A DNA stretch of 60,864 nt, counting the filler, from Deltaproteobacteria bacterium (GTDB lineage Bacteria; CG2-30-53-67), in assembly GCA_013151235.1 (NCBI GenBank). It is 5 parts of 5 records of this genome, joined end to end, with 100 filler letters (N's around TTAATTAATTAA, not from the genome) between each part and the next. Parts side by side here need not be neighbours in the genome. Positions count along the whole stretch, not along the records: positions 42,237 to 54,838 come from JAADIO010000073.1; 4 more parts are not named here. One strand, 5' to 3'. The notes beneath the pieces were generated by a model. It had not been told where the DNA came from, searched no databases, and saw nothing but the letters and a program-made list of their open reading frames with translations. The position numbers were made by a program, and so were the translations under genes. Of this stretch, positions 1 through 60,864 are shown one piece after another. Numbering within the stretch: the stretch's first letter is position 1; the number at the start of each line of letters is the position of its first letter.

Positions 1-120
1 GTTGAGCCTGGCCAGAAGAGAGGCCATCCGTTCACCCACCCCTTTGACGTATCGCACCGGGCCGGAAAGGGGTGTAGTGGAGAGGCCGGTGTCGCCGGAG
101 CATGATTGTTGTGACGGCAC
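1..120 (-). CDS. recG: ATP-dependent DNA helicase RecG, 5' fragment (runs off the window)
   Basis: Manual translation from GTG at 120 gives ...PVRYVKGVGERMASLLARLN, matching the RecG N-terminal 'vrylKGVGpk.a.lL.klg' motif; rpmB-recG proximity is common. Confidence 0.7.
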   Translation of the reverse strand, partial: MPSQQSCSGDTGLSTTPLSGPVRYVKGVGERMASLLARLN

Positions 121-134
121 AGGGACGATCCCGG

Positions 135-338
135 TTATTTCTTTTTGAATAATGCGTTGAGTTCCTTTATAAGTTTATCGACATCGACGCCGTGGGCGAT
201 GGCGCCCTGTTCGATGGTTTCTCCGGCAGCGCCCATACATCCGATGCATCCCATATCATATCTGGAGAGGACCTCCGCTGCCTTCGGATGGGACTGTATT
301 GCCTGTATGAAGGACATATCTTTCGTGATCTTTGCCAT
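135..338 (-). CDS. DUF1858 domain protein
   Basis: ITKDM...HP...VL..YDMGCIGC..A..ET.EQGA..HGVD.D.L..ELN pattern; start placed at the MAKIT ATG. Confidence 0.8.
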   Translation of the reverse strand: MAKITKDMSFIQAIQSHPKAAEVLSRYDMGCIGCMGAAGETIEQGAIAHGVDVDKLIKELNALFKKK

Positions 339-448
339 AAAAACTCCTTGCACAGAGAAATATTTCTTGCGAATGCTAAGTTTTTGTGTTAAATTCCCCG
401 CCTGTTTTGACGGTTTTTGTTTGACGAGTATAACTGAGGAGCTGAATC

Positions 449-640
449 ATGTCAAGAAAATGTGAGATTTGCGGTAAAGGACGGCAGGTAGGAAATAACG
501 TGAGTCATGCCCACAACAAGACGAAGAAGGTCTCTTATCCAAACATTCAAAGTGTTCGGGTGCTTCGAAACGGCCAGAGCCGGAAAATGAATGTCTGCAC
601 CCGTTGCATCCGTTCAGGCAAGATTCAGAAGGCGTCTTAA
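449..640 (+). CDS. rpmB: 50S ribosomal protein L28
   Basis: [10 protein letters not shown]...[12 protein letters not shown]...PNIQ...VCTRCIRSG. Confidence 0.97.
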
Positions 641-671
641 CCGGACTGCAGGGGCCGAAAAAAATGATGAA

Positions 672-715
672 GTAACTGAAAAGCCGGGAGGTAACCCTCC
701 CGGCTTTTCAGTTAC
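672..715 (+). terminator. Perfect 20-bp inverted repeat after rpmB, probable intrinsic (possibly bidirectional) terminator
   Basis: gtaactgaaaagccgggagg-taac-cctcccggcttttcagttac. Confidence 0.7.
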
Positions 716-907
716 GGGGTTGCTGGAGAAGGCGAGCGAGTCATTGGCGGGTCACTCATCGGTGCTTCGCCTTTACTCGCTTTCAAGACTCGATTCAATG
801 GGCTCAGGAGATTGTTTGACACCGACGGGGAAATTTGTTAAGCTCCGGCTCCGTTACGGGTTGATCAGGACCTTGCCTGGATGGAATGAAGCGGAATGGA
901 GGAAAAC

Positions 908-1186
908 ATGGCAAAAGAGAAAAAGGTGATTTTTATGAAAGACAAGATTATGGAGCAGATTAATGCTCTAAAGAAGGTCGTTGATGAGAAAAAGTCCCGG
1001 ACGGAAGACCGTTCTAAGGATCAGGGGCTTCGCGAGACCCACAAGAAACTGAAACGGTTTCAGCGCAAGCTTGCCAAGATGATTGCCATGGAGAAACGGG
1101 CGGAGGGAAGGATAAAGAAGTCCTCCGCAGCCGAAAAGGACAAGGCTGAAGAGGGGAAAGAAGGAGCTGCCGAAGTCTCGGCATAA
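908..1186 (+). CDS. Lys/Glu-rich helical hypothetical protein
   Basis: GGAGG RBS before ATG 908; charged coiled-coil-like sequence. Confidence 0.6.
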   Translation: MAKEKKVIFMKDKIMEQINALKKVVDEKKSRTEDRSKDQGLRETHKKLKRFQRKLAKMIAMEKRAEGRIKKSSAAEKDKAEEGKEGAAEVSA

Positions 1187-1306
1187 TCATCCCTCGGTGA
1201 AAAATCCAGGGTCGACACGGCAAGGCAGTCGATCCTGGATGTTGTTGTTCCTCCCTGAGTCCGGCCCGAGAAAATTTTCGACACAGTTGCAATTCCGGCG
1301 CTGCCG

Positions 1307-2521
1307 TTAAAATTTGCGGTGATACTTTTTTACCTCCCGGGCAAAGGCCTTCCCGTATTCATAGCAGTTCCGTTCATCCTCTGAAGAAGGGCGGTACTTG
1401 ACTTCCACGCCCGGTTCAAATGTTTCCAGCCCCATGCGATCGAGTTCTCCGTAGGCGCCCTTGACCGCTCCGCCGCCCCATCCGTAGCTCCCGAAAGCGC
1501 CGACGATCCGGTTCTTCGGACGGAGCCCCCGAAGGTGGGTGAGAAATTCTGCGACCGATGGATACATGATATTGTTTAATGTCGGGGTGCCGAGGAGGCA
1601 ACCCCGGTACTTCCAGAACTCCTTGATGGCGTTGCTCATCGGGGTTGCCCGCAGTTTGATGACTTTGACCTCCATGTTTTCGTCCCGGATTCCCTCCATC
1701 AACGGCTGCGTCATCAGGGCCGTACTCTTCCACATCGTGTCGTAGATAATCACCACGCCCTCCCGGGTCTTTCCGTTGGCCATGTCGAGGTACATCTTGA
1801 GGACCTTCTCCGGATGGGACCGCCAGATGACGCCATGGTCCGGTGCGATCATGTTGATTGCGAGCCCCAGTTTTTCGATTTCGGCGATCTTTGCCTTGAT
1901 GAGGTTGCCGAAGGGCATGAGAATGTTGGCGTAGTAGTCCAAAACGGCATCCTCCAGTTCGGCCATGGAACAGCAGGCCAGAAATTCATCATCGAACCTG
2001 CCGGCTGTTGCATAATGCTGACCGAAGGCATCCTGGCTGATGAGCAGACCGTCCTCCTCGACATAGGTCATCATTGAGTCGGGCCAGTGAAGCATGGGGG
2101 TGTTCAGAAAGGTCAGGGTTTTGTGCCCCGTTTGCAGTCTGTCTCCGGTCTTTACGATTTTGAAGTTCCATCTCGATGTATCCATGTGACGATCCAGCCC
2201 CGCTTTTCCTTTGGCTGTGATATGGAGGGTTGCTTCCGGTGCAAGGTCCATGAGGAGGGGCAGGGACCCGGAATGATCCGGTTCGATATGATTGATGACG
2301 ATATTTCCAATTTTTCCGGGATCGACGATCTTTTGAATAGATTCAATGGAGGATTTTGCGAAATCATCCTTCACACAGTCGACAAGGGTGATCTGATCAT
2401 CGACGATGAGATAATTGTTGTAGGTCGTTCCATTGGGTGTGACGTACCCGTGAAAATCCCGTACACCCCAATCGATTGCACCTACCCAATGGATATTCGG
2501 TTTGATTTCAACAGGTTTCAA
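1307..2521 (-). CDS. fprA: Flavodiiron protein (FprA/ROO family)
   Basis: Metallo-beta-lactamase motifs NHIEPDHSG, PMLHWPDSM and SQDAFGQH plus C-terminal flavodoxin (AFGSYGWGGGAV). Confidence 0.95.
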   Translation of the reverse strand: MKPVEIKPNIHWVGAIDWGVRDFHGYVTPNGTTYNNYLIVDDQITLVDCVKDDFAKSSIESIQKIVDPGKIGNIVINHIEPDHSGSLPLLMDLAPEATLHITAKGKAGLDRHMDTSRWNFKIVKTGDRLQTGHKTLTFLNTPMLHWPDSMMTYVEEDGLLISQDAFGQHYATAGRFDDEFLACCSMAELEDAVLDYYANILMPFGNLIKAKIAEIEKLGLAINMIAPDHGVIWRSHPEKVLKMYLDMANGKTREGVVIIYDTMWKSTALMTQPLMEGIRDENMEVKVIKLRATPMSNAIKEFWKYRGCLLGTPTLNNIMYPSVAEFLTHLRGLRPKNRIVGAFGSYGWGGGAVKGAYGELDRMGLETFEPGVEVKYRPSSEDERNCYEYGKAFAREVKKYHRKF

Positions 2522-2795
2522 TTTTTTCTCCTTTGTTCATCTCTGGATTTTATTCCGATCATGTCCGGCGATGGGCCTCCGGTAAGTTGACAGGACAACA
2601 ACATATCATTAAGATTGAAACAATACAAGATCGGCTTCATAATTTTTTATACAAACAAGAAATTTTTTGGTATACTACAAGCTCTTTCCTGCGATTCGTT
2701 CATGTAGAGCCTGAAGGAAAAAGCCGTAGGGGGGACTTTTTCTTTCTGAACGATACTGTTGCTGTGAGAACCGATAAACCGAATCAGGGTCGTGG

Positions 2796-3806
2796 ATGAT
2801 TTCGCTCAAGAAAAAGATTAAGACCCTTGGGAGGATCTTGGCCGATTCCGGGAAAACCCTGATTCTAACCCACGACAATCCCGATCCCGATGCCATCGCT
2901 GCGGCGCTTGGTTGGCAGTATTTTCTCCGCAGTTATTTCGGCCGGGAAGGAATTATCGTATACGGGGGGATTATCGGACGGGCGGAAAATCAGGCGATGA
3001 TTGAGTCCCTTCGGATCCCCCTGATTTCGATCGACCGGATCAATTTTCAGGATTATTCCCGGGTGGCCCTTGTGGATACGCAGCCTTTGACCGGCAACAA
3101 TTCGCTGCCCGATTCGGTAATCCCCGACATGGTGATTGATCATCATCCTCTGCGTGAGGCCACAAAACGGGTCTCTTTTTATGATGTCCGTGAACGGGTC
3201 GGCGCCTCCTGTACGCTGGTGACGGCCTATCTCCGGGAAACCGATACCCCCATTCAACCAAGACTGGCCACGGCTCTCTATTACGGGATCAAATCCGATA
3301 CACAGGATTTAGGGAGGAATGCAAGTGCGCTCGATGTGGAGAGCTACCTTTTTCTTTTTCCGCAGGTGCAGCGGGATCTGATAAACCGGATCCTGCACCC
3401 CAAGGTCTCTGCAGAGTATTTCAAGGTTTTAAACCGTGCCTTCAAGAAGGCCAGGATTCGCGGAGATACATTGACGACCTCAATCGGACGGATCCGGAAC
3501 CCCGATATGGTTGCCGAGGTCGCCGATATGCTCCTCCGCCACGAAGGGGTGGAATGGGTGATGGCCATGGGGACCTTCCGGAAGGCCATGATCCTTTCCC
3601 TGCGGACAAGTGATCTGAATGGAGGAGCCGGAGTGATTGCCCAGAGCATCGTCCGGGGGGTCGGCAAGGCCGGCGGCCACGGCATGATTGCCGGGGGAAA
3701 GGTGGAGTTGAAAGGAAAGAGTCTCCGGGACCTGGAAGTGATCCTGGTGGAACGGTTCCTGAAAAAAGTCGGGACCCTCAACAAACCGGCCGAGGCGCTG
3801 GTATAG
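2796..3806 (+). CDS. DHH/DHHA1 family phosphoesterase (NrnA-like)
   Basis: THDNPDPDA, VDTQP, IDHH, YGIKSDT and AGGHGMIAGG motifs. Confidence 0.9.
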   Translation: MISLKKKIKTLGRILADSGKTLILTHDNPDPDAIAAALGWQYFLRSYFGREGIIVYGGIIGRAENQAMIESLRIPLISIDRINFQDYSRVALVDTQPLTGNNSLPDSVIPDMVIDHHPLREATKRVSFYDVRERVGASCTLVTAYLRETDTPIQPRLATALYYGIKSDTQDLGRNASALDVESYLFLFPQVQRDLINRILHPKVSAEYFKVLNRAFKKARIRGDTLTTSIGRIRNPDMVAEVADMLLRHEGVEWVMAMGTFRKAMILSLRTSDLNGGAGVIAQSIVRGVGKAGGHGMIAGGKVELKGKSLRDLEVILVERFLKKVGTLNKPAEALV

Positions 3807-3818
3807 GGAGGATTTCAT

Positions 3819-4322
3819 ATGGACCGGGAGGCGTTGATCCGGAACATCCAAAGAGCGATTCAAACGGAACGGGATGGGAATCTTTATTACATGCGGGCGG
3901 CCGAGGCGACAAAAGATTCGAAGGCCGAGGCCATGTTCAATCAACTGGCCAGGGATGAACTTTACCATATTAACGTGCTGGAAGACTTTTACAGCGATCT
4001 TCTGCAGAACGTGCCCGGGGAGCGGGTCGAGGGATTCCCCATTTTTGAGGATCGGAAGAAGGAACTGGGCGGAGCCATGCCTGAATTCGGGAATGATTAC
4101 GAGGTCCTGCAGAAAGCCCTGAGCGACGAGATCGAAGCCCGGGACTATTACCGGAAGAAGGCCGGTCAGTTTGAAGAGATCAAGGCGAAGGACCTCTTCC
4201 TGGACCTGGCGGAGATGGAGGAGGGGCATGTCCGTCTCCTGCAGGCGGAAATCGATTTCCTGGAGAAAACCGGGTTTTACTTTGACCATATGGAGTTTGA
4301 TGTGGAGGGCGAAAAAGGCTGA
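3819..4322 (+). CDS. Rubrerythrin/ferritin-like di-iron protein
   Basis: Duplicated E..G..YY / LA.DE..H and E..ARDYY / LAEMEEGH helix motifs. Confidence 0.88.
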   Translation: MDREALIRNIQRAIQTERDGNLYYMRAAEATKDSKAEAMFNQLARDELYHINVLEDFYSDLLQNVPGERVEGFPIFEDRKKELGGAMPEFGNDYEVLQKALSDEIEARDYYRKKAGQFEEIKAKDLFLDLAEMEEGHVRLLQAEIDFLEKTGFYFDHMEFDVEGEKG

Positions 4323-4394
4323 GGGCTTTGATGAAATAGTTACCGATCCATCAAGCACGATTGGGGGCGGCGCGACGAAAGGGGGTCTAGGGAA

Positions 4395-4607
4395 ATGGAT
4401 TGTCCGAAATGCGGTGCACGAAAGATGTCTGTGGATCAACCGGTTTATTTCAACAAAGACAACCAGGAAGGGGGCTTTCTGTACCAGGAGAAGATTTACC
4501 GTTGCCGGCTCTGCGGGAAGATGCTCTTCGTTCATAAAAACTTACAAGTAAGCAAGAAAAAGTTTATCAAAGGGCAGGTAATTACCGGCGGGTACGAAGA
4601 TCTGTAA
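4395..4607 (+). CDS. Small zinc-ribbon hypothetical protein
   Basis: CPKC...CRLC pairs in 70 aa. Confidence 0.6.
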
Positions 4608-4663
4608 GGGTGGTGCCCGTCAACCGTTTTATGCGACAATCACAAACAGGAAAGGAGAACGGG

Positions 4664-4825
4664 ATGCAGAAGTGGACTTGTACGGTGTGCGGTTATGAGT
4701 ATGATCCTGAAGTGGGTGATCCGGACAATGGTGTGGCGGCAGGGACGGCCTTTGAAGATGTTCCCGAGGATTGGGTCTGTCCGATCTGCGGAGCGGGGAA
4801 GGATCAGTTCGAGGTGAATGCGTAA
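4664..4825 (+). CDS. Rubredoxin
   Basis: [23 protein letters not shown]...[22 protein letters not shown]. Confidence 0.97.
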
Positions 4826-4871
4826 GAAAACTGAGCGGGGCGTTCGAAGACCGGCTCGCCCGGAGTGAAAG

Positions 4872-6503
4872 ATGAAGGCTGCCGAATTGTTCGTGAAATG
4901 CCTGGAGAACGAGAAGGTCCACCATATCTTCGGGGTTCCCGGCGAAGAAAACATGGACCTCCTCGATGCATTGATCGATTCTCCCATTGAGTTCGTCGCC
5001 ACTCGTCATGAACAGGGGGCGGCCTTCATGGCCGATGTCTACGGTCGCCTGACGGGAAAGGCGGGGGTCTGTCTGGCGACCCTCGGGCCGGGTGCGACCA
5101 ACCTGATCACCGGTGTGGCCGATGCCTTTCTCGACCGCTCTCCCCTGGTGGCGATCTCCGGCCAGACGAAGCGTGAACTGCTCCATAAGGAGTCGCACCA
5201 GCATATCGATATTGTTCAAACCTTTAAGCAGATTACGAAATGGAATGTCGCCGTCGGGCTCTCCCGGACGATCCCCGAGGTTGTGCGGAAGGCCTTCAAG
5301 GTTGCCCAGACGGAAAAGCCGGGGCCCTGTCACATTGAACTGCCGGAAGACGTTGCGGCGATGGAAACGGAGGGCGCGCCGCTATCAGTGAAAGGCTTCA
5401 AACGGCCCCATACGGATCACAATGTCTGTGCCAAGGCGGCGGAGATTATCCAGCGGGCGAGACGACCGATCCTCCTGGCGGGCAACGGGGTGATCCGCGG
5501 TCGCGCCTCTCATATCCTCCGGGATTTTGTCGAAAAGACGCGGATTCCCGTGGCCAATACCTTTATGAGCAAGGGAGTTCTTCCTTCGAAGAGCAACTTG
5601 TCGCTCTCCACGATCGGGTTGCAGTCGCGGGATTTTATCTCCTGCGGTTTCGACCGGGCCGATCTGATCATCGCCGTCGGCTATGATCTGGTGGAATATG
5701 CCCCCTCCCTCTGGAATCGCGATCATAAACCGATCGTTCATATCGATTTTACTCCCAGCGAAATCGATGAACATTATATTCCGGAGATTGAAGTCATCGG
5801 CGACATTGCCGCCAACCTGACCTGCATGATGGACGATATCGGCGCCGGTCGGCAGGACGACTTTTCCATGGTGCTCAAACAGATGATGGAGGAAGAACTC
5901 TATGCATATGCCCAAGACGGCGCTTTTCCCGTGAAGCCGCAGAAAATCCTCTATGATGTCCGGAAGGTGATGAATCATGACGATATTCTCCTCTCCGATG
6001 TGGGGGCACACAAGATGTGGGTCGCCCGGATCTATCCTGCGGAAGAACCGAACACGGTATTGATTTCAAACGGTTTTGCCTCCATGGGGTTTGCCCTCCC
6101 CGGTGCGATCAGCGCCAAGATGCTCCATCCCGAACGGAAGATCCTCGCCGTCTGCGGGGACGGAGGATTCCTGATGAACTGTCAGGAATTGGAGACGGCC
6201 GTGCGATTGAAACTTCCGCTGGTAATCCTGATTTTTAATGATTCAAAATACGGGCTGATCGAATGGAAGCAGATCAACCAGTTTGGCCGGACCTATGGGG
6301 TCGACTTTAATAATCCCGACTTCGTGCAGTTGGCCCGTTCCTTCGGGGCGGCCGGGTACCGTGTGGAAGGGGCGGATGAACTGGCCCCGATTCTGCGGGA
6401 GGCCTTTGACGCCGGTGTTCCCGCCGTTGTCGATGTTCCCGTCGATTATCGGGAGAACCTGAAACTCACGAAGAAGTTGGGAAAGCTGGTCTGCTATATT
6501 TGA
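4872..6503 (+). CDS. Acetolactate synthase large subunit (ThDP-dependent)
   Basis: FGVPGEEN, RHEQGAAFMA, GPGATN and GDGGFLMN ThDP-binding motif. Confidence 0.92.
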   Translation: MKAAELFVKCLENEKVHHIFGVPGEENMDLLDALIDSPIEFVATRHEQGAAFMADVYGRLTGKAGVCLATLGPGATNLITGVADAFLDRSPLVAISGQTKRELLHKESHQHIDIVQTFKQITKWNVAVGLSRTIPEVVRKAFKVAQTEKPGPCHIELPEDVAAMETEGAPLSVKGFKRPHTDHNVCAKAAEIIQRARRPILLAGNGVIRGRASHILRDFVEKTRIPVANTFMSKGVLPSKSNLSLSTIGLQSRDFISCGFDRADLIIAVGYDLVEYAPSLWNRDHKPIVHIDFTPSEIDEHYIPEIEVIGDIAANLTCMMDDIGAGRQDDFSMVLKQMMEEELYAYAQDGAFPVKPQKILYDVRKVMNHDDILLSDVGAHKMWVARIYPAEEPNTVLISNGFASMGFALPGAISAKMLHPERKILAVCGDGGFLMNCQELETAVRLKLPLVILIFNDSKYGLIEWKQINQFGRTYGVDFNNPDFVQLARSFGAAGYRVEGADELAPILREAFDAGVPAVVDVPVDYRENLKLTKKLGKLVCYI

Positions 6504-6564
6504 TTTTGGGATTCATCCACTACTGCCGGTGGTGGATTGACCCCGGGATTCAGGGAGAAAACCA

Positions 6565-7053
6565 ATGATCCGAGGCAATGAAGATATTCCCGAGGCGCTG
6601 TTGAACGCCTTCCGGCTGGAGAAGGGCGCTCAGGCGTTTTACCTCTCCGCTGCGGAACGGATCTCCGATGAAAACGGGGCCTCGATGTTCCGTCGTCTGG
6701 CGGGGATGGAAGAAAAGCATATGCACGAGATCTACAGCCTCTACAACGGGTTTCAAGGAGACCGGTCCCCGGTCTCCTTGCAACAGTTCAAGGAGGAGAT
6801 CTCCGCGGAGTTCATGGAAAGCGGCGGAAAGATTGAGGCGGCTCTTTCCGATGTGAGCGGGCGCTTCTTTTTAGACTCCCGTGAAGTTCTTCGGCTTGCG
6901 CTGAAAGAGGAAGAGGCCGCCCGGAAACTCTATCTCCGTCTGGCGGAGCGATCCGAAGATTCCGGTACTGCCTCGCTCTATCGGAACCTGGCCGAGGATG
7001 AAATGGCCCATATGGAGATGATCCGGGAGGCACTGGAGCGGAAGGGAGGTTGA
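6565..7053 (+). CDS. Rubrerythrin/ferritin-like protein
   Basis: E.GA..FY / LAGMEEKH and EEAAR.LY / LAEDEMAH motifs. Confidence 0.85.
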   Translation: MIRGNEDIPEALLNAFRLEKGAQAFYLSAAERISDENGASMFRRLAGMEEKHMHEIYSLYNGFQGDRSPVSLQQFKEEISAEFMESGGKIEAALSDVSGRFFLDSREVLRLALKEEEAARKLYLRLAERSEDSGTASLYRNLAEDEMAHMEMIREALERKGG

Positions 7054-7060
7054 TGGAAAA

Positions 7061-7660
7061 TTGTATATCCTGGGTCTCTCCGGAAGTCCGAGGCGTCATG
7101 CCAATTCGGAATCGTTGCTCGATGAAGCCCTTCGGGGCGCCGAAGAGACGGGCGCACAAACGGAAAAGCTGATCGCCTCCCGATTCCGGAAACTCCTCCC
7201 CTGCGTGAATTGCGGGCACTGCCGCAAGACCGGTCGTTGTATCGTCGATGACGAAATGCAGGAGATCTATCCAAAGCTTGAGGCGGCCGACGGCCTCATC
7301 GTGGCCTCTCCCGTCTATTTCATGAATGTCTCCGCCTTCCTGAAAATCCTCATTGATCGGTGCCAGTGCTACTGGTCCCGTAAATACGTTCTCCGGGAGC
7401 CGCTCTTTCCGGATTCTCCCCGGCGCATCCGCAAGGGGCTTTTCCTGTCCACCGCAGGTCACGATCTTCCTTTGGTTTTCAGGGGCGCCCGGATGACCGT
7501 CCGGTCGATGTTTGATGTTCTTGAAGTGGAATACATGGACGAATATTTTGCCCTCTCCATCGAAGACCCCGGTGATGTACAAAAGACGCCGGACGCGATG
7601 GAGACGGTTTATCAACTGGGGGGGCGTCTGGTTCGAGCCTTGGGGGAGTGTGAAGAGTGA
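7061..7660 (+). CDS. Iron-sulfur flavoprotein / NADPH-dependent FMN reductase (flavodoxin family)
   Basis: GLSGSPRR..NS, PCVNCGHC...C...DDEM and ASPVYF motifs. Confidence 0.88.
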   Translation: MYILGLSGSPRRHANSESLLDEALRGAEETGAQTEKLIASRFRKLLPCVNCGHCRKTGRCIVDDEMQEIYPKLEAADGLIVASPVYFMNVSAFLKILIDRCQCYWSRKYVLREPLFPDSPRRIRKGLFLSTAGHDLPLVFRGARMTVRSMFDVLEVEYMDEYFALSIEDPGDVQKTPDAMETVYQLGGRLVRALGECEE

Positions 7661-9054
7661 ATGAGAAAAACAGGGAAGAAAAAGATTCTCTGGGCAGCCG
7701 GGAACTTCCGGCAGAGGCCTATTACGGCATCCAGACGTCCCGTGCCCTGGAGAATTTCCCCGTCAGCGGGCTGAAGGCGCATCCTTTTTTTGTCCGGGCT
7801 TACGTGTTGATTAAAAAGGCGGCCGCCGGGACCCATGAAACGCTCTCCCTCCTGGATGCGGAGACCGCCCATGCCGTCATCACCGCCGCCGATGAGGTCC
7901 TGTCCGGACGATTCGCCGACCAGTTCGTCGTCGATGTCTTCCAGGCGGGGGCGGGGACCTCCTTCAATATGAATGTGAACGAAGTCCTGGCCAACCGGGC
8001 GCTGGAGATCCTGGGGGACCGGAAGGGAAATTATCAGCGGGTCAGTCCCAACGATCATGTCAACAAGTCCCAGTCCACGAACGACACCTTTCCCACGGCG
8101 ATGCACATTGCCTCGGTGATGCTTTTGCGGGAGCTTCTTCCGACGCTGTCCGGGCTTGCCCGGGCCCTGCGGGAAAAGGGCGATGAATTTGCGGGGATCA
8201 TCAAGTCGGGACGGACCCATCTTCAGGATGCCGTGCCGGTCACCCTCGGCCAGGAGTTTACGGCCTATGCAAAGGCCGTGGAGAAGGCCGCGGACAGATT
8301 GCAGCGGAACGAAGAGGCGCTCCGGGAACTTTCCATCGGCGGGAGCGCCACGGGGACGGGGTTGAACGTTCCGGCCGGTTACCGGGAGGGAATGATCCGG
8401 CGACTCTCGGAACTCACGGGAATTCCCTTCCGGCCGGCGGAGGACCTGCGGGAGGCGATGCAAAGCCGCTCGGCAATGACCTCTCTCTCCTCAACCCTTC
8501 GAAACCTTGCCGTGGAGCTGACCCGGATTGCCAACGATCTTCGCCTGCTCAGTTCCGGACCCCGAACGGGGCTGGCCGAGATCCGATTGCCGGCCGTGCA
8601 ACCCGGTTCCTCGATCATGCCCGGTAAGGTCAATCCCGTTATGGCGGAATGTCTGAACATGATTTGTTACCAGGTGATTGGGCATGACCATGTCGTAACC
8701 ATGGCCGCCCAGGCCGGGCAGATGGAACTGAATGTGATGATGCCGGTGATGATCCACAATCTGCTGAGTTCCATGGAGATCCTGAAGAATTACCTTCCCC
8801 TTTTTACAGAGAAATGTGTGGAGGGGATTACGGCGAATCCGGAACGGTGCCGGGCCTATTTTGAAGGCAGTGTCGGCCTCGCGACGATTCTCAATACCCA
8901 TATCGGCTATCTTGCCGCTGCGGAGCTGGCCAAGGAATCGGAAAAGACGGGCGTTTCCGTCCGGGAACTGATTCTGAAGAAAAATCTTCTTTCTGCCGAA
9001 GAGCTGGACCGGATTCTCGATCCGGACCGGATCACAGGGCAGGGGGGAGCATGA
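7657..9054 (+). CDS. aspA: Aspartate ammonia-lyase (fumarase/aspartase superfamily)
   Basis: GSSIMPGKVNP signature, QAGAGTSFNMN, SQSTND, GRTHLQDA; class II fumarase not excluded. Confidence 0.8.
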   Translation: MNEKNREEKDSLGSRELPAEAYYGIQTSRALENFPVSGLKAHPFFVRAYVLIKKAAAGTHETLSLLDAETAHAVITAADEVLSGRFADQFVVDVFQAGAGTSFNMNVNEVLANRALEILGDRKGNYQRVSPNDHVNKSQSTNDTFPTAMHIASVMLLRELLPTLSGLARALREKGDEFAGIIKSGRTHLQDAVPVTLGQEFTAYAKAVEKAADRLQRNEEALRELSIGGSATGTGLNVPAGYREGMIRRLSELTGIPFRPAEDLREAMQSRSAMTSLSSTLRNLAVELTRIANDLRLLSSGPRTGLAEIRLPAVQPGSSIMPGKVNPVMAECLNMICYQVIGHDHVVTMAAQAGQMELNVMMPVMIHNLLSSMEILKNYLPLFTEKCVEGITANPERCRAYFEGSVGLATILNTHIGYLAAAELAKESEKTGVSVRELILKKNLLSAEELDRILDPDRITGQGGA

Positions 9055-9091
9055 TCCGGATCAGCGTACGGTTGAGATCCTTGCGAGTCAA

Positions 9092-9121
9092 TTGACAGGA
9101 TGGCCCCTTTTTGGTTACACT
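9092..9121 (+). promoter_or_regulatory. Putative sigma70 promoter of iscU
   Basis: TTGACA-18 bp-TACACT. Confidence 0.45.
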
Positions 9122-9161
9122 CGGGTCAGCGGATAGGATTTTTGCAGAAAGGAGCGATATT

Positions 9162-9605
9162 ATGGAATATAGCGAAAAGGTCATGGATCATTTCATGAAT
9201 CCCCGGAACGTTGGGGAAATCGAAGACGCCTCCGGTGTGGGAGAAGTCGGCAACCCGAGCTGCGGTGACGTGATGCGGATCTATCTCAAGATCAACGAAG
9301 GGGTGATCGAGGATGCCAAGTTCAAGACTTTCGGGTGCGGCGCCGCCATCGCCACCAGCAGCATGGCCACGGAGATGGTAAAGGGAAAGACGATCGAGGA
9401 GGCCATCAAGATTACGAACAATGTCGTGGCCGAGGCGCTGGGCGGGCTTCCCGCCGTCAAGATGCACTGTTCCGTCCTTGCCGAAGAGGCGTTGGAATCG
9501 GCTCTGACCGATTATTTCAAAAAACAGGGTGAATCGGAAGACAAGGTCAGGGAACTCAAGACCGCAGCTGGGATTCAGGTCCGCGAACATGACACCGACC
9601 ATTAA
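9162..9605 (+). CDS. iscU: Fe-S cluster scaffold IscU/NifU N-terminal type
   Basis: YSEKVMDHFMNPRNVG, GNPSCGDVM, FKTFGCGAAIATSS, LPAVKMHCS. Confidence 0.93.
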   Translation: MEYSEKVMDHFMNPRNVGEIEDASGVGEVGNPSCGDVMRIYLKINEGVIEDAKFKTFGCGAAIATSSMATEMVKGKTIEEAIKITNNVVAEALGGLPAVKMHCSVLAEEALESALTDYFKKQGESEDKVRELKTAAGIQVREHDTDH

Positions 9606-9666
9606 AGCCGGAGTTCAGCAGGGTCTGTTGATTGATGATGCCTGTCTTTTTTGAAAAGAGGGAAAC

Positions 9667-10023
9667 ATGCCGGGGGCCTATCTCCCGATTCTCCTGTTGT
9701 TGATGATCCTCGGAGGGCTGGCCTGTTTCATCCTCTATCTCTCCCGGGTCATCGGTCCGAAGGAGATGACCGATGCGAAGGCGCAACCCTTTGAGAGCGG
9801 TATCCCCGCGGCGGTCTCCCATCACGGTCTTCTCTCCGTCCGTTATTATCTCATTGCCATGATCTTTATCCTCTTCGATATCGAAGTGGTCTTCCTCTAT
9901 CCCTGGGCGGTTCTCTTTCGGCGGCTGGGGCTCTTCGGCTTTGTGGAAATCGTAATCTTTCTCGGGATTCTCGCCGTCGGTCTTGCTTATGCCTGGCGGA
10001 AGGGAGGGCTCGAATGGGAATAG
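9667..10023 (+). CDS. nuoA: NADH-quinone oxidoreductase subunit A
   Basis: PFESG, YYLIAMIFILFDIEVVFLYPWA, WRKGGLEW. Confidence 0.95.
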   Translation: MPGAYLPILLLLMILGGLACFILYLSRVIGPKEMTDAKAQPFESGIPAAVSHHGLLSVRYYLIAMIFILFDIEVVFLYPWAVLFRRLGLFGFVEIVIFLGILAVGLAYAWRKGGLEWE

Positions 10024-10487
10024 AGCAATTGATCGGCCGGAAGGCCCTGACCACGCGCCTTGATGCCGCCGTCGGCTGGGCCCGGAAGTATTCCCTCTTT
10101 CAGTATCCCTTCGCCACGGCCTGCTGCTCCATGGAGTACATGTCCGTGGCCTGCGCCCATTATGACATCGACCGTTTCGGCGCCGGGCTTCCTCGCTGGT
10201 CACCCCGCCAGGCCGACCTTCTCATGGTGGTCGGGACCGTCAGTCACAAACTGGCTCCGATCCTCCGGCAGGTTTACGACCAGATGTGCAATCCCAAGTG
10301 GGTCTTCTCCTTCGGGGTCTGCGCGACCTCCGGCGGGTTTTACAACAACTATGCAACGGTGCAGGGGATCGATACGATCCTTCCCGTCGATATCTATGTG
10401 GCCGGATGTCCCCCCCGTCCCGAGGCGGTACTGGACGGACTGATCAAATTGCAGGAAAAGATCCGGAACGAAAAACAACAATACTGA
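10014..10487 (+). CDS. nuoB: NADH-quinone oxidoreductase subunit B
   Basis: TACCSME, SPRQADL, GVCATSGG, YVAGCPPRPE. Confidence 0.95.
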   Translation: MGIEQLIGRKALTTRLDAAVGWARKYSLFQYPFATACCSMEYMSVACAHYDIDRFGAGLPRWSPRQADLLMVVGTVSHKLAPILRQVYDQMCNPKWVFSFGVCATSGGFYNNYATVQGIDTILPVDIYVAGCPPRPEAVLDGLIKLQEKIRNEKQQY

Positions 10488-10502
10488 TGCCTGCGGACGT
10501 CT

Positions 10503-12227
10503 ATGACGCTGTTTGAGGAAATCACCGAACACTTTTCAGACCCCATTTTCGACCGCCACTCCCGGCTGGGGGATGCGACCGTTATTCTTTCCCGTGACGC
10601 GTTGCCGGGGGTGATCCGGTTTCTGCGCGAAGAGAAACGCTTTGATTTCCTGATGGATCTGACGATCTGTGACGGCGGGATGGAAAAGAGCCCCCGCTTT
10701 GAAGCGGTTTATCATCTCTTCGCCTTTGAACGCAAAGAGCGTCTCCGGCTGAAGGTCCCCGTGGAGGAGTTCGATCCTCATCTTCCGACCCTGACGGGGG
10801 AATACCGCAACGCCGACTGGCTGGAACGGGAGGCCTGGGACATGTTCGGCGTCCGCTTCGACGGCCATCCCGATCTCCGCCGTCTTCTCATGTATCCGGG
10901 CTTCGAGGGACATCCCCTCCGGAAGGACTATCCCAAGGATCGCCGTCAGCCCCGGATCGGGCCGGGGAGCACACCGGCTACGGCCTTCGAACGGGAACCG
11001 GCCCTTCCGGAACGGTTGGGCAAGGCCCTAACTGCGGCGGGCGTGGCCGACCCGGGGGAAGAGATCATGTACCTCAACATGGGGCCTTCCCATCCGGCCA
11101 TGCACGGCGTGGTGCGGGTCATGGCGGCCCTCAAGGGGGAGACGATCACCGCCTCCGATGTCGAGATCGGTTACATGCACCGCTGCTTTGAAAAAGAAGC
11201 CGAGACCCATTCCTACATGGGGGTCATCCCCTATACGGATCGGCTGAACTATGTCTCTCCGCTGATCAATAATGTCGGTTACGTCATGGCGGTGGAAAAA
11301 CTCTTCGGCGTGACCACGCCGGAGCGGTGCCGATACATCCGGGTCATCCTGTCGGAGATCTCACGGATCGTCGATCACCTCACCTGCATCGGCGCCTTCG
11401 CCATGGAATTGGGCGCCTTTACCGTCTTTCTCTACCTGATGAAGGCCCGGGAATCTCTTTACGAACTGATCGGGGAGGTCACCGGGGCCCGGCTGACCAC
11501 CTCCTACACCCGGATCGGCGGACTCCGGGGAGATCTGCCTCCCGGTTTCGACGGGGAATGCCGCGCCGCCTTCCGGAAGATCCGGAAGGACATTTCCGAA
11601 TGTGATCGTCTCCTCACCCGGAACCGGATCTTTTATGACCGGATGCGGGGTGTCGGTGTGATTTCGGCTGCGGATGCGATTTCCTTCGGTTTTACCGGTC
11701 CCTGCCTTCGCGCCTCCGGTGTCTCCCATGATGTTCGGAAGAGTTCCCCCTATCTCATCTATGACCGGCTCGATTTTGAAGTTCCACTCGGAACGGAAGG
11801 GGACAACTACGACCGGTACCTCGTGCGCATTGCCGAGATGGAACAGAGCATGCGGATCGTCGAGCAGGCACTTGCAGACCTTCCGGACGGACCGGTCAAT
11901 CTTGATGACCGACGGATGACCCTGCCGCCCAAAGAGGAGGTCTACAACAGCATCGAAGGTCTGATGAATCATTTCAAATTGATCATGGACGGTCACGGTA
12001 TCCGTCCTCCCGCGGGCGAGGCCTATTTCCCGGTGGAAGGAGGGAACGGGGAACTCGGCTTCTATGTCGTCAGTGACGGGTCGGGGATTCCTGCACGGGT
12101 CCGTGTCCGGGCCCCCTGTTTTCACATGATCTCGGCGCTTTCTTACCTGATCCGGGGACAGATGATCGCCGATGTGGTCCCGATTTTCGGCACTTTGAAC
12201 ATGATTGCCGGGGAGTTGGATCGGTGA
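10503..12227 (+). CDS. nuoCD: Fused NADH-quinone oxidoreductase subunit C/D
   Basis: NuoC motif WLEREAWDMFG...GHPLRKDYP followed by NuoD motifs NMGPSHPAMHG, GYMHRCFEK, GELDR. Confidence 0.93.
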   Translation: MTLFEEITEHFSDPIFDRHSRLGDATVILSRDALPGVIRFLREEKRFDFLMDLTICDGGMEKSPRFEAVYHLFAFERKERLRLKVPVEEFDPHLPTLTGEYRNADWLEREAWDMFGVRFDGHPDLRRLLMYPGFEGHPLRKDYPKDRRQPRIGPGSTPATAFEREPALPERLGKALTAAGVADPGEEIMYLNMGPSHPAMHGVVRVMAALKGETITASDVEIGYMHRCFEKEAETHSYMGVIPYTDRLNYVSPLINNVGYVMAVEKLFGVTTPERCRYIRVILSEISRIVDHLTCIGAFAMELGAFTVFLYLMKARESLYELIGEVTGARLTTSYTRIGGLRGDLPPGFDGECRAAFRKIRKDISECDRLLTRNRIFYDRMRGVGVISAADAISFGFTGPCLRASGVSHDVRKSSPYLIYDRLDFEVPLGTEGDNYDRYLVRIAEMEQSMRIVEQALADLPDGPVNLDDRRMTLPPKEEVYNSIEGLMNHFKLIMDGHGIRPPAGEAYFPVEGGNGELGFYVVSDGSGIPARVRVRAPCFHMISALSYLIRGQMIADVVPIFGTLNMIAGELDR

Positions 12228-12274
12228 GGGTGGAAATTAGAAAATAAAACTGGAAATTTGAGAGTTCAAAGGCG

Positions 12275-12515
12275 AAAGGCATTCACCGTGAAGGGCATGA
12301 AGGGATTGAAGTAAAATCAAGATCAAAAGCATTCACCACGGAGTACACCGAGATCACAAAAGATGGAAAAGGCAAGATCGGAAGCGAAAAGCATTTAACC
12401 ACGGGGAACACGGGGCGTCACGGGGAAGGCAAAAACCTGAAACCCATCTCTCGCAGAGCATGCGAAGGGCGCAGAGAAAGGCAAGGGGCGGAGACACAAA
12501 GCACAGAGGAAAAGC
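12275..12515 (+). repeat. Purine-rich degenerate repeat cluster between nuoCD and nuoE
   Basis: About four units, each led by aaaagcattcacc-like sequence and containing 9-bp submotifs, e.g. ccacggggaacacggggcgtcacgggga. Confidence 0.6.
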
Positions 12516-12643
12516 CAAAAATGAAAATGTAAGATCAACATCTGCGTAAGGGGGCGAACTCTTTTGTAGCGCCCCGGTTGATCCGGCGCAGTGGTTTCCA
12601 CACGCCCCCGAAGCCGAGCATTAAGGAACCGGAAAGAGGATGT

Positions 12644-13108
12644 ATGAATTTTCAGCTAAGCGAAGAAGAGGTTCAACAGATTCTTGCCCGCTACCCGCAC
12701 CCTTCAGCGGCCCTCCTGCCGATGCTCCGCCTGATCCAGGGGCGGATCGGCTATATTCCGCCCGGGGCGGAGGTCTATGCCGCGGAGACCCTCGGGGTCG
12801 ATCCGGTCCGGGTTCATGAGGTCGTGACCTTTTACAGCGCCTTCCGGGAAAAGCCGGCCGGACGGTACCTGATCCTGGTCTGCGAAAGTATCTCCTGTTC
12901 CCTTTCCGGCGGGGAGAATATCCTCTCTTTTCTGAAAGATTATCTGAAACTCGACGTTGGTGAGACCACGGAGGATCGGCGCTTCACGCTTGAGACCACG
13001 GAGTGTCTCGCACAGTGCGAACGTTCCCCCGCGGTGATGATCAACGGGGAGATCCATGCGCCGGCGACGCCGGATGAAGTAGAGAAAATTCTGTCGGAGC
13101 TTGCATAG
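12644..13108 (+). CDS. nuoE: NADH-quinone oxidoreductase subunit E
   Basis: EVVTFYS, VCESISC, ECLAQC...P...ING 2Fe-2S ligands. Confidence 0.93.
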   Translation: MNFQLSEEEVQQILARYPHPSAALLPMLRLIQGRIGYIPPGAEVYAAETLGVDPVRVHEVVTFYSAFREKPAGRYLILVCESISCSLSGGENILSFLKDYLKLDVGETTEDRRFTLETTECLAQCERSPAVMINGEIHAPATPDEVEKILSELA

Positions 13109-14359
13109 ATGTCCATAAAACTGGTCACCAGGAATTTTGACCGACCGGATTCGCATACCCTGCGAGTCTACCGGGAAGGAGGGGGATACGAGACCCTGCG
13201 GAAGGTTCTTGCAACCCGGACACCGCAAGAGGTGGTGGAGGAGGTGAAACGATCCAATCTCCGCGGCCGGGGCGGGGCCGGTTTTCCGACGGGGATGAAG
13301 TGGAGCTTTGTCCCTCGGGAGACAGGAAAGCCCGTCTATCTCTGCGTCAATGCCGATGAAGGGGAACCGGGGACCTTCAAGGACCGCTTTATCCTGGAGC
13401 AGGATCCTCACATGCTGTTGGAAGGGATCGGGATTGCCGCTTATGCCATCGGCGCACGTTACGCCTATCTCTATCTTCGGGGAGAGTTCGTCGAGGCCGG
13501 CCGCCGGGTGGAGGATGCCATTGCCGAGGCCTGTGAGGCGGGCCTGCTCGGTTCCGATCTCCCGGACAGTAAATTCTCCCTTGATCTCTATGTTCACTAC
13601 GGCGCCGGGGCCTATATCTGCGGAGAAGAGACGGCCCTTTTAGAATCAATCGAGGGGAAGAAGGGATGGCCGAGGGTCCGTCCTCCATTTCCTGCCGTGA
13701 AAGGGCTTTTCGGTTCTCCCACCGTGATCAACAACGTGGAGACCCTAGCCAAGGTGCCTCATATCCTGGAGAAGGGGGCGGCCTGGTTTTCCGCCCTCGG
13801 GACGGAGAAAAGCGGTGGAACCAAGCTCTTTCCCGTCAGCGGCAAGGTCAACCGTCCCGGACTCTATGAGTATCCTCTCGGCACACCCCTCCGGACGATC
13901 ATTGATGAGGGGGCGGGGGGTGTCAGTGCCGGGAAAAAGATCAAGGGAGTCATCCCCGGCGGGGCCTCCTGCCCGGTCCTGACCGCCGATGAGATTGACG
14001 TTCCCATGGATTATGACGCCCTGGCCAAGGTCGGTTCCATGCTCGGTTCCGGGGCGATCATTGTTCTCGATGAAGAGACCTCCATGTTAAAGACCCTGCT
14101 GAACCTGGAACGGTTTTTTGCCCATGAGTCATGCGGGCAGTGCACCCCCTGCCGGGAGGGGACCCGCTGGATCGTGCAGGTCCTGGAGCGGATTGCGGCG
14201 GGAAAGGGGGCACCGGAGGATCCGGATCTTCTCCTCGATATTGCCGCCCACATGGCGGGCCGGACGCTCTGTCCGTTGGGGGATGCCGCCGCCGGACCGG
14301 TGCGGAGTTTTGTGACGAAGTTCCGTGAGGAGTTCCTGGACCCGTTGAACAGCATGTAA
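13109..14359 (+). CDS. nuoF: NADH-quinone oxidoreductase subunit F
   Basis: LRGRGGAGFPTG.KW, NADEGEPGTFKDR, GAYICGEETAL, ESCGQCTPCREG. Confidence 0.96.
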   Translation: MSIKLVTRNFDRPDSHTLRVYREGGGYETLRKVLATRTPQEVVEEVKRSNLRGRGGAGFPTGMKWSFVPRETGKPVYLCVNADEGEPGTFKDRFILEQDPHMLLEGIGIAAYAIGARYAYLYLRGEFVEAGRRVEDAIAEACEAGLLGSDLPDSKFSLDLYVHYGAGAYICGEETALLESIEGKKGWPRVRPPFPAVKGLFGSPTVINNVETLAKVPHILEKGAAWFSALGTEKSGGTKLFPVSGKVNRPGLYEYPLGTPLRTIIDEGAGGVSAGKKIKGVIPGGASCPVLTADEIDVPMDYDALAKVGSMLGSGAIIVLDEETSMLKTLLNLERFFAHESCGQCTPCREGTRWIVQVLERIAAGKGAPEDPDLLLDIAAHMAGRTLCPLGDAAAGPVRSFVTKFREEFLDPLNSM

Positions 14360-14458
14360 CCACGACACGAAGTTGATGAAACGGGCGAAGATCAAAGACA
14401 AAAACCGAAAAACATTGCACCACGGGGAACACGGGGTGTCACGGGGAAATACAAATGA
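14358..14458 (+). repeat. Second copy of the nuo intergenic repeat family (nuoF-nuoG)
   Basis: ccacggggaacacggggtgtcacggggaa differs by one base from the copy at about 12399-12427. Confidence 0.65.
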
Positions 14459-14502
14459 TAAAAAAGTCAAAGTGCATGTCAATTCGAAGGCAGGATTCAT
14501 AA

Positions 14503-16053
14503 ATGCCCACCTTAATGATCGATGACCGAAAGATTACCGTGGAACCGGGGACGACGGTCATGCAGGCGGCCGACCGGCTGGGGATTTTTATCCCCCGTTT
14601 CTGTTATCACCCCGGACTTTCCGCCGTCGGGAGTTGCCGGATGTGTATGGTGGAGGTCGAAAAGATTCCCAAGCTCCAGACCGCCTGTACCACGCCGGTA
14701 GTGGAGGGGATGGTGGTTCATACCTACACGGAACAGGTGATGGACGCCCGGAGGTCCGTTCTCGAATTTCTTCTGATCAATCATCCTCTTGATTGCCCGA
14801 TCTGCGATAAGGCCGGGGAGTGTTATCTTCAGGACGACTACATGGAATATGCACGTTATACCCCCCGGTACAAAGAGACCCGGTGGAAAAAACGAAAGGT
14901 CCATATTTTGGGGCCGACGATCGTGATGGATGAGGAGCGGTGTGTCCTCTGTTCCCGGTGCGTCCGCTTCCTTCAGGAGGTGACGGGGAAACAGAGACTG
15001 GGTATTTTTGAACGGGGCGCCCGCTCCGTCCTCTCCACTTTTCCCGGTCAGACCCTGACCGATCCCTATTGTGGGAACATCGTCGACCTCTGTCCCGTGG
15101 GGGCGTTGACGGACCGGACATTCCGTTTCCAACAGCGGGTCTGGATGTTGCGCCGGGGAGAATCGATCTGTCCTTACTGTGCCCGGGGGTGCAATATTGC
15201 CGTTGACTATAATGAACGGAGCGACGTCCAGATCAACGACCGTCGTGTCTACCGGTTCCGACCCCGTTTCAACCCGAAGGTCAACGGGCACTGGATCTGT
15301 GACCGGGGACGGTACGCTTACCGGTTCATAGACGATGCACGCCGACTTCGGGAACCGATGCTGCGGGAGGGCAAAAGACTTGTCCCCTCCGGATGGGAGC
15401 GGACTCTCAAACGGGTTGCCCGGCGGATCCGGGAGGTTCTCGATACTTTTGGTCCGGAGGGGATGGGGCTGATCCTGCTCCCCTCCGTGACGATCGGGAC
15501 GGCCCGCCGGGTACGGAAACTCTTTGTCGATGATCTCGGTCTGACCCGGATTGCGACCGGACCTTCTATCGATCCCGAGGCCGATGAGGATTCGATCCTT
15601 CTGCGGCGGGACCGTTTTCCGAACCGGGGCGGACTTGTCGCTGCGGGTTTTCCTGATGGGGATCCGGGAGCGGTCACCGAAGGGGTCCTGAGGGGATGGG
15701 CGACGGGCAAGATCAAGCTCCTCTACGTTATCGGAGACGATCTGCCCCGTTTTTTTGAGGAGACCTCCTCTTTTTCCATCCCCTCTGCCGGGGGAATCCT
15801 GATCCTGCAACGAAGCATGGAAGGTCCGGAGGATGACTTTGCCCGGATGCTCCTCCCTTCGGCCATGACGGCGGAGACGGCAGGGAGTTTCGTCAATTTT
15901 GAAGGGGAGGAGCAGACCTTCTCTGCGGTCCTGCCTCCTCTGGAGGAGGCCCTCCCCGATGAAGAGATTCTGGGGCGGTTATCCCTGCTCCTCGGACTGA
16001 AAGGGGAAGAGGCGTGCCGGCATGAAAATTCGGTTGAGGAGGAGCAGGGATGA
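14503..16053 (+). CDS. nuoG: NADH-quinone oxidoreductase subunit G (short form, 516 aa)
   Basis: IPRFCYHPGLS..GSCRMC, NHPLDCPICDKAGEC.LQD, RCVLCSRC, DLCPVGAL, ICPYCARGC. Confidence 0.9.
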   Translation: MPTLMIDDRKITVEPGTTVMQAADRLGIFIPRFCYHPGLSAVGSCRMCMVEVEKIPKLQTACTTPVVEGMVVHTYTEQVMDARRSVLEFLLINHPLDCPICDKAGECYLQDDYMEYARYTPRYKETRWKKRKVHILGPTIVMDEERCVLCSRCVRFLQEVTGKQRLGIFERGARSVLSTFPGQTLTDPYCGNIVDLCPVGALTDRTFRFQQRVWMLRRGESICPYCARGCNIAVDYNERSDVQINDRRVYRFRPRFNPKVNGHWICDRGRYAYRFIDDARRLREPMLREGKRLVPSGWERTLKRVARRIREVLDTFGPEGMGLILLPSVTIGTARRVRKLFVDDLGLTRIATGPSIDPEADEDSILLRRDRFPNRGGLVAAGFPDGDPGAVTEGVLRGWATGKIKLLYVIGDDLPRFFEETSSFSIPSAGGILILQRSMEGPEDDFARMLLPSAMTAETAGSFVNFEGEEQTFSAVLPPLEEALPDEEILGRLSLLLGLKGEEACRHENSVEEEQG

Positions 16054-17129
16054 CGGTGTTGATCCTCCTGGCCAAGATCTTTATCATGATCGGTTTTCTC
16101 ATGACCATGGCTGTTCTGCTCACCTGGGTGGAACGGAAGCAGAGTGCACTCATGCAGGATCGGATCGGCGCCAACCGGGCCGACATCTTCGGGTTTCGTA
16201 TGCTCGGTCTCTTCCATCCCCTGGCCGATGCGATCAAACTGCTGACCAAGGAGGATTTTATCCCCCCGTCGGGGGATCGTTTTCTGCACACCCTCGCCCC
16301 CTGGATCGCCTTTACGACGGCCCTAGCCGCCTTTGCCGTGATCCCCTTCGGGCCGCCGGTTCATCTCTTCGGCCGGGAGATCACCCTGCAGGTGGCCGAC
16401 CCGCCCATCGGGATTCTCTTCGTCTTTGTCATCACGGGGCTTTCCATCTACGGTGTCGTACTGGCCGGCTGGGCATCGGGAAACCGTTACGGTTTGTTGG
16501 GTGCCCTGCGGGGCGCTGCCCAGACGATCTCTTATGAGGTCTCCATGGGGCTTTCCGTTATCGGTTTGTTGATGGTCTTCGGTTCTCTCAGTCCGGCCGC
16601 GATCTCCGAGGCGCAGGGCGGGTTACTCTTCGGCGTTTTTCCCCGGTGGGGGATCCTGGTCCAGCCCATAGGTTTCCTGATCTTTTTTACCGCCGCCATC
16701 GCAGAGACGAAGCGGATCCCCTTTGATCTTCCCGAAGGGGAATCGGAGATCATCGGCTTCTTTGTCGAATACAGCGGGATGAAGTTCGGGATGATGTGGT
16801 TGGGCGAGTTCGTCGAGATTGTTGTCATGTCGGGACTCATTGCGGTCCTCTTCTTCGGTGGATGGCAGGTTCCTTATCTGACGCCGGCCGGCTTTCTTTT
16901 CCCGGGCGGGGGATCCATCGCCCTTCCGGAAGGCATTGTCCTGGGGTTGCAGATTGGCGCATTCTTGGGGAAGGTGGTCTTCTTCTGCTGGTTTCAGATG
17001 CTTGTGCGCTGGACCCTGCCCCGGTTCCGGTACGACCAGTTGATGCGACTCGGATGGAAGGTACTTCTGCCGTTGTCGCTTCTCAATATCCTGGTTACCG
17101 GCATGGTTCTGCTGACATGGGGTGCGTGA
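16050..17129 (+). CDS. nuoH: NADH-quinone oxidoreductase subunit H
   Basis: ERK..A.MQDRIGANR, ADAIKLLTKED, PFDLPEGESE, RWTLPRFRYDQLM. Confidence 0.96.
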   Translation: MTVLILLAKIFIMIGFLMTMAVLLTWVERKQSALMQDRIGANRADIFGFRMLGLFHPLADAIKLLTKEDFIPPSGDRFLHTLAPWIAFTTALAAFAVIPFGPPVHLFGREITLQVADPPIGILFVFVITGLSIYGVVLAGWASGNRYGLLGALRGAAQTISYEVSMGLSVIGLLMVFGSLSPAAISEAQGGLLFGVFPRWGILVQPIGFLIFFTAAIAETKRIPFDLPEGESEIIGFFVEYSGMKFGMMWLGEFVEIVVMSGLIAVLFFGGWQVPYLTPAGFLFPGGGSIALPEGIVLGLQIGAFLGKVVFFCWFQMLVRWTLPRFRYDQLMRLGWKVLLPLSLLNILVTGMVLLTWGA

Positions 17130-17130
17130 A

Positions 17131-17661
17131 ATGAAGAAGGATCGAATTTCTCAAAAACGATTGAACTTTCCGGAGCGGCTCTATCTTGCAGAGATTCTCA
17201 GGGGCTTATGGATCACGGGGAAGCACTTCTTCCGGAATTTCCTGATGCATATCGGCCGGGCGTTGGGTGTGGTGAAGAAGCGCCGGGGGGCGGTGACGAT
17301 CCAGTACCCGGAAGAGTGCAGACCGATCCCCGCAGGCTACCGGGCGCGGCACCGTCTGCTGCGGCGGGAAGACGGGAGCCCGAAATGTGTCGCCTGCATG
17401 ATGTGTCCGACCATCTGTCCGGCCAACTGTATTCACATCCGGGCGGCGGAGAGCCCGGACCCGACGATCGAAAAATATCCCGTCGAATTCAGGATCAACC
17501 TTGACCGGTGCGTCATGTGCGGATTTTGTGTGGAGGCCTGTCCCGTGGACGCCATCCGGATGGACACGGGCGTGGTCGAGATGTCCGCTTCCGACCGGGA
17601 GGAATTCGTTACCGTCCTCGATTTCCTGCTCGATTCAAAGCCTGCGAAGAACCCTGTGTAG
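17131..17661 (+). CDS. nuoI: NADH-quinone oxidoreductase subunit I
   Basis: TIQYPEE, CVACMMCPTICP, CVMCGFCVEACP. Confidence 0.94.
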   Translation: MKKDRISQKRLNFPERLYLAEILRGLWITGKHFFRNFLMHIGRALGVVKKRRGAVTIQYPEECRPIPAGYRARHRLLRREDGSPKCVACMMCPTICPANCIHIRAAESPDPTIEKYPVEFRINLDRCVMCGFCVEACPVDAIRMDTGVVEMSASDREEFVTVLDFLLDSKPAKNPV

Positions 17662-17785
17662 TGCCGAACATGGAATGAAAGATCCGGCTTTCGTCCGGCG
17701 CGTTTCAATCGAGCTCTCAAAATGCGGGATCCGGAGGCTCCCTCTTTCACTTGCAAAGCCCGCCGCCTTTCACTACTATAAAAGC

Positions 17786-18556
17786 ATGAAACGAAAGGGA
17801 AAGGGAGTTCCGCTGACACTCCTGCAGATGGATACGTCAAAGGATGGAGGTGGCTGCGTAGACCGGGTGTTGCACACGCTCGGTTCGATCGTCCGGAAGA
17901 AGGGAGGGATTGTTCTTCTGCCGGAGATCTGGTCCGGTGATTTTGCCTGGCCGGAGATTGAGGCCACAGCCCACAAGACACCGGCGATTCTCAAAGAACT
18001 CTGCCGTATCAGCCGGGACCACTCCTCACTCATCGTCGGTTCCCTTCCGGAGCGAAGGGGAGAGCATCTCCTGAACACCGCCTTCCTCGTTGAAGACGGC
18101 AGGGTTCTCGGTCGTTATGTCAAACAGTATCTCTTCTCTCCGATGGAGGAGGACCGGTACTTTTCCACCCGGCGGAGCCGGAAGGTCTTTGACACGAAGT
18201 ACGGAAAGATCGGCGTGGCGATCTGTTTTGACCTCCGCTTCCCCGAATCCTTCCGGACCTTCCACAGATCGGGGGGATGGCTGATCCTCGTTCCGGCACA
18301 GTGGCCGAAGCCGAGGTGTGCCCATTGGGAGACGCTCCTGGTTGCCCGGGCGATTGAGAACCAGGCTTTTGTGGCCGGGTGCAACCGTGTCGGCAAAACG
18401 GGAAGGACTTCCTTCTGCGGCGGATCGATGATTGTCGACCCGTGGGGAAAGGTTCTTGCCCGGGGGAAGGGGAGACACGGCATGGTCTCTGCTGTTGTCC
18501 ACCCCGGTCGCACGGATGAAGTCCGCAAAAGCATTCCAATGAACGGCATCGGGTGA
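17786..18556 (+). CDS. Carbon-nitrogen hydrolase (nitrilase superfamily)
   Basis: Catalytic E-K-C triad context: LLPEIW, YVKQYLF, ICFDLRFPE; ARAIENQ; start inferred at MKRKGK. Confidence 0.88.
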   Translation: MKRKGKGVPLTLLQMDTSKDGGGCVDRVLHTLGSIVRKKGGIVLLPEIWSGDFAWPEIEATAHKTPAILKELCRISRDHSSLIVGSLPERRGEHLLNTAFLVEDGRVLGRYVKQYLFSPMEEDRYFSTRRSRKVFDTKYGKIGVAICFDLRFPESFRTFHRSGGWLILVPAQWPKPRCAHWETLLVARAIENQAFVAGCNRVGKTGRTSFCGGSMIVDPWGKVLARGKGRHGMVSAVVHPGRTDEVRKSIPMNGIG

Positions 18557-18563
18557 TTGAATT

Positions 18564-19451
18564 ATGGAGCGTATCCTCGCAGAATTTCTCAGCTATATCC
18601 AGGTCGAAAAGGGGTTGGCCGACAATACCTTGATTGCCTACCGGAGGGACCTCAATCATTTCTTTGCTTTCCTGAAAAACGAAAAGATTACGAAGCTTGA
18701 ACAGGTGGACCGTCATGCCGTCCTCTCCTATCAGGTTCGGATCAAGCGGTCGGGGCTCCAGCTCTCCACTGTCCGGCGGCGCATGGTCAGTGTGCGGGCC
18801 TTCTTCCGTTTTTTAATCCTCGAAGGGAAAGCCGTAACCGATCCCACGGAGAATGTCGAAACCCCGAAAGGTTTGCAGCACCTTCCGGAGACCCTGACAC
18901 CTGCCGATGTGGATAAACTCCTTGCATCCCCGGACCCGGCCAACCCCCTCGGCATGCGGGACCGGGCGATGCTGGAACTCCTCTATGCCACGGGACTGCG
19001 GGTCAGTGAACTGGTGGGCCTTCGTCTGGCGGATCTCAATTTAGAGGTGGGCTACCTGGTCACCCTCGGCAAGGGGAGCAAGGAGCGGTTGGTTCCCATG
19101 GGGGATGCCGCGCGGAAGAAGATTGAGGAGTATTTGTCAGCCGGCCGACGGCGCCTGATCAAATTGAAATTTTCGGACATCCTTTTTCCCAACCGTTTCG
19201 GAGACCCGATGAGCCGTCAGGGTTTTTTCAAAATCATCAAAAAATATGCCCTGCGTGCCGGGATCCGGAAGACGATCTCTCCCCATACTCTCCGCCACTC
19301 CTTTGCCAGCCATCTCCTCGAAAACGGCGCCGACCTCCGGTCGGTCCAGATGATGCTCGGCCATGCCGATATCTCCACTACCCAGATCTATACGCATGTC
19401 ACCAGGGAACGGCTGAAAAAGGTCTTCGAAAAACATCATCCGCGGGCATAG
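18564..19451 (+). CDS. xerD: Site-specific tyrosine recombinase XerD
   Basis: RDRAMLELLYATGLRVSEL, GKGSKERLVP, SPHTLRHSFASHLLENGADLRSVQ.MLGHADISTTQIYTHV. Confidence 0.95.
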   Translation: MERILAEFLSYIQVEKGLADNTLIAYRRDLNHFFAFLKNEKITKLEQVDRHAVLSYQVRIKRSGLQLSTVRRRMVSVRAFFRFLILEGKAVTDPTENVETPKGLQHLPETLTPADVDKLLASPDPANPLGMRDRAMLELLYATGLRVSELVGLRLADLNLEVGYLVTLGKGSKERLVPMGDAARKKIEEYLSAGRRRLIKLKFSDILFPNRFGDPMSRQGFFKIIKKYALRAGIRKTISPHTLRHSFASHLLENGADLRSVQMMLGHADISTTQIYTHVTRERLKKVFEKHHPRA

Positions 19452-19636
19452 TGTTTCATCAAACACTTGTTTGTTCCCGAAAAATCGGTTTGTATGGTGG
19501 CGGAAAGGACCGAATTAAAGTGCTTTTTCCCTGATCCGGGAAAAACATCTAAAGTATGGGATATTATTTACCGATATCATTCATTGTTCACGTTAGATAA
19601 GTTCTTTCGTTCAGGTCATAAATGAGGAGGAAGACC

Positions 19637-21226
19637 ATGGGATCTCACCTGGAGAAGACCATCTACACGTTCCTTGCGCTTATTGCCGTCCCGGTTTTTT
19701 ATGTTTTTCATGGAATGAACGGCTTCTCCTCTGGAATAGTCATTCTCCTGCTGGTTTTGTTCGCAGCGACAGTGATCATGGTCTTCAGATTTTTTCTCAG
19801 GATGCATTCACAGTCGGAAGAAATATCACAATTCGTCCAACAAGTGTCCGAAGGGAATCTGAGCGTTCATCACAAGACATCCTTAAAAACAATTTCCAGG
19901 AGATTGCAACAATCGTTGCACAACATGACCTGCAAGACCGGACAGTCCATTGATCATATTTTGCAATCCTCCGCCGTTCTGGCTTCCGAAAACAGCGTGT
20001 TGTCGGTGGAAGCGCAGAAGAGCCGGATCGAAGCGGATATGCAGCAGGAACAGTCGGCGGCCATTGCAACTGCTTCCGAAGAAATCTCACAGACGGTTGC
20101 CGATATTGCCCGTAACTGTGACGTTGCTTCAGAGACCTCCGGGAAGGTTCTGAAACTGGGGGAAAAAGGAAAGGAGGCGCTGCGTGTTACGATGGATCAT
20201 ATCGGCCTTCTTTCCGATACATCCGAAAAACTGGCTTCCATGATCAACCAGTTGGATGCCAAAACGGAGAACGTTGGAGAAATTATCGGGCTGATTGAGG
20301 ATATCGCGGACCAGACGAATCTTCTCGCATTAAATGCAGCGATCGAGGCGGCCCGTGCCGGTAATGCCGGAAGGGGGTTTTCCGTTGTCGCGGAAGAAGT
20401 CCGAAAATTAGCGGAAAAAACCATGCAGGCCACCGGTCGGATCACGACCACGATCACTTCGATCCAGAAGGAGGCCCGGGATACGTCCGAATCCACCGAG
20501 AAAGCGGTCAGGGAAATTAAAGAGAGTCATGAATCGATGATCAAAACGCAATCGATCCTTACGGAAATTGTCGATGCAGTCCAGGATTCCTCCGAACAGA
20601 TCACACAGATCACGGCGGCCGTCAACGAACAAACCACGGCTACGGAAGAGATCGCAGCGAATATCCACAAAATTTCCGATTCCGCCCGGGCGATTTCAAA
20701 CCATGGAAAAAATTTACTTTCCGGAATCAACAAGACGTCCGGGATTATTGCGGATCTGAATTCGTCTCTCGGCCATTTCCGGATCGATCCGGAACCGGCC
20801 ACCTTGCTGGAACTGACCAAGGCGGACCATCGTTTCTGGGTCCAGCGTCTTTACAAGATGGTGTACGGAGAAGAGAGGATTGCTCCTAAAGAAATGACCG
20901 ATCACCATCAATGCAGGCTGGGCAAGTGGTATTTCGGAGAGGGAAAGGATATCTGCGGCGTTTATGGTGAATTCATCGCGCTGGATTCGCCTCATAAACA
21001 GTTGCATGAAAAAGCCCGACTTTGCATCGAACGTTTCAATGCCGGAGATCTCCATGCAGCCGAAACATTGTTGGGGGAGATTGAAGAGATCTCTCATGAT
21101 GTCGTCGGGTTGCTCGACGAGTTGAAGAGGCATTGCTTGGGCCAGGCCGGAATGGCGGAAACGACCCGAATGCCGCAATCTGTTTTTCCAAAAGAAACGG
21201 ATCGGGTCCTGGAAAAAACAGCATAG
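19637..21226 (+). CDS. Methyl-accepting chemotaxis protein with C-terminal CZB domain
   Basis: Two N-terminal TM segments; [20 protein letters not shown] signalling motif; DHRFW...[11 protein letters not shown]...H..LH CZB motif. Confidence 0.9.
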
Positions 21227-21554
21227 GTCTTCGGCATCCGGTTCCGGGGAGTTCACACCCTTCTGATCTACCTGGAGCTGAAAAACCGGATCCTTTCCAC
21301 CGGTCCCTTTGATAGATCCTGCAAGTTTACACTGCATCGTTCTTCCACCGAGATTTGATGTCGAATCTGCCCGCAAAGAGCGGGCTTTCCGCACCGCCGG
21401 GAGGGGTATTCCTTAACGGCAGCATCTCCTTTGTTACCATCGGACACCGAAATTTTGCCGTCGGCTTGACCCTTTTCGGGGAATTTGCTAAGTTTAATAC
21501 GGGCGATGTAATTTTATTTTATCTTGAATGGAACCGTTTGATGAGGAATAGGAA

Positions 21555-21743
21555 ATGACCCCTGTCGTGGATGAGGAGAAATGCATCGGTTGTGGAAGCT
21601 GTTCGGATATTTGCCCGGCCGTGTTTTTTTTAAATGAGGATACGGAAAAGGCGGAGGTGATCGACGAAGACGGGTGCGACATTGCCGGTTGCTGCGAAGC
21701 TGCTGCCGAGAACTGTCCCGTGGATGCGATCACTCTCGAATAA
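21555..21743 (+). CDS. Monocluster ferredoxin
   Basis: CIGCGSCSDICP...AAENCPVDAI. Confidence 0.9.
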   Translation: MTPVVDEEKCIGCGSCSDICPAVFFLNEDTEKAEVIDEDGCDIAGCCEAAAENCPVDAITLE

Positions 21744-21749
21744 CAGGTT

Positions 21750-22091
21750 ATGAATATCGATTCCTATGATTTCGGCAGGTTGGTGGTGGAAGGGAGGGAA
21801 TACCGCAACGATGTCATCCTGCTTCCCGGCCGGGTGATCGACCCCTGGTGGCGCAAGGAAGGGCATCGGTTGCAGGAGGAAGATCTGGCATCGGTGATGA
21901 TGGTTCCTCTTCGGCTCCTGGTGATCGGGACCGGGATGGATGGGAAGATGCAAGTTCCGGAAGAAGCGGTTTCCTTCCTGCGGGATGCGGGGGTCGAGCC
22001 AATGGTGCTGAAAAGCCGTGAAGCCTGCAGAGTATTTAATGAGGAATCGAAGCAAGGAGGCGTGGCCGGAGCTTTCCATCTGACCTGCTGA
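21750..22091 (+). CDS. Mth938-like domain protein
   Basis: IDSYDFG...Y..DVI, WWRKEGH.L, LVIGTG, AFHLTC. Confidence 0.85.
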   Translation: MNIDSYDFGRLVVEGREYRNDVILLPGRVIDPWWRKEGHRLQEEDLASVMMVPLRLLVIGTGMDGKMQVPEEAVSFLRDAGVEPMVLKSREACRVFNEESKQGGVAGAFHLTC

Positions 22092-22126
22092 GACAGGAGA
22101 GAGTGAAACAGGAGAGGGAAAGTTTT

Positions 22127-22351
22127 ATGAACTATGCAAAGATAAAAAAAGCGTGTCCCAACATTCAGCAGAATCTGTCGGACTGTAACTGTTCCTATAC
22201 TTCCTGTGACAAGACTGGACTCTGCTGTCGTTGCGTGGCCTATCATCGGGCGAATCGTGAACTGCCGGCCTGCTTCTTTCCTGATGACGTGGAAAAGGGA
22301 TGGGACCGCTCCTTTCGTAATTTTATCGAGACCTGGAAAGACAAGGTCTGA
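22127..22351 (+). CDS. Small Cys-rich protein (DUF6485-like)
   Basis: CNCSYTSCDKTGLCCRCVAYHR...LPACFF. Confidence 0.7.
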   Translation: MNYAKIKKACPNIQQNLSDCNCSYTSCDKTGLCCRCVAYHRANRELPACFFPDDVEKGWDRSFRNFIETWKDKV

Positions 22352-22396
22352 ACCGCCTTCAGGGTAGATCAATTTTTCACTGATGGAGAGATCGTT

Positions 22397-22690
22397 ATGA
22401 GCTTTGAAAACGCCTGTCCCGGGTCCAAAAAATTTATTCAGCCGTCTCCCGAAGAATTTTGTTGCAAGGAATGCGGCGCCAGGGTGGAGATCTGGTCCGA
22501 CGAAATGACCGCCGAATGCCCCCGGTGCGGCGGGAAGGTGAGCCGCGTCAAGGAGGCGACCTGTCTGGATCACTGCCCGAAGGCGGAGCAGTGTCTCGGC
22601 GTGATGAAATACAATAAACTTCTTCGCGACGGGATGATCACGAAGAAAAACCTCTCCGGAGAATCTTCCGAAACCTCGGAAAAAGATTAG
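22397..22690 (+). CDS. Small Cys-rich zinc-ribbon protein
   Basis: CPG, CKECG..VEIWSDE...CPRCG, CLDHC..AEQCLG. Confidence 0.7.
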   Translation: MSFENACPGSKKFIQPSPEEFCCKECGARVEIWSDEMTAECPRCGGKVSRVKEATCLDHCPKAEQCLGVMKYNKLLRDGMITKKNLSGESSETSEKD

Positions 22691-22696
22691 ATTTTC

Positions 22697-22726
22697 TTGA
22701 CAAAGTTTATCTTACTTTGTTACCAT
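22697..22726 (+). promoter_or_regulatory. Putative sigma70 promoter of glyQS
   Basis: TTGACA-18 bp-TACCAT with extended -10 TG. Confidence 0.5.
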
Positions 22727-22751
22727 TCCCCGTTGTCTGCATTTTAATGAA

Positions 22752-23660
22752 TTGGAGCAGGAACCGGTGACGTTTCAGGAATTGATACTCGCCCTGCAGG
22801 GGTTTTGGGCCAAAAAAGGGTGTCTGATCCATCAGGGGTATGATACCGAAGTCGGGGCGGGGACCTTCAATCCGGCCACCTTCTTGAGAGCCCTTGGTCC
22901 GGAACCGTGGAACGCCGCCTACGTGGAGCCGTCCCGTCGGCCGACGGACGGCCGGTATGGGAATAACCCCAACCGCCTGCAACACTATTATCAATTTCAG
23001 GTCGTGATGAAACCCTCTCCCAAGGAGATTCAGGATGTCTATCTGGAAAGTCTCGTGGAGATCGGGATCGACCCGCTGCAGCACGATATCCGTTTCGTGG
23101 AAGACGACTGGGAATCCCCGACATTAGGGGCTTGGGGGCTCGGGTGGGAGGTCTGGCTCGACGGGATGGAGATTACCCAGTTTACTTATTTTCAGCAGGT
23201 GGGCGGCATCGACCTGACCCCGGTCACGTCGGAGATCACCTATGGACTGGAGCGGATCTGTATGTACTTGCAGCAGGTGGACAACGTCTATGCCCTGCAA
23301 TGGGACCAGAGGCTGACCTACGGAGACATTCATCACGAAGATGAGGTGCAGTTTTCCCGCTACAATTTTGAAGAGGCCGATGTGGCCATGCAGTTGACAC
23401 TTTTTGATCTGTATGAGAAGGAATCCCTCCGCCTGAGCAAGGCGGGGCTGGCCCTTCCCGCTTACGATTACTGTCTAAAATGTTCTCATGCCTTCAATAT
23501 GCTTGATGCCCGGGGTGCCATCAGTGTTACGGAACGGACCGGCTACATCGGCCGGGTCCGGAACCTCGCGCGAAAATGTGCCCGGGGGTATCTGGAACTC
23601 CGTGAAGAGAAGGGATTTCCCCTCACAGAAAAGGCATCCGAGCCGTCGGTAAAGAGCTGA
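22752..23660 (+). CDS. glyQ: Glycine-tRNA ligase alpha subunit
   Basis: [47 protein letters not shown]. Confidence 0.97.
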
Positions 23661-23685
23661 CGATCTCCCGAGGAAAAGCCGTTCC

Positions 23686-25755
23686 ATGGTCAAAGAACTG
23701 TTGCTGGAAATCGGAACCGAAGAGATCCCCGCCGCTTTTCTGCCCGGGGCGATGGCGCATCTGCAGACTCTCTGTGAAAAATTCTGTGCCGAGGAACGGT
23801 TGTCCTTCAACGCGGTCCGGTGCTACGCCACCCCGCGCCGGCTGATTCTCCATGTGGAAGGTCTGGCCGATCGTCAGGAAGATCTGAGCCGGAAGGTGAT
23901 CGGTCCGCCCAAATCCGCAGGTTACGACAAAGAAGGGAATCCCACGAAGGCCGCCACCGGTTTTGCCCGGAGCCAGGGAGTGGAGGTCTCCGACCTGATC
24001 ATTGAGGAGACCCCCCGGGGAGACTATCTTGCCGTCATTCGGGAAGAAACCGGCCGGGAGACGCCGGAACTTCTCTCCGACGGCTTGCCGAAAATAATCA
24101 CTTCCATTCATTTTCCCAAATCGATGCGCTGGGGAAGCGGGACGCTTCGCTTCGTCCGTCCGATTCACTGGGTTCTGGCGATTTATGATGATGCAGTGAT
24201 CCCTTTCGAGATTGACGGGATCCGCAGCGGGAATCTTTCCCGGGGGCACCGCTTCATGAGTCCCGGCTCGTTTACCGTACACAGCTACAAATCCTACAAG
24301 GCCTCCGCCCGCGAGCGTTTCGTCATGTACGATCTTCAGGAGCGGGTGGATGTCATACATCGCCAGATTTCAGCGATTGAAAAAGAGGTGAAGGGGAGGG
24401 TGATCCCGGATGAGGCGTTGCTTCAGGAGGTGGCCTGCCTGGTGGAGTTTCCCACGGTCCTCTGCGGCGGCTTTGATACCGATTTTCTTGCGATCCCCCG
24501 GCAGGTGTTGATTACGTCCATGCGGGAACATCAACGCTATTTCTCCATGGAAAACAAAAAGGGCGATCTGATTCCCTATTTCATCACCGTGAGTAATACC
24601 CGTCCCAAGGATACGTCGACGATTGTCGCCGGCAACGAACGGGTGTTGCGGGCCCGGTTGACGGACGCGGCCTACTTCTTCGAAACCGATCGGAAACATT
24701 CCTTGTCGGACTTTACTGCATCCTTGCAAGGGGTGACCTTTCAAGAAAAGTTAGGAACCTTGGCGGAGAAAGTGGAGCGGATCCGGAAACTGGCTCAGGG
24801 ACTGGCGGAAAAGATCGGCCTTATCGACCCGGATGCATTGGACCGGGTGGTGTCGCTCTGCAAGGCCGATCTCTGTACGGAGATGGTCGGAGAGTTTCCT
24901 TCCCTGCAGGGGGTGATGGGGCGGGAGTATGCTCTTCTGTCCGGAGAGTCCGATGCCGTTGCCTCTGCTATCGAGGAGCATTACCGGCCCCGTTTCGTGG
25001 GAGATCTTCTCCCGGAGAGCGACCTGGGCGCCGTGGTGAGCCTGGCCGACAAGATGGATACCATTGCCGGCTGTTTTGCGGTTGGGCTGAAACCTTCCGG
25101 TTCCGTCGATCCCTATGCCCTGCGTCGTCAGACCCTGGCGATCCTGGGAATCCTGCAGAAGAAAGGATATCCCGTGGGATTGGGAGAGATGACCGAGGTT
25201 GCACTGCAGGCGTTACAGGGGAAAGTCGATGTGGATACCGGAGCGTGCCGTGATGAAATCCTCGGCTATTTCAGGGGAAGGCTTTCCGCAATGCTAACGG
25301 GTGAAGAACATCGATATGATACGGTCGATGCCGTTTTAGGGGCCGGTTTTGACCGTGTTCGAGAAACCCGGGCCCGGGTGGAAGCACTCTCCCGTTTTCG
25401 GGAGGAGCCTCTCTTTGAGCCCTTTACCGTGGTCTGCAAGCGGGCGATGAATATCATCAAAGATCATCATGGGAGTGATGTCGACCCGGCCCTGTTTAAA
25501 GAAACCTGTGAGCGGGATCTCTTCGAGGCGGCGGCGAAGGTGGAGGACGAGCTTCCGGCGTTGCTGGATACGGGTCAATACGGTGGGGCGCTGAATGCCA
25601 TTGCTGCCTTGCGGGACCCGATCGATCAATTTTTCGAAGGGGTCCTGGTCATGGACAAGGAGAAGGCGATCCGGAACAACCGGCTTGCCCTGCTGACCCG
25701 TATTGCCTCATTGATTTCTCCGATTGCCGATTTTTCCAGGATTGTCATTGAATGA
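23686..25755 (+). CDS. glyS: Glycine-tRNA ligase beta subunit
   Basis: LLLEIGTEEIP, TPRRL, KSMRWG, HQRYF, GNERVLRARL, DPYALRR. Confidence 0.96.
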   Translation: MVKELLLEIGTEEIPAAFLPGAMAHLQTLCEKFCAEERLSFNAVRCYATPRRLILHVEGLADRQEDLSRKVIGPPKSAGYDKEGNPTKAATGFARSQGVEVSDLIIEETPRGDYLAVIREETGRETPELLSDGLPKIITSIHFPKSMRWGSGTLRFVRPIHWVLAIYDDAVIPFEIDGIRSGNLSRGHRFMSPGSFTVHSYKSYKASARERFVMYDLQERVDVIHRQISAIEKEVKGRVIPDEALLQEVACLVEFPTVLCGGFDTDFLAIPRQVLITSMREHQRYFSMENKKGDLIPYFITVSNTRPKDTSTIVAGNERVLRARLTDAAYFFETDRKHSLSDFTASLQGVTFQEKLGTLAEKVERIRKLAQGLAEKIGLIDPDALDRVVSLCKADLCTEMVGEFPSLQGVMGREYALLSGESDAVASAIEEHYRPRFVGDLLPESDLGAVVSLADKMDTIAGCFAVGLKPSGSVDPYALRRQTLAILGILQKKGYPVGLGEMTEVALQALQGKVDVDTGACRDEILGYFRGRLSAMLTGEEHRYDTVDAVLGAGFDRVRETRARVEALSRFREEPLFEPFTVVCKRAMNIIKDHHGSDVDPALFKETCERDLFEAAAKVEDELPALLDTGQYGGALNAIAALRDPIDQFFEGVLVMDKEKAIRNNRLALLTRIASLISPIADFSRIVIE

Positions 25756-25995
25756 TTTCCTTTTTGGTTGCCTCGGCTCCGGATTTCATTTATATTGTCT
25801 CATCCGGTTGACAAATGATGCTGGTTGTAAATCGTGCGGCGCTCGAATGTCCGCCTGCGTGTTGCATGCAAACAGCCTGCTGCATCTATCCGGCAGGCAT
25901 TGCACACCGACCTGTTGACCGGTTTGCAGGGAAGATCCCGTAAATCAAGAAACCTGAATACTGGTTTGGCTTTTCATTTTGGAAGGGAGGAAGTA

Positions 25996-28695
25996 ATGGC
26001 CAAGAAGAATAAGTACGTATACCTCTTTGCAAATGGGAAGGCGGATGGAAAAGGGACCTGGAAGGAGCTCCTCGGCGGAAAGGGCGCCGGTCTGGCGGAG
26101 ATGACCAACCTTGGAATCCCTGTTCCCGCCGGTTTTACGATTACCACGGATGTTTGTACGGAATTCTACAAAAACCGTCGGAACTACCCCGCCGGTCTGA
26201 AGCAGCAGGTGGAAGACGCCCTGGCAAAGGTGGAGAAGGCGATGGAAATGAAGTTCGGCGACCCGGAAAGGCCTCTGTTGGTTTCCGTCCGTTCCGGTGC
26301 CCGGCAGTCGATGCCGGGCATGATGGAAACGGTCCTGAACGTCGGTTTGACCACCCGGACGATTCCCGGCATGATCGCCCGGAGCGGTAACGAGCGCTTT
26401 GTCTATGATGCCTATCGCCGCCTGATCATGATGTATGCCGATGTGGTAATGGAGAAGGCCGCAGGGATCGAACCCCAGGAAGATCAAGGGATCCGCCAGC
26501 AGTTTGAGCATGAAATAGAAAAGATGAAAAAGGCAAAGGGGTACGAATCAGATACGGACCTGTCGGTCGATGATCTGAAAAAACTTTGTACTCTCTTTAA
26601 AAAGAAGATCCGGAAAGTTCTGGGGAAGTCCTTTCCAGACGATCCCATGGAACAACTCTGGGGCGGGATCGGCGCCGTTTTTCTTTCCTGGAACGGGAAA
26701 CGGGCGATTTCCTACCGGAAGATCGAAGGGATTCCGGAAGAATGGGGGACGGCGGTCAATGTCCAGTCCATGGTCTTCGGAAACACCGGAGCGCAAAGCG
26801 GCACAGGCGTTGCCTTTACCCGAAACCCGGCCACGGGTGAGCATGTCTTCTTCGGTGAATATCTGATGAATGCACAGGGCGAAGATGTAGTGGCCGGGAC
26901 CCGGACACCGCAACCGATCAACAAAAAGCAGAAGGGGAGCAGCAAACTCCAGTCTCTGGAAGAAGAGATGCCTCGGATTTACAAACAACTGGTCAGAATT
27001 CAGAAGAAGCTGGAGACTCACTTTCGGGATATGCAGGACCTGGAGTTTACCATTCAGGACGGGAAGCTCTGGATGCTTCAGACCCGCGTCGGGAAACGGA
27101 ACGGGACGGCCGCCGTACGGATGGCCGTGGAAATGGCCAAGGAGCGTCTGATCTCTCAGAAAGAGGCCCTGCTTCGGGTTGCGCCCCACCAGTTGGATGA
27201 ACTCCTTCATCCCATGGTTGATCCCGCAGCGGAGAAGAAAGCCAGAGTCCTTGCGAAAGGACTTCCCGCCGGACCCGGTGGGGCCTGGGGACAAGTGGTC
27301 TTTACCGCCGATGATGCGGAATCCTGGGCCAAGAAAGGGAAGAAGGTGATCCTGGTCCGGAACGAGACTTCCCCCGAGGATGTCCACGGAATGCATGCCG
27401 CGGAAGCGGTGCTGACAGCCAAGGGTGGAATGACGAGCCACGCCGCCCTGGTTGCCCGCGGATGGGGAAAATGCTGTATCGTGGGATGCGGCGACCTGGA
27501 CATTAATCTGAAGAAACGGGAAGTCTCCGTCGGGAAGGTGGTGATCAAGGAAGGGGAATGGATCACCTTGAATGGAACCAGGGGGCTGGTCTATCCGGGG
27601 AAGTTGAACCTGCACTCCGTCGATCCGGAGAAAGACCCCCATTACAAGACCCTCATGAAATGGGCGGACAAGACCCGGAAACTCGGGGTCCGGACCAATG
27701 CCGAATCACCGGCCGATGCGGCCCTGGCACGGACTTTTGGTGCCGAGGGGATCGGCCTCTGCCGGACGGAACATATGTTCTTCGGACCGGAGCGAATCAA
27801 GGCGATTCGTGAGATGATTGTCGCCGAGGATGACGCCGGACGGCGTAAAGCCGTGATGAAGCTTCTGCCTTTTCAGAAAAAAGATTTTATGGGAATCCTC
27901 AAGGCAATGGAAGGATGCCCTGTGACCATCCGGACCCTCGACCCGCCGCTTCATGAATTCGTCACCCTCGACAAGCAGCAGACCCGGGAGCTTGCGAAAG
28001 ACCTCGGGATAACCACGAAGAAGCTGGAAGCACGCATCGCCCAGCTCCATGAACTTAACCCGATGCTGGGACACCGGGGCTGCCGTCTCGGGATCACCTA
28101 TCCGGAGGTTACGGAGATGCAGGCTCGGGCGATCTTTGAAGCGGCCGCCGAGCTGACCCGAAAAGGGCACAAGGTTTATCCCGAAGTAATGATTCCCCTC
28201 GTGGGGAGTCCCTCGGAGTTGGAGAATCAGCGGATCCTTGTGGAAAATGTCGCTCGGGAGGTCACGCAGAAGAAAGGGAAATTCCCCTACATGATCGGAA
28301 CGATGATCGAGGTGCCGCGGGCCTGCGTTGCCGCGGATAAGATCGCAGAACACGCGGAGTTTTTCTCCTTCGGCACCAATGATCTCACACAGACGACCTT
28401 TGGCTTTTCCCGCGACGATATCGGTTCTTTCCTGCCGGAATACCTTGACCGGAAGATCCTTACGGCGGATCCTTTTCAGACACTGGATCAAAGCGGTGTC
28501 GGCGAGTTGGTGGCCCTTGGAGTCCGGAAAGGGAGAAAAACCCGAAAGAATCTGAAGATTGGGATCTGCGGTGAGCACGGCGGTGATCCTGCATCAATCG
28601 AGTTCTTTCATCGTGTCGGGCTGAATTATGTGAGCTGTTCCCCCTTCCGGGTGCCGATTGCCCGTTTGGCCGCGGCCCAGGCGGCATTGCGGTAA
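25996..28695 (+). CDS. ppdK: Pyruvate, phosphate dikinase
   Basis: LLGGKGAGLAEM, SVRSGA..SMPGMM, GGMTSHAA phospho-His motif, GIGLCRTEHMF, GICGEHGG; RBS GGAGG. Confidence 0.97.
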   Translation: MAKKNKYVYLFANGKADGKGTWKELLGGKGAGLAEMTNLGIPVPAGFTITTDVCTEFYKNRRNYPAGLKQQVEDALAKVEKAMEMKFGDPERPLLVSVRSGARQSMPGMMETVLNVGLTTRTIPGMIARSGNERFVYDAYRRLIMMYADVVMEKAAGIEPQEDQGIRQQFEHEIEKMKKAKGYESDTDLSVDDLKKLCTLFKKKIRKVLGKSFPDDPMEQLWGGIGAVFLSWNGKRAISYRKIEGIPEEWGTAVNVQSMVFGNTGAQSGTGVAFTRNPATGEHVFFGEYLMNAQGEDVVAGTRTPQPINKKQKGSSKLQSLEEEMPRIYKQLVRIQKKLETHFRDMQDLEFTIQDGKLWMLQTRVGKRNGTAAVRMAVEMAKERLISQKEALLRVAPHQLDELLHPMVDPAAEKKARVLAKGLPAGPGGAWGQVVFTADDAESWAKKGKKVILVRNETSPEDVHGMHAAEAVLTAKGGMTSHAALVARGWGKCCIVGCGDLDINLKKREVSVGKVVIKEGEWITLNGTRGLVYPGKLNLHSVDPEKDPHYKTLMKWADKTRKLGVRTNAESPADAALARTFGAEGIGLCRTEHMFFGPERIKAIREMIVAEDDAGRRKAVMKLLPFQKKDFMGILKAMEGCPVTIRTLDPPLHEFVTLDKQQTRELAKDLGITTKKLEARIAQLHELNPMLGHRGCRLGITYPEVTEMQARAIFEAAAELTRKGHKVYPEVMIPLVGSPSELENQRILVENVAREVTQKKGKFPYMIGTMIEVPRACVAADKIAEHAEFFSFGTNDLTQTTFGFSRDDIGSFLPEYLDRKILTADPFQTLDQSGVGELVALGVRKGRKTRKNLKIGICGEHGGDPASIEFFHRVGLNYVSCSPFRVPIARLAAAQAALR

Positions 28696-28947
28696 GCAGG
28701 GCGGGCTGATTTCGGCCTGCGGCTTGCGGGATGGGCTAAAAGGAGGCAGGCCTGTTCGTAAACCCTCTGACATACCCGGAGGGCCTGCCTGTTCAGGCCC
28801 GTCCGCAGACAGGCCTCCGTATTTATGAACAGGGCCATGACACAATCCTTTTGTACACTTTCGGGGAATAGACTCGAAAGAAGAAAAACTGTAAAAAGAA
28901 CTCAGGGTCTGATAATCGCCTGAGTGGTTGACTAGTTTGACCCTGTT

Positions 28948-28986
28948 GCCCCGACGGCTTGTCCGTCGGGGCCTTTTTGTTTTTTT
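28948..28986 (+). terminator. Rho-independent terminator
   Basis: gccccgacgg-cttgt-ccgtcggggc followed by a T-rich tract. Confidence 0.75.
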
Positions 28987-28987
28987 C

Positions 28988-29179
28988 GGCATGGACGGGT
29001 AGCGGACCTACGAAGCGGTCACCCGGATACATCCCGGCCAAAAGGCCGTCGCCGCCAGCGGCTTCTCCCGGGACGATGAGGTGAAGAAAGCGCAGGCGTT
29101 TGACGTTGGACAGTTTATCAAGAAACCATACTTGATCACGCAGATCGGGCTGGCTGTTCAACAAGCCTTGCAAGATTGA
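28988..29179 (+). pseudogene. C-terminal half of a response-regulator receiver domain with an in-frame TAG
   Basis: Manual translation GMDG*RTYEAVTRIHPGQKAVAASGFSRDDEVKKAQAFDVGQFIKKPYLITQIGLAVQQALQD*; the N-terminal half is absent. Confidence 0.75.
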
Positions 29180-29262
29180 TTGTTGGGAATCGGGCTGCAC
29201 ATGGATAGGTCCGTATGCAATGTGCAGCTCGACCCTATAAGTCATCCTCCTTTGGAACCGGC

Positions 29263-30162
29263 TCAAATACCGCCGTTTTTATGCATCGGGCCACGAAGTT
29301 CCAGCAGTGTTTTGATGGTCGGCTCAAAGGCCTTTGCCGTGTTGCTCTGACCATAAGTATCCATGAACGGTTTTCCCCGATCGCAGGATTCGACCATGAG
29401 CGGATCGATGGGAATGCGTCCGAGGAAGGGGACATCAAGTTCCGTGGCCATTGATTGGCCTCCCCCCCTGCTGAAGATGTCGACATGTTCTTTACAGTTC
29501 GGACAGACGAAGCCGCTCATGTTCTCAATGACGCCCAAAACAGGAAGGTTTGTATTCCTGCAAAAGGTAATGGAGCGCCTCACGTCGGCTACGGCGATAC
29601 CCTGAGGCGTCGTCACCACGACCGCTCCGTCGGCATCTTCCAGAAGCTGGACGACGGAGAGTGGTTCGTCGCCCGTCCCCGGGGGACAGTCCACAATCAG
29701 ATAATCGAGTACACCCCACTGCACCTCCGTAATAAACTGCCGGATCAGACCATGCTTCAATGGGGCCCGCCAAATGACGGCGTGGTCCCGATCCGGGACC
29801 AGGAAACCGATCGACACCACCAGCAGGTTCGGATTATAACGGATCGGAACAAGACCGTCCGGAGATTTCTTCGGGACCCCATCTTCCAGCCCAAGCATTC
29901 TGGGAATGGAAGGCCCATGGATGTCGATGTCCATCAACCCCACCCTCTTGTCCTGAAGCGACAGGGCCACGGCCATGTTGGCCGCCACGGTACTCTTGCC
30001 CACCCCTCCCTTGCCTGAAAGAACGATGATCTTGTGCTTGATGTTGCAGGTGATGTTCTGAACCTCAAGTCGATCTTTCAGTTCGTCCAGGGCTTCCTGA
30101 TCCGGATGCCCTCCGGATGCACAACTTCCACAATTGTTCTTCTCTCCATTTTCTTCGCTCAT
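29263..30162 (-). CDS. mrp: Mrp/NBP35 (ApbC) Fe-S cluster carrier ATPase
   Basis: VLSGKGGVGKSTVA, DIDIHGPS, DYLIVDCPPGTGD, ENMSGFVCPNC. Confidence 0.93.
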   Translation of the reverse strand: MSEENGEKNNCGSCASGGHPDQEALDELKDRLEVQNITCNIKHKIIVLSGKGGVGKSTVAANMAVALSLQDKRVGLMDIDIHGPSIPRMLGLEDGVPKKSPDGLVPIRYNPNLLVVSIGFLVPDRDHAVIWRAPLKHGLIRQFITEVQWGVLDYLIVDCPPGTGDEPLSVVQLLEDADGAVVVTTPQGIAVADVRRSITFCRNTNLPVLGVIENMSGFVCPNCKEHVDIFSRGGGQSMATELDVPFLGRIPIDPLMVESCDRGKPFMDTYGQSNTAKAFEPTIKTLLELRGPMHKNGGI

Positions 30163-30260
30163 TTCCAACCTCCTTTGAGTCTTTGTCGGTTCCGTGGGAC
30201 AGGGCTTGTCGGCGTAACGATCCCGGAAAACACCCGTCCCGGAATAATGTGTATATGCAC

Positions 30261-30289
30261 GTTATAGTAAATCCGGGATGGACTGTCAA
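30261..30289 (-). promoter_or_regulatory. Putative sigma70 promoter of mrp
   Basis: TTGACA-17 bp-TATAAC on the minus strand. Confidence 0.55.
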
Positions 30290-30327
30290 GGAATTTCTGA
30301 AAGTTGTGTTTGTCTTCGGTTTGTTCT

Positions 30328-30504
30328 TTGATAGTCTCGTAAAAAATCACGAAGCCCTTCGGCCGACTCAGGACAGGGCCCTTCGATGCTTCGATAAACT
30401 CAGCACAGGCCCGCTCAGGACGAACGGTGTAAGTTATTGATATTCCGTTTGTGTGGTTCGGCGAGCTTCCGGGCATGTGGTTCGGAAAGTTTAATGGACC
30501 GTTC
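30328..30504 (+). repeat. Dispersed REP/MITE-like element, copy 1 (ends at the contig break)
   Basis: Shares ttgat..tcgtaaaaa.tcacgaa.cccttcg, gctcaggacgaacggtgtaagt.attgatattccgtt and aagtttaatggaccgttc with 60719-60864. Confidence 0.8.
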
Positions 30505-30604
30505 NNNNNNNNNNNNNNNNNNNNNNNNNNNNNNNNNNNNNNNNNNNNTTAATTAATTAANNNNNNNNNNNNNNNNNNNNNNNNNNNNNNNNNNNNNNNN
30601 NNNN
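30505..30604. other. Artificial contig linker
   Basis: N run + TTAATTAATTAA + N run, 100 nt. Confidence 0.97.
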
Positions 30605-31821
30605 ACCGGCCGGAGGGGGCCGATCTGATCTTGCTGAACACCTGTGCGATTCGCGAGAAGGCGGAGCAGAAGGTATTCAGCGATCTCGGCAGACTGAAGA
30701 TTTTCAAGGCGAGGGATCCGGGGGTTCTGATCGGGGTTCTCGGCTGCGTGGCCCAGGCTGAGGGGGAGAAGATCCTCGACCGGGAACCGGCGGTTGATTT
30801 TGTCGTCGGTACCCGGGGGATGGCGGAACTTCCGGAGATCATCCGCAAGGCGGAAGCGGGGGAGAAGAGTCTCTTCCTCCGGCTGGAGGGGGAATTCGAT
30901 CCCGGACGTTTCCGGGAGGCGTCGGTCCGGCAGAGCCGGATATCGGCTTTTGTGCCGATCATTTACGGTTGCGACAACTTCTGCTCCTATTGTGTGGTCC
31001 CCTATGTGCGGGGAAGGGAGTGGAGCCGTCCCGTGGATGAGATCCTTCGGGAAGTTTGCGGACTGGCTGAAAAGGGATATAAAGAGATTGTTCTGATCGG
31101 TCAGAACGTAAACTCTTATGGTAAAAAGAATAATATTAACAATGACTTTTGTGGATTGCTTCATCTTGTGAGTGAGGTAGATGGTGTCGAGCGAATTCGT
31201 TTTGTCACCTCTCATCCCCGGGATCTTTCCGGATCGGTGATTGCCGCCATGGCCTCTCTGCCCGCGATCTGCGAGGCGCTTCATCTCCCTGTCCAGTCCG
31301 GTTCGGACCGAGTTCTCGGCATGATGAACCGAGGGTACGACCGGGCGGACTATCTCGGGAAGGTGAAACGTCTCCGGGAGGCGATTCCGGGAATTGCTCT
31401 GACGACGGATATTATTGTCGGTTTCCCGGGGGAGAGCGAGTCCGATTTTGAAGAGACCCTTTCCCTGATTCGGGAGGCGGATTTTGACCGCCTCTTTGCT
31501 TTTGCCTACTCCCCCCGTCCCGGAACATCGGCCGTGAAGTTGCCCGATCCGGTAGCTGAGAAGACGAAGTCGAGGCGGCTTGCCGCCGTTCTCGACCTGC
31601 AGAAAAAACTGACCCTGCGGAAGCATCAGGCTCTTGTCGGGAGTTCCGTGGAGGTCCTGGTCGAAGGGGCCAATCCGAAGGTTGATGGGGAGTGGACGGG
31701 GAGGACCCGAACCAACAAGATCGTCCATTTCAGCGGCGCCCGGTCGGCGCCGGGTGAACTTCTGAACGTAATCATTGAAAAGGGGCTTCCGAACTGTTTG
31801 ATCGGAAGGGCGGTCTCCTGA
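30605..31821 (+). CDS. miaB: tRNA-2-methylthio-N6-dimethylallyladenosine synthase MiaB (5' truncated)
   Basis: LNTCAIREKAEQK, GCDNFCSYCVVPY radical-SAM motif, C-terminal TRAM domain. Confidence 0.93.
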
Positions 31822-32213
31822 TGAATGGGCAGGCCAAAAGCCGCATGACTGGAAGGGTGAACGCCTGGCTTCCTCCGATCCTTTATGCCGTAATGATCTT
31901 TTTGCTCTCGTCGCAAAGTTTTGAGACGGTCCACCTGAAGCATGGAACGGATAAACTGGTTCACCTGTTTTTATATGGCGGCTTCGGCTATCTGTTATTG
32001 CGGGCCTTTCATCAGGATGGGCAATGGACCGGCCGGGATGCCTGGGTCATCTTGATCGTTGTCCTCTACGGGATCAGTGATGAATGGCATCAATCTTTTG
32101 TTCCGGGCAGGAGTGTAGAGGCGTTGGATGTTTTTGCCGACGCTCTCGGAGGGGTGTCGGCCGTGATCTTCGGGAATGTCGCCGACCGTCTGGGTTGGAA
32201 GATCTGGTTCTGA
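31821..32213 (+). CDS. VanZ family membrane protein
   Basis: DKLVH..LY, YGISDEWHQSFVPGR....D..AD..G. Confidence 0.85.
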   Translation: MNGQAKSRMTGRVNAWLPPILYAVMIFLLSSQSFETVHLKHGTDKLVHLFLYGGFGYLLLRAFHQDGQWTGRDAWVILIVVLYGISDEWHQSFVPGRSVEALDVFADALGGVSAVIFGNVADRLGWKIWF

Positions 32214-32227
32214 TAGAGGGGGGATGC

Positions 32228-32635
32228 ATGGATTCGCAATGGCGGGAACAGCGTAAATATGACCGGGCCCGTATTCAAAAACTCGTTCGTTACCGGGTCA
32301 TTGACGGGACGGATCCCGATCATATCTCGAGTACGAAACGAAGCTGCGTAATCAATGTCGGGGGCGGCGGGGTGTTGCTCAAAGCAAATGCGTTGGTTGT
32401 CGACGGCCTCCACATTTCCTACGATGATAACTCCAACGTCCAGAACTGGATTGCCCTGGAAATCGAGTTGCTCCCCGGACGACCTTCCGTCAAGGCGCTG
32501 GGACAGGTGGTCTGGTATCAAAGGGCCACGAATGATGAGGAATACCGCTACGATATCGGAATTGAATTCCGAAAAATCCGGGATGAGGACCGTCAGACGA
32601 TCATCGATTTCGTCAGTCATGCGGAACCTTGTTGA
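32228..32635 (+). CDS. PilZ domain protein (c-di-GMP receptor)
   Basis: RxxxR (QRKYDR), NVGGGG, GQVVW, IGIEF. Confidence 0.8.
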   Translation: MDSQWREQRKYDRARIQKLVRYRVIDGTDPDHISSTKRSCVINVGGGGVLLKANALVVDGLHISYDDNSNVQNWIALEIELLPGRPSVKALGQVVWYQRATNDEEYRYDIGIEFRKIRDEDRQTIIDFVSHAEPC

Positions 32636-32823
32636 GACAAAATTGAACGAAAATTCCGCTATTGATAATATTCCGAAATCAATTATAATAAAAGTATACA
32701 CAACTCGGAAAAAGATCTTCCCGCTCAAGTCTTCTGCCTTCCTTTGTGAAGGGAAACTTGTAAATGAGGATACCGTCCCTCCGGGGGTGGTTGTTTATTC
32801 ATCCTTCCTGCATCAGAGTCATT

Positions 32824-33582
32824 ATGCCCATCGAAATCCTGATTCCCGTAGCGGTCTTCATCTTCGGCGCCATCGTCGGCAGCTTTTTGAATGTCTGCAT
32901 CTACCGTCTTCCGAGGAAGGAGTCGCTTGCCTTCCCCGGTTCCCACTGCCCCGTCTGTAATACCTCGATCCGTTTTTACGACAATGTCCCGATCGCAAGT
33001 TGGATCTTTCTGCTCGGGAAGTGCCGAAAATGCAGGAGCCCGATCTCGATTCAGTATCCCATTGTCGAAGCGGTCAATGCCGGGGGGTACTTCTATCTTT
33101 ATACCCGTTTCGGCCTGACCGGAGAGGCAGCGGTCTATGCTCTCTTTTTTTCAGCCCTGTTGGTGATCACGTTCATTGATCTCCACCATAAGATCATTCC
33201 CGACGTGATCAGTCTTCCCGGCATCGGGGTCGGCCTGTTGGCATCCCTCTTTGTTTTGCCCCTCACTTTTTGGGATGCCCTGATTGGGGCCGCCCTGGGA
33301 TGGGGGCTCTTCTATCTGGTTGCCCTGCTCAGCCGCGGCGGCATGGGAGGGGGGGATATCAAACTGATCTCCATGATCGGCGCTTTCCTGGGCTGGGAAA
33401 AGATGCTCCTGACCATTATGTCGGGCGCTTTCGCCGGGTCCATTGTCGGGATCGTCCTGATGATCCTTTTCAAAAAGAGCCGGAAATACGCTGTTCCCTT
33501 CGGCCCTTTTCTCGCCCTGGGGGCGCTGGCCAGCCTCTTTTGGGGAACTTCCATGATTCAATGGTATCTCCATTTTATGTAA
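32824..33582 (+). CDS. pilD: Prepilin peptidase / N-methyltransferase
   Basis: GSFLNVCIYRLP, SHCPVC, GKCRKC, GMGGGDIKL, PFGPFLA. Confidence 0.93.
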   Translation: MPIEILIPVAVFIFGAIVGSFLNVCIYRLPRKESLAFPGSHCPVCNTSIRFYDNVPIASWIFLLGKCRKCRSPISIQYPIVEAVNAGGYFYLYTRFGLTGEAAVYALFFSALLVITFIDLHHKIIPDVISLPGIGVGLLASLFVLPLTFWDALIGAALGWGLFYLVALLSRGGMGGGDIKLISMIGAFLGWEKMLLTIMSGAFAGSIVGIVLMILFKKSRKYAVPFGPFLALGALASLFWGTSMIQWYLHFM

Positions 33583-33607
33583 ATTCTCACAGGGTTCGGA
33601 ATCACGA

Positions 33608-34981
33608 ATGGACAATGTGACGGTCTTTCAATCCACTTTTATTCTGATTGCCTTGCTCCTCTTCGTGATTCTTCTGGCGATCTATGCCCTGCAGAAGGTC
33701 CGGAGAGGATTTCTCCGCCTCACCGAATCGGAGGAGATCCTGGAAAAGGGAAAGATTCCCGGTGCCAACAAAGAGATGTCATTTGTCTTCGGGGCCTTTC
33801 AACAGACGTTGCAGGAGATTACCCAGAAAAAACAAGAACTGATCCGGATGCATCAGGATGCCGTGGAACGGGTGCGCCGTATGGAACGGTACAACGAGTG
33901 TATCCTGGAGAGTATGGTGAGCGGAGTTGCGGCATTCGATCGTCAGGGCAAACTCACATCATTGAACGGAGCCGCGGCACGGATCTTCGGCCGGGAGTTG
34001 GGGGGCGGTGCCATCGGCCAATCCTATGACGAGGTTCTCGCTGGATCGGAGGCGATGAAGGAGATCCTGCAGCGGGTCCTGCAGGAGAATCGCCGAATCC
34101 TCCGGGAAGAAGTTCTGCTGACCTTGCCCGGCGGCGAGCGCAAATGGCTGGGGGTGAATGTTTCTCCTCTGAAAGGAGCGGAAGGAGAGATGATCGGTGC
34201 GACCCTCCTCTTCACCGACCTGACGGAAGTAAAGGAACTCCAGCGTCAGGTGGAATTGAAGAATCGGCTGGCCGCCATGGGGGAGATGTCGGCCGGGATT
34301 GCCCACGAGTTCCGGAATTCGCTGGGGGCGATTCTCGGCTATGCCCGCCTGGCGGACCGGCAGGCCGGGGAAAACTCCGTTCTCAGGGAAGCAGCGGAAG
34401 GGATTATCACCGAGGTGAAGAGCTTCGATGCCATGCTCTCCGACTTCCTTCATTTCGCTCGTCCAATGGAATTGAACAGGGAAGCATGCCGGCTTGATGA
34501 ACTGATCCGTGAAGCTCTGGAGGTCCTGTCCGATGAGATTGAAACGAAAAAGGCCGAGACGAAGGTGGAATGTAACGAAGTCCCTTCGCTCATGCTTGAT
34601 CGGACGCTGATCCGGCAGTCGATGACGAACTTAATCAAGAATGCTCTTCAGGCGATCCCGGAAGGAGGGAGCATTGCGATCGAGGTGCAAGAGAGGACCG
34701 ACAGAGTGGAGGTCCGGATCCGGGACAACGGGCCGGGGATTCCGCGGGATCTACAGAAAAAGATCTTTGAACCTTTCTTTACCACCAAACGGGAAGGCAC
34801 CGGCCTGGGACTGGCGATTACGCAGAAGACCATTGTTGCCCACCAGGGAAACATACGGATCAAAAGCGATCCGGGGCAGGGGACGTTGATGATCGTTTCC
34901 CTCCCTTCGCAGGGAAACGCAGGCACAAAGGGGCAGAGGCACAAAGAAACAGGGGCAAAGGAGAAAGCCGGAAGAACATAG
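33608..34981 (+). CDS. PAS-domain sensor histidine kinase (PilS/NtrB-like)
   Basis: N-terminal TM, PAS-like region, H-box AHEFRN, NLIKNA, DNGPG, FFTTK..GTGLGL. Confidence 0.9.
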   Translation: MDNVTVFQSTFILIALLLFVILLAIYALQKVRRGFLRLTESEEILEKGKIPGANKEMSFVFGAFQQTLQEITQKKQELIRMHQDAVERVRRMERYNECILESMVSGVAAFDRQGKLTSLNGAAARIFGRELGGGAIGQSYDEVLAGSEAMKEILQRVLQENRRILREEVLLTLPGGERKWLGVNVSPLKGAEGEMIGATLLFTDLTEVKELQRQVELKNRLAAMGEMSAGIAHEFRNSLGAILGYARLADRQAGENSVLREAAEGIITEVKSFDAMLSDFLHFARPMELNREACRLDELIREALEVLSDEIETKKAETKVECNEVPSLMLDRTLIRQSMTNLIKNALQAIPEGGSIAIEVQERTDRVEVRIRDNGPGIPRDLQKKIFEPFFTTKREGTGLGLAITQKTIVAHQGNIRIKSDPGQGTLMIVSLPSQGNAGTKGQRHKETGAKEKAGRT

Positions 34982-35004
34982 GTATAGAGGGGCAAAGAAA
35001 ATCG

Positions 35005-35229
35005 ATGAAAACCTATCGTGATTTAATGGTTTGGCAGAAATCCATGCTCCTTGTAACGGCCGTTTACCGAGAAACAAAATCATTTCCCCCGGATGAACGC
35101 TACGGTTTGACATCACCGTTGCGCAGAAGTGCCGTATCCGTTCCCGCGAACATGGCGGAAGGTTACGGCAGGAACTCTACATTGGACTTTGTGCCTTTGT
35201 GCCTCTGTCCCTTTGACCCTTGTTTTTAA
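35005..35229 (+). pseudogene. Truncated four-helix-bundle protein (23S rRNA IVP-like family)
   Basis: YRDL.VWQKSM.L...VY..T..FP.DERYGLTS.LRRSAVSVPANMAEGYGR; homology stops after about 60 aa and runs into a repeat. Confidence 0.8.
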
Positions 35230-35230
35230 C

Positions 35231-36613
35231 ATGGACAACATTCTCCTTGTAGAAGACAAAAAGAGCATGCGGCGCATGCTGACGCAGACCCTCCAGGCGG
35301 AAGGTTACCAGGTCTTCGAGGCCCGGGACGGGGTCGAGGCGCTGGAGCTTTATCGGAAGAACTGGATCGATTTGATCCTGACCGACCTTCAGATGCCGGA
35401 GATGGACGGGTTGGAGTTGCTTCGGAATCTCAAGGAAGAAGGTTCTCTCGTCGATGTTATCATCATGACTGCTTACGGCACGATTGAAAAGGCCGTGGAA
35501 GCGATGAAGATCGGTGCCCTTGATTTTATCACCAAGCCCTTTGACACTGATTATCTCCTGATCCTTGTCGGTCGGGCCTTGAAAAACCGCCGGATGGTCC
35601 GGGAGAATATGCTCCTCAGGGAGACCTTCTCCAAAGAATACGGAATGCCGGAGATTATCGGCCGGAGTCCGGCGATTCAGAATGTAGCGGAAAAAATCCG
35701 GAAGGTTGCCGCAACGGAGAGTTCGGTTCTTCTTCAGGGAGAGAGCGGGACCGGGAAGGAACTCTTTGCCCGGGCCGTCCATCAACTGAGTGATCGGAAG
35801 GATTCGAATTTTGTGGCCATCAATTGTGCCGCCATCCCCTCGGAACTGTTGGAGAGCGAACTCTTCGGTTACGAAAAGGGGGCCTTCACCGGAGCGGACC
35901 GCCGCAAGATCGGCTACTTTGAACTCGCACACCGCGGGACACTTTTCCTCGACGAAATTGTAGAGTTGCCTCTTTCCCTTCAGAGCAAACTCCTCCGGGT
36001 GCTCCAGGAAAAATCCCTCCAGAGGCTGGGAGGAACGCAGACCATCCGGATTGATGTGCGGATTCTCTCCGCGGCGAACCTCGATATTGAAGAGTGTCTT
36101 CGGCAAAAGCGTTTTCGTGAAGATCTTTATTATAGATTGGCCGTTGTCCCGATCGTCATCCCCCCTCTCCGTGAACGGGCGGAAGATGTTCCGCTCCTGG
36201 TCGATCATCTGCTGAAGAAGTACGAAAAGGAACTGAATAAGAAAGGACTCCGAGTGGAGGAGGATGCCGTTGCCGAGCTGTGCCGGCAGGAATGGAGGGG
36301 GAATGTCCGGGAGCTGGAAAACTGTGTTGAACGGGGTGCGATCCTCTGTCCCGGGAACAAAATCGGCCTGGAGGACATGGGGATTATTCCTTCTCGGAAG
36401 AAAAGCGGTCCCTCGGCTTCCTTCCCGGCAGGAAGAAGCCTTCAGGAAATTTCCGCCGAGGCGGCGTCCTGTGCCGAACGTAAGGTTATCCTCGCTGCGC
36501 TGCTGGAGAACGAATGGAACAAAACACGTGTTGCCGAACAACTAAAGGTCAGTTACAAAACCCTCCTCACGAAGATCAAAGACTATGACCTTGAAAAGGA
36601 GCGAGCCGGGTAG
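35231..36613 (+). CDS. Sigma54-dependent response regulator (PilR/NtrC family)
   Basis: Receiver domain, GESGTGKE, ELFGYEKGAFTGA, GNVRELEN, C-terminal Fis-type HTH. Confidence 0.93.
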   Translation: MDNILLVEDKKSMRRMLTQTLQAEGYQVFEARDGVEALELYRKNWIDLILTDLQMPEMDGLELLRNLKEEGSLVDVIIMTAYGTIEKAVEAMKIGALDFITKPFDTDYLLILVGRALKNRRMVRENMLLRETFSKEYGMPEIIGRSPAIQNVAEKIRKVAATESSVLLQGESGTGKELFARAVHQLSDRKDSNFVAINCAAIPSELLESELFGYEKGAFTGADRRKIGYFELAHRGTLFLDEIVELPLSLQSKLLRVLQEKSLQRLGGTQTIRIDVRILSAANLDIEECLRQKRFREDLYYRLAVVPIVIPPLRERAEDVPLLVDHLLKKYEKELNKKGLRVEEDAVAELCRQEWRGNVRELENCVERGAILCPGNKIGLEDMGIIPSRKKSGPSASFPAGRSLQEISAEAASCAERKVILAALLENEWNKTRVAEQLKVSYKTLLTKIKDYDLEKERAG

Positions 36614-36634
36614 CTCGTTTCCTGGTTTTCGTTT

Positions 36635-37781
36635 TCACTGAGCCCGGAGGTGTAGTTCCAGTTTCCGTATCGGCACGGCCACTCCGTTCAGACCGACGGC
36701 CGGGATTGCAAGTTTCCGGATTGCCTTTGGGGTGAAGAGCCGGTAAAAGAGTGTGAGGGTCACCTTCTCGGTTTCAGCCGGGAGCCGGTAGGTGAGATGC
36801 CGTTTTTCTCCGGCTTTCAGCCGTTTGTCGAAGGCGATCCGGTCCGCCTTCCAGGCCGGCACTCCGACCTGCGTGCCGGCGGCGAAGGCCTTGAGGAAGA
36901 CTCCCTGCTTGTCTTCCATCGGCCCTTTTGAAAAGTTCGACCAGATCATTTCATCCCGGGCGTTCCTTGCCGTTATCCTGAGAAAGGCCATCCGCATCGG
37001 GTTGGTTGCCGGAAAGGAGTGGGGGGTCCGGTTGGCAAGAGTGATCTTCAGCTCTTTCTTCCCATTTGCTGTTGTGATCCTTCCGGAGAGGTTGACTGAT
37101 TTTTTCAACATTTCCGGATCGTGTCCTCCCATGATGAAATGCGACCGATGGGTCTTCTTCGCCGAGCCGACCGCCGGTGCGCCTTCCTTTTTCTCCATAT
37201 GGCAGGAGAGGCAGTTTCCCGCCCCTTCGGTTTTCATGACGCAGATCGGCGTTCCCTTGGGGTTGACCATATGACTGTGGCAACCCATGCAGAGACGGCC
37301 CTTTGCAAAGAGGGCGGATCCCCGTGTCTTGTGCGGGGCTTTGCCGGAAGGGGAGGAGACGGCAAAGGTCCTCTCCCGGCTGATCCGGTAGCGGTTGAAA
37401 TTCTTCCGATGAATGATGGCCTCGATACGATGACAGAAGGTACAACCCACACCTTCCCGTTCCATCCGGGCACTCGGATCCGGTTGTGCCTTCCCCGACA
37501 TGAGCGCCTTCAGGTTCTTCGCCATCGGGGTATGGCAGCTGCCGCAGTGATAGTTTCCGGGCTTGCCTGCCTTTTTCCGGGCGGCGATGAACTTTCTGTA
37601 AACCGCGCGATGGGCCGGGTCTTTGTGCAGCGAGGATCGTGCATGTATTGAACTGTTCCATTCCTCGAAGATTGCAGGATGACACCCCTTACAGCTCCTT
37701 GATGGAGTAAAAGAGACCGCTCCTTGGGGGATTGCGTGTGCAAAGCTCAGGGTCGGAAAGAAGATCAGCAGAGAGATGAAG
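36635..37781 (-). CDS. Multiheme c-type cytochrome (five CxxCH; 5' end truncated)
   Basis: The frame stays open from the contig edge: hydrophobic signal-peptide remnant, then CKGCH, CGSCH, CTFCH, CMGCH, CLSCH. Confidence 0.85.
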
Positions 37782-37881
37782 NNNNNNNNNNNNNNNNNNN
37801 NNNNNNNNNNNNNNNNNNNNNNNNNTTAATTAATTAANNNNNNNNNNNNNNNNNNNNNNNNNNNNNNNNNNNNNNNNNNNN
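37782..37881. other. Artificial contig linker
   Basis: N run + TTAATTAATTAA + N run. Confidence 0.97.
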
Positions 37882-37933
37882 TCGTCCCGATATTGACGTG
37901 GGGCTTCGTCCGCTCATATTTTGCCTTTGCCAT
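37882..37933 (-). CDS. tuf: Elongation factor Tu, 5' fragment
   Basis: MAKAKYERTKPHVNIGT with GGAGG RBS, downstream of the Thr-Tyr-Gly-Thr tRNAs. Confidence 0.93.
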
Positions 37934-38001
37934 CGGTCTTCCTCCTTATTCAAATCAAACCGTTCAAACCGTTTAAACGGCTTGAACTATCTTAATGGTT
38001 A

Positions 38002-38078
38002 TGGAGCCCACGACCGGGATCGAACCGGTGAACCTCATCCTTACCAAGGATGCGCTCTACCGACTGAGCTACGTGGGC
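38002..38078 (-). tRNA. tRNA-Thr(GGT)
   Basis: Cloverleaf, anticodon arm catcc-ttGGTaa-ggatg, T loop TTCGATC, encoded CCA. Confidence 0.96.
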
Positions 38079-38233
38079 CGGAAAAGTCAGAAACCGGAAA
38101 TCCGGAATTGGAAATTCATCTAAAAGATCTCCTGTTGCCGATGCCTTCCGGAGCCAGCGTTCTCCTGTTCGCTGTTTCCCAAACACCCCATTTCCAAATT
38201 CCATTTTCTGATTCCCAATGACTGTCTGCTATC

Positions 38234-38310
38234 TGGAGCGGGAGACGGGATTCGAACCCGCGACCCTCAGCTTGGAAGGCTGACGCTCTAGCCAACTGAG
38301 CTACTCCCGC
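38234..38310 (-). tRNA. tRNA-Gly(TCC)
   Basis: Anticodon arm tcagc-ctTCCaa-gctga, T loop TTCGAAT, encoded CCA. Confidence 0.96.
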
Positions 38311-38363
38311 AATTCATTGTGAAAACGGTTCAAATATTTTTGACCCGTTTTCACAATGAATAA

Positions 38364-38448
38364 TGGTGGGGAGGGGAGGATTCGAACCTCCGTAGGCTTC
38401 GCCGACAGATTTACAGTCTGTTCCCTTTGGCCGCTCGGGAACCTCCCC
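38364..38448 (-). tRNA. tRNA-Tyr(GTA)
   Basis: Anticodon arm acaga-ctGTAaa-tctgt, long variable arm, encoded CCA. Confidence 0.96.
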
Positions 38449-38597
38449 GACGATCATTTAGAAATTGGAAATCAGGAATTAAGAAGATAGCGGAACCTTT
38501 TCTTAACTGCGAATTTGTCTCTCCGCATTTATCAGACGAATGTCCCGTCTCACAGGTTTCTAATTTCTATTTTCCAGTTTCCAATCACCCGATTACC

Positions 38598-38674
38598 TGG
38601 AGCCGATGGCCGGAATTGAACCGACAACCTACTGATTACAAATCAGTTGCTCTACCGGGTTGAGCTACATCGGC
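38598..38674 (-). tRNA. tRNA-Thr(TGT)
   Basis: Anticodon arm actga-ttTGTaa-tcagt, T loop TTCAATT, encoded CCA. Confidence 0.95.
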
Positions 38675-38828
38675 AATCGACACTTGCCTTACGTGGCCCT
38701 CTTCATATTACGGCAGGTTGCAATCCGATCGCAGCAGGCGGTCGGATCACCCCGGCATTTCGGTGCCGCAACGCTGCCTCCTTTGAAAACATGCCTCCCT
38801 TGGAGACAATTTCTCAAAGTAAATTGGT

Positions 38829-38857
38829 AAAATAGACTAATTCAAGTTCGATTTCAA
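38829..38857 (-). promoter_or_regulatory. Putative promoter of the tRNA-tuf operon
   Basis: TTGAAA-17 bp-TATTTT on the minus strand. Confidence 0.4.
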
Positions 38858-38876
38858 GGAAAAAATCAAAGAATAC

Positions 38877-39612
38877 TCATTTTTTTTCCAGCCGGTTCCG
38901 GCACACCTCATAGAGCATCAATCCCGCCGCAACAGAGAGATTCAACGATTCGACTCCCGCTTCCATCGGGATTGAGACCACCCGGTCACAGACATCGAGA
39001 ACCAGCCTGCGCACCCCTCGTTCCCCGCCAACCACCAGCGCCACGGGCCCGGAAAGATCGACATCACGGTAGCACTCCTGCCCGGCCGCGCCCGTTCCGA
39101 TCACCCAAACCCCCTGTTTTTTAAGGACTTCAATCGTTCGAACAAGATTGGTAACCCTCGTCACGGCGAGCCGTTCCAGGGCGCCGGCCGATCGTTTGAA
39201 GGCCACACCACCCAGGGGAGCCGCCCCTTTTTTCGGCACGATCAGACCGTGCACACCCGCGGCCACGGCCGTCCGGGCCACGGCACCCAAATTCCCGGGA
39301 TCTTCCACGCTGTCCAGAATCAGAAAAAAAGGGTCTTCCCCTTTCCGGGCAGGGAGTGCAAGCAGATCTTCCAGAGGAAGTGTCGTCTTTTCACCACAGC
39401 GGGCGATCACCCCTTGGTGTATCCCTCCGGGGACAAGACGATCGAGACGAGTCCGTTCTTCGTAATGGAGTTTCAGGGAGCGTCGGCGCGCCTCCTCCCC
39501 GATCCGCCGGATCTTCGGGTTTCTCGACCCCTTCCGGATCCAGACCTCTTCAATGGCCCGATCCGGCAAGCAATTCTTCCACGGGATGAATCCCGAAGAT
39601 ATATTCCACCAT
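38877..39612 (-). CDS. rlmB: 23S rRNA (G2251-2'-O)-methyltransferase RlmB, frameshift near 39570
   Basis: HQGV, LDSVEDPGNLGA..R, SIPM..GVESLNLSVA SPOUT motifs; the N-terminus MVEYIFGIHPVEELL (ATG 39612) is in a different frame. Confidence 0.88.
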
Positions 39613-41067
39613 TTACCGTTCCCACTCCCAGTCCGTTGTCCCGTCGGGCCGATCCTTCAGCCGAACCCCCCGGGCCGCCAACTCATCCCGAATCCGGTCC
39701 GCAGCCGCCCAGTCCCTGTTCTTCCGGGCCGCAAGACGCTCTTCGATCATCGTCTCGATCCGGTGGGAGGATTCGTCGGCGTTCCCTTTCAGAACGGATT
39801 CGGGCGCCTCCCGGAAGAGGCCGAGTACCGCGCCGATCTTTTCCATGTTTTCCCGGAAGTTGCGGAGCAAAGGCATCAGGGCCGTACCCTGTAAAGAAGT
39901 GAGGTCCTGCACGGCCCCGTTCAGCACCCGGACCACTTCGAAGAGATTTCCCAGGGCTTTGGCCGTATTAAAATCGTCGTCCATGGCCTCCTCGAACCGG
40001 GGGAACATCGCCTCCACCTCCCGGCGCACCTCGGCTGTACCGTCGTCCCTTTCTGCCGTGCATTCCTTCCCCCCATCGGCCAGAAGGCGATCCACGGTCT
40101 GAAGCAAATTATAGATCCGGCGGCGGGCCCGATCGGCATCCTGGAGGTTCCGGTCGGAAAAATCGATCGGGCTCCGGTAGTGGGTGGTCAGCAGGAAGAG
40201 GCGGACCGCCTCGGGATTGAACTTCTCCAGAACCTCCTTGATCGTGAAGAAGTTCCCTAACGATTTCGACATCTTCTCCTGGTCGATATTGACAAAACCG
40301 TTATGGAGCCAGTAGCGGACAAAGGGTTTCCCCGTGGCCGCCTCGCTTTGGGCGATTTCGTTCTCGTGGTGGGGAAAAATCAGGTCCTTGCCGCCGCCGT
40401 GAATGTCGATCGACTCCCCGAGGTGGGCCTGGCTCATGGCCGAACATTCGATATGCCAACCGGGGCGGCCCGGCCCCCAGGGACTCTCCCAGGCGGGCTC
40501 CCCCTCCTTCGAGGCCTTCCAGAGGACAAAATCGAGGGGACTTCTCTTTTTCTCGTCCACCTCGACACGGGCACCGGCCTGGAGTTCGTCGAGTTTCCGC
40601 TTCGAAAGTTTCCCGTAGGCAGGAAGGGTTGCAACCTCGAAGAGGACATCGCCCCCGGCCTCGTAAGCATGTCCCTTCTCCACCAGCTTCTTCACCAGAT
40701 CAATGATCTCCTTGATATGCTCCGTTGCCTTCGGCTCGATGTCGGCCCGTTCCACTCCCAGGGCCGCCATATCCTTCCGGTACTCTTCAATATACCGCTC
40801 GGCGATCTCTCCGGCGGCAACCCCTTCCTCGTTGGATCGTTTAATGATCTTATCGTCCACGTCGGTAAAGTTGCGGACATAGGTCACGGAAAACCCACGG
40901 TAGGCCAGATAACGGCGGATCATGTCGAAGACCACCGCCCCCCGGGCATGGCCGATATGGCTGTGATCGTAGACCGTAACACCACAGGCGTACATCTTCA
41001 CTTCCCCGGGATGGATCGGCCGGAACTCCTCCTTGCCGTCGGTCAGGGTATTATAGACGCGGAGCAT
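39613..41067 (-). CDS. cysS: Cysteine-tRNA ligase
   Basis: CGVTVYD..HIGH, PGWHIECSAM, FPHHENE, KMSKS. Confidence 0.97.
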   Translation of the reverse strand: MLRVYNTLTDGKEEFRPIHPGEVKMYACGVTVYDHSHIGHARGAVVFDMIRRYLAYRGFSVTYVRNFTDVDDKIIKRSNEEGVAAGEIAERYIEEYRKDMAALGVERADIEPKATEHIKEIIDLVKKLVEKGHAYEAGGDVLFEVATLPAYGKLSKRKLDELQAGARVEVDEKKRSPLDFVLWKASKEGEPAWESPWGPGRPGWHIECSAMSQAHLGESIDIHGGGKDLIFPHHENEIAQSEAATGKPFVRYWLHNGFVNIDQEKMSKSLGNFFTIKEVLEKFNPEAVRLFLLTTHYRSPIDFSDRNLQDADRARRRIYNLLQTVDRLLADGGKECTAERDDGTAEVRREVEAMFPRFEEAMDDDFNTAKALGNLFEVVRVLNGAVQDLTSLQGTALMPLLRNFRENMEKIGAVLGLFREAPESVLKGNADESSHRIETMIEERLAARKNRDWAAADRIRDELAARGVRLKDRPDGTTDWEWER

Positions 41068-41242
41068 CTTTTTCTTCCTCCGTTACGATGATCGCCCCCA
41101 CGGCGCAGACACCAAGACAGGCGCCACATTCGATGCAGGCATCAAGGACCCGGAAGACCTCCCCCTCCTCGATGGCATCAACGGGACAGGTGGCCTGACA
41201 GGCACCGCAACCGACGCATTCCGTGGTGATGATAAAAGACAT
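41051..41242 (-). CDS. 2[4Fe-4S] ferredoxin
   Basis: CVGCGACQATCP and CIECGACLGVCA. Confidence 0.85.
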   Translation of the reverse strand: MSFIITTECVGCGACQATCPVDAIEEGEVFRVLDACIECGACLGVCAVGAIIVTEEEKDAPRL

Positions 41243-41479
41243 AACAAGTTTACGGCTTCACAAAAAATCCATCCACTGCGTTGATCAGGTTTTGAGTTCG
41301 CTACGGCACACAAGCCAGAACGCCTCTCTCGTCGTCAAAACCTTCGCGCCTTGTATCCGGATACTGTTTACTTCGCCGTTCATGAGATCCGCAAAATTTA
41401 CTTTCAAAAAATTCCAACATATGATAATGATTGAAAAAATAATATAACATCCTGAAAATCCGGAAGGCAAGGATTAAAA

Positions 41480-41863
41480 ATGCAACTGTTCCTGAACACC
41501 TTATTCGTCGGTTTCGGCGGCTTTTTCGGTGCCATCCTCCGCTATCTCGCGAGCGCCTGGATCGGTCAGCGCTGGGGCAGAGCCTTCCCCCTCGGAACCT
41601 TCTTCGTTAATGTGGCCGGCTGCTTCCTCATCGGCCTGCTCATGACCCTGTTCGCGGAGAGGGTCATGGCCAGTCCGCAACTCCGGTTCTTCCTGACCGT
41701 CGGATTCTTAGGCGCTTTTACGACCTTCTCTACATTCGAATACGAAACGGGGGCGCTTCTCTTCGACGGAGAGTTTATACTGGCCTCGCTGAATGTCTTC
41801 CTGAGCCTGATCATCGGCTTCGGCGCCCTCAAGTTAGGCGAATCACTGGCACGGAAACTTTAA
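41480..41863 (+). CDS. crcB: Fluoride efflux channel CrcB/Fluc
   Basis: GGFFGAILRY, FPLGTF.VN..GCF, GFLGAFTTFSTF. Confidence 0.95.
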   Translation: MQLFLNTLFVGFGGFFGAILRYLASAWIGQRWGRAFPLGTFFVNVAGCFLIGLLMTLFAERVMASPQLRFFLTVGFLGAFTTFSTFEYETGALLFDGEFILASLNVFLSLIIGFGALKLGESLARKL

Positions 41864-41876
41864 GCATGGAGAAATT

Positions 41877-42136
41877 ATGGTTAAAAAAGGTCCGGCAAAG
41901 AAACTGACCATCTACGTGGATGAATCGGACAGTCATGGCAACAAACCGGTCCACGAAGCGGTGGTCGACATTCTTCACCGAAAGAAGGTAGCCGGCGTGA
42001 GCGTCTTCCGTGGATCGGCAGGCTTCGGAAGCAAGGGGGTCTATCATTCGTCCAAGATGCTCACCCTTTCCGGGGATATGCCGGTCAAGATCGAGGTCGT
42101 CGATTCGGAGGAGATGATCAACCGGGTTCTCCCGGA
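41877..42136 (+). CDS. DUF190 (PII-like) protein, 3' truncated
   Basis: LTIYVDESD...AGVSVFRG..GFG....H....L.LS.D.PV.IEVVD; usual crcB partner. Confidence 0.85.
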
Positions 42137-42236
42137 NNNNNNNNNNNNNNNNNNNNNNNNNNNNNNNNNNNNNNNNNNNNTTAATTAATTAANNNNNNNN
42201 NNNNNNNNNNNNNNNNNNNNNNNNNNNNNNNNNNNN
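42137..42236. other. Artificial contig linker
   Basis: N run + TTAATTAATTAA + N run. Confidence 0.97.
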
Positions 42237-42463
42237 GCAAAGGGCGTCCTCCCCGCCGGAAGGGGATTCTTGAAGATCAGAGCGTAGGGACAGCGCACCG
42301 AAACGAGGCATTCTTCACAGGACTGTCCCCTCCGCCGACAGACCATCCGCTGAAGCATCTGTCCCATCCCCCCCCGGAGAGTGGACCCCTTGTAGGGAGG
42401 AAGGTTCAATCGTTCCCGGGCACGGATCTGAAATGAATATGCGGAAAAAAAGAACGAATCCAT
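42237..42463 (-). CDS. cas6: CRISPR pre-crRNA processing RAMP endoribonuclease Cas6 (3' truncated)
   Basis: LPPYKGSTLRGG.G..L...VC......C..C.....CPY..IF N-terminal motif; position at the end of a RAMP operon. Confidence 0.8.
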
Positions 42464-42471
42464 TCGGTCTC

Positions 42472-43269
42472 CTATAAAGCTTCAAGCCTCCCGGCAAGGA
42501 AACGGAGGATCTCCTCCCCTTCCCGGGAATGGCATTCCTTGAACCAGTATCCCCGCTGTGGAAGGGCACCGCCGTACACTCCGCCGGGGAAACGCCTGTC
42601 CAGAAGATGGATCCACTCCCCTTCCCCATAAAAGTCCACCTCCGAAGGACAAAGGATGAGAAGGTTCTGGACTCCAGGGCCACCGAGGACGGACTCCATT
42701 CGGTCCGTCACCACGGCCGTCTTCGTGTGCGGAAGCCTGGCCAAGGTCAGCGCCCCGCCGGCAAGGGTCGAGGCCTCGGAGACGGCACGTTCCCCAGCCT
42801 GTTCCTCTTCCTCCGTGATCCCCTGAGCCTTCCGGTCGGCGGCGCGAACCTGTATGATCTCTTCCTTCGTGGCCCCGATTTCGATCATGGCAGGGATATA
42901 TCCCCGGTCGTTTTCGGCAACAAGATCGAATTCTCTCGTCCACCGTTCCGGGGGAAGACCGAGTAGGGAGAAAACCTGATGGAGCGACGTCGGACGGTCG
43001 GCCCCGGCCTTCTTCCCATGGTGGTCGATCTCAACGATTTGATCCGGGTCGAGACCGAGATCATTCGGAAGCTCCACCAGCACGGGGGTCCTCCCCTTCT
43101 GCAGGGTGCCGGTGATTTCCTCCCTGTAGGCGGAAGCGGAGACCTCCGCTCCCCAGGCAAGCCCCTTGTCAAAGAAAGGGACCCCCTCCCGGCAGAGCAG
43201 TTCCGCTATCATCTCCATCTCGAGGTCATGTCCACCGAGAAAAAAAGTATAAGAAGATTCAACCATCAT
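42472..43269 (-). CDS. NrN-like DHH-family phosphodiesterase (candidate SAM-AMP degrading enzyme)
   Basis: FFLGGHDLEM, IDHH, TSL.QV, ANDRGYIPAM-like, IRxxDRxAQG-like motifs; located inside a CorA-containing type III operon. Confidence 0.75.
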   Translation of the reverse strand: MMVESSYTFFLGGHDLEMEMIAELLCREGVPFFDKGLAWGAEVSASAYREEITGTLQKGRTPVLVELPNDLGLDPDQIVEIDHHGKKAGADRPTSLHQVFSLLGLPPERWTREFDLVAENDRGYIPAMIEIGATKEEIIQVRAADRKAQGITEEEEQAGERAVSEASTLAGGALTLARLPHTKTAVVTDRMESVLGGPGVQNLLILCPSEVDFYGEGEWIHLLDRRFPGGVYGGALPQRGYWFKECHSREGEEILRFLAGRLEAL

Positions 43270-43280
43270 CCATCCTTATT

Positions 43281-45758
43281 TCAATACTTTTTCAAAGTTG
43301 GAAGATTCGTGCTTGCCCTATTTAATGGCCTGAGAAAATCATGTCTCCTCTTGTCGTTTTCCACAAACCACTTGAAGGTCTCATCCTCCGGACCCTGCCC
43401 CTGGACGAGGGGGGTATGGACAGGCTCGGTTACCTTTGCAGGATCGCCCAGGAGTTCCAGGGCGGGTCGGATGTCTTCATTCATCTTATCCCGGAATCCC
43501 TTGCGGAAAGCATCATAGGTAATGGCACCTGCAACTTCCGCCTCTGCAACTTCTGCCTCTGCCTCTCTGCCATATCGCCCCGGCCAGTCTTCCGGAGCAT
43601 CCTCCTTCCGCCAGACCTTTGCATAACGTGGCGAGGAGAAGATCTCATCCGTCGTATACCGATCTTCACGGTTTACCAGAAAGAGTCCTATCGGATCGAT
43701 CCGGACCTTCCCGAGGCCGATCGGTTTCCCCGTTCCGATCTTGTGGCGGAATGCCTCCGTCGGCCGGAGTGCGTAGCAGAGAAGGCCCAGTTCCCTTTTG
43801 CTCAGGTTGTCGAAATCGACATGAAAGTAAAAGACCGCTCCAGCACGGACGGGAGTGACACTTACTTTCTGCTTGCAACGGTCTTTCTCCTCGCAGGGGG
43901 TCGGTGGCTGTGGATCCGTCTTCCAGCACTCCTTCTCTAACTGGTCTGAGCTGTGATGGAGATAGAACTTCCTTCCCTGGGGATGATGACTCCCCGGTTG
44001 CAGATCCTTCTTGGCGATGTAGGCCCCCTGCCCGTCGGACTTCTTGAAGTAGAGGGCCGGGGAGGGGGGCTTGGGGGAGTCGAGGATCTTCAGGACCACG
44101 GGATCGAGATAGGGGCTGGCCTCACGACCGATGGGGGTCTGTCCGTCCTGATCGGTTATTCCCTCGAAGAGGGCGTCGGCAAAGCGAACCCGCCCCGCAA
44201 GGGCGCGTGCGGTATCCCGCTCTTTCTCCTTCCCCTCCTCAACAAAACCGAAGAGCTGTTCGGCGAGGGTGATCTGCTTCCTTTCTCCATTGAAGGGAAG
44301 AAGTTCTTTATCGACGGCCCGAAAGAAATCCCGGCCTCGTGCGCCTTCCATCCTGTTATTTACGATCCATTCGACCCGCCCCCGCCAGATGGAAGAAAGG
44401 GAGATCTCTTCAATGGTATTCCAGCGGGGATGCGGCTTGAAGAAAACGAGGTCTCCCTCCTTGAGACGGAACTTCTTCCCGTCATTGGCTGGATCCATAT
44501 TCCGTTTAGTATCCTTCGGCTCATAGGGGAGCTTCCCGTTCTCATCGGCGTCGGTCCTTGCGTCGGCCAGTTCATGGAAGCGATTCACGACATCATCGGG
44601 AATCAAGAAGGCCTCCCAAGCTTCCGGTTTCTCCGGACAAGGGATAAAGATTTCGTGTTTCTTTGTATTCGGGATGGCCCGGTCGCCCCAGCAGCCGAGG
44701 ACGCGGATGATCCCGCGGGTGTAGACGCTCCGTTCGTGATCCGGAATCTCGTCCCAGGGACGGGGAACTGCATCTTCACGCGCCTTCTGTGAAACAAGAA
44801 ACGAGTTTCTTGTTACATGCAACTGTGCATCGCCACACAATTCATGACTCCCGGTCCAGCTCCGCCTCTGAAGCTTCATTCCGTAATACTTCGGACTATC
44901 GGCACGGAAGGTCCGAAAAGTGAAACGTCCCGAATTTCGAATACTCAATCTATCTCCGATATAGACCTTGAGGTTCGGTTCGGGGAACATATTCTGATAT
45001 TCTGCGGGAAGGGGGAACCTATCGTTATTATTCTTTTGCAAGGTAGGAAGGGTAAGAGGAACAAGAAAATATTTATCCTGACCACCTTTTTCTTTCTCAA
45101 CATGGATCATCCCGATGGCGGAGAGGCTCTTTGTCATTTCCTTTCGGTAAGAATAAGGATATTCGGATCTTTCCAACACCCGCAGTGCCGAATTGCTCGC
45201 CGCCTCGGCGATACTTGAAATCAACCCTTTAAGGGTCGTGGCCGGGACGGCGGGCTTCCCTCCTCTTTCGTAGGGGGCGACGCAGGCGGGGCATTCTTGC
45301 TTACCCTTCCTCACGCGCTTTGCCCCGACAAAGATCGGGCTCTCAGACTTTAACCGGCAGACGATCCGGCCGGAATAGCTACCTTCCACATATCGGTCGT
45401 GCCTCACATGTCCGTTTTCCTGACTATCGAACTTCTCAACGCTCAGATCGGCCGGCCTGTTGTCTTTCAGGACCGGAACGAAATGGTAGGGATTATGAAA
45501 CTGCGGGGCATCGTCCATCCGCCCCCGGCCTTCTCCCCGCCCCTGGGGGTGCGCCCTCTGACGTAACGGACCCGGCCCGGCTCCATAGTGTCTCGTCTGG
45601 AGACCTTGCTTCCTTTTTTTCTTTTTTTTCTTTTGCTTACCCGGTGACGATCCGCTATCTTTTTTCGACCCTCCCTGGGCCTGTACCGATTTTTCTTCCC
45701 TGGGTGCAAGGCCCCGTTTCCTGCGCATCTCTTCCTGCCATTCCCTCATATCAACCAT
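43281..45758 (-). CDS. Large insertion-containing Cas7/RAMP (TIGR03986-like, type III-D)
   Basis: FHNPYHFVP, SG.I.C.L....PIFVG, PATTLKGLISS..EA, LFG.V, GRKFY.H, G-rich loop GTGKPIGLG. Confidence 0.85.
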   Translation of the reverse strand: MVDMREWQEEMRRKRGLAPREEKSVQAQGGSKKDSGSSPGKQKKKKKKRKQGLQTRHYGAGPGPLRQRAHPQGRGEGRGRMDDAPQFHNPYHFVPVLKDNRPADLSVEKFDSQENGHVRHDRYVEGSYSGRIVCRLKSESPIFVGAKRVRKGKQECPACVAPYERGGKPAVPATTLKGLISSIAEAASNSALRVLERSEYPYSYRKEMTKSLSAIGMIHVEKEKGGQDKYFLVPLTLPTLQKNNNDRFPLPAEYQNMFPEPNLKVYIGDRLSIRNSGRFTFRTFRADSPKYYGMKLQRRSWTGSHELCGDAQLHVTRNSFLVSQKAREDAVPRPWDEIPDHERSVYTRGIIRVLGCWGDRAIPNTKKHEIFIPCPEKPEAWEAFLIPDDVVNRFHELADARTDADENGKLPYEPKDTKRNMDPANDGKKFRLKEGDLVFFKPHPRWNTIEEISLSSIWRGRVEWIVNNRMEGARGRDFFRAVDKELLPFNGERKQITLAEQLFGFVEEGKEKERDTARALAGRVRFADALFEGITDQDGQTPIGREASPYLDPVVLKILDSPKPPSPALYFKKSDGQGAYIAKKDLQPGSHHPQGRKFYLHHSSDQLEKECWKTDPQPPTPCEEKDRCKQKVSVTPVRAGAVFYFHVDFDNLSKRELGLLCYALRPTEAFRHKIGTGKPIGLGKVRIDPIGLFLVNREDRYTTDEIFSSPRYAKVWRKEDAPEDWPGRYGREAEAEVAEAEVAGAITYDAFRKGFRDKMNEDIRPALELLGDPAKVTEPVHTPLVQGQGPEDETFKWFVENDKRRHDFLRPLNRASTNLPTLKKY

Positions 45759-47235
45759 GGACCGCCTCCTTTTGCAACTCCGCAATCTTTTGCCGGAATT
45801 GTTCTACAACCTCACTAACCTGAGGATTCTCCGCTTTCCACCAGTCCCCTGTTATCTCCGCCCGGCTGGCCCCGTACCCCTTGGTCGCGCCGAAACCGAA
45901 GGTGATGTCTCCCTCAATGAGGTCCCGGAGTGTCAGGGCAAGGAGGCCCCGCATCCAGGGCTCGGTCCGGGAACAATCGACTGTGATTTTCCCGGTCAGG
46001 CGCGGTTCCAGGACCGACAGGGCGTTGAACTTGGCGCCGTGGGCTCCGCCGCCGGTAAATCGGTCGATGGCAAGGAAATCCTGGAAGAAGCCGCTCGCTT
46101 CCTCTTCTGCCTGGACGAAATCGGTCACCTCCAGCGGAGAGCGCCAGCCGGCGGCTCCGAACAACCTGCAGGCGGGACAAAGCCGGTCCACTTCCTCGGG
46201 ATAATTGAGCGACCGGCAGCAGGGATCGCTGTCGGAATGACAGGCGGCCTTATCCCCTCCGAGGGTCCGGAGGATCCGCTCGGCCTGGCTCCGGAAGGCC
46301 CCGCGGAATGAGCGTGAGGGGAGATAGGCCCGGCTGTTCCGGTCGAGGATCGGCGCGTGATCGGGATGTGTTTCATCGCTTTCCTGCTCCTTGTCCTTCT
46401 TTTCCGGGCATCTGCTCGGGTCATTCACCAGGAAGGGGGAATCGAATGTGAGTGTTACATCAAGGACGATCTTTTCGATCGAAGGCTTGGCCGGAGAGCC
46501 GGCCTTTGGCTTCAATTCGTCGATCTCATCTTCCCCAAGTTCGGCGAAGGGAAAATCTGCCTGATTCTCTTTCTTGATCCATTCCCGGACGGCCTCGCCG
46601 GTCGCACGACGGACCTTGCCCAACTTCCATGAGAGCCTCCCCCACCCGTCTCCCGTGGAGGCGCCGAGGGTGACGGGGTCGTCCGGATCGTTGAATCCCT
46701 CCAGGGCATGGAGCAGGATCCCCACCTCCTCCTCGTCAAGGCCGCTGCCGGTGATCGTAACGGTAAAGGGGACGCCGGGGGGGACAAACTCATAATGTCT
46801 CAGCTTCTTCGCGCTCGCCGTCCGGGTCACCCGGTCGATGGCGACGGAGGCGGCCGCACCGGTATGCCGCACCGCATCCCAGTAGGGAGGTGGATTCGTC
46901 AGCTTGACATCCTTGATATAGGCATAATGGAATTCGGCCTTTCCCCCTACGGCATCTTTCTTCTTCGTGTCTTCGCTTCCAAGGAGTTCATCAAGCTTAC
47001 CGTTCGCCCAACGCCGCTTCAACCAGGCCCGGAGGTCTCCCTTGAGGGTCGAGCCCGGGATACAGGCACGATCCTCGTAGTCGGTAATCACCGACGAGAT
47101 GTCGATTTTCTCCTTTTTGCCGTTTTCGTTCTCTTTCGTCAGTGCATCCCGTTCCGTGGTGTCGCCGTCCCCGATATGGAGGGGAGAGTCCGTCGTCAGT
47201 GTTCCCGTGATCTTCCATCGTACCGGAAAGCTCAT
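45751..47235 (-). CDS. Cas7-Cas7 tandem RAMP fusion (Csm3-like x2)
   Basis: Two RAMP units: SPLHIGDG/IPGSTLKG/AIDR.T/LGA..G.GWG and SPFLV/LP..SFRGAFR/CPACRLFG/AIDRFTGG/FG.TKGYG. Confidence 0.87.
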   Translation of the reverse strand: MSFPVRWKITGTLTTDSPLHIGDGDTTERDALTKENENGKKEKIDISSVITDYEDRACIPGSTLKGDLRAWLKRRWANGKLDELLGSEDTKKKDAVGGKAEFHYAYIKDVKLTNPPPYWDAVRHTGAAASVAIDRVTRTASAKKLRHYEFVPPGVPFTVTITGSGLDEEEVGILLHALEGFNDPDDPVTLGASTGDGWGRLSWKLGKVRRATGEAVREWIKKENQADFPFAELGEDEIDELKPKAGSPAKPSIEKIVLDVTLTFDSPFLVNDPSRCPEKKDKEQESDETHPDHAPILDRNSRAYLPSRSFRGAFRSQAERILRTLGGDKAACHSDSDPCCRSLNYPEEVDRLCPACRLFGAAGWRSPLEVTDFVQAEEEASGFFQDFLAIDRFTGGGAHGAKFNALSVLEPRLTGKITVDCSRTEPWMRGLLALTLRDLIEGDITFGFGATKGYGASRAEITGDWWKAENPQVSEVVEQFRQKIAELQKEAVHG

Positions 47236-49075
47236 GATGCCCCTCCTTTCTTCGCAAGGTCGATCAGTTTCCCGTCATGGACCGGCAGGTTGACGGCGAT
47301 CTCGCCGTATCCGTTCTCCGGTATGTAGGGGCAGTTCGTCCAGTGGTCCCCTTTTTGGCCGTTCCGGGCGTACTTTTTTATCGCCCACGCCGGGAGGGGA
47401 AGCCCCTCTTTGAGCCATTTCTCGATCATCCGCTTCCCGTCCGCTTCCTTGCCGGTCTTCGCCTTGAGGACGAAGACGCTCCCCGCCTCGGTCAGGAGGT
47501 AGGGGTTGTAGGGTTTGCCGTCCTGAAAGCGTTTCCAGAGGTAGAATCCCCCGGCAAGGCTCTGGCGGGCATAGAAATGGGAGAGTTGCAGAGTCCTGTC
47601 GGAAAGCTCTTCCCAGATCTCTTCGTAGGCCTTCCTCAACTCGGCCTCGCCGCTTGTCTCGTCCAACTTCTCCGGATCGAAAAGAATCGCCGGTGTCTGG
47701 AGGGTGACGATCCAGAGTCCATTCTCGGCCTCGGCCTTCGAAGGGAAGTACGACGTGATCGACTCTTGCTTCTTCGGGACCTCCACATCAACGGCCACCT
47801 TGGTCTTCCCCATTCCCCGCAGACCGACGGCAAAGAGCCCGGCAAGCTGTTCGGCCACTTTGGATCGATCCGAATCACCGACCCGGGAGAGATCCACACC
47901 TCCGATCCAGCAGCAACCGTCGGGGCGAACCATCTCGTAGGCGAAGAGCTGTTCATCGGCCGCCTTGCGACGTTTTTTTTCGATGGCGGTCCGCACGCGT
48001 AATTCCGTACCAGGCGTCATCCATCCGAAATATTCATCCACATCCCCCCGCTCCTTCCAGTCCACATCAAATTTCGGGGCCACGGGAGGACCCTCGGGAC
48101 AGGCTGCCTCCTCCTTCCGGGCCATATCAGCTAAATGGATTTTCTCATTCTCTTTATACTTCACCAGCGAAAGGGGCGGACGGACGGGACGCTTTGCACT
48201 CCCCTCCGGGGCGGGAAAGGCGTGGAGAAAACGGATCTTCGTGAAATTCCTGCAAAGCTCCGGTCGTGTAGCGTCGAAATCGTTCGTGATGAAACAACTA
48301 TCCTTCCCCAGAAGATCCGCCCACGTCCGGGCCAGCGCCCCGGCAAGGGCCGCGCCGGGGATCTCGGTCTTCGATTCGAAGAGATTGTTCCCCACCTTAC
48401 GGTCGGCAAGACAGAACGGGGACTTGGGCCGGATTATAAGTGGGAAAGAGAAATCGGATGGTGGAGTGGTCTTTTGATCCTCGATCTTTCTTGTTGTGAG
48501 TTCTATTTTGACACCATCCAGTCTCCCGAAACCGACGGTCCGTTCCGCACCAAGGCTCGGGATCCAGCGCAGGCCGGTCTCGCACTGCCCCTTGACTTTT
48601 TCAGCATTTTCAGTCGAGGGCGCCATGAAACGGACCGTACCGGAAAAGGAAACCCTTTCGCCCGGTGCAAAGGGGGCTTCGACAACCTGGTAGGCCCCCT
48701 TGTCCACAGCGCCCCGGCATTCGTCGATCCGGATCCGGAAAGCGATTCCTTCCCTGTCCGCCCCATCGTGTACGAAGTCGTCGAAATGGAGTCGCCCCTG
48801 GACAGGCTCCACACCTCCCGGCCCGCTCCCGGATTTTTTTCCAAGGAGGCTTTTGATTACGGTGTCAGAGATGAAACCGGAATCGGCAAGACACAACTCG
48901 TCCCAGGCGCTTCCCGAAGACGCCCCTTCACGAGGGTGCCGGGCAGATAGTAACGGTCCTGCCGGTCCTTCGCCATGGGGGAATCGATACCGTACGGCCC
49001 TGCCGCCGTGGAATGGGTCAGCACCGGGCCTATCAGTTGCAGCGTGATCTTCATCTCAGCGTCATACATCCCCAT
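47232..49075 (-). CDS. Cas7-Cas5 fusion (Csx10-like RAMP), interrupted by a 2-bp frameshift at about 48907-48910
   Basis: LPGTLVKGRLREA in one frame continues as WDELC in another; later GAERTVGFG, IPGAALAGALA, RTAI, GMGKTK, TEAGSVF, NGYG motifs. Confidence 0.8.
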
Positions 49076-49081
49076 ATCCTC

Positions 49082-50521
49082 CTATTCAACAAGGTAGTCC
49101 CACAACAGTGCAAGGTGAAGCCAGCGAAGGACCTCGCCGCCGAAGGGGTCCTTCAAGTCTTCCAGCGCTTTTTTTGTCTCAAGGTCAAGACTCTTGATGG
49201 TCTTCTCGATCACCTTTATCGTTCCGGGATCTCCGCGGGTCAGCCCCTTCACGATGGCATAAAGCTTCCTGCGGGGGAAATTCTCCCGGAGTACAGCAAC
49301 CTTATCCAGAGCGCTCCCCATCTTCCCTCCCTCCAGGATCATATCGTCCGGCGAACAGCCGTTGGGGCAAATCTCACGCCGGTAGCCCATCAGGTCCCGT
49401 CCGATATGGTCGAAGGACTCGAGGACCTCATAGGCAAAGAGGTTTTCCTCACGGCTCTTCTCCTTGGCCAGTTCGGCCAGATCCTTTGCGAGCTTCGTGA
49501 TCCGGTGGATCGGAGCGTTGTGGTGACAAAAGACGATGCCGCCGCCGTGCGTGAGCCGGTTCCCATGAAATTCCCAGCTCTCCGATTCTTCATAGAAGCG
49601 TTTCAAAACCCGCCACCCAAGCCAGGCCGGGACAATCCAGATGATCTCGTCCCCGCCCCAGAGCAGGGTCTCCAGTCGGTAGTTATCTTTTGCCGAGATC
49701 CACTCCTTGCGGTCCTTCATCTCCGACAGCAGGGTCTTGAGAAATCCCCGACGGTAGTTCTTGATCGTGGTATCAAAATCTTCCTGGAGTTTTCTTGTGT
49801 TACAGACATCGCTCTGGAGACCACCGAAGCCGTTCCCATCGAGGTAGATGACAGCCATCTTGTGATGAAGGTTCCCCCGGGAACGATCCGAGGTAAGCTC
49901 GTCGAAATCATTGGCAAAGTTCAGGGGAACCAACTCCGAAGCTTTCTTTTGATCTACCTTTTTGAGCTTGACCAGTTCTTTCCTGTAAAATTCCTGCTTC
50001 TCTTCACGGCCGTATTTCCAGCGTTGCCAGACCGACTCGCTGATTTTCTTACCTTTAGGCCCAGCCTTCACGGCAGGCCGTACGCCGTCCAGTTCGCAGG
50101 GGACAACATTTTTGACTCGACTGGTCTTTGGAACAGCCACGGTCGGGGACCGCATCTGCTGGAAACGGTTCTTCGCAAGCAGCGTCTCCCGGACCGTGAT
50201 AAAGTCATCTTCGGCCCTGAGGAAATCAACGACAAAGGTGGCGTGTTTGAATCGAGGATCCTTCTTCAGACAATCCATCACAGAGTTGCAAATTTGTCTA
50301 GCTTTGGAATCATCAGCGTCACCGTCATCCATCTCAAAGCGAAAAAGTCCGGAAGAGGCGCCCGTGGTGACCGGTTCCAGCCGGGGTACGCGTTTCTGAA
50401 CATGACCCACAGCGTCGAGCATCAAGAGACTCCCCCCCCGGGCCGTGCTCAAATCCTGGGTATCGAAGACAAAGTTCAAGAGGTTTACCCCCTCCATGCG
50501 GAGATAGTAGGTTGCCGTCAT
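49082..50521 (-). CDS. cas10: Compact Cas10 (Cmr2/Csm1 family), no HD domain, GGDE palm motif
   Basis: N-terminal palm EGVNL.NFVFDT.DL...RGGS; second palm AVIYLDGNGFG...LWGGDE...LTHGGGIVF....PI......A..L...AK. Confidence 0.85.
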   Translation of the reverse strand: MTATYYLRMEGVNLLNFVFDTQDLSTARGGSLLMLDAVGHVQKRVPRLEPVTTGASSGLFRFEMDDGDADDSKARQICNSVMDCLKKDPRFKHATFVVDFLRAEDDFITVRETLLAKNRFQQMRSPTVAVPKTSRVKNVVPCELDGVRPAVKAGPKGKKISESVWQRWKYGREEKQEFYRKELVKLKKVDQKKASELVPLNFANDFDELTSDRSRGNLHHKMAVIYLDGNGFGGLQSDVCNTRKLQEDFDTTIKNYRRGFLKTLLSEMKDRKEWISAKDNYRLETLLWGGDEIIWIVPAWLGWRVLKRFYEESESWEFHGNRLTHGGGIVFCHHNAPIHRITKLAKDLAELAKEKSREENLFAYEVLESFDHIGRDLMGYRREICPNGCSPDDMILEGGKMGSALDKVAVLRENFPRRKLYAIVKGLTRGDPGTIKVIEKTIKSLDLETKKALEDLKDPFGGEVLRWLHLALLWDYLVE

Positions 50522-50539
50522 GATCCCTCCTTTCGTTTA

Positions 50540-52092
50540 TTACTTCTTCTTTGGCTTCTGTCGCGCAAGCCTGTCAAAATACTTGTACAGACGATTGGAA
50601 CACTTTATAGTCAGGAGCAACAGAAAGGTCGATCCTGCCATGGTCAATATGAAGACCAGCCACGAATGTTTCTTCCAATCCATTATCCAGATATTCATCC
50701 CCAGGAACCCCGTGGCCACGGCCAGGACCATCCCCACCGTAGCAACAACGGTCAGGCGTGTGGTCGCCCTGGTCTCCTGCTCCGCCTCCTGGATCTCGAG
50801 GTATTCATGGCTGCTGTTGATCTCCTTCTCTACTTCCTCGAAGAGTTCATCCACATCCATATGCTTCCGAGCAAGAGTATACATCTCGATCGCCTGCTGC
50901 TGGTTGGATAGGAGGGGAAACTGATAGAGATTCGCGAAAAGGGAAAAGTTCCAACGAAGTTTATCGAAGGTTTCATGCCAGTCCTTCTCCCCCTTTTCCC
51001 TCGCATCGGCGGAAATCTTGCTAAGCGCCCCGCTGAACCGGAAGAGGACCACCCGGATATAAAGGAGAAGAANNNNNNNNNNNNNNNNNNNNNNNNGAAG
51101 TGTTCGCAAAGATTCGGATCAGAGTCCGGCGGAGCCAGCATTGCGCCGCTATGATAATTGAATCCATAAAAAGTTCCCTCCTCTTCCCATCGCTTGTAGG
51201 TCCGCTCTTCGGCCCATTCCCGTTCAAAAGTCCGGCTGAGGTGGGTTGCATAGGGTGAATCCCCAGGCGCATCGACATTGAGCAGTTTGATCCAATGGCC
51301 CAGCTCCCAGGGCTTTAAGAAATGCCCATATTGACGACGAAGATCACCCCCTCCATTAGGCAGGATGGCACAAGCCCAGGTGAAAGTGCGGTTATCGGCA
51401 TAAATCAGGTCGGTGCTGAATCTGAAAGTTTTACCCTGGCAACAAATCGGGAATCGTAAGAATGATTTCCAACGTTCGGCATAGAGATCCTGTTCCGGTT
51501 TTATTGCTCTGTCAGCAAGAGTCTCTTTAGATCCGAATGATGCAGGTATGTCCCCCATTAAATCCAACAATCCTTTGCATTCATGCCGGTCAAAAGGTCG
51601 TTCCCAATACCGAAACTGTTCATTTAATTCCAGCAAATCATCCAAGGTCGGCATATCAAGTGATGTATCTTCTGGAACTTTTGTAAAAAAGAGTTCAATG
51701 ACCAGAAAACCGACCTGGAGCAGATCGCCTCCTTCGGGAATGTCGCGCCGTTCTTCCTCTGTGTATTCAAACAGGACAAGTCGTGGCTTCGACATGGATA
51801 TCGGCAGTATTCTGCCTTCCCTGAAATACATGGGATAGGTCCAATCCCATTCTTTGTCTACCTGTTCCAGTTGAAACCACTTCGCCCTTTTGAAAAGAAC
51901 TTTCCCTGTTTCAGGGGTAAAGTATTTCTCACGCCAATAACGATCCTCATGAATTTCTTTCCACTGGTAATCGGTATCGGAAGTACCTTTTCGAACATTC
52001 AGTCGTTGCAAGCTGTAGGCAAAGGGAAGAACAAACCGGGTAAAAGATGCAGGTTTTTCGTGTTGCGGTTTGCCATATTCAAGTTTAAGCAT
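50540..52092 (-). CDS. CRISPR-associated CorA-family membrane effector (spans a 24-N scaffold gap)
   Basis: Large soluble N-terminal domain, SNQQQAIEMY helix, two C-terminal TM helices with the CorA signature GFLGMN; RBS GGAGGTGG before ATG 52092. Confidence 0.82.
51073..51096. other. Scaffold gap (24 N) inside the corA-like gene
   Basis: Plain N run without the linker sequence. Confidence 0.95.
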
Positions 52093-52276
52093 TCTCCACC
52101 TCCCCTGCTTGTCACAATAAATCAGTAAGCCGCTTTGTATTTCACCAACGTGAAATAGAAAGCGGCTTTTTCGATACTCCCCCTCTTGGCAGACATAAGG
52201 CAGTAAGATAAGAGCATGGCTTTCTGAATTTCCCGCAGTCAGGACCACCAAGGCTGGTTTGATCCCTGTTTGCAAC

Positions 52277-52306
52277 ATCATAAACAAATATATTGACGTA
52301 TGACAA
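52277..52306 (-). promoter_or_regulatory. Putative promoter of the corA-cas operon
   Basis: TTGTCA-18 bp-TATGAT in an AT-rich stretch. Confidence 0.4.
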
Positions 52307-52478
52307 GAAAAACTTACCTCTTATGCATAAAGGGACGAAGGCGAAAGGGTCTATTCCCACAATGCGGATTTTGGGAGGTCGTCCTATACCAGCCACCTGA
52401 ATGGCTGATTACAACTTCATCACGATACAGTTGCCGCTGGCGGCATCCTTCCCTAACCGGCTTCGCAGGTGGTAAGCA

Positions 52479-53423
52479 TCACTTTCTCTCCTTCCGCCGC
52501 ACATGCTGTCTCCCTTCCAGGCTCCCGGCACATCGAAATCCAGTTACCTCGTTCCGATCGTCCGGCTCATCTCCGATGCGGTCCCATGCACTGAAGAATC
52601 CCGGTTCAAACAGCCATGATCTTCCCCTGATCACACGTTTCGTCCCTCTGAGCGCCCCCCTGGGGTTATCCTTCGGGCTCCGTCCGTAATAGCCCGCGTC
52701 ATACCAGTCCACACACCACTCGAAGAGATTGCCCACCATACCGTAGAGGCCGAGACTGTTCGGCGGGAAGCTACCGACCGGGGATGTCGATCGGTTGTCC
52801 CACTGTGAACCGCAACCATTGCACTCGGGATCGCCCAGGAAAAGGGTGTCTCCCCGCGGTTTTTTCCGATTGCGCATATTCCTTCCGCCCCTTGCCGCAT
52901 ATTCCCATTCCGCTTCCGTGGGAAGGCGTTTGCCCACCTTTGTACAGTAGGCTTGGGCATTGAACCAGGTCACGTTTTCGATCGGATGCCGCATCCCTTT
53001 GAAGTGCGAAGGGTTCCTGCCCATCACACGCTGATAGGCCGCCTGCGTCACAGGGTACCTGTCGATATAGAAGTCATCCAGGCAGATCTCGTGGGCCGGT
53101 TTTGAATCATCATCACAATCGCTCGGCCAGGTTCCGCATCCCATCCTGTAACAGCCGCCTCTCACCAGGACCATCCCCCGGGGCGCCGTTTCCCGTTTCG
53201 TCCCATCTTTTGACAGCTTGCGCGCGGAGACGGCGCTGCCTTGTGGAGCGATATGGCCGCTCGCCCGATTCCGGTCGGCGGCGGATAAAGATGCTCGTCC
53301 CGCCGGAATGACCAGGAACAGACAGAGAACGATCATGATCTTCCTCCGGAGCAAAATGCCCCGTTCCCGCCGCTCCGTTCCACGATCTTTTTCACGGGCT
53401 TCCTGCGGATTACGTATTTGCAT
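52479..53423 (-). CDS. FGE-sulfatase (SUMF1) domain protein, probably secreted
   Basis: MV.V.GG...MG, P.H...LD.F.ID.YPVT, P..NVTW, RLPTEAEWEYAARGG, N.LGLY.M.GNLFEW, RVIRG.SW, GFRC; hydrophobic N-terminal segment. Confidence 0.9.
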   Translation of the reverse strand: MQIRNPQEAREKDRGTERRERGILLRRKIMIVLCLFLVIPAGRASLSAADRNRASGHIAPQGSAVSARKLSKDGTKRETAPRGMVLVRGGCYRMGCGTWPSDCDDDSKPAHEICLDDFYIDRYPVTQAAYQRVMGRNPSHFKGMRHPIENVTWFNAQAYCTKVGKRLPTEAEWEYAARGGRNMRNRKKPRGDTLFLGDPECNGCGSQWDNRSTSPVGSFPPNSLGLYGMVGNLFEWCVDWYDAGYYGRSPKDNPRGALRGTKRVIRGRSWLFEPGFFSAWDRIGDEPDDRNEVTGFRCAGSLEGRQHVRRKERK

Positions 53424-53613
53424 CGCCGTTCCCTCCTTTCTTATTCATAAAGACGTCCATGAAGTTGATTTTGTTGCACTATGGCCGGGGGTAGAGTGCA
53501 TGCCGCCGGCCCCTTGAACATTACGAAAATTCTGAGAATCCGGAAACATGCCGGAGGTGTCATTATGATACAATTCACAAACTAACTCCGGCGATCGGTA
53601 TGTTCGATCATAA

Positions 53614-53957
53614 CGGGACTTTCTCGAAATCCTGGAGAACCGCCACGGCATGCGATCGACCCTCCTGACCAGCCGGGTCCCGGCGGAACAGTGGCATGAA
53701 CGGATGAAAAACCCACCCTTGGCCAATGCCATCCTGGGCCGTCTCATTCATAACGCCTACCAATCCGACTTGGAAGGAGAACTGACGCGGAAGAAAAAAA
53801 GGATTGACTTGCCCCATGGAAAAGAGGTAGCCCTATCGGAGAGGCGTCGCGGGGCGAAGACGGGTGATCAAAGAACACCGGAATCGGTGTGCAAACCCGA
53901 TCGGGATGAGTGTCCAACAAATTTCAGGATGGGTGTTCAACGTCATCAGGATACGCA
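53614..53957 (+). mobile_element. IS21-family remnant: istB 3' fragment plus right end
   Basis: RDFLEILENRHGMRSTLLTSRVP.EQWH....P.LANAILGRLIHNAY...L.GE..RK resembles the IstB C-terminus; followed by repeated gtg...gga motifs ending ...GGATACGCA. Confidence 0.78.
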
Positions 53958-54145
53958 TGATACTTGTTGAATTGCGGATCCTAGGGCATGTTGGTGTTCA
54001 TTGCGGCTTCCTTTTCGTAATAGATGTAAGCGGCATATTCCTCTTGCTCTGCCACATTCTTTTTATTACGAATAGTAATGATATTGCAAGATGTTAATCA
54101 TGCAGGAAAGTATTTGCTGGGAGTTGCCTGCCGCGTAGCGGGTTC

Positions 54146-54217
54146 GTCCAACACGCAGGTGAAGTCGGACAGGTATTCCGCTGCGCTCTATACCTGCCGC
54201 TACCCGCACCGTTAGCC
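54146..54217 (+). other. Integron attC recombination site
   Basis: Begins GTCCAAC (RYYYAAC), ends GTTAGCC, imperfect palindrome with inner caggtat/atacctg around ccgctgcgct; 72 bp. Confidence 0.7.
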
Positions 54218-54219
54218 GA

Positions 54220-54316
54220 TGAACTACCGCGCCGCAAGCAGCGGGGTATCAACTTCTCTATTTCGGTACATCACTCGCAGCAAGCTGCGGGGAATTAGAC
54301 CCTAAAAGAGATTAAA
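54220..54316 (+). repeat. Short twin-hairpin MITE-like element just after attC
   Basis: Direct repeats cgccgcaagcagcgggg and cgcagcaagctgcgggg, each able to form a hairpin. Confidence 0.5.
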
Positions 54317-54326
54317 GGGAGCATAC

Positions 54327-54838
54327 ATGAGATTCGATAGGAGAGAGAATAAAGAAATTACATATTATACAGATATCATTGAAGAGGCAGTTTATAACAA
54401 AGATTGCCAAAAAATAGAGGCCATCATTGAAGAGCTTTGGTTTGATAAGAAATCAGACGGTACTTGCACAATAATGATAGGCCCGTGCGATATCATTAAC
54501 CCAGATCCTTGCATTGTATGTGGAGCACAAATAGAGGAATTTAACTCAAGTAAAAAGGAAAATGGCATATTATTTAAGTTCCTTGACAATTTCCGATACG
54601 CCCACGCACCCACTCGAAGAGGTATCAGTTTTTGGCTGTGTCCAACGTGTGCTCCAAAGGGAGTTGCTGTGGATTTTCACAATATTCGTCTCAATATTGA
54701 GTCAGTGCGTCCCTTGACAGATGCCCTCCAAGACTTCTTGTTCAGAAATTCAATGAATGAAATTCATCAGGAACTTAATCTTCTTGTTAAAGACAAAAAT
54801 TCATATTTTGACAACCCGCTTCCTGGAAATATGATTAT
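54327..54838 (+). CDS. Low-GC hypothetical protein with CxxC...CxxC (cassette-like; 3' truncated)
   Basis: Open frame with GGGAG RBS; visibly AT-rich relative to flanking genes; CIVC and CPTC pairs. Confidence 0.65.
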
Positions 54839-54938
54839 NNNNNNNNNNNNNNNNNNNNNNNNNNNNNNNNNNNNNNNNNNNNTTAATTAATTAANNNNNN
54901 NNNNNNNNNNNNNNNNNNNNNNNNNNNNNNNNNNNNNN
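54839..54938. other. Artificial contig linker
   Basis: N run + TTAATTAATTAA + N run. Confidence 0.97.
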
Positions 54939-55706
54939 CGCCCCGGGGACCATCTGCAACTTCATCAGGGTTACCGCCCGGACCTCGTCCTTCGTGATCA
55001 TCCCCCTATCGTGAGCCAGGGAATGACCGGCCGGTCCCAGCGACGGTTCCGGCGCCCCGTTTACAATTACCATGACATTGAGACCGGGAAAGCGTCTCCG
55101 TTCAATCTCGGAGAGCCTGCCGGCAACAACCTTCTCATCCCGGCCGCCAAGCCTGCAGCAGACCCAGGCCCGGCAATCATCCAGTCCGGCTTTCAGCAGG
55201 AGCCTCGCAATCCGCCCCGGGTGATTCTCCGGGCCGGTGAGCAGCCCGACCTTCCCGTGACGCCGGACGGCATCGACCACGGGACCGACCTCCCGTCCGT
55301 GAAGGGAAAGGAAGAAGGCGTCGTCCCAGGCCAGCCCGGTCCGGGCGAAGGCAATCTGCATGGAGCTGACATGGGGATGGACCTCAAGCTCACCTTCGGC
55401 GAACTCTTGTCTCAGGAATCGTGCTATCCCGAAGAAGTTGGGATCCCCCGAGGCCAAGACAACAACCTTCTTTCCCGCCTCCCGGGCGCGGGAAATCTTT
55501 CCGGGAAGGGATTTCAGGCGCCCATCAATGGCCAGCCTTGCGGCCGGAATCTTCCGGAACCCTTCCAGGACCTTGCTTCCCCCCACCAGGAGGTCGGCCT
55601 TCTGCACCCGATCCAGCATCGCCGGTCCGAGACTTTCAGGACCTTCCAGCCCCACGCCGATGATAAGGACCGGGTCTCTTTCGGTCATCTTGGGTTCCCT
55701 GTTCAC
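54939..55706 (-). CDS. cbiE: Precorrin-6Y methyltransferase CbiE fused to the CbiT start (3' truncated)
   Basis: IIGVG..G, VVLASGDPNFFG, SLHGR, then MITKDEVRAVTL.KL (CbiT start). Confidence 0.88.
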
Positions 55707-55761
55707 GGCCGTTGTTTTTCCTCAATCACTTCATGTTCTTCATGGTGCAATGCTCTTCGCC

Positions 55762-56892
55762 TTAGACCTTCCCTCTGCTCCATTTGCGTACCTGCAGAAC
55801 TTCACCACGGTAATCAACGAGAACCGCTTCCACCCCGATCTTCCCTTCGCCATATTTTTTCAGCGATTCCAGGGCCCGGTGGAGGATCTCACGATACAGG
55901 GGTGAATCACCGGGGAGAAATCCGGCCACCTCCCTGACGGTGTTGGCCTTCCGGATCTTCGTCACGGTCTTATCGTCCATTCCCAGGATCTGCGCCCATG
56001 AAGCAAACTGATCGAAGTCGATCTGTGACGCCAGGTGGTGGGTCTCGGGAAACCCCATGGCGATCTTGACCATCTTCCCCGGCATGGCGACAACGATCAC
56101 CTTTGCAACACCCTTCGCCGCGCACCTTCTCACCGAAGATTCAACGTAGTCCCCCATCTGGATGAAGGCCTCTTCCGGAAGTTCCGGATAAAGACGCCCG
56201 GCTGCCTTTTCACTCGACCGGCCCGGCGTCAGGACAACGGTCTCACAGCCGCAGGCCAGGGCCACGTCAACCTGCACGGCAATGGTCTCTTCCCATGCCC
56301 TGGTGGAGATCGGCTCCACAATCCCCGTGGTGCCGAGGATAGAGATCCCGTCTACAATCCCGAGGCGCGGGTTCAGGGTCCTCTCCGCCAGGCTTTCCCC
56401 CTCCGGAACCTCGATGGTCACCTCAAAGGCTTTTCCGTTACTGACCCCGGCAAAGTTGATGAGGACATCGCTCACCTCGGTCTCGATCATCGAGCGGGGG
56501 ACGGGGTTGATGGCCGGGTTCCCCACCGTCACGGGAAGGCCCGGCTTTGTCACCTGCCCCACTCCCTCGCCGCCGACGATGGAAAGATCGAATCCTTCCT
56601 CTTTCCCCTCGACCGGTCTCATCGTGATCTTCCCAACGATCGCTGCCCCGTTCGTAACATCCGGGTCGTCTCCGCCATCCTTGACGACGACGCAGGCGGC
56701 GGAATCCTCCGTGCGGGAGAGGAGCTTTGCAGGGAGGACCACCGGAGTACCGCCGGGGAGGGTGATCCCGATCCGGTGAATCTCCACCCCCGTCATCAGG
56801 GCCAGGGCCGCGCCCTTGGCGGCCGCCGCGGCACAGCTTCCCGTCGTGTATCCCCGCCGGAGCGGTTTTCGTGCCTCTTCTTCATTCATCAA
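55762..56892 (-). CDS. cbiD: Cobalt-precorrin-5B C1-methyltransferase
   Basis: LRRGYTTGSCAAAAAK, KDGGDDPDVT, AINPVPR, GISILGTTGIVEP. Confidence 0.95.
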   Translation of the reverse strand: MMNEEEARKPLRRGYTTGSCAAAAAKGAALALMTGVEIHRIGITLPGGTPVVLPAKLLSRTEDSAACVVVKDGGDDPDVTNGAAIVGKITMRPVEGKEEGFDLSIVGGEGVGQVTKPGLPVTVGNPAINPVPRSMIETEVSDVLINFAGVSNGKAFEVTIEVPEGESLAERTLNPRLGIVDGISILGTTGIVEPISTRAWEETIAVQVDVALACGCETVVLTPGRSSEKAAGRLYPELPEEAFIQMGDYVESSVRRCAAKGVAKVIVVAMPGKMVKIAMGFPETHHLASQIDFDQFASWAQILGMDDKTVTKIRKANTVREVAGFLPGDSPLYREILHRALESLKKYGEGKIGVEAVLVDYRGEVLQVRKWSRGKV

Positions 56893-57776
56893 AGAGAACC
56901 TCCCGCGGTTTTTTCAAGGTTCGCCGACGACTCTCCGAGGAGCCCGGAGGGTACAAGCTTCACGATCTCCCGCCGGGCCTCCCCGATGGTCAGGGGGATC
57001 TTCTTTAGCGGAAAACGGTCCTGCTCCTTGAGGGCCTCCATCAGCTCGGCGATATGGGGCAGATGGAGACGGCACCGTTCCATCTCCGACGAGGAGAGCA
57101 ACGCCTCCGAAGGCGATCCTTCCCGGACGATCCGGCCCCGGCTCATGATCACGATCCGGCCGATATAGAGGGGAACGAGGTCGACGGCGTGGGTGGCGAC
57201 GATCAGGGTCAGGCCGGTTTCACGGTTGAGCCTTTGGAGAAGGGTCATGATCGAGCGGACCCCCATCGGGTCCAGCCCGGAGGTCGGCTCGTCGAGGATC
57301 AGGACCTTCGGCTCCATGGCGAGGACCCCGGCGATCCCGACCCGCTGCCGCTGGCCATGGGAGAGCGCCGCAACGGGACGCCCGCGGTGAGCCGTCATCT
57401 CCACCCGCTCGAGCGCCCGGGACACACGCCTCTCCACGGTATCCTCCGGCAGGCCGAGGTTCCGGGGGCCGTAGGCCACATCCTCCTCCACGGTCAGCGA
57501 GAAGACCTGGTCGTTCGGATCCTGGAAAACGAATCCCGTTGTCGAAAAAATCTCCCGCTCCGGATACTCCTCCACCCGACGCCCCTCGAGACGTACCTCG
57601 CCGGCGGTGGGCCGGAGCAGGCCGTTCAACTGTTTGAGCAAGGTCGTCTTGCCGCAGCCGTTGGCGCCGAGGACCGCCACCACGTCCCCCTTCCGGATGG
57701 TCAGGTTGATCTCCTTCAGGACCTTCGTCCCGTCGGGGTAGGTGAAAGAGAGCCTTTCCAGTCGGTAGAGTTCCAT
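56889..57776 (-). CDS. cbiO: Cobalt ECF transporter ATPase
   Basis: GANGCGKTT, FQDPNDQ, LSHGQRQR, LDEPT. Confidence 0.9.
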   Translation of the reverse strand: MELYRLERLSFTYPDGTKVLKEINLTIRKGDVVAVLGANGCGKTTLLKQLNGLLRPTAGEVRLEGRRVEEYPEREIFSTTGFVFQDPNDQVFSLTVEEDVAYGPRNLGLPEDTVERRVSRALERVEMTAHRGRPVAALSHGQRQRVGIAGVLAMEPKVLILDEPTSGLDPMGVRSIMTLLQRLNRETGLTLIVATHAVDLVPLYIGRIVIMSRGRIVREGSPSEALLSSSEMERCRLHLPHIAELMEALKEQDRFPLKKIPLTIGEARREIVKLVPSGLLGESSANLEKTAGGSL

Positions 57777-57778
57777 TC

Positions 57779-58543
57779 TCACCTCAGCAGAAAGAAGAGA
57801 AAGAACAGGAGGCACATCCCCATAAGCTGCGGCATCAGGCGCTCCGTCTCCATGTCACGAACCTGCGTTCCCGCCCCCTCACCTCCCCGGCAGCGCATCG
57901 ATTCCGTCAATCGTTCCGCCCGGTCGTAGGCCCGGATGAAGAGGATCCCCCCGAGAACCGAGGCGGAACGAAGAGCCTCCCGCTTCGAAGCGTAACCGAG
58001 GCGGACCCTCTGAGCCTCCCGGATCCTCCCTCCTTCTTCAAAGAGAAGGAAGATATAACGGAACATGAGGAGCCCCACCTCGATCAGGGTCTCGGGACAG
58101 CGGAACCACCGGATCGCCTCGAGCAGACGGTGCGAAGGGGTAGTCCGTGTTACAAGCCGGATTAGGGAAACACCCGACAGGACCTGCAGAGCGATCACCC
58201 CGCCGCGGCGGAGCCCCTTCAGCGTTGCGACAAGATGGATCCCGGCCAGGGTCACATCGAAGATGTGATGTACCCCTCCCATCCAAAAGAGCTGCGTTCC
58301 AAGGACCATGAGAGCGACCCCTGAAGGAACAAGAAACAGGCGCAGCAGGGCACCCGGCCGGATGCCCGAAGCGGCAAGGAGCCCGACGGCCGAGATAAGA
58401 AGCGCCGAGGGAAGGAGCAGGCTCCGGGCGAAAAGATTCAGGATCAGGAACCCGCAGAGGGCAAAGATCTTGACCCTGGGATCCACACCGTCCAGGAAGA
58501 AAGATCCTTTCCCCTCATTTATGATCACCCTCACGTCATGCAC
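57779..58543 (-). CDS. cbiQ: Cobalt ECF transporter T component
   Basis: DPRVK, TT, RYIF.L.EE..R..EAQ..RLG, RA..RAER...M..RG; GTG start overlapping the upstream stop. Confidence 0.87.
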   Translation of the reverse strand: MHDVRVIINEGKGSFFLDGVDPRVKIFALCGFLILNLFARSLLLPSALLISAVGLLAASGIRPGALLRLFLVPSGVALMVLGTQLFWMGGVHHIFDVTLAGIHLVATLKGLRRGGVIALQVLSGVSLIRLVTRTTPSHRLLEAIRWFRCPETLIEVGLLMFRYIFLLFEEGGRIREAQRVRLGYASKREALRSASVLGGILFIRAYDRAERLTESMRCRGGEGAGTQVRDMETERLMPQLMGMCLLFFLFFLLR

Positions 58544-58826
58544 GGGTGGTCTCTCCCTCTTCCGCCCCGTTCTCATTCTCACGGAAGAACCTGCGCCAGT
58601 TATAGCCTGCGATAAATCCGCCCACAGACCCCGCGAGGGTAAAGACAAAGAGAAGCATGTCTCCCTTGTCCGTGTTGATGTAGGGGGCGCGGCCGGGACG
58701 GCCGTATTCCCTCGCATAGTGCTCCACCACCGTCTCATCCACACCCGACCAGTTCGCGGCGAAGACCGGGGTTACGATCCCCATCCACAGGAAAGTCAGC
58801 AACAACCATATCACAATACGTTTCAC
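58536..58826 (-). CDS. CbiN-like cobalt transport accessory protein
   Basis: Two TM segments with W.GVDETVVE and GD.LLF.F..AG.VGGF..GY; lies between cbiM and cbiQ. Confidence 0.75.
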   Translation of the reverse strand: MKRIVIWLLLTFLWMGIVTPVFAANWSGVDETVVEHYAREYGRPGRAPYINTDKGDMLLFVFTLAGSVGGFIAGYNWRRFFRENENGAEEGETTRA

Positions 58827-58870
58827 GGCTATACTCCTTAATTAAAATCTGTTCAAACCGTTCAAGCCGT

Positions 58871-59620
58871 TCAAGCTGTTTGAACCGTTTGAACAGCCTT
58901 GACGATCCCCATCCGGACGAGGATCTCCGGCCTGTGCCGGTGGACGTACCGGACCAACCCTCCCGTCATCACCCCTTCCAGGACGGCCAACGGCCCCTGC
59001 GTCGGCATGAAGGCGACGAAGATCTTCGTGATCACCTCCATCACGGGATGCGCCCCGTGCAGGGCCAGCCCCAGTTCCACCGATGTGGTCAGATAGGTGA
59101 AGAGATCCGCCGCAACCCCTGCGGCGAAGCCTGCCGCGAAAAGGGAGAGTCCCATTTTTCTGCTCCCCCTGAAGAAGAACCACCCGGCGAAGGAGCCCAC
59201 GACCCCCATGGAGAGTACGTTTGCCCCGAAGGTGGTAATCCCCCCGTGCGCCATGAAGAGGGCCTGGATCAGCAGTCCCACCGATGCGACAAGGACGCTC
59301 GCGAAGGGGCCGAGGAGGATTGCGCTCATCCCGGTCCCCGCCGGATGGGAACAGGTTCCGGCGATCGGCACCGGGATGGGAAAACAGGAGAGGACAAAGA
59401 CCGCGCTCCCTGCAATCCCGAGCAGGGGGAGATACCCCGGGACATCCCTCTTCCGCTGCTGAACCTGGCGGATCCCGAAAAAGATGAAAACCACCGCCAC
59501 GGCCCACCAGAGTCCCGCCCAGGAAGGCGGAAGGATCCCCTCTGAGATGTGCATCGCGTAGGCAGGCGCCGGGAGAAAAACCAGAGACACCGCCAGAACT
59601 TTCGTGGAAAACCCTTTCAT
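58871..59620 (-). CDS. cbiM: Cobalt ECF transporter S component
   Basis: Signal peptide then MHISEG.LP, GTCSHP.G, LFMAHGGITT.GAN, TQGPLA..EG. Confidence 0.93.
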   Translation of the reverse strand: MKGFSTKVLAVSLVFLPAPAYAMHISEGILPPSWAGLWWAVAVVFIFFGIRQVQQRKRDVPGYLPLLGIAGSAVFVLSCFPIPVPIAGTCSHPAGTGMSAILLGPFASVLVASVGLLIQALFMAHGGITTFGANVLSMGVVGSFAGWFFFRGSRKMGLSLFAAGFAAGVAADLFTYLTTSVELGLALHGAHPVMEVITKIFVAFMPTQGPLAVLEGVMTGGLVRYVHRHRPEILVRMGIVKAVQTVQTA

Positions 59621-60261
59621 ACCTTTTTCCTCCTTTCCTGCAGGACAAGACGGATCATGGCGTTGACCAGCGCCACGGCAACGGGGGTTCCTCCCTTCCG
59701 CCCTTCGTTGGTAATACAGGTCAGACCGCTTTGCCGCAAATCCCTCTTCGATTCAGCGGCATCGACGAAACCCACGGGAACGCCGATGACCAGCTTGGGC
59801 TGAATCCCCTCCTCATGATGGAGACGAAGGATCTCCCGCAAGGCCGTGGGGGCGTTCCCGATCACCACGAGTGCACCCTCCAGCATGGGGCCGAAGGAAC
59901 GGACCGCGGCAGCGGAACGGGTGATCCCGGACCTCCCGGCAAGATCTATTATCCCCGGATCGCCGATCCGGCAGCAAATCTCACTTCCCCCGATGCGGGA
60001 CAGCCCGGCACGGCTGATCCCGGACGCCGCCATATGGATGTCGGTGATGACCGGTGCGCCCTCCCCGATCGCCGCCATCCCGGACCGGACCGCATCCGGC
60101 GAAAACCGGAGGGAGCGCCCCAGTTCAAAGTCGGCGGTGGCATGGATCACCCGCCGGACCAGTGGAAATTCCAGCGCAGGGAAAGGGTGTTCTCCCAACT
60201 CCTCTTCCACGATACGGAAACTTTCCGCCTCGATCGCCGCACCCTTTGACGCCGACATCAT
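59617..60261 (-). CDS. cbiC: Precorrin-8X methylmutase
   Basis: IEAESF.I, RRVIHATAD, TRSAAA, IGNAPTAL, GVPVGFV.AAESK, GRKGG. Confidence 0.95.
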   Translation of the reverse strand: MMSASKGAAIEAESFRIVEEELGEHPFPALEFPLVRRVIHATADFELGRSLRFSPDAVRSGMAAIGEGAPVITDIHMAASGISRAGLSRIGGSEICCRIGDPGIIDLAGRSGITRSAAAVRSFGPMLEGALVVIGNAPTALREILRLHHEEGIQPKLVIGVPVGFVDAAESKRDLRQSGLTCITNEGRKGGTPVAVALVNAMIRLVLQERRKKV

Positions 60262-60650
60262 GATATTTCCCCCTCCATCCCGGCCTCCCTCATCTCCCGG
60301 AAGCGGTTCAGCACAATCCGCGCAAGGAGCGGATCCCCGCCCAACTGATCCCCCAACAGGATCTCCACCTGAGGATACTTCTCCCGGCAGGACTCAACCA
60401 CCGCCGGGATGTCTTCCCGGATATGGACCCCCATGTGAAGAAAATAGGGGATCATGAGAACCCGCTCCGCCCCCTGTTCGACACAGCGGTCGAAGGCCTC
60501 TTCGATCGTGGGAGAATTCAACTGCAGGAACCCGCACTCCACGATCGGCACCTCCCCCGCCTCCCGGATCCCGGCGGCAACGGAAAACATCCCGGCATTG
60601 GCTTCCTCCGCCCGGCTTCCATGACCGATCATCAGCAGCGCTTCCGTCAT
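60258..60650 (-). CDS. cbiX: Sirohydrochlorin cobaltochelatase, short CbiX type
   Basis: GHGSR, FLQLNSP.I, PYFL..G.H..EDIP; single 130-aa domain. Confidence 0.85.
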   Translation of the reverse strand: MTEALLMIGHGSRAEEANAGMFSVAAGIREAGEVPIVECGFLQLNSPTIEEAFDRCVEQGAERVLMIPYFLHMGVHIREDIPAVVESCREKYPQVEILLGDQLGGDPLLARIVLNRFREMREAGMEGEIS

Positions 60651-60686
60651 GTGAATGAACTCCTTTCTGTGATGCTCAGTTTTTCC

Positions 60687-60708
60687 GGTGGGGTAAGCCC
60701 CACCCTAC
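60687..60708 (-). repeat. GTAG-type REP palindrome
   Basis: GTAG-GGTGGGG-CTTA-CCCCACC on the minus strand. Confidence 0.6.
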
Positions 60709-60718
60709 ATATTTAATT

Positions 60719-60864
60719 TTGATGGTGTCGTAAAAAGTCACGAAACCCTTCGACCCTTCAGCCGGCTCAGGACGAACGGTGTAAGTGATTGATATTCCGT
60801 TCGTGTGGTTCGGCAAGTTTAATGGACCGTTCGTGGTGAGCCTGTCGAACCATGAACGGAATCC
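60719..60864 (+). repeat. Dispersed REP/MITE-like element, copy 2 (runs off the window)
   Basis: Highly similar to 30328-30504; also contains the gtgagcctgtcgaacc motif. Confidence 0.8.

Follow-up and report, generated by a model that had tools for sequence, protein, structure and literature searches.

A type III-D CRISPR-Cas operon encoding a CorA-family effector and an NrN homologue, predicted to signal with SAM-AMP

The window analysed here is a 60,864-nucleotide stretch of DNA in which several contigs of a Deltaproteobacteria bacterium are joined via artificial N44-TTAATTAATTAA-N44 linkers. On one 12,602-bp contig (window 42237..54838) it carries a type III-D effector operon that probably belongs to the III-D2 lineage and signals with SAM-AMP. 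The case is built on the homology of each part, the conservation of catalytic and ligand-binding residues, and a gene order that recurs in related loci. That SAM-AMP is the messenger, that the window CorA binds it and that the NrN homologue cleaves it are predictions from proteins of which the nearest tested one shares under about 50% identity. The source assembly is a scaffolded metagenome bin (99% complete, with runs of 2-83 N in 12 contigs), the placement of the operon contig in this genome depends on binning, and DNA outside the contig ends at 42237 and 54838 is no true neighbour of the locus. The features are as follows.

42137..42236, no strand: artificial contig linker, N44-TTAATTAATTAA-N44, non-biological
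42237..42463, minus strand: cas6, first 75 codons only, truncated by the contig end (PADLOC Cas6, 3.6e-20, profile positions 5-68 of 296)
42472..43269, minus strand: nrn, 265-aa DHH-family phosphodiesterase, NrN homologue (NrN structures, PADLOC)
43281..45758, minus strand: cas7-insertion, Cas7.4 with INS and CTE domains, TIGR03986 family, a separate gene (9wxh_D, TIGR03986)
45751..47235, minus strand: cas7-2x, Cas7.2-Cas7.3, four-Cys zinc finger kept (9wxh_D, Pfam, PADLOC)
47232..49075, minus strand: cas7-5, Cas7.1-Cas5 fusion, one frame change near 48905-48911 (9wxh_C, PADLOC)
49082..50521, minus strand: cas10, 479 aa, GGDE at residues 289-292, without HD domain (9wxh_B, Pfam, PADLOC)
50540..52092, minus strand: corA, CRISPR-associated CorA-family membrane effector, about 517 aa, split by a 24-N assembly gap (PADLOC, Pfam)
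51073..51096, no strand: 24-N gap within corA, flanking sides in different reading frames
52277..52306, minus strand: weak promoter-like site (TTGTCA-18-TATGAT, 10/12 matches) lying about 185 nt ahead of corA

A sequence-only reading of this DNA had described a type III-D-like operon of seven tightly packed genes with a CorA and an NrN-like enzyme, and its gene calls, order and coordinates hold: the HMM check it recommended for each ORF put a PADLOC name on all seven, from corA through cas10, cas7-5, cas7-2x, cas7-insertion and nrn to the 5′ part of cas6. The packing is equally clear, with gaps of 18, 6, 8 and 5 nt, a 4-nt ATGA overlap, an 8-nt overlap, and a GGAGG-type Shine-Dalgarno sequence ahead of every start. 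The promoter-like site upstream of corA is at chance level (one found, against a shuffle mean of 1.4), none of four long plus-strand ORFs tested antisense to the operon belongs to a Pfam family, and no Rfam family was found on the array or the operon contig. An IS21 IstB fragment lies upstream of the operon at 53650..53970.

The reference for III-D2, a subtype that PMC13294483 delimits following Özcan et al. 2021, is the complex of Gammaproteobacteria bacterium HyVt-522 (PDB 9wxh, 9wxi and 9wxj). Mitsuda et al. [quoted passage not shown] All four complex-forming proteins of the window match 9wxh, with E values from 3.5e-80 to 1.3e-105. The HD-less GGDE Cas10 described earlier is confirmed as an orthologue of the III-D2 protein with an active-type palm in which D286 and D307 are kept (9wxh_B, E 3.5e-80 over residues 4-477; Pfam Cas10-Cmr2_palm2; PADLOC Cas10 7e-30); 9wxh_B was the sole Cas10 match at E <= 0.01, the Bacteroides fragilis III-B Cas10 being undetected by sequence. 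Further residues named by Mitsuda et al. are conserved as well, namely E8, N11, L12, S29, L33, G121, A122, S123, Q186, G287, F290, F306 and the GGDE motif itself. W124 is replaced by serine in the window protein, and W124A in the III-D2 Cas10 did not abolish synthesis (PMC13294483). The SAM acceptor pair E8/Q186 (III-D2 numbering) corresponds to E10 and Q122 here and is a weak discriminator. The SAM-contacting E, N and Q are retained in 57 of 58 related Cas10 proteins, including L003, L004 and L068, the three in that table of the four loci that have neither CorA nor NrN. Since these residues are conserved with or without CorA, they do not discriminate between messenger types within the clade, and E8/N11/Q186 was rejected as a messenger marker.

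It is highly improbable that the window CorA senses a cyclic oligoadenylate or another nucleotide that is not a SAM conjugate. In its favour, cA6 has been suggested for an Actinomyces CorA clade (Hoikkala et al. 2024), and L068 has a CARF-TM effector adjoining a close Cas10 relative with the same E, N and Q. Against this, the closest tested complex makes SAM-AMP, and the operon encodes a homologue of NrN, an enzyme that, according to Chi et al. 2023 (PMC10600005), cleaves SAM-AMP specifically and leaves cA2-6 and pApA uncleaved. The assignment of nrn is firm, the DHH protein having been correctly related to NrN at the outset: its product aligns with NrN structures 9lq9, 9lqa and 9lqc at E 3e-30 to 4e-29 (9lq9_A the best), with GGHDLEM and an intact IDHH motif in register, and PADLOC calls it C3a116 (5.7e-72) and DHH_CorA (4.1e-43). 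Nor did any competing effector appear. As the sequence-only reading had it, neither a CARF nor a SAVED domain is visible in the contig's other ORFs. A separate SAVED search was blank, but with its control blank too it counts neither way; a genome-wide search for Csx1_HEPN found nothing.

The second half of the proposed pair, CorA, directly adjoins cas10 as in III-D2 and has the architecture of CRISPR-associated CorA proteins, a unique N-terminal domain followed by a CorA-like transmembrane domain, with PADLOC CorA models matching both parts (N part 9.7e-10, C part E 4.8e-32). Its translated sequence shows a GMN motif and two hydrophobic helices. Compared with the CorA genes that precede cas10 in related loci, the N domain is 33-38% identical and the C part 37-46%. 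These relatives carry about 9-14 residues where the window gene has its 24-N gap, so the frame change in corA is most simply explained by an estimated gap length. The notion that CorA is a housekeeping Mg2+ channel and the DHH protein a housekeeping nanoRNase of the NrnA type, with no tie to the cas genes beyond adjacency, is already contradicted, and we give it practically no chance. Pfam CorA does match the C-terminal transmembrane part, but over C-part residues 70-169 only (profile positions 188-291 of 292; 29.1 bits against a cut-off of 27 bits), which is not the full-length match, cytoplasmic domain included, of a housekeeping Mg2+ transporter. The N-terminal 420-residue translation belongs to no Pfam or NCBIfam family, and the window CorA as a whole has no NCBIfam match, yet the CRISPR CorA models recognise it. 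Both genes are, moreover, translationally packed into the operon. CorA and NrN occur together in 27 of 80 related public loci and are fused to one another in four, while NrN shares a reading frame with Cas7-insertion in two.

We propose that a CRISPR transcript, likely from the genome's only array, which lies on another contig, would be cut by Cas6, and that Cas7-5, Cas7-2x, Cas7-insertion and Cas10 would assemble on the resulting crRNA. Once a complementary foreign RNA whose 3′ anti-tag does not match is bound, the HD-less Cas10 would be switched on and would join ATP to the 3′-OH of S-adenosylmethionine. The SAM-AMP so formed may then bind CorA in its cytoplasmic domain, disturbing the membrane and arresting growth, and NrN would cleave SAM-AMP. 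Meanwhile the Cas7.1 aspartate would cleave target RNA, as perhaps would Cas7.2, where D45 of Cas7-2x occupies the position of Q52 in the solved protein; there might be two cleavage sites (Cas7.1 D31 and Cas7.2 D45) instead of one.

Whether this particular copy works is a separate matter. The main cas7-5 ORF (PADLOC III-D Csm4/Cas5, 1.9e-75) aligns over its residues 31-539 with 91-609 of 9wxh_C at E 1.3e-105, and a 72-aa ORF upstream of it matches 9wxh_C residues 2-54, catalytic Asp D29 included. Together they align end to end with the III-D2 Cas7-5 fusion, interrupted in this assembly by one frame change. By blastx the halves abut at the same residue of relatives, which read through (...RLRQA-WEEL...). 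The frame change falls in the middle of Cas7.1; if it is real, Cas7.1 is split, the complex cannot form, and what is left would be a defunct operon in decay. We regard this as unlikely, though by no means negligible. A search of the genome found no cas1, the IstB fragment lies upstream, and this Cas10 is absent from all 40 relatives searched, including two of the same genus and six of the same family, all of which would fit decay. On the other hand, the frame change is the only lesion, both cas7-5 halves and all other genes retain conserved residues and ribosome-binding sites, and the array has eight identical repeats and eight unique spacers. An indel error is also plausible in a metagenome assembly of this kind, scaffolded and with N gaps. 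Against 50,697 phage records, BLAST of the array found nothing beyond E 0.2 matches that overlap a repeat, and the spacers match nothing elsewhere in the genome. The truncated cas6 is the genome's sole Cas6 match, and no other Cas10 or RAMP locus was found in it. Given the cas7-5 frameshift, the incomplete cas6 and the failure to find cas1, the window copy may be nonfunctional, and an undamaged relative, for instance L006, would serve better for experiments.

Assuming that the operon does signal with SAM-AMP, its products may still differ from those of the HyVt-522 complex, in which W351 is needed for SAM-AMP2 and W351A abolished it (PMC13294483). The nine-residue insert bearing W351 is missing from the window Cas7-5. 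In an alignment-based count over 62 loci, the 37-residue Lid loop with W351 is present in three related Cas7-5 proteins and lacking in the window protein and all 29 NrN-bearing loci. We therefore lean, if only slightly, towards a system that would make SAM-AMP and little or no SAM-AMP2. The short Lid loop retains a conserved Trp (FGW), so loss of SAM-AMP2 is not certain, and synthesis of both messengers, as in the closest characterised relative, is quite conceivable even if it is not what we expect from the missing insert and the W351A result. Still more tentatively, we suggest that split-Cas7 III-D loci with NrN may constitute a distinct SAM-AMP-only signalling variant without the W351 Lid loop, its messenger paired with the SAM-AMP-specific NrN, while the few Cas7x3 loci with that loop would make SAM-AMP2 as well and have other accessory genes.

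The split of Cas7 between two genes is itself shared by 63 of 80 related loci. Cas7-2x contains two Pfam RAMP stretches (1.5e-37; PADLOC Cas7_IIId 2.4e-50) and matches 9wxh_D residues 17-460 at E 6.1e-83; Cas7-insertion matches residues 519-1200 of the same chain at E 9e-92 (TIGR03986 3.6e-85; PADLOC Csm3/TIGR03986 4.5e-85). The single-protein Cas7x3 of III-D2 is thus represented by two genes with an 8-nt overlap. A frameshifted Cas7x3 is ruled out, the second gene having its own GGAGG 8 nt ahead of an ATG at 45758, and 117 of 120 homologues among the matches listed being stand-alone proteins of 674-882 aa.

The link between CorA and DHH proteins was reportedly first noted by Shmakov et al. 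2018, and both Chi et al. and the names of PADLOC models echo it. CorA-like ORFs are present in 48 of the 80 related loci, mostly directly upstream of cas10, and NrN in 35. The sequence-only reading had placed this signalling pair on an unusual effector complex; that implied rarity does not survive the count of 27 CorA-NrN loci, and III-D2-CorA signalling had already been shown (PMC13294483). The window operon and those 27 loci contradict a statement in the 2025 classification paper (PMC12669027) that III-D CorA loci do not encode any known SAM-AMP-cleaving enzyme, and if the SAM-AMP-only variant is real, III-D CorA systems do encode such an enzyme. The chemistry and effector logic having been established in 2023 and 2026, the locus adds little alone and its value is comparative: it bears on which off-switch pairs with which messenger.

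Set beside HyVt-522 III-D2, the window operon has the same orthologous HD-less GGDE Cas10, Cas7-5 fusion and Cas7.2-7.3-7.4 modules with INS and zinc finger, the same position of corA directly upstream of cas10, and the same SAM, ATP and Mg residues in Cas10 and catalytic Asp in Cas7.1. It differs in its two-gene Cas7, in a shorter Cas10 that lacks about 70 Palm1 residues (native about 43-116), in a Cas7-5 without the W351 Lid loop, in the Cas7.2 aspartate, and in having cas6 at the operon's 3′ end. NrN stands in place of the VapBC module of HyVt-522; the contig's ORFs matched neither PIN nor VapBC, although the contig ends within cas6 and a module beyond that end is possible. The B. fragilis III-B Cmr-CorA-NrN system (PMC10600005) likewise combines an HD-less Cas10, a CorA-family effector and a homologous NrN phosphodiesterase (E 3e-30; structures 9lq9-9lqc), but its effector complex is of another subtype (Cmr1-6), and III-B and III-D2 CorA proteins are only 12-15% identical (Mitsuda et al., PMC13294483). 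Synechocystis III-Dv shares with the window the separate genes for Cas7-2x and a stand-alone Cas7-insertion, homologous at E 2.9e-10 and 2.3e-21. In III-Dv, Cas11 is fused to Cas7-Cas5; no Cas11 domain was seen in the window operon. III-Dv also contains Csx19 (Mitsuda et al., PMC13294483), which is not among the seven operon genes as named by PADLOC, all assigned to other families, and it is far more distant from the window locus than III-D2 is.

The interval 42237..52092 is filled by seven closely packed minus-strand genes running from corA to cas6, as the sequence-only reading had described, and PADLOC named every one of them.

PADLOC calls and matches to solved chains for the genes of the operon, minus strand, from corA to cas6
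corA: CorA, E 9.7e-10 before an internal gap and 4.8e-32 after it
cas10: Cas10, E 7e-30; solved chain 9wxh_B, E 3.5e-80
cas7-5: III-D Csm4/Cas5 fusion, E 1.9e-75; 9wxh_C, E 1.3e-105
cas7-2x: Cas7_IIId, E 2.4e-50; 9wxh_D residues 17-460, E 6.1e-83
cas7-insertion: Csm3/TIGR03986, E 4.5e-85; 9wxh_D residues 519-1200, E 9e-92
nrn (DHH protein): C3a116, E 5.7e-72; 'DHH_CorA', E 4.1e-43
cas6: Cas6, E 3.6e-20

Pfam and NCBIfam agreed with these calls wherever they hold a model. The junctions are tight, with gaps of 18, 6, 8 and 5 nt, a single ATGA overlap and another overlap of 8 nt, and a GGAGG-type ribosome-binding site precedes every gene start; four long ORFs antisense to the operon matched no Pfam family. 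[quoted passage not shown] 2026, PMC13294483), and we consider the solved-structure searches decisive for the identity of the operon. The DHH protein, read earlier as NrN-like, indeed matched the solved NrN structures 9lq9, 9lqa and 9lqc (E 3e-30 to 4e-29), with the GGHDLEM and IDHH motifs aligned. In Cas7-insertion, the first ~80 residues (45518..45758, minus strand), which precede the conserved FHNPYHF domain start, are very basic and of low complexity; their KKKKKKKRK run is encoded by tandem repeats of TTCTTTTTT at 45610-45634. The solved Cas7-insertion of III-Dv likewise has ~98 residues ahead of the FHNPYHF motif.

The source genome comprises 73 contigs (2.62 Mb), and the five pieces of the 60,864-base window, joined through four 100-base blocks of the form N44-TTAATTAATTAA-N44, each map to a different contig. 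The operon lies on contig C28 (window 42237..54838, 12,602 bp), and its start coordinate is the end of that contig.

Linkers and other features around the operon
30505-30604: artificial six-frame-stop linker between contigs
37782-37881: artificial six-frame-stop linker between contigs
42137-42236: artificial six-frame-stop linker between contigs
54839-54938: artificial six-frame-stop linker between contigs
52479..53423: FGE-sulfatase-domain gene, between corA and the IstB fragment
53650..53970, plus strand: fragment from the C-terminus of an IstB ATPase (IS21 family; Pfam, 3.1e-08), ~1.5 kb upstream of corA

Because the linkers are artificial, genes or features called across them are artefacts, and the fluoride-channel genes below 42137 are not true neighbours of the operon. 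The remainder of C28 carries the FGE-sulfatase-domain gene and the IstB fragment. The only CRISPR array found in the genome stands at the start of another contig, C70, and runs off it on the expected leader side. Eight unique spacers, each 36-41 nt long, separate its nine repeats of 36 nt, which end in CTGAAAC; the final repeat is degenerate. In arrays adjoining related loci the repeats measure 35-38 nt, and TTGAAAC, TGAAAC or TGAGAC closes many of them. A search of the genome, 99.25% complete by marker genes, found no cas1, second Cas10/RAMP locus or Csx1-type protein. The window Cas10 was found in none of 40 relatives searched, including two of the same genus, six of the same family and five of the same class, so the locus was either acquired horizontally or lies on a mis-binned contig.

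This copy of the operon has three defects. Only 75 codons of cas6 precede the contig end. In corA, 24 Ns (51073..51096) separate differing reading frames; relatives have 9-14 residues between the alignments that flank this position, N runs of 2-83 N occur in 12 contigs of the genome, and the run looks like an estimated scaffold gap rather than a lesion. In cas7-5, the first 72 codons lie in a different frame from the remainder. This N-terminal piece aligns to solved Cas7-5 residues 2-54, including the catalytic D29, and in blastx comparisons with relatives both frames meet at the same residue (...RLRQA|WEEL...). The break comes down to a single indel, which we regard as less likely than not to be a genuine frameshift; whether this copy of the operon still works depends on it.

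To place the operon among its relatives we retrieved 80 loci from species-representative genomes with an alignment of 28 Cas7-insertion proteins, and used the window proteins, plus HMMs built iteratively from the matches, to search their six-frame ORFs. Cas10 was present in 65 of the 80, CorA in 48, NrN in 35, and CorA and NrN together in 27. Of the 45 loci whose Cas7-insertion frame had at least 6.5 kb of sequence upstream and 1 kb downstream, 34 have CorA, and NrN is present in 22 of those 34; many of the remaining loci are short contigs. The operon had been read correctly, but the pairing of CorA and NrN on a III-D complex, taken to be unusual, is recurrent; the system is of an already known kind, and the PADLOC model names show that the connection between CorA and DHH proteins has long been known. 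An intact relative (L006) has a gene order identical to that of the window operon. Among the Cas7-insertion homologues listed, 117 of 120 are 674-882 aa long. In 17 of the 80 loci a single frame (Cas7x3) holds both Cas7-2x and Cas7-insertion; the remaining 63 keep the two separate. In a rapidly built tree of 59 Cas10 sequences, the window fell within a clade of 26 (SH-aLRT 95), of which 14 have NrN; the NrN label needs at least seven changes on the tree, so it has been shuffled repeatedly.

Several rearrangements of these genes were also observed. In four Thermoanaerobaculia loci (L011, L026, L028, L032), Cas7-5, Cas7-2x and Cas7-insertion occupy one open frame of ~5.9 kb, encoding a single ~1,950-aa protein (Cas7.1-Cas5-Cas7.2-7.3-7.4) with CorA upstream and NrN downstream. 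Two loci (L005:7007-10066, L014:9989-12991) have NrN and Cas7-insertion in one stop-to-stop frame, an arrangement of which we met no description in the literature covered. In four loci (L046, L047, L062, L064), NrN and CorA are in one frame; NrN-CorA fusions are already known from Chi et al. 2023 (PMC10600005).

A conserved ~96-aa WDGH-domain (PF25311) protein directly follows Cas7-insertion or Cas7x3 in 11 of the 80 loci, one of them (L021, a seed with no Pfam hit) doubtful, and takes the slot held by NrN in the window (L056:10768-11061, L077:12042-12326, L025:12316-12642, L029:10196-10483 and six further loci). NrN is absent from 10 of the 11. None of its 195 homologues is functionally named, its AF2 model (pLDDT 94.9) matched no PDB fold at E <= 0.001, and a full-text literature search for 'WDGH' returned nothing relevant. 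In CorA III-D systems this protein may serve as an alternative accessory.

The operon probably signals with SAM-AMP: homology, residues and synteny are established, and the messenger and its putative partners are inferred. Apart from homology to the complex already tested, the best indication of SAM-AMP in the locus is NrN, which cleaves SAM-AMP, not cA2-6 or pApA, and requires D85/H86/H87 (Chi et al. 2023, PMC10600005). The main weakness of this reading is that the SAM-contacting Cas10 residues do not separate CorA from CorA-less loci in the clade, together with the CARF-TM effector of a close relative, L068. The closest Cas10 relatives (50% identity) have neither CorA nor NrN. In L068 (2585-5058; 13557-14168), the cas10 start directly adjoins an ORF for a CBASS-type 4TM effector; upstream are a 2TM protein and a CD-NTase-like cyclase, and the CARF-TM protein follows the array. 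The Cas10 of L068 nonetheless retains the three residues (E, N, Q) associated with SAM binding.

The messenger has been settled for one III-D2 system, that of HyVt-522, for which Mitsuda et al. 2026 (PMC13294483) report growth arrest that depends on CorA, RNA cleavage at one site only (Cas7.1 D29), and a VapBC-like module proposed as the off-switch. The same paper cites NrN from III-B loci only, and full-text literature searches, supplements aside, gave no account of NrN in III-D2-type loci. By residue correspondence from the printed alignment (chain B offset +20), the window Cas10 keeps E8, N11, L12, S29, L33, G121, A122, S123 and Q186 (its E10, N13, L14, S31, L35, G54-S56 and Q122), as well as D286, G287, F290, G291, F306, D307 and GGDE (D228, G229, F232, F249, D250 and GGDE 289-292). 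The zinc-finger cysteines of Cas7.3 are also retained. In contrast to the III-D2 protein, the window Cas10 has Ser in place of W124, where W124A is tolerated (PMC13294483), and lacks ~70 Palm1 residues. Cas7.2 Q52 is replaced by Asp (D45), a position that is D in 11 and E in 31 of 61 aligned sequences (60 relatives and the window). The window Cas7-5 also lacks nine Lid-loop residues of its III-D2 counterpart, including W351, which is needed for SAM-AMP2 and not for SAM-AMP (PMC13294483). A long W351-type loop occurs in three of 62 Cas7-5 relatives (L034, L056, L077), all Cas7x3 loci with CorA and without NrN, and the short loop in 29 of 29 NrN-bearing loci of the alignment, the rows in both sets being mutually related and not independent.

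Follow-up and report, generated by a model that had tools for sequence, protein, structure and literature searches.

A CorA-linked type III-D Cas10 without an HD domain and its predicted role in SAM-AMP signalling

Analysis of a 60,864-nt stretch of DNA (filler included; from now on referred to as the window) from a Deltaproteobacteria bacterium (GCA_013151235.1) identified an open reading frame that very probably encodes the Cas10 subunit of a CorA-linked type III-D CRISPR effector. Homology places the protein in the III-D2 Cas10 family and predicts a function in SAM-AMP signalling. The III-D2 complex makes SAM-AMP and SAM-AMP2, with GGDE at residues 345-348 of its Cas10 (Mitsuda et al. 2026, PMC13294483). 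Because an HD-less, GGDE-bearing and SAM-using Cas10 with the same functional residues was thus solved and assayed in 2026, the window Cas10 is of little weight as a finding in its own right. The family comprises more than 1,500 sequence clusters, and GGDE and the residues corresponding to E10 and Q122 of the window protein are kept in nearly all of it.

The Cas10 gene, its fold and its family

The window consists of five contigs joined by N spacers, and the type III locus is confined to one of them, C28. Comparison of the window with the genome by blastn assigned the remaining sequence to other contigs, including cysS and cobalamin genes, which are not neighbors of the type III locus. Gene order on C28 is CorA, Cas10, Cas7-5, Cas7-2x, Cas7-insertion and NrN (Table 1). 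The Cas5 and Cas7 (RAMP) effector genes adjoin Cas10 directly downstream, with a 6-nt gap and no gene between Cas10 and Cas7-5. No ORFs were found between the effector genes and there is no separate Cas11 gene; the C-terminus of Cas10 is a helical bundle.

Table 1. Features of the type III locus, in window positions. Residue numbers of the solved enzyme refer to the type III-D2 Cas10 (9wxh_B).
Feature	Position	Strand	Extent	Assignment
Contig C28	42237..54838		12,602 nt	Entire type III locus; blastn of window against genome
CorA-family membrane effector	50540..52287	-	about 582 codons	Interrupted by 24 N at 51073-51096
Cas10, HD-less	49082..50521	-	479 aa	Palm1, Linker, Palm2, C-terminal helical bundle; predicted SAM-AMP synthase
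E10-G-V-N13-L14	50480..50494	-		Predicted Palm1 acceptor (SAM) site; E8/N11/L12 of solved enzyme
TTGASSG Palm1 loop	50348..50368	-	residues 52-58	G54/A55/S56 correspond to G121/A122/S123 of solved enzyme
Q122	50156..50158	-		Q186 of solved enzyme, SAM carboxylate recognition
Zinc-finger relic (C142, D145, S161), start of Linker	50030..50098	-	residues 142-164	CELD...SESV; profile alignment to 8bmw_K
YLDGNGFG, Palm2	49823..49846	-	residues 226-233	D228/G229 metal ligands, F232 backbone phosphate contact
LWGGDE catalytic hairpin	49646..49663	-	residues 287-292	D291/E292 correspond to D347/E348 of solved enzyme
Cas7-5 (Cas7.1-Cas5 fusion), frame-broken	47232..49075	-		Matches to 9wxh_C
Cas7-5 N-terminal piece	48857..49075	-	72 aa	Catalytic-loop Asp kept; 9wxh_C residues 2-54, E 7.5e-7
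Cas7-5 body	47232..48896	-	554 aa	9wxh_C residues 91-609, E 1.3e-105
Cas7-5 frame-change interval	48881..48908	-		Sequence reading and homology ends
Cas7-2x (Cas7.2-Cas7.3)	45751..47235	-	494 aa	9wxh_D residues 17-460, E 6.1e-83; Pfam RAMPs 1.5e-37
Cas7-insertion (Cas7.4 with INS/CTE)	43281..45758	-	825 aa	9wxh_D residues 519-661 and 727-1200, E 9e-92; TIGR03986 3.6e-85
NrN-family DHH phosphodiesterase	42472..43269	-	265 aa	Predicted SAM-AMP-degrading; solved NrN 9lq9_A, E 3e-30

A preliminary description, made from the sequence alone, had presented the protein as a minimal Cas10 of 479 residues that opens with Palm1 and carries no HD domain, and several lines of evidence agree with this. The ORF is intact, with an ATG start and no internal stops, and its start codon lies 18 nt past the end of the CorA gene. 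The AF2 model (pLDDT 95, pTM 0.93) opens with a Palm1 strand formed by residues 2-12, and alignments to Cas10 homologues begin at residues 1-5. Many Cas10s carry an N-terminal HD nuclease domain, but it is not obligatory. Only 3% of surveyed type III-D Cas10s contain an HD domain (PMC11229360).

The two-palm build with a GGDD-type hairpin in Palm2 was recovered by Pfam (Cas10-Cmr2_palm2, PF22335, 29.8 bits with a cut-off of 27), by the PADLOC Cas10 model (7e-30) and by the AF2 model together with Foldseek. Each of the 50 listed Foldseek matches is a Cas10/Csm1/Cmr2 chain, and HD-less III-Dv Cas10 chains rank highest among them (TM 0.70-0.72); the PDB library searched runs to April 2026 and does not include 9wxh, which leaves the closest homologue outside this structural comparison. 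At the sequence level, the type III-D2 Cas10 (9wxh_B) aligned to residues 4-45 and 49-477 of the window protein (E 3.5e-80) and the family profile matched it at E 4.8e-139. In an exhaustive search with the window Cas10, 1574 representatives passed E<=1e-3, of which 884 also passed E<=1e-30. These matches show that the ORF did not arise by chance.

Residue conservation was counted over 80 family members, and the counterparts of the 9wxh_B SAM contacts in the window protein were mapped by hand from the sequence alignment. The metal ligands D286, D347 and E348 and the ATP-specificity residue D307 of the III-D2 enzyme correspond to D228, D291, E292 and D250, respectively. D228 and G229 are invariant (both 80/80), as is D291 (80/80), with F232 found in 79/80, E292 in 78/80 (Asp in the other two) and D250 in 73/80. 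The SAM contacts E8, N11, L12, S29, S123 and Q186 correspond to E10, N13, L14, S31, S56 and Q122. Among these, E10 is kept in 79/80 and both N13 and Q122 in 80/80 family members, and the position of S29 is Gly in 47/80. In the Palm1 loop, G54, A55 and S56 are found in 79/80, 78/80 and 80/80 sequences, and the equivalent G121/A122/S123 form the adenine pocket and contact the SAM adenine in the solved enzyme (PMC13294483). The same source reports that synthesis is abolished by D286A, D307A, D347A, E348A and the E8A/Q186A double mutant. Residues contacting the anti-tag are only moderately conserved (H334 59/80, N335 52/80, H339 47/80).

The motifs LWGGDE, YLDGNGFG and TTGASSG are all present as originally noted, and their residues could be located. 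The zinc ribbon described as degenerate is indeed so; its second half, however, is K158-S161 and SESV is not the counterpart of a CxxC pair. Using the family profile, the CxxC...CxxC element of 8bmw_K falls on C142 (first Cys), D145 (second), approximately K158 (third) and S161 (fourth). The relic is retained across the family (C142 78/80, D145 77/80, S161 72/80), and AF2 pLDDT drops to 73-81 in this region.

Conservation of the GGDE motif was checked at two levels. The Cas10 alignment, counting the window, contains GGDE in 118 of 120 sequences and GGDD in 2 of 120. A set of 87 related loci combines 7 genome loci with the 80 closest among 439 metagenome hits to the family profile of the window protein; it holds 82 with GGDE (81 WGGDE, 1 YGGDE), 3 with GGDD, 1 with AGDE and 1 truncated before the motif. 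The possibility, raised at the outset, that close homologues all carry GGDD and that GGDE is a private mutation is clearly contradicted. Judged by these alignments, the family as a whole shares the absent HD domain, GGDE and the zinc-finger relic as conserved traits, and none of them is a new invention.

It had further been proposed, from the retained acidic pair next to a remodelled first palm, that the protein shows altered substrate use rather than decay. This idea is sound, and the assayed III-D2 homologue together with the retained SAM residues supports it by analogy, but it was already in print in June 2026 (Mitsuda et al. 2026). A role for GGDE itself as specificity switch can be ruled out because the Bacteroides fragilis SAM-AMP synthase uses two aspartates, D328/D329. 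GGDE is also found among the ordinary motif variants of active cyclases (PMC11229360).

Locus components and the predicted signalling pathway

The homology to an assayed enzyme, the conservation of its tested residues, the fold and the gene linkage suggest both a chemistry for the window Cas10 and an effect on CorA. A crRNA-guided complex of Cas7-5, Cas7-2x, Cas7-insertion and Cas10 would bind a foreign transcript, whose non-complementary 3' anti-tag would enter the Linker channel of Cas10 and move Palm2 against Palm1. Donor ATP would sit on two Mg2+ held by D228, D291 and E292, with acceptor SAM held by E10, N13, L14, S31, S56 and Q122. Attack of the SAM 3'-OH on the ATP alpha-phosphate would then yield SAM-AMP, which may open the CorA channel encoded upstream and lead to cell arrest. 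NrN, whose gene closes the operon on the opposite side, would hydrolyze SAM-AMP. Several observations weigh against this pathway: the Palm1 insertion of the solved Cas10 is lacking, its W124 is S57 here, the position of S29 is often Gly in the family, the anti-tag contacts are only moderately conserved, some related loci have no detectable CorA, Cas7-5 is frame-shifted, and C28 bears neither an array nor cas6.

The CorA gene is represented by two pieces. Its N-terminal part scored 384.6 bits with a profile built from related loci, and its soluble part matched the PADLOC CorA model at 1.6e-9. The C-terminal piece contains two hydrophobic helices around GMN and matches Pfam CorA (29.2 bits, cut-off 27). 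No match of the CorA sequence to solved structures was found at E<=0.1. A 485-aa ORF at 50830..52287 could be taken for a complete CorA gene. We consider it an artefact because the frames differ across the N run and the true C-terminus lies in the other frame; within this ORF, no hydrophobic segment follows the N run.

NrN keeps the GGHDLEM and IDHH motifs when aligned to 9lq9_A and matched the PADLOC models C3a116 (5.7e-72) and DHH_CorA (4.1e-43). The B. fragilis NrN cleaves SAM-AMP specifically, and its D85/H86/H87 mutant is inactive (PMC10600005). Linkage to these two genes extends to related loci. Of 54 loci in which the sequence before Cas10 extends for 2 kb or more, CorA was found in 44 and not detected in 10; in 37 of the 54 it immediately precedes Cas10 in the same orientation. 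Among 28 loci whose flanks reach 2 kb or more upstream and 6.5 kb or more downstream, 22 have CorA, 15 NrN, 13 both and 4 neither. The window locus has both.

The Cas7-5 body matched the III-D2 chain only (at E<=0.01). Its Cas7-2x and Cas7-insertion neighbors presented a 35-nt overlap between a 494-aa and an 834-aa RAMP ORF, which could be read as a frameshifted fused Cas7x3. This reading was rejected because the ATG of Cas7-insertion is preceded by AAGGAGG and overlaps the Cas7-2x stop, and because separate ORFs are present in 35/46 informative loci.

Alternative readings and the state of the locus

With the change of frame within Cas7-5, the complex encoded here may fail to assemble, and the system may therefore be inactive. 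A decaying remnant, in which Cas10 is intact while the effector complex no longer forms and no synthesis takes place in vivo, is rather unlikely in our view but of real weight. The frameshift is private to the window among 68 family members examined: both Cas7-5 pieces are in one frame at 7/7 genome loci and in one ORF at 63/67 family loci, with the other 4 giving no match, so that none of the 67 other members was seen in two ORFs. The surroundings of the locus point in the same direction. Neither a CRISPR array nor cas6 is present on contig C28, cas1 was not found, a fragment of IstB (IS21) is located upstream at 53650-53970, the Cas10 of the window was not found in the 40 related genomes searched, and the two sides of the 24-N run in CorA are in different frames. 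Against decay, Cas10, Cas7-2x, Cas7-insertion and NrN all retain their full length and every conserved motif. A search for public sequencing runs that could bear on the Cas7-5 frame change listed none. A lone frame change could also be an assembly error or a strain variant in a metagenome bin, and the CorA frame change spans unknown bases, which makes it uninterpretable. As to the array, neither TRF nor a repeat search of gene-poor gaps detected one in the window, but the genome does contain a type I-B module, and the sole array detected in it (36-nt repeat, contig C70) and cas6 (contig C31) adjoin type I-B genes or lie close to them. It is common for type III modules to rely on the cas6 and arrays of a type I system in the same cell. 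It should be noted that decay is a question of the state of the locus rather than of what the protein is, and is compatible with a SAM-AMP-type Cas10.

Two further alternatives concern the message itself. The Cas10 fold with its intact two-metal site would also suit a conventional cyclase making cyclic oligoadenylate (cOA) for a cOA-sensing effector, with a harmless change from GGDD to GGDE. GGDE does occur among the variants of Cas10s beside known effectors, and one Actinomyces CorA clade has been speculated to sense cA6 (PMC11229360). This is nevertheless highly improbable. The characterized homologue is reported to give no product from ATP alone, and the triphosphate-binding residues D253/K379 of Lactococcus lactis Csm1 (type III-A) are replaced by E and Q in this family (PMC13294483), conserved here in 79/80 and 80/80 members. 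Further, no CARF, SAVED or Csm6-type match was found among the scanned C28 ORFs, while the operon holds NrN, a member of a SAM-AMP-specific phosphodiesterase family. An acceptor or product series different from that of the III-D2 enzyme, with a message that is neither plain SAM-AMP nor SAM-AMP2, seems improbable as well, if slightly less so. No solved chain was matched detectably by the sequence of the window CorA, and identity between the CorA proteins of III-B and III-D2 amounts to only 12-15% (PMC13294483). The Palm1 insertion and W124 of the solved enzyme are absent in the window protein, and the W351 loop is absent from its Cas7-5 partner. However, all residues contacting SAM or ATP in the solved structure are kept and the homology of NrN to its solved counterpart is clear, both of which speak against this alternative.

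Locus variants and comparison with known systems

The window form of the locus is characterized by unfused Cas7-2x and Cas7-insertion, NrN as the off-switch and the lack of a W351 loop. Split Cas7 genes are present in 35 of the 46 informative loci, proportions that are biased because the loci are the 80 nearest metagenome hits plus 7 genome loci. NrN is missing in 9/11 fused loci and present in 16/24 split loci with enough downstream sequence. The Cas7-5 of the window lacks the 9-residue insertion bearing W351, and this loop is found in 0/35 split and 5/11 fused loci; NrN and the W loop seldom occur together. Loci with the W loop form one clade (SH-aLRT 99) that is nested among split forms in an unrooted tree. 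The W351-bearing loop is required for SAM-AMP2 in the III-D2 system (PMC13294483). We tentatively suggest, at somewhat less than even probability, that the window locus represents the commoner form, within this sample, of the CorA-linked III-D lineage, perhaps also the older one, that it signals through SAM-AMP only and that III-D2 is a derived side branch.

Of the loci examined, only a minority show the III-D2 architecture as published; in most relatives Cas10 goes together with NrN and the structural element linked to SAM-AMP2 is missing. According to the 2025 CRISPR classification, no enzyme known to cleave SAM-AMP is encoded in III-D CorA loci (PMC12669027). If the reading suggested above is true, the presence of NrN in 15 of the 28 fully assessable loci would correct this remark, and the statement may need revising. 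Locus types further yield a simple, testable prediction that separates type III-D systems with a single messenger from those with two.

The canonical type III-D Cas10 of Saccharolobus (8bmw chain K) is homologous to the window protein over Linker and Palm2 (profile E 5.4e-5). It comprises 829 residues and has an intact CxxC...CxxC element, of which the window protein keeps only the first Cys. The Synechocystis III-Dv Cas10 (8s9t-8s9x chain C), which gave the TM values above, is likewise HD-less and is encoded with separate Cas7-2x and Cas7-insertion, as in the window. It shares 14-15% identity with the window Cas10 (profile E 0.0012), and the III-Dv system has Csx19 and a Cas7-Cas5-Cas11 fusion (PMC13294483).

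The first SAM-AMP synthase to be described was the type III-B Cas10 (Cmr2) of B. fragilis (Chi et al., Nature 2023, PMC10600005). It has in common with the window system a CorA-family channel, degradation by NrN and the replacement of triphosphate-binding residues by acidic or neutral acceptor residues. The backbone is Cmr1-6, however, the acidic pair is D-D and not D-E (PMC10600005), and specificity resides in D70/E151 compared with E8/Q186 in III-D2. PDB sequence searches gave no significant match between the B. fragilis Cas10 and the window protein.

The III-D2 system (9wxh) differs from the window locus in several respects. Its Cas10 has a Palm1 insertion of about 70 residues (chain residues 64-135) that the window protein lacks, and the deposited chain has 592 residues, about 20 of them extra at the N-terminus by residue matching, vs 479 aa here. 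W124 of the III-D2 enzyme is replaced by S57; the W124A variant stays active (PMC13294483). Three Cas7 domains are combined in one protein, Cas7x3, in III-D2 and distributed over two genes, Cas7-2x and Cas7-insertion, in the window, and the III-D2 Cas7-5 carries the W351 loop that is lacking here. A VapBC-like TA module takes the place of NrN; no PIN/VapBC match was found among the scanned C28 ORFs, on a contig that stops 235 nt past NrN. Both systems share the HD-less Palm1-Linker-Palm2-CTD build, the catalytic GGDE, the metal ligands, the ATP-specificity Asp, the SAM-recognition Glu/Gln, a CorA gene directly upstream and the Cas7-5 fusion.

Identity and conserved motifs of Cas10

We assign the 479-residue open reading frame to Cas10 based on profile matches: it passes the Pfam Cas10-Cmr2_palm2 cut-off (29.8 bits, cut-off 27) and matches the PADLOC Cas10 model (7e-30), while its score against the NCBIfam type III-A Cas10 model (15 bits) lies far under the threshold of 170. 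An AlphaFold2 model built from a 119-sequence alignment has a mean pLDDT of 95 and a pTM of 0.93. When the model was searched with Foldseek against a PDB copy (to April 2026, without entry 9wxh), the 50 matches listed were Cas10, Csm1 or Cmr2 chains only, the top one among them being the HD-less Synechocystis III-Dv Cas10 (TM 0.70-0.72, 14-15% identity). The preliminary description of a Cas10 that lacks the HD domain and begins with the first palm domain is borne out: residues 2-12 form a Palm1 strand at the very start of the model, and the upstream CorA gene, ending 18 nt before the Cas10 ATG, leaves no space for an HD domain. All four motifs quoted in that description were also found in the ORF.

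Coordinates of the features in the window
Feature	Position	Strand	Remark
Contigs			C20, C23, first 4,255 nt of C25, C28, C30
Joints	30505-30604, 37782-37881, 42137-42236, 54839-54938		each 44 N + 12 bases + 44 N
CorA	52287..50540	-	first in C28 gene order
Cas10	50521..49082	-	second; 479 codons, ATG start
Cas7-5	49075..47232	-	third; matches 9wxh chain C
Cas7-2x	47235..45751	-	fourth; matches chain D
Cas7-insertion	45758..43281	-	fifth; matches chain D
NrN	43269..42472	-	sixth; matches 9lq9_A
TTGASSG motif	Cas10 residues 52-58	-	read in sequence
CELD...SESV stretch	Cas10 residues 142-164	-	read in sequence
YLDGNGFG motif	Cas10 residues 226-233	-	read in sequence
LWGGDE motif	Cas10 residues 287-292	-	read in sequence

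A word-indexed protein search with the window Cas10 (8,000 candidates scored) yielded 916 proteins at E<=1e-3, the best 120 of which are 459-575 residues long with a query coverage of 96-100% in nearly all cases. An HMMER scan run exhaustively over 1.84 billion cluster representatives returned 1,574 at E<=1e-3, of which 884 reach E<=1e-30. When the window Cas10 is aligned with 119 homologues from these searches, the catalytic motif reads GGDE in 118 of 120 rows and GGDD in two, DGN is unvarying, and the Palm1 loop is nearly so (G54 120/120, A55 117/120, S56 120/120). A further 87 related loci were retrieved by a pattern ending at WGGD, which leaves the fourth residue unbiased; they comprise 82 GGDE, three GGDD and one AGDE motif as well as one sequence ending before the motif, with CorA present in all three GGDD loci. 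GGDE is thus not the private mutation that would be expected if close homologues all carried GGDD, and the motif peculiarities of the window Cas10 are a family trait. The motif is conserved and catalytic, yet it does not account for the use of SAM, the acidic pair in the Bacteroides fragilis SAM-AMP synthase being two aspartates, D328/D329 (PMC10600005). Both the absent HD domain and GGDE are already on record for such Cas10s: according to the accessible text of a survey of 1,113 type III loci, only 3% of type III-D Cas10s contain an HD domain, and GGDE is one of the motif variants in Cas10s adjoining known effectors (PMC11229360).

The zinc ribbon, previously described as degenerate, is so in substance, but the register of its second half was slightly off. 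Residues 142-161 are aligned by the family profile with the zinc finger of 8bmw_K, the canonical type III-D Cas10 (overall E 5.4e-5), which places Cys1 at C142, Cys2 at D145, Cys3 at about K158 and Cys4 at S161. This remnant marks the beginning of the Linker domain, to which the 3' anti-tag binds (PMC13294483, accessible text), and is the stretch of lowest confidence in the Cas10 model (pLDDT 73-81). C142, D145 and S161 are kept in 120, 118 and 118 of the 120 alignment rows. Among 80 family members from related loci, the same positions (50030-50098, residues 142-164) are likewise near-invariant though the ancestral zinc finger is lost (C142 78/80, D145 77/80, S161 72/80). The accessible text on the III-D2 structure gives no reason for this conservation, and its three occurrences of zinc concern Cas7.3 only, never Cas10 (PMC13294483).

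Correspondence with the type III-D2 SAM-AMP synthase

Chain B of PDB entries 9wxh, 9wxi and 9wxj is matched by the window Cas10 (E 3.5e-80; family profile against 9wxh chain B, 4.8e-139), and chains C and D by Cas7-5, Cas7-2x and Cas7-insertion. The complex in these structures is of type III-D2 and comes from a gammaproteobacterial MAG (Mitsuda et al., Nat Commun 2026). The accessible text of that paper reports that the complex forms no product from ATP alone, that synthesis is abolished by D286A, D307A, D347A, E348A and the E8A/Q186A double mutant, and that growth arrest by the system requires CorA (PMC13294483). Residues were mapped by hand on the printed alignment, the Cas10 chain number being inferred as the paper number + 20.

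Residue correspondence between the III-D2 Cas10 and the window Cas10, with roles from the accessible text of PMC13294483
Paper	Window	Role
E8	E10	SAM recognition
N11/L12	N13/L14	SAM recognition
S29	S31	SAM adenine contact
L33	L35	SAM adenine contact
G121/A122/S123/W124	G54/A55/S56/S57	adenine pocket; S123 contacts SAM adenine
Q186	Q122	SAM recognition
D286/G287	D228/G229	Mg2+ ligands
F290	F232	adenine pocket; backbone phosphate contact
F306/D307	F249/D250	adenine pocket / ATP specificity
G346/D347/E348	G290/D291/E292	GGDE hairpin; D347, E348 Mg2+ ligands
H400/N401/H405	H334/N335/H339	3' anti-tag contacts
K420/K425	K353/R357	AMPPNP phosphate contacts, non-productive states
D439	D371	recognition of G(-1), non-cognate anti-tag

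Counted over the 80 family members, the essential residues are strongly conserved (E10 79/80, Q122 80/80, D228 80/80, D250 73/80, D291 80/80, E292 78/80), and the anti-tag contacts more loosely (H334 59/80, N335 52/80, H339 47/80). From mapping and conservation, the first palm that had been called remodelled corresponds to the SAM acceptor site, and the retained acidic pair to the two-metal site. The earlier proposal of altered substrate specificity rather than decay is supported by the homologous III-D2 enzyme and the kept essential residues. Judged by homology, the window Cas10 adds another member to the family of HD-less GGDE Cas10s of the SAM-AMP type that was characterized in 2026, and the altered substrate use of such Cas10s is already known biology.

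Linkage to CorA and NrN was assessed with profiles from the window's own proteins, iterated over six-frame ORFs of the 87 related loci. Of the 54 loci that extend 2 kb or more upstream of Cas10, 44 contain CorA, in 37 cases directly upstream and on the same strand. Where a downstream stretch of at least 6.5 kb is required as well, 28 loci remain, with CorA in 22 cases, NrN in 15, both in 13 and neither in four; three of the 28 carry a fused CorA-NrN ORF. The ten assessable loci without CorA keep E10, Q122 and the catalytic residues. According to the 2025 CRISPR classification, no SAM-AMP-degrading enzyme is known from CorA-linked III-D loci (PMC12669027), whereas NrN often accompanies CorA in the loci sampled here. 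By sequence comparison, the window NrN is clearly homologous to 9lq9_A, the solved NrN (E 3e-30), and keeps the DHH motif; Bacteroides fragilis NrN cleaves SAM-AMP, not cOA or pApA (PMC10600005). In the related loci L004, L005, L013, L028, L035, L046, L061 and L070, both profiles match a single ORF, representing NrN-CorA fusions, as reported in type III-B loci by Chi et al. 2023 (PMC10600005). Another related locus, L085, encodes two tandem CorA-like ORFs (3437-5305 and 5781-7862) upstream of one Cas10.

The locus on contig C28 and its state in this genome

Comparison with the genome by blastn shows that the window consists of five contigs joined by N spacers, not one genomic stretch, and gene neighborhoods spanning the joints are not real. 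The CRISPR locus is carried by contig C28 (window 42237-54838); the apparent flanking cysS and cobalamin genes sit on other contigs. Upstream of CorA on the same contig lie an FGE-sulfatase-family gene (52479-53423, Pfam 9.4e-55) and a short IstB (IS21 helper) fragment (53650-53970). A 24-N run interrupts the CorA gene at 51073-51096, with different reading frames before and after it. The 485-aa CorA ORF is false, its tail past the N run having no hydrophobic segment; the true C-terminus lies in the other frame, to 50540, with a GMN motif between two hydrophobic (TM) helices and a score over the Pfam CorA threshold. Since the bases in the N run are not known, this frame change is not interpretable. 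A frameshift within a fused Cas7x3 was considered for the Cas7-2x/Cas7-insertion overlap and rejected, as an ATG following AAGGAGG and overlapping the upstream stop is a natural boundary. Of 46 informative loci, 35 likewise encode the two in separate ORFs. The first ~90 Cas7-insertion residues (45480-45758) are of Lys/Arg/Gly-rich low complexity, partly from long A runs, and are the counterpart of the Cas7.3-Cas7.4 linker in fused proteins.

Cas7-5 is divided between two frames. A 72-aa ORF right after the Cas10 stop (48857-49075) matches residues 2-54 of the solved Cas7-5, including the catalytic-loop Asp, and a 554-aa body in the other frame (47232-48896) matches residues 91-609, so that the frame shifts somewhere from about 48908 to 48881. 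A single frame holds both parts in seven of seven genome loci, and they form one ORF in 63 of 67 family members, the other four being absent matches rather than splits; relative to the 67 members examined, the change is therefore private to the window genome. It may be a mutation or an assembly error, no public sequencing run being listed to tell. Given this change, there is an appreciable, though less than even, likelihood that the locus is not functional in this genome.

The genome (2.62 Mb, 73 contigs, estimated completeness 99.25%) has one detected CRISPR array, on contig C70 from base 8 to about 613, cut by the contig edge; it comprises at least nine copies of a 36-nt repeat with 72-77-nt periodicity, and no copy of this repeat touches C28. 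The single cas6 detected, of Cas6b type, adjoins a Cas8b fragment on C31. This type I-B fragment (own-genome locus L008, 1-3260) consists of Cas6b and a Cas8b-like ORF running off the contig, and upstream of it lie a HIRAN-domain protein (PADLOC PDC-M03B) and a WYL/WCX-domain protein. No cas1 was detected in the genome. The type III module may, we infer, use crRNAs supplied by the I-B system. The window Cas10 was not found in any of the 40 related genomes searched, including two of the same genus and six of the same family, which fits horizontal acquisition.

Comparison with type III-D2

The window locus differs from type III-D2 in several respects. Cas7x3 is one protein in III-D2 and two genes here, and where III-D2 has a VapBC-like module, NrN is encoded here; the scanned C28 ORFs gave no PIN-type match, although the contig ends 235 nt past NrN. 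The window Cas10 lacks the Palm1 insertion of ~70 residues, and its Cas7-5 lacks the 9-residue loop bearing W351. According to the accessible text of the III-D2 paper, W351A abolishes SAM-AMP2 and raises SAM-AMP (PMC13294483). By these features the window locus is a variant with split Cas7, NrN and no W351 loop. Literature searches found no paper describing this form, the terms 'Cas7-2x' and 'CorA' leading to the 2026 paper only (supplements aside), and the supplements of PMC13294483 may already show it.

Two related loci show other arrangements. In L031, one open frame of ~1,965 codons (3961-9855, stop-to-stop frame only) matches the Cas7-5, Cas7-2x and Cas7-insertion profiles, with Cas10 and CorA upstream and NrN downstream; Cas5 and all four Cas7 domains thus seem to be joined in one protein, which would be a step in the direction of single-protein effectors. 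In L003, the Cas7-2x and Cas7-insertion regions lie in many short frames (13217-16667), which suggests an error-prone assembly or a decayed copy.

Among the sampled loci, which are the nearest relatives of the window's family and whose proportions are not population estimates, none of the 35 split loci has the W351 loop, which is present in 5 of the 11 where Cas7x3 is fused; NrN is absent in 9 of 11 fused loci and present in 16 of the 24 split loci whose downstream sequence is long enough. On a quick, unrooted maximum-likelihood tree of 81 Cas10s, fused and split forms require at least four changes, and the W351-loop loci fall in one clade (SH-aLRT 99) nested among split forms. The window Cas10 belongs to a weakly supported group (SH-aLRT 89) of 13 rows, with 11 split, two undetermined and no fused forms. 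We tentatively suggest, with somewhat less than even confidence, that the prevalent form in this lineage is the variant with split Cas7, NrN and no W351 loop, which would signal by SAM-AMP alone, and that the published system with its two messengers represents a derived offshoot.
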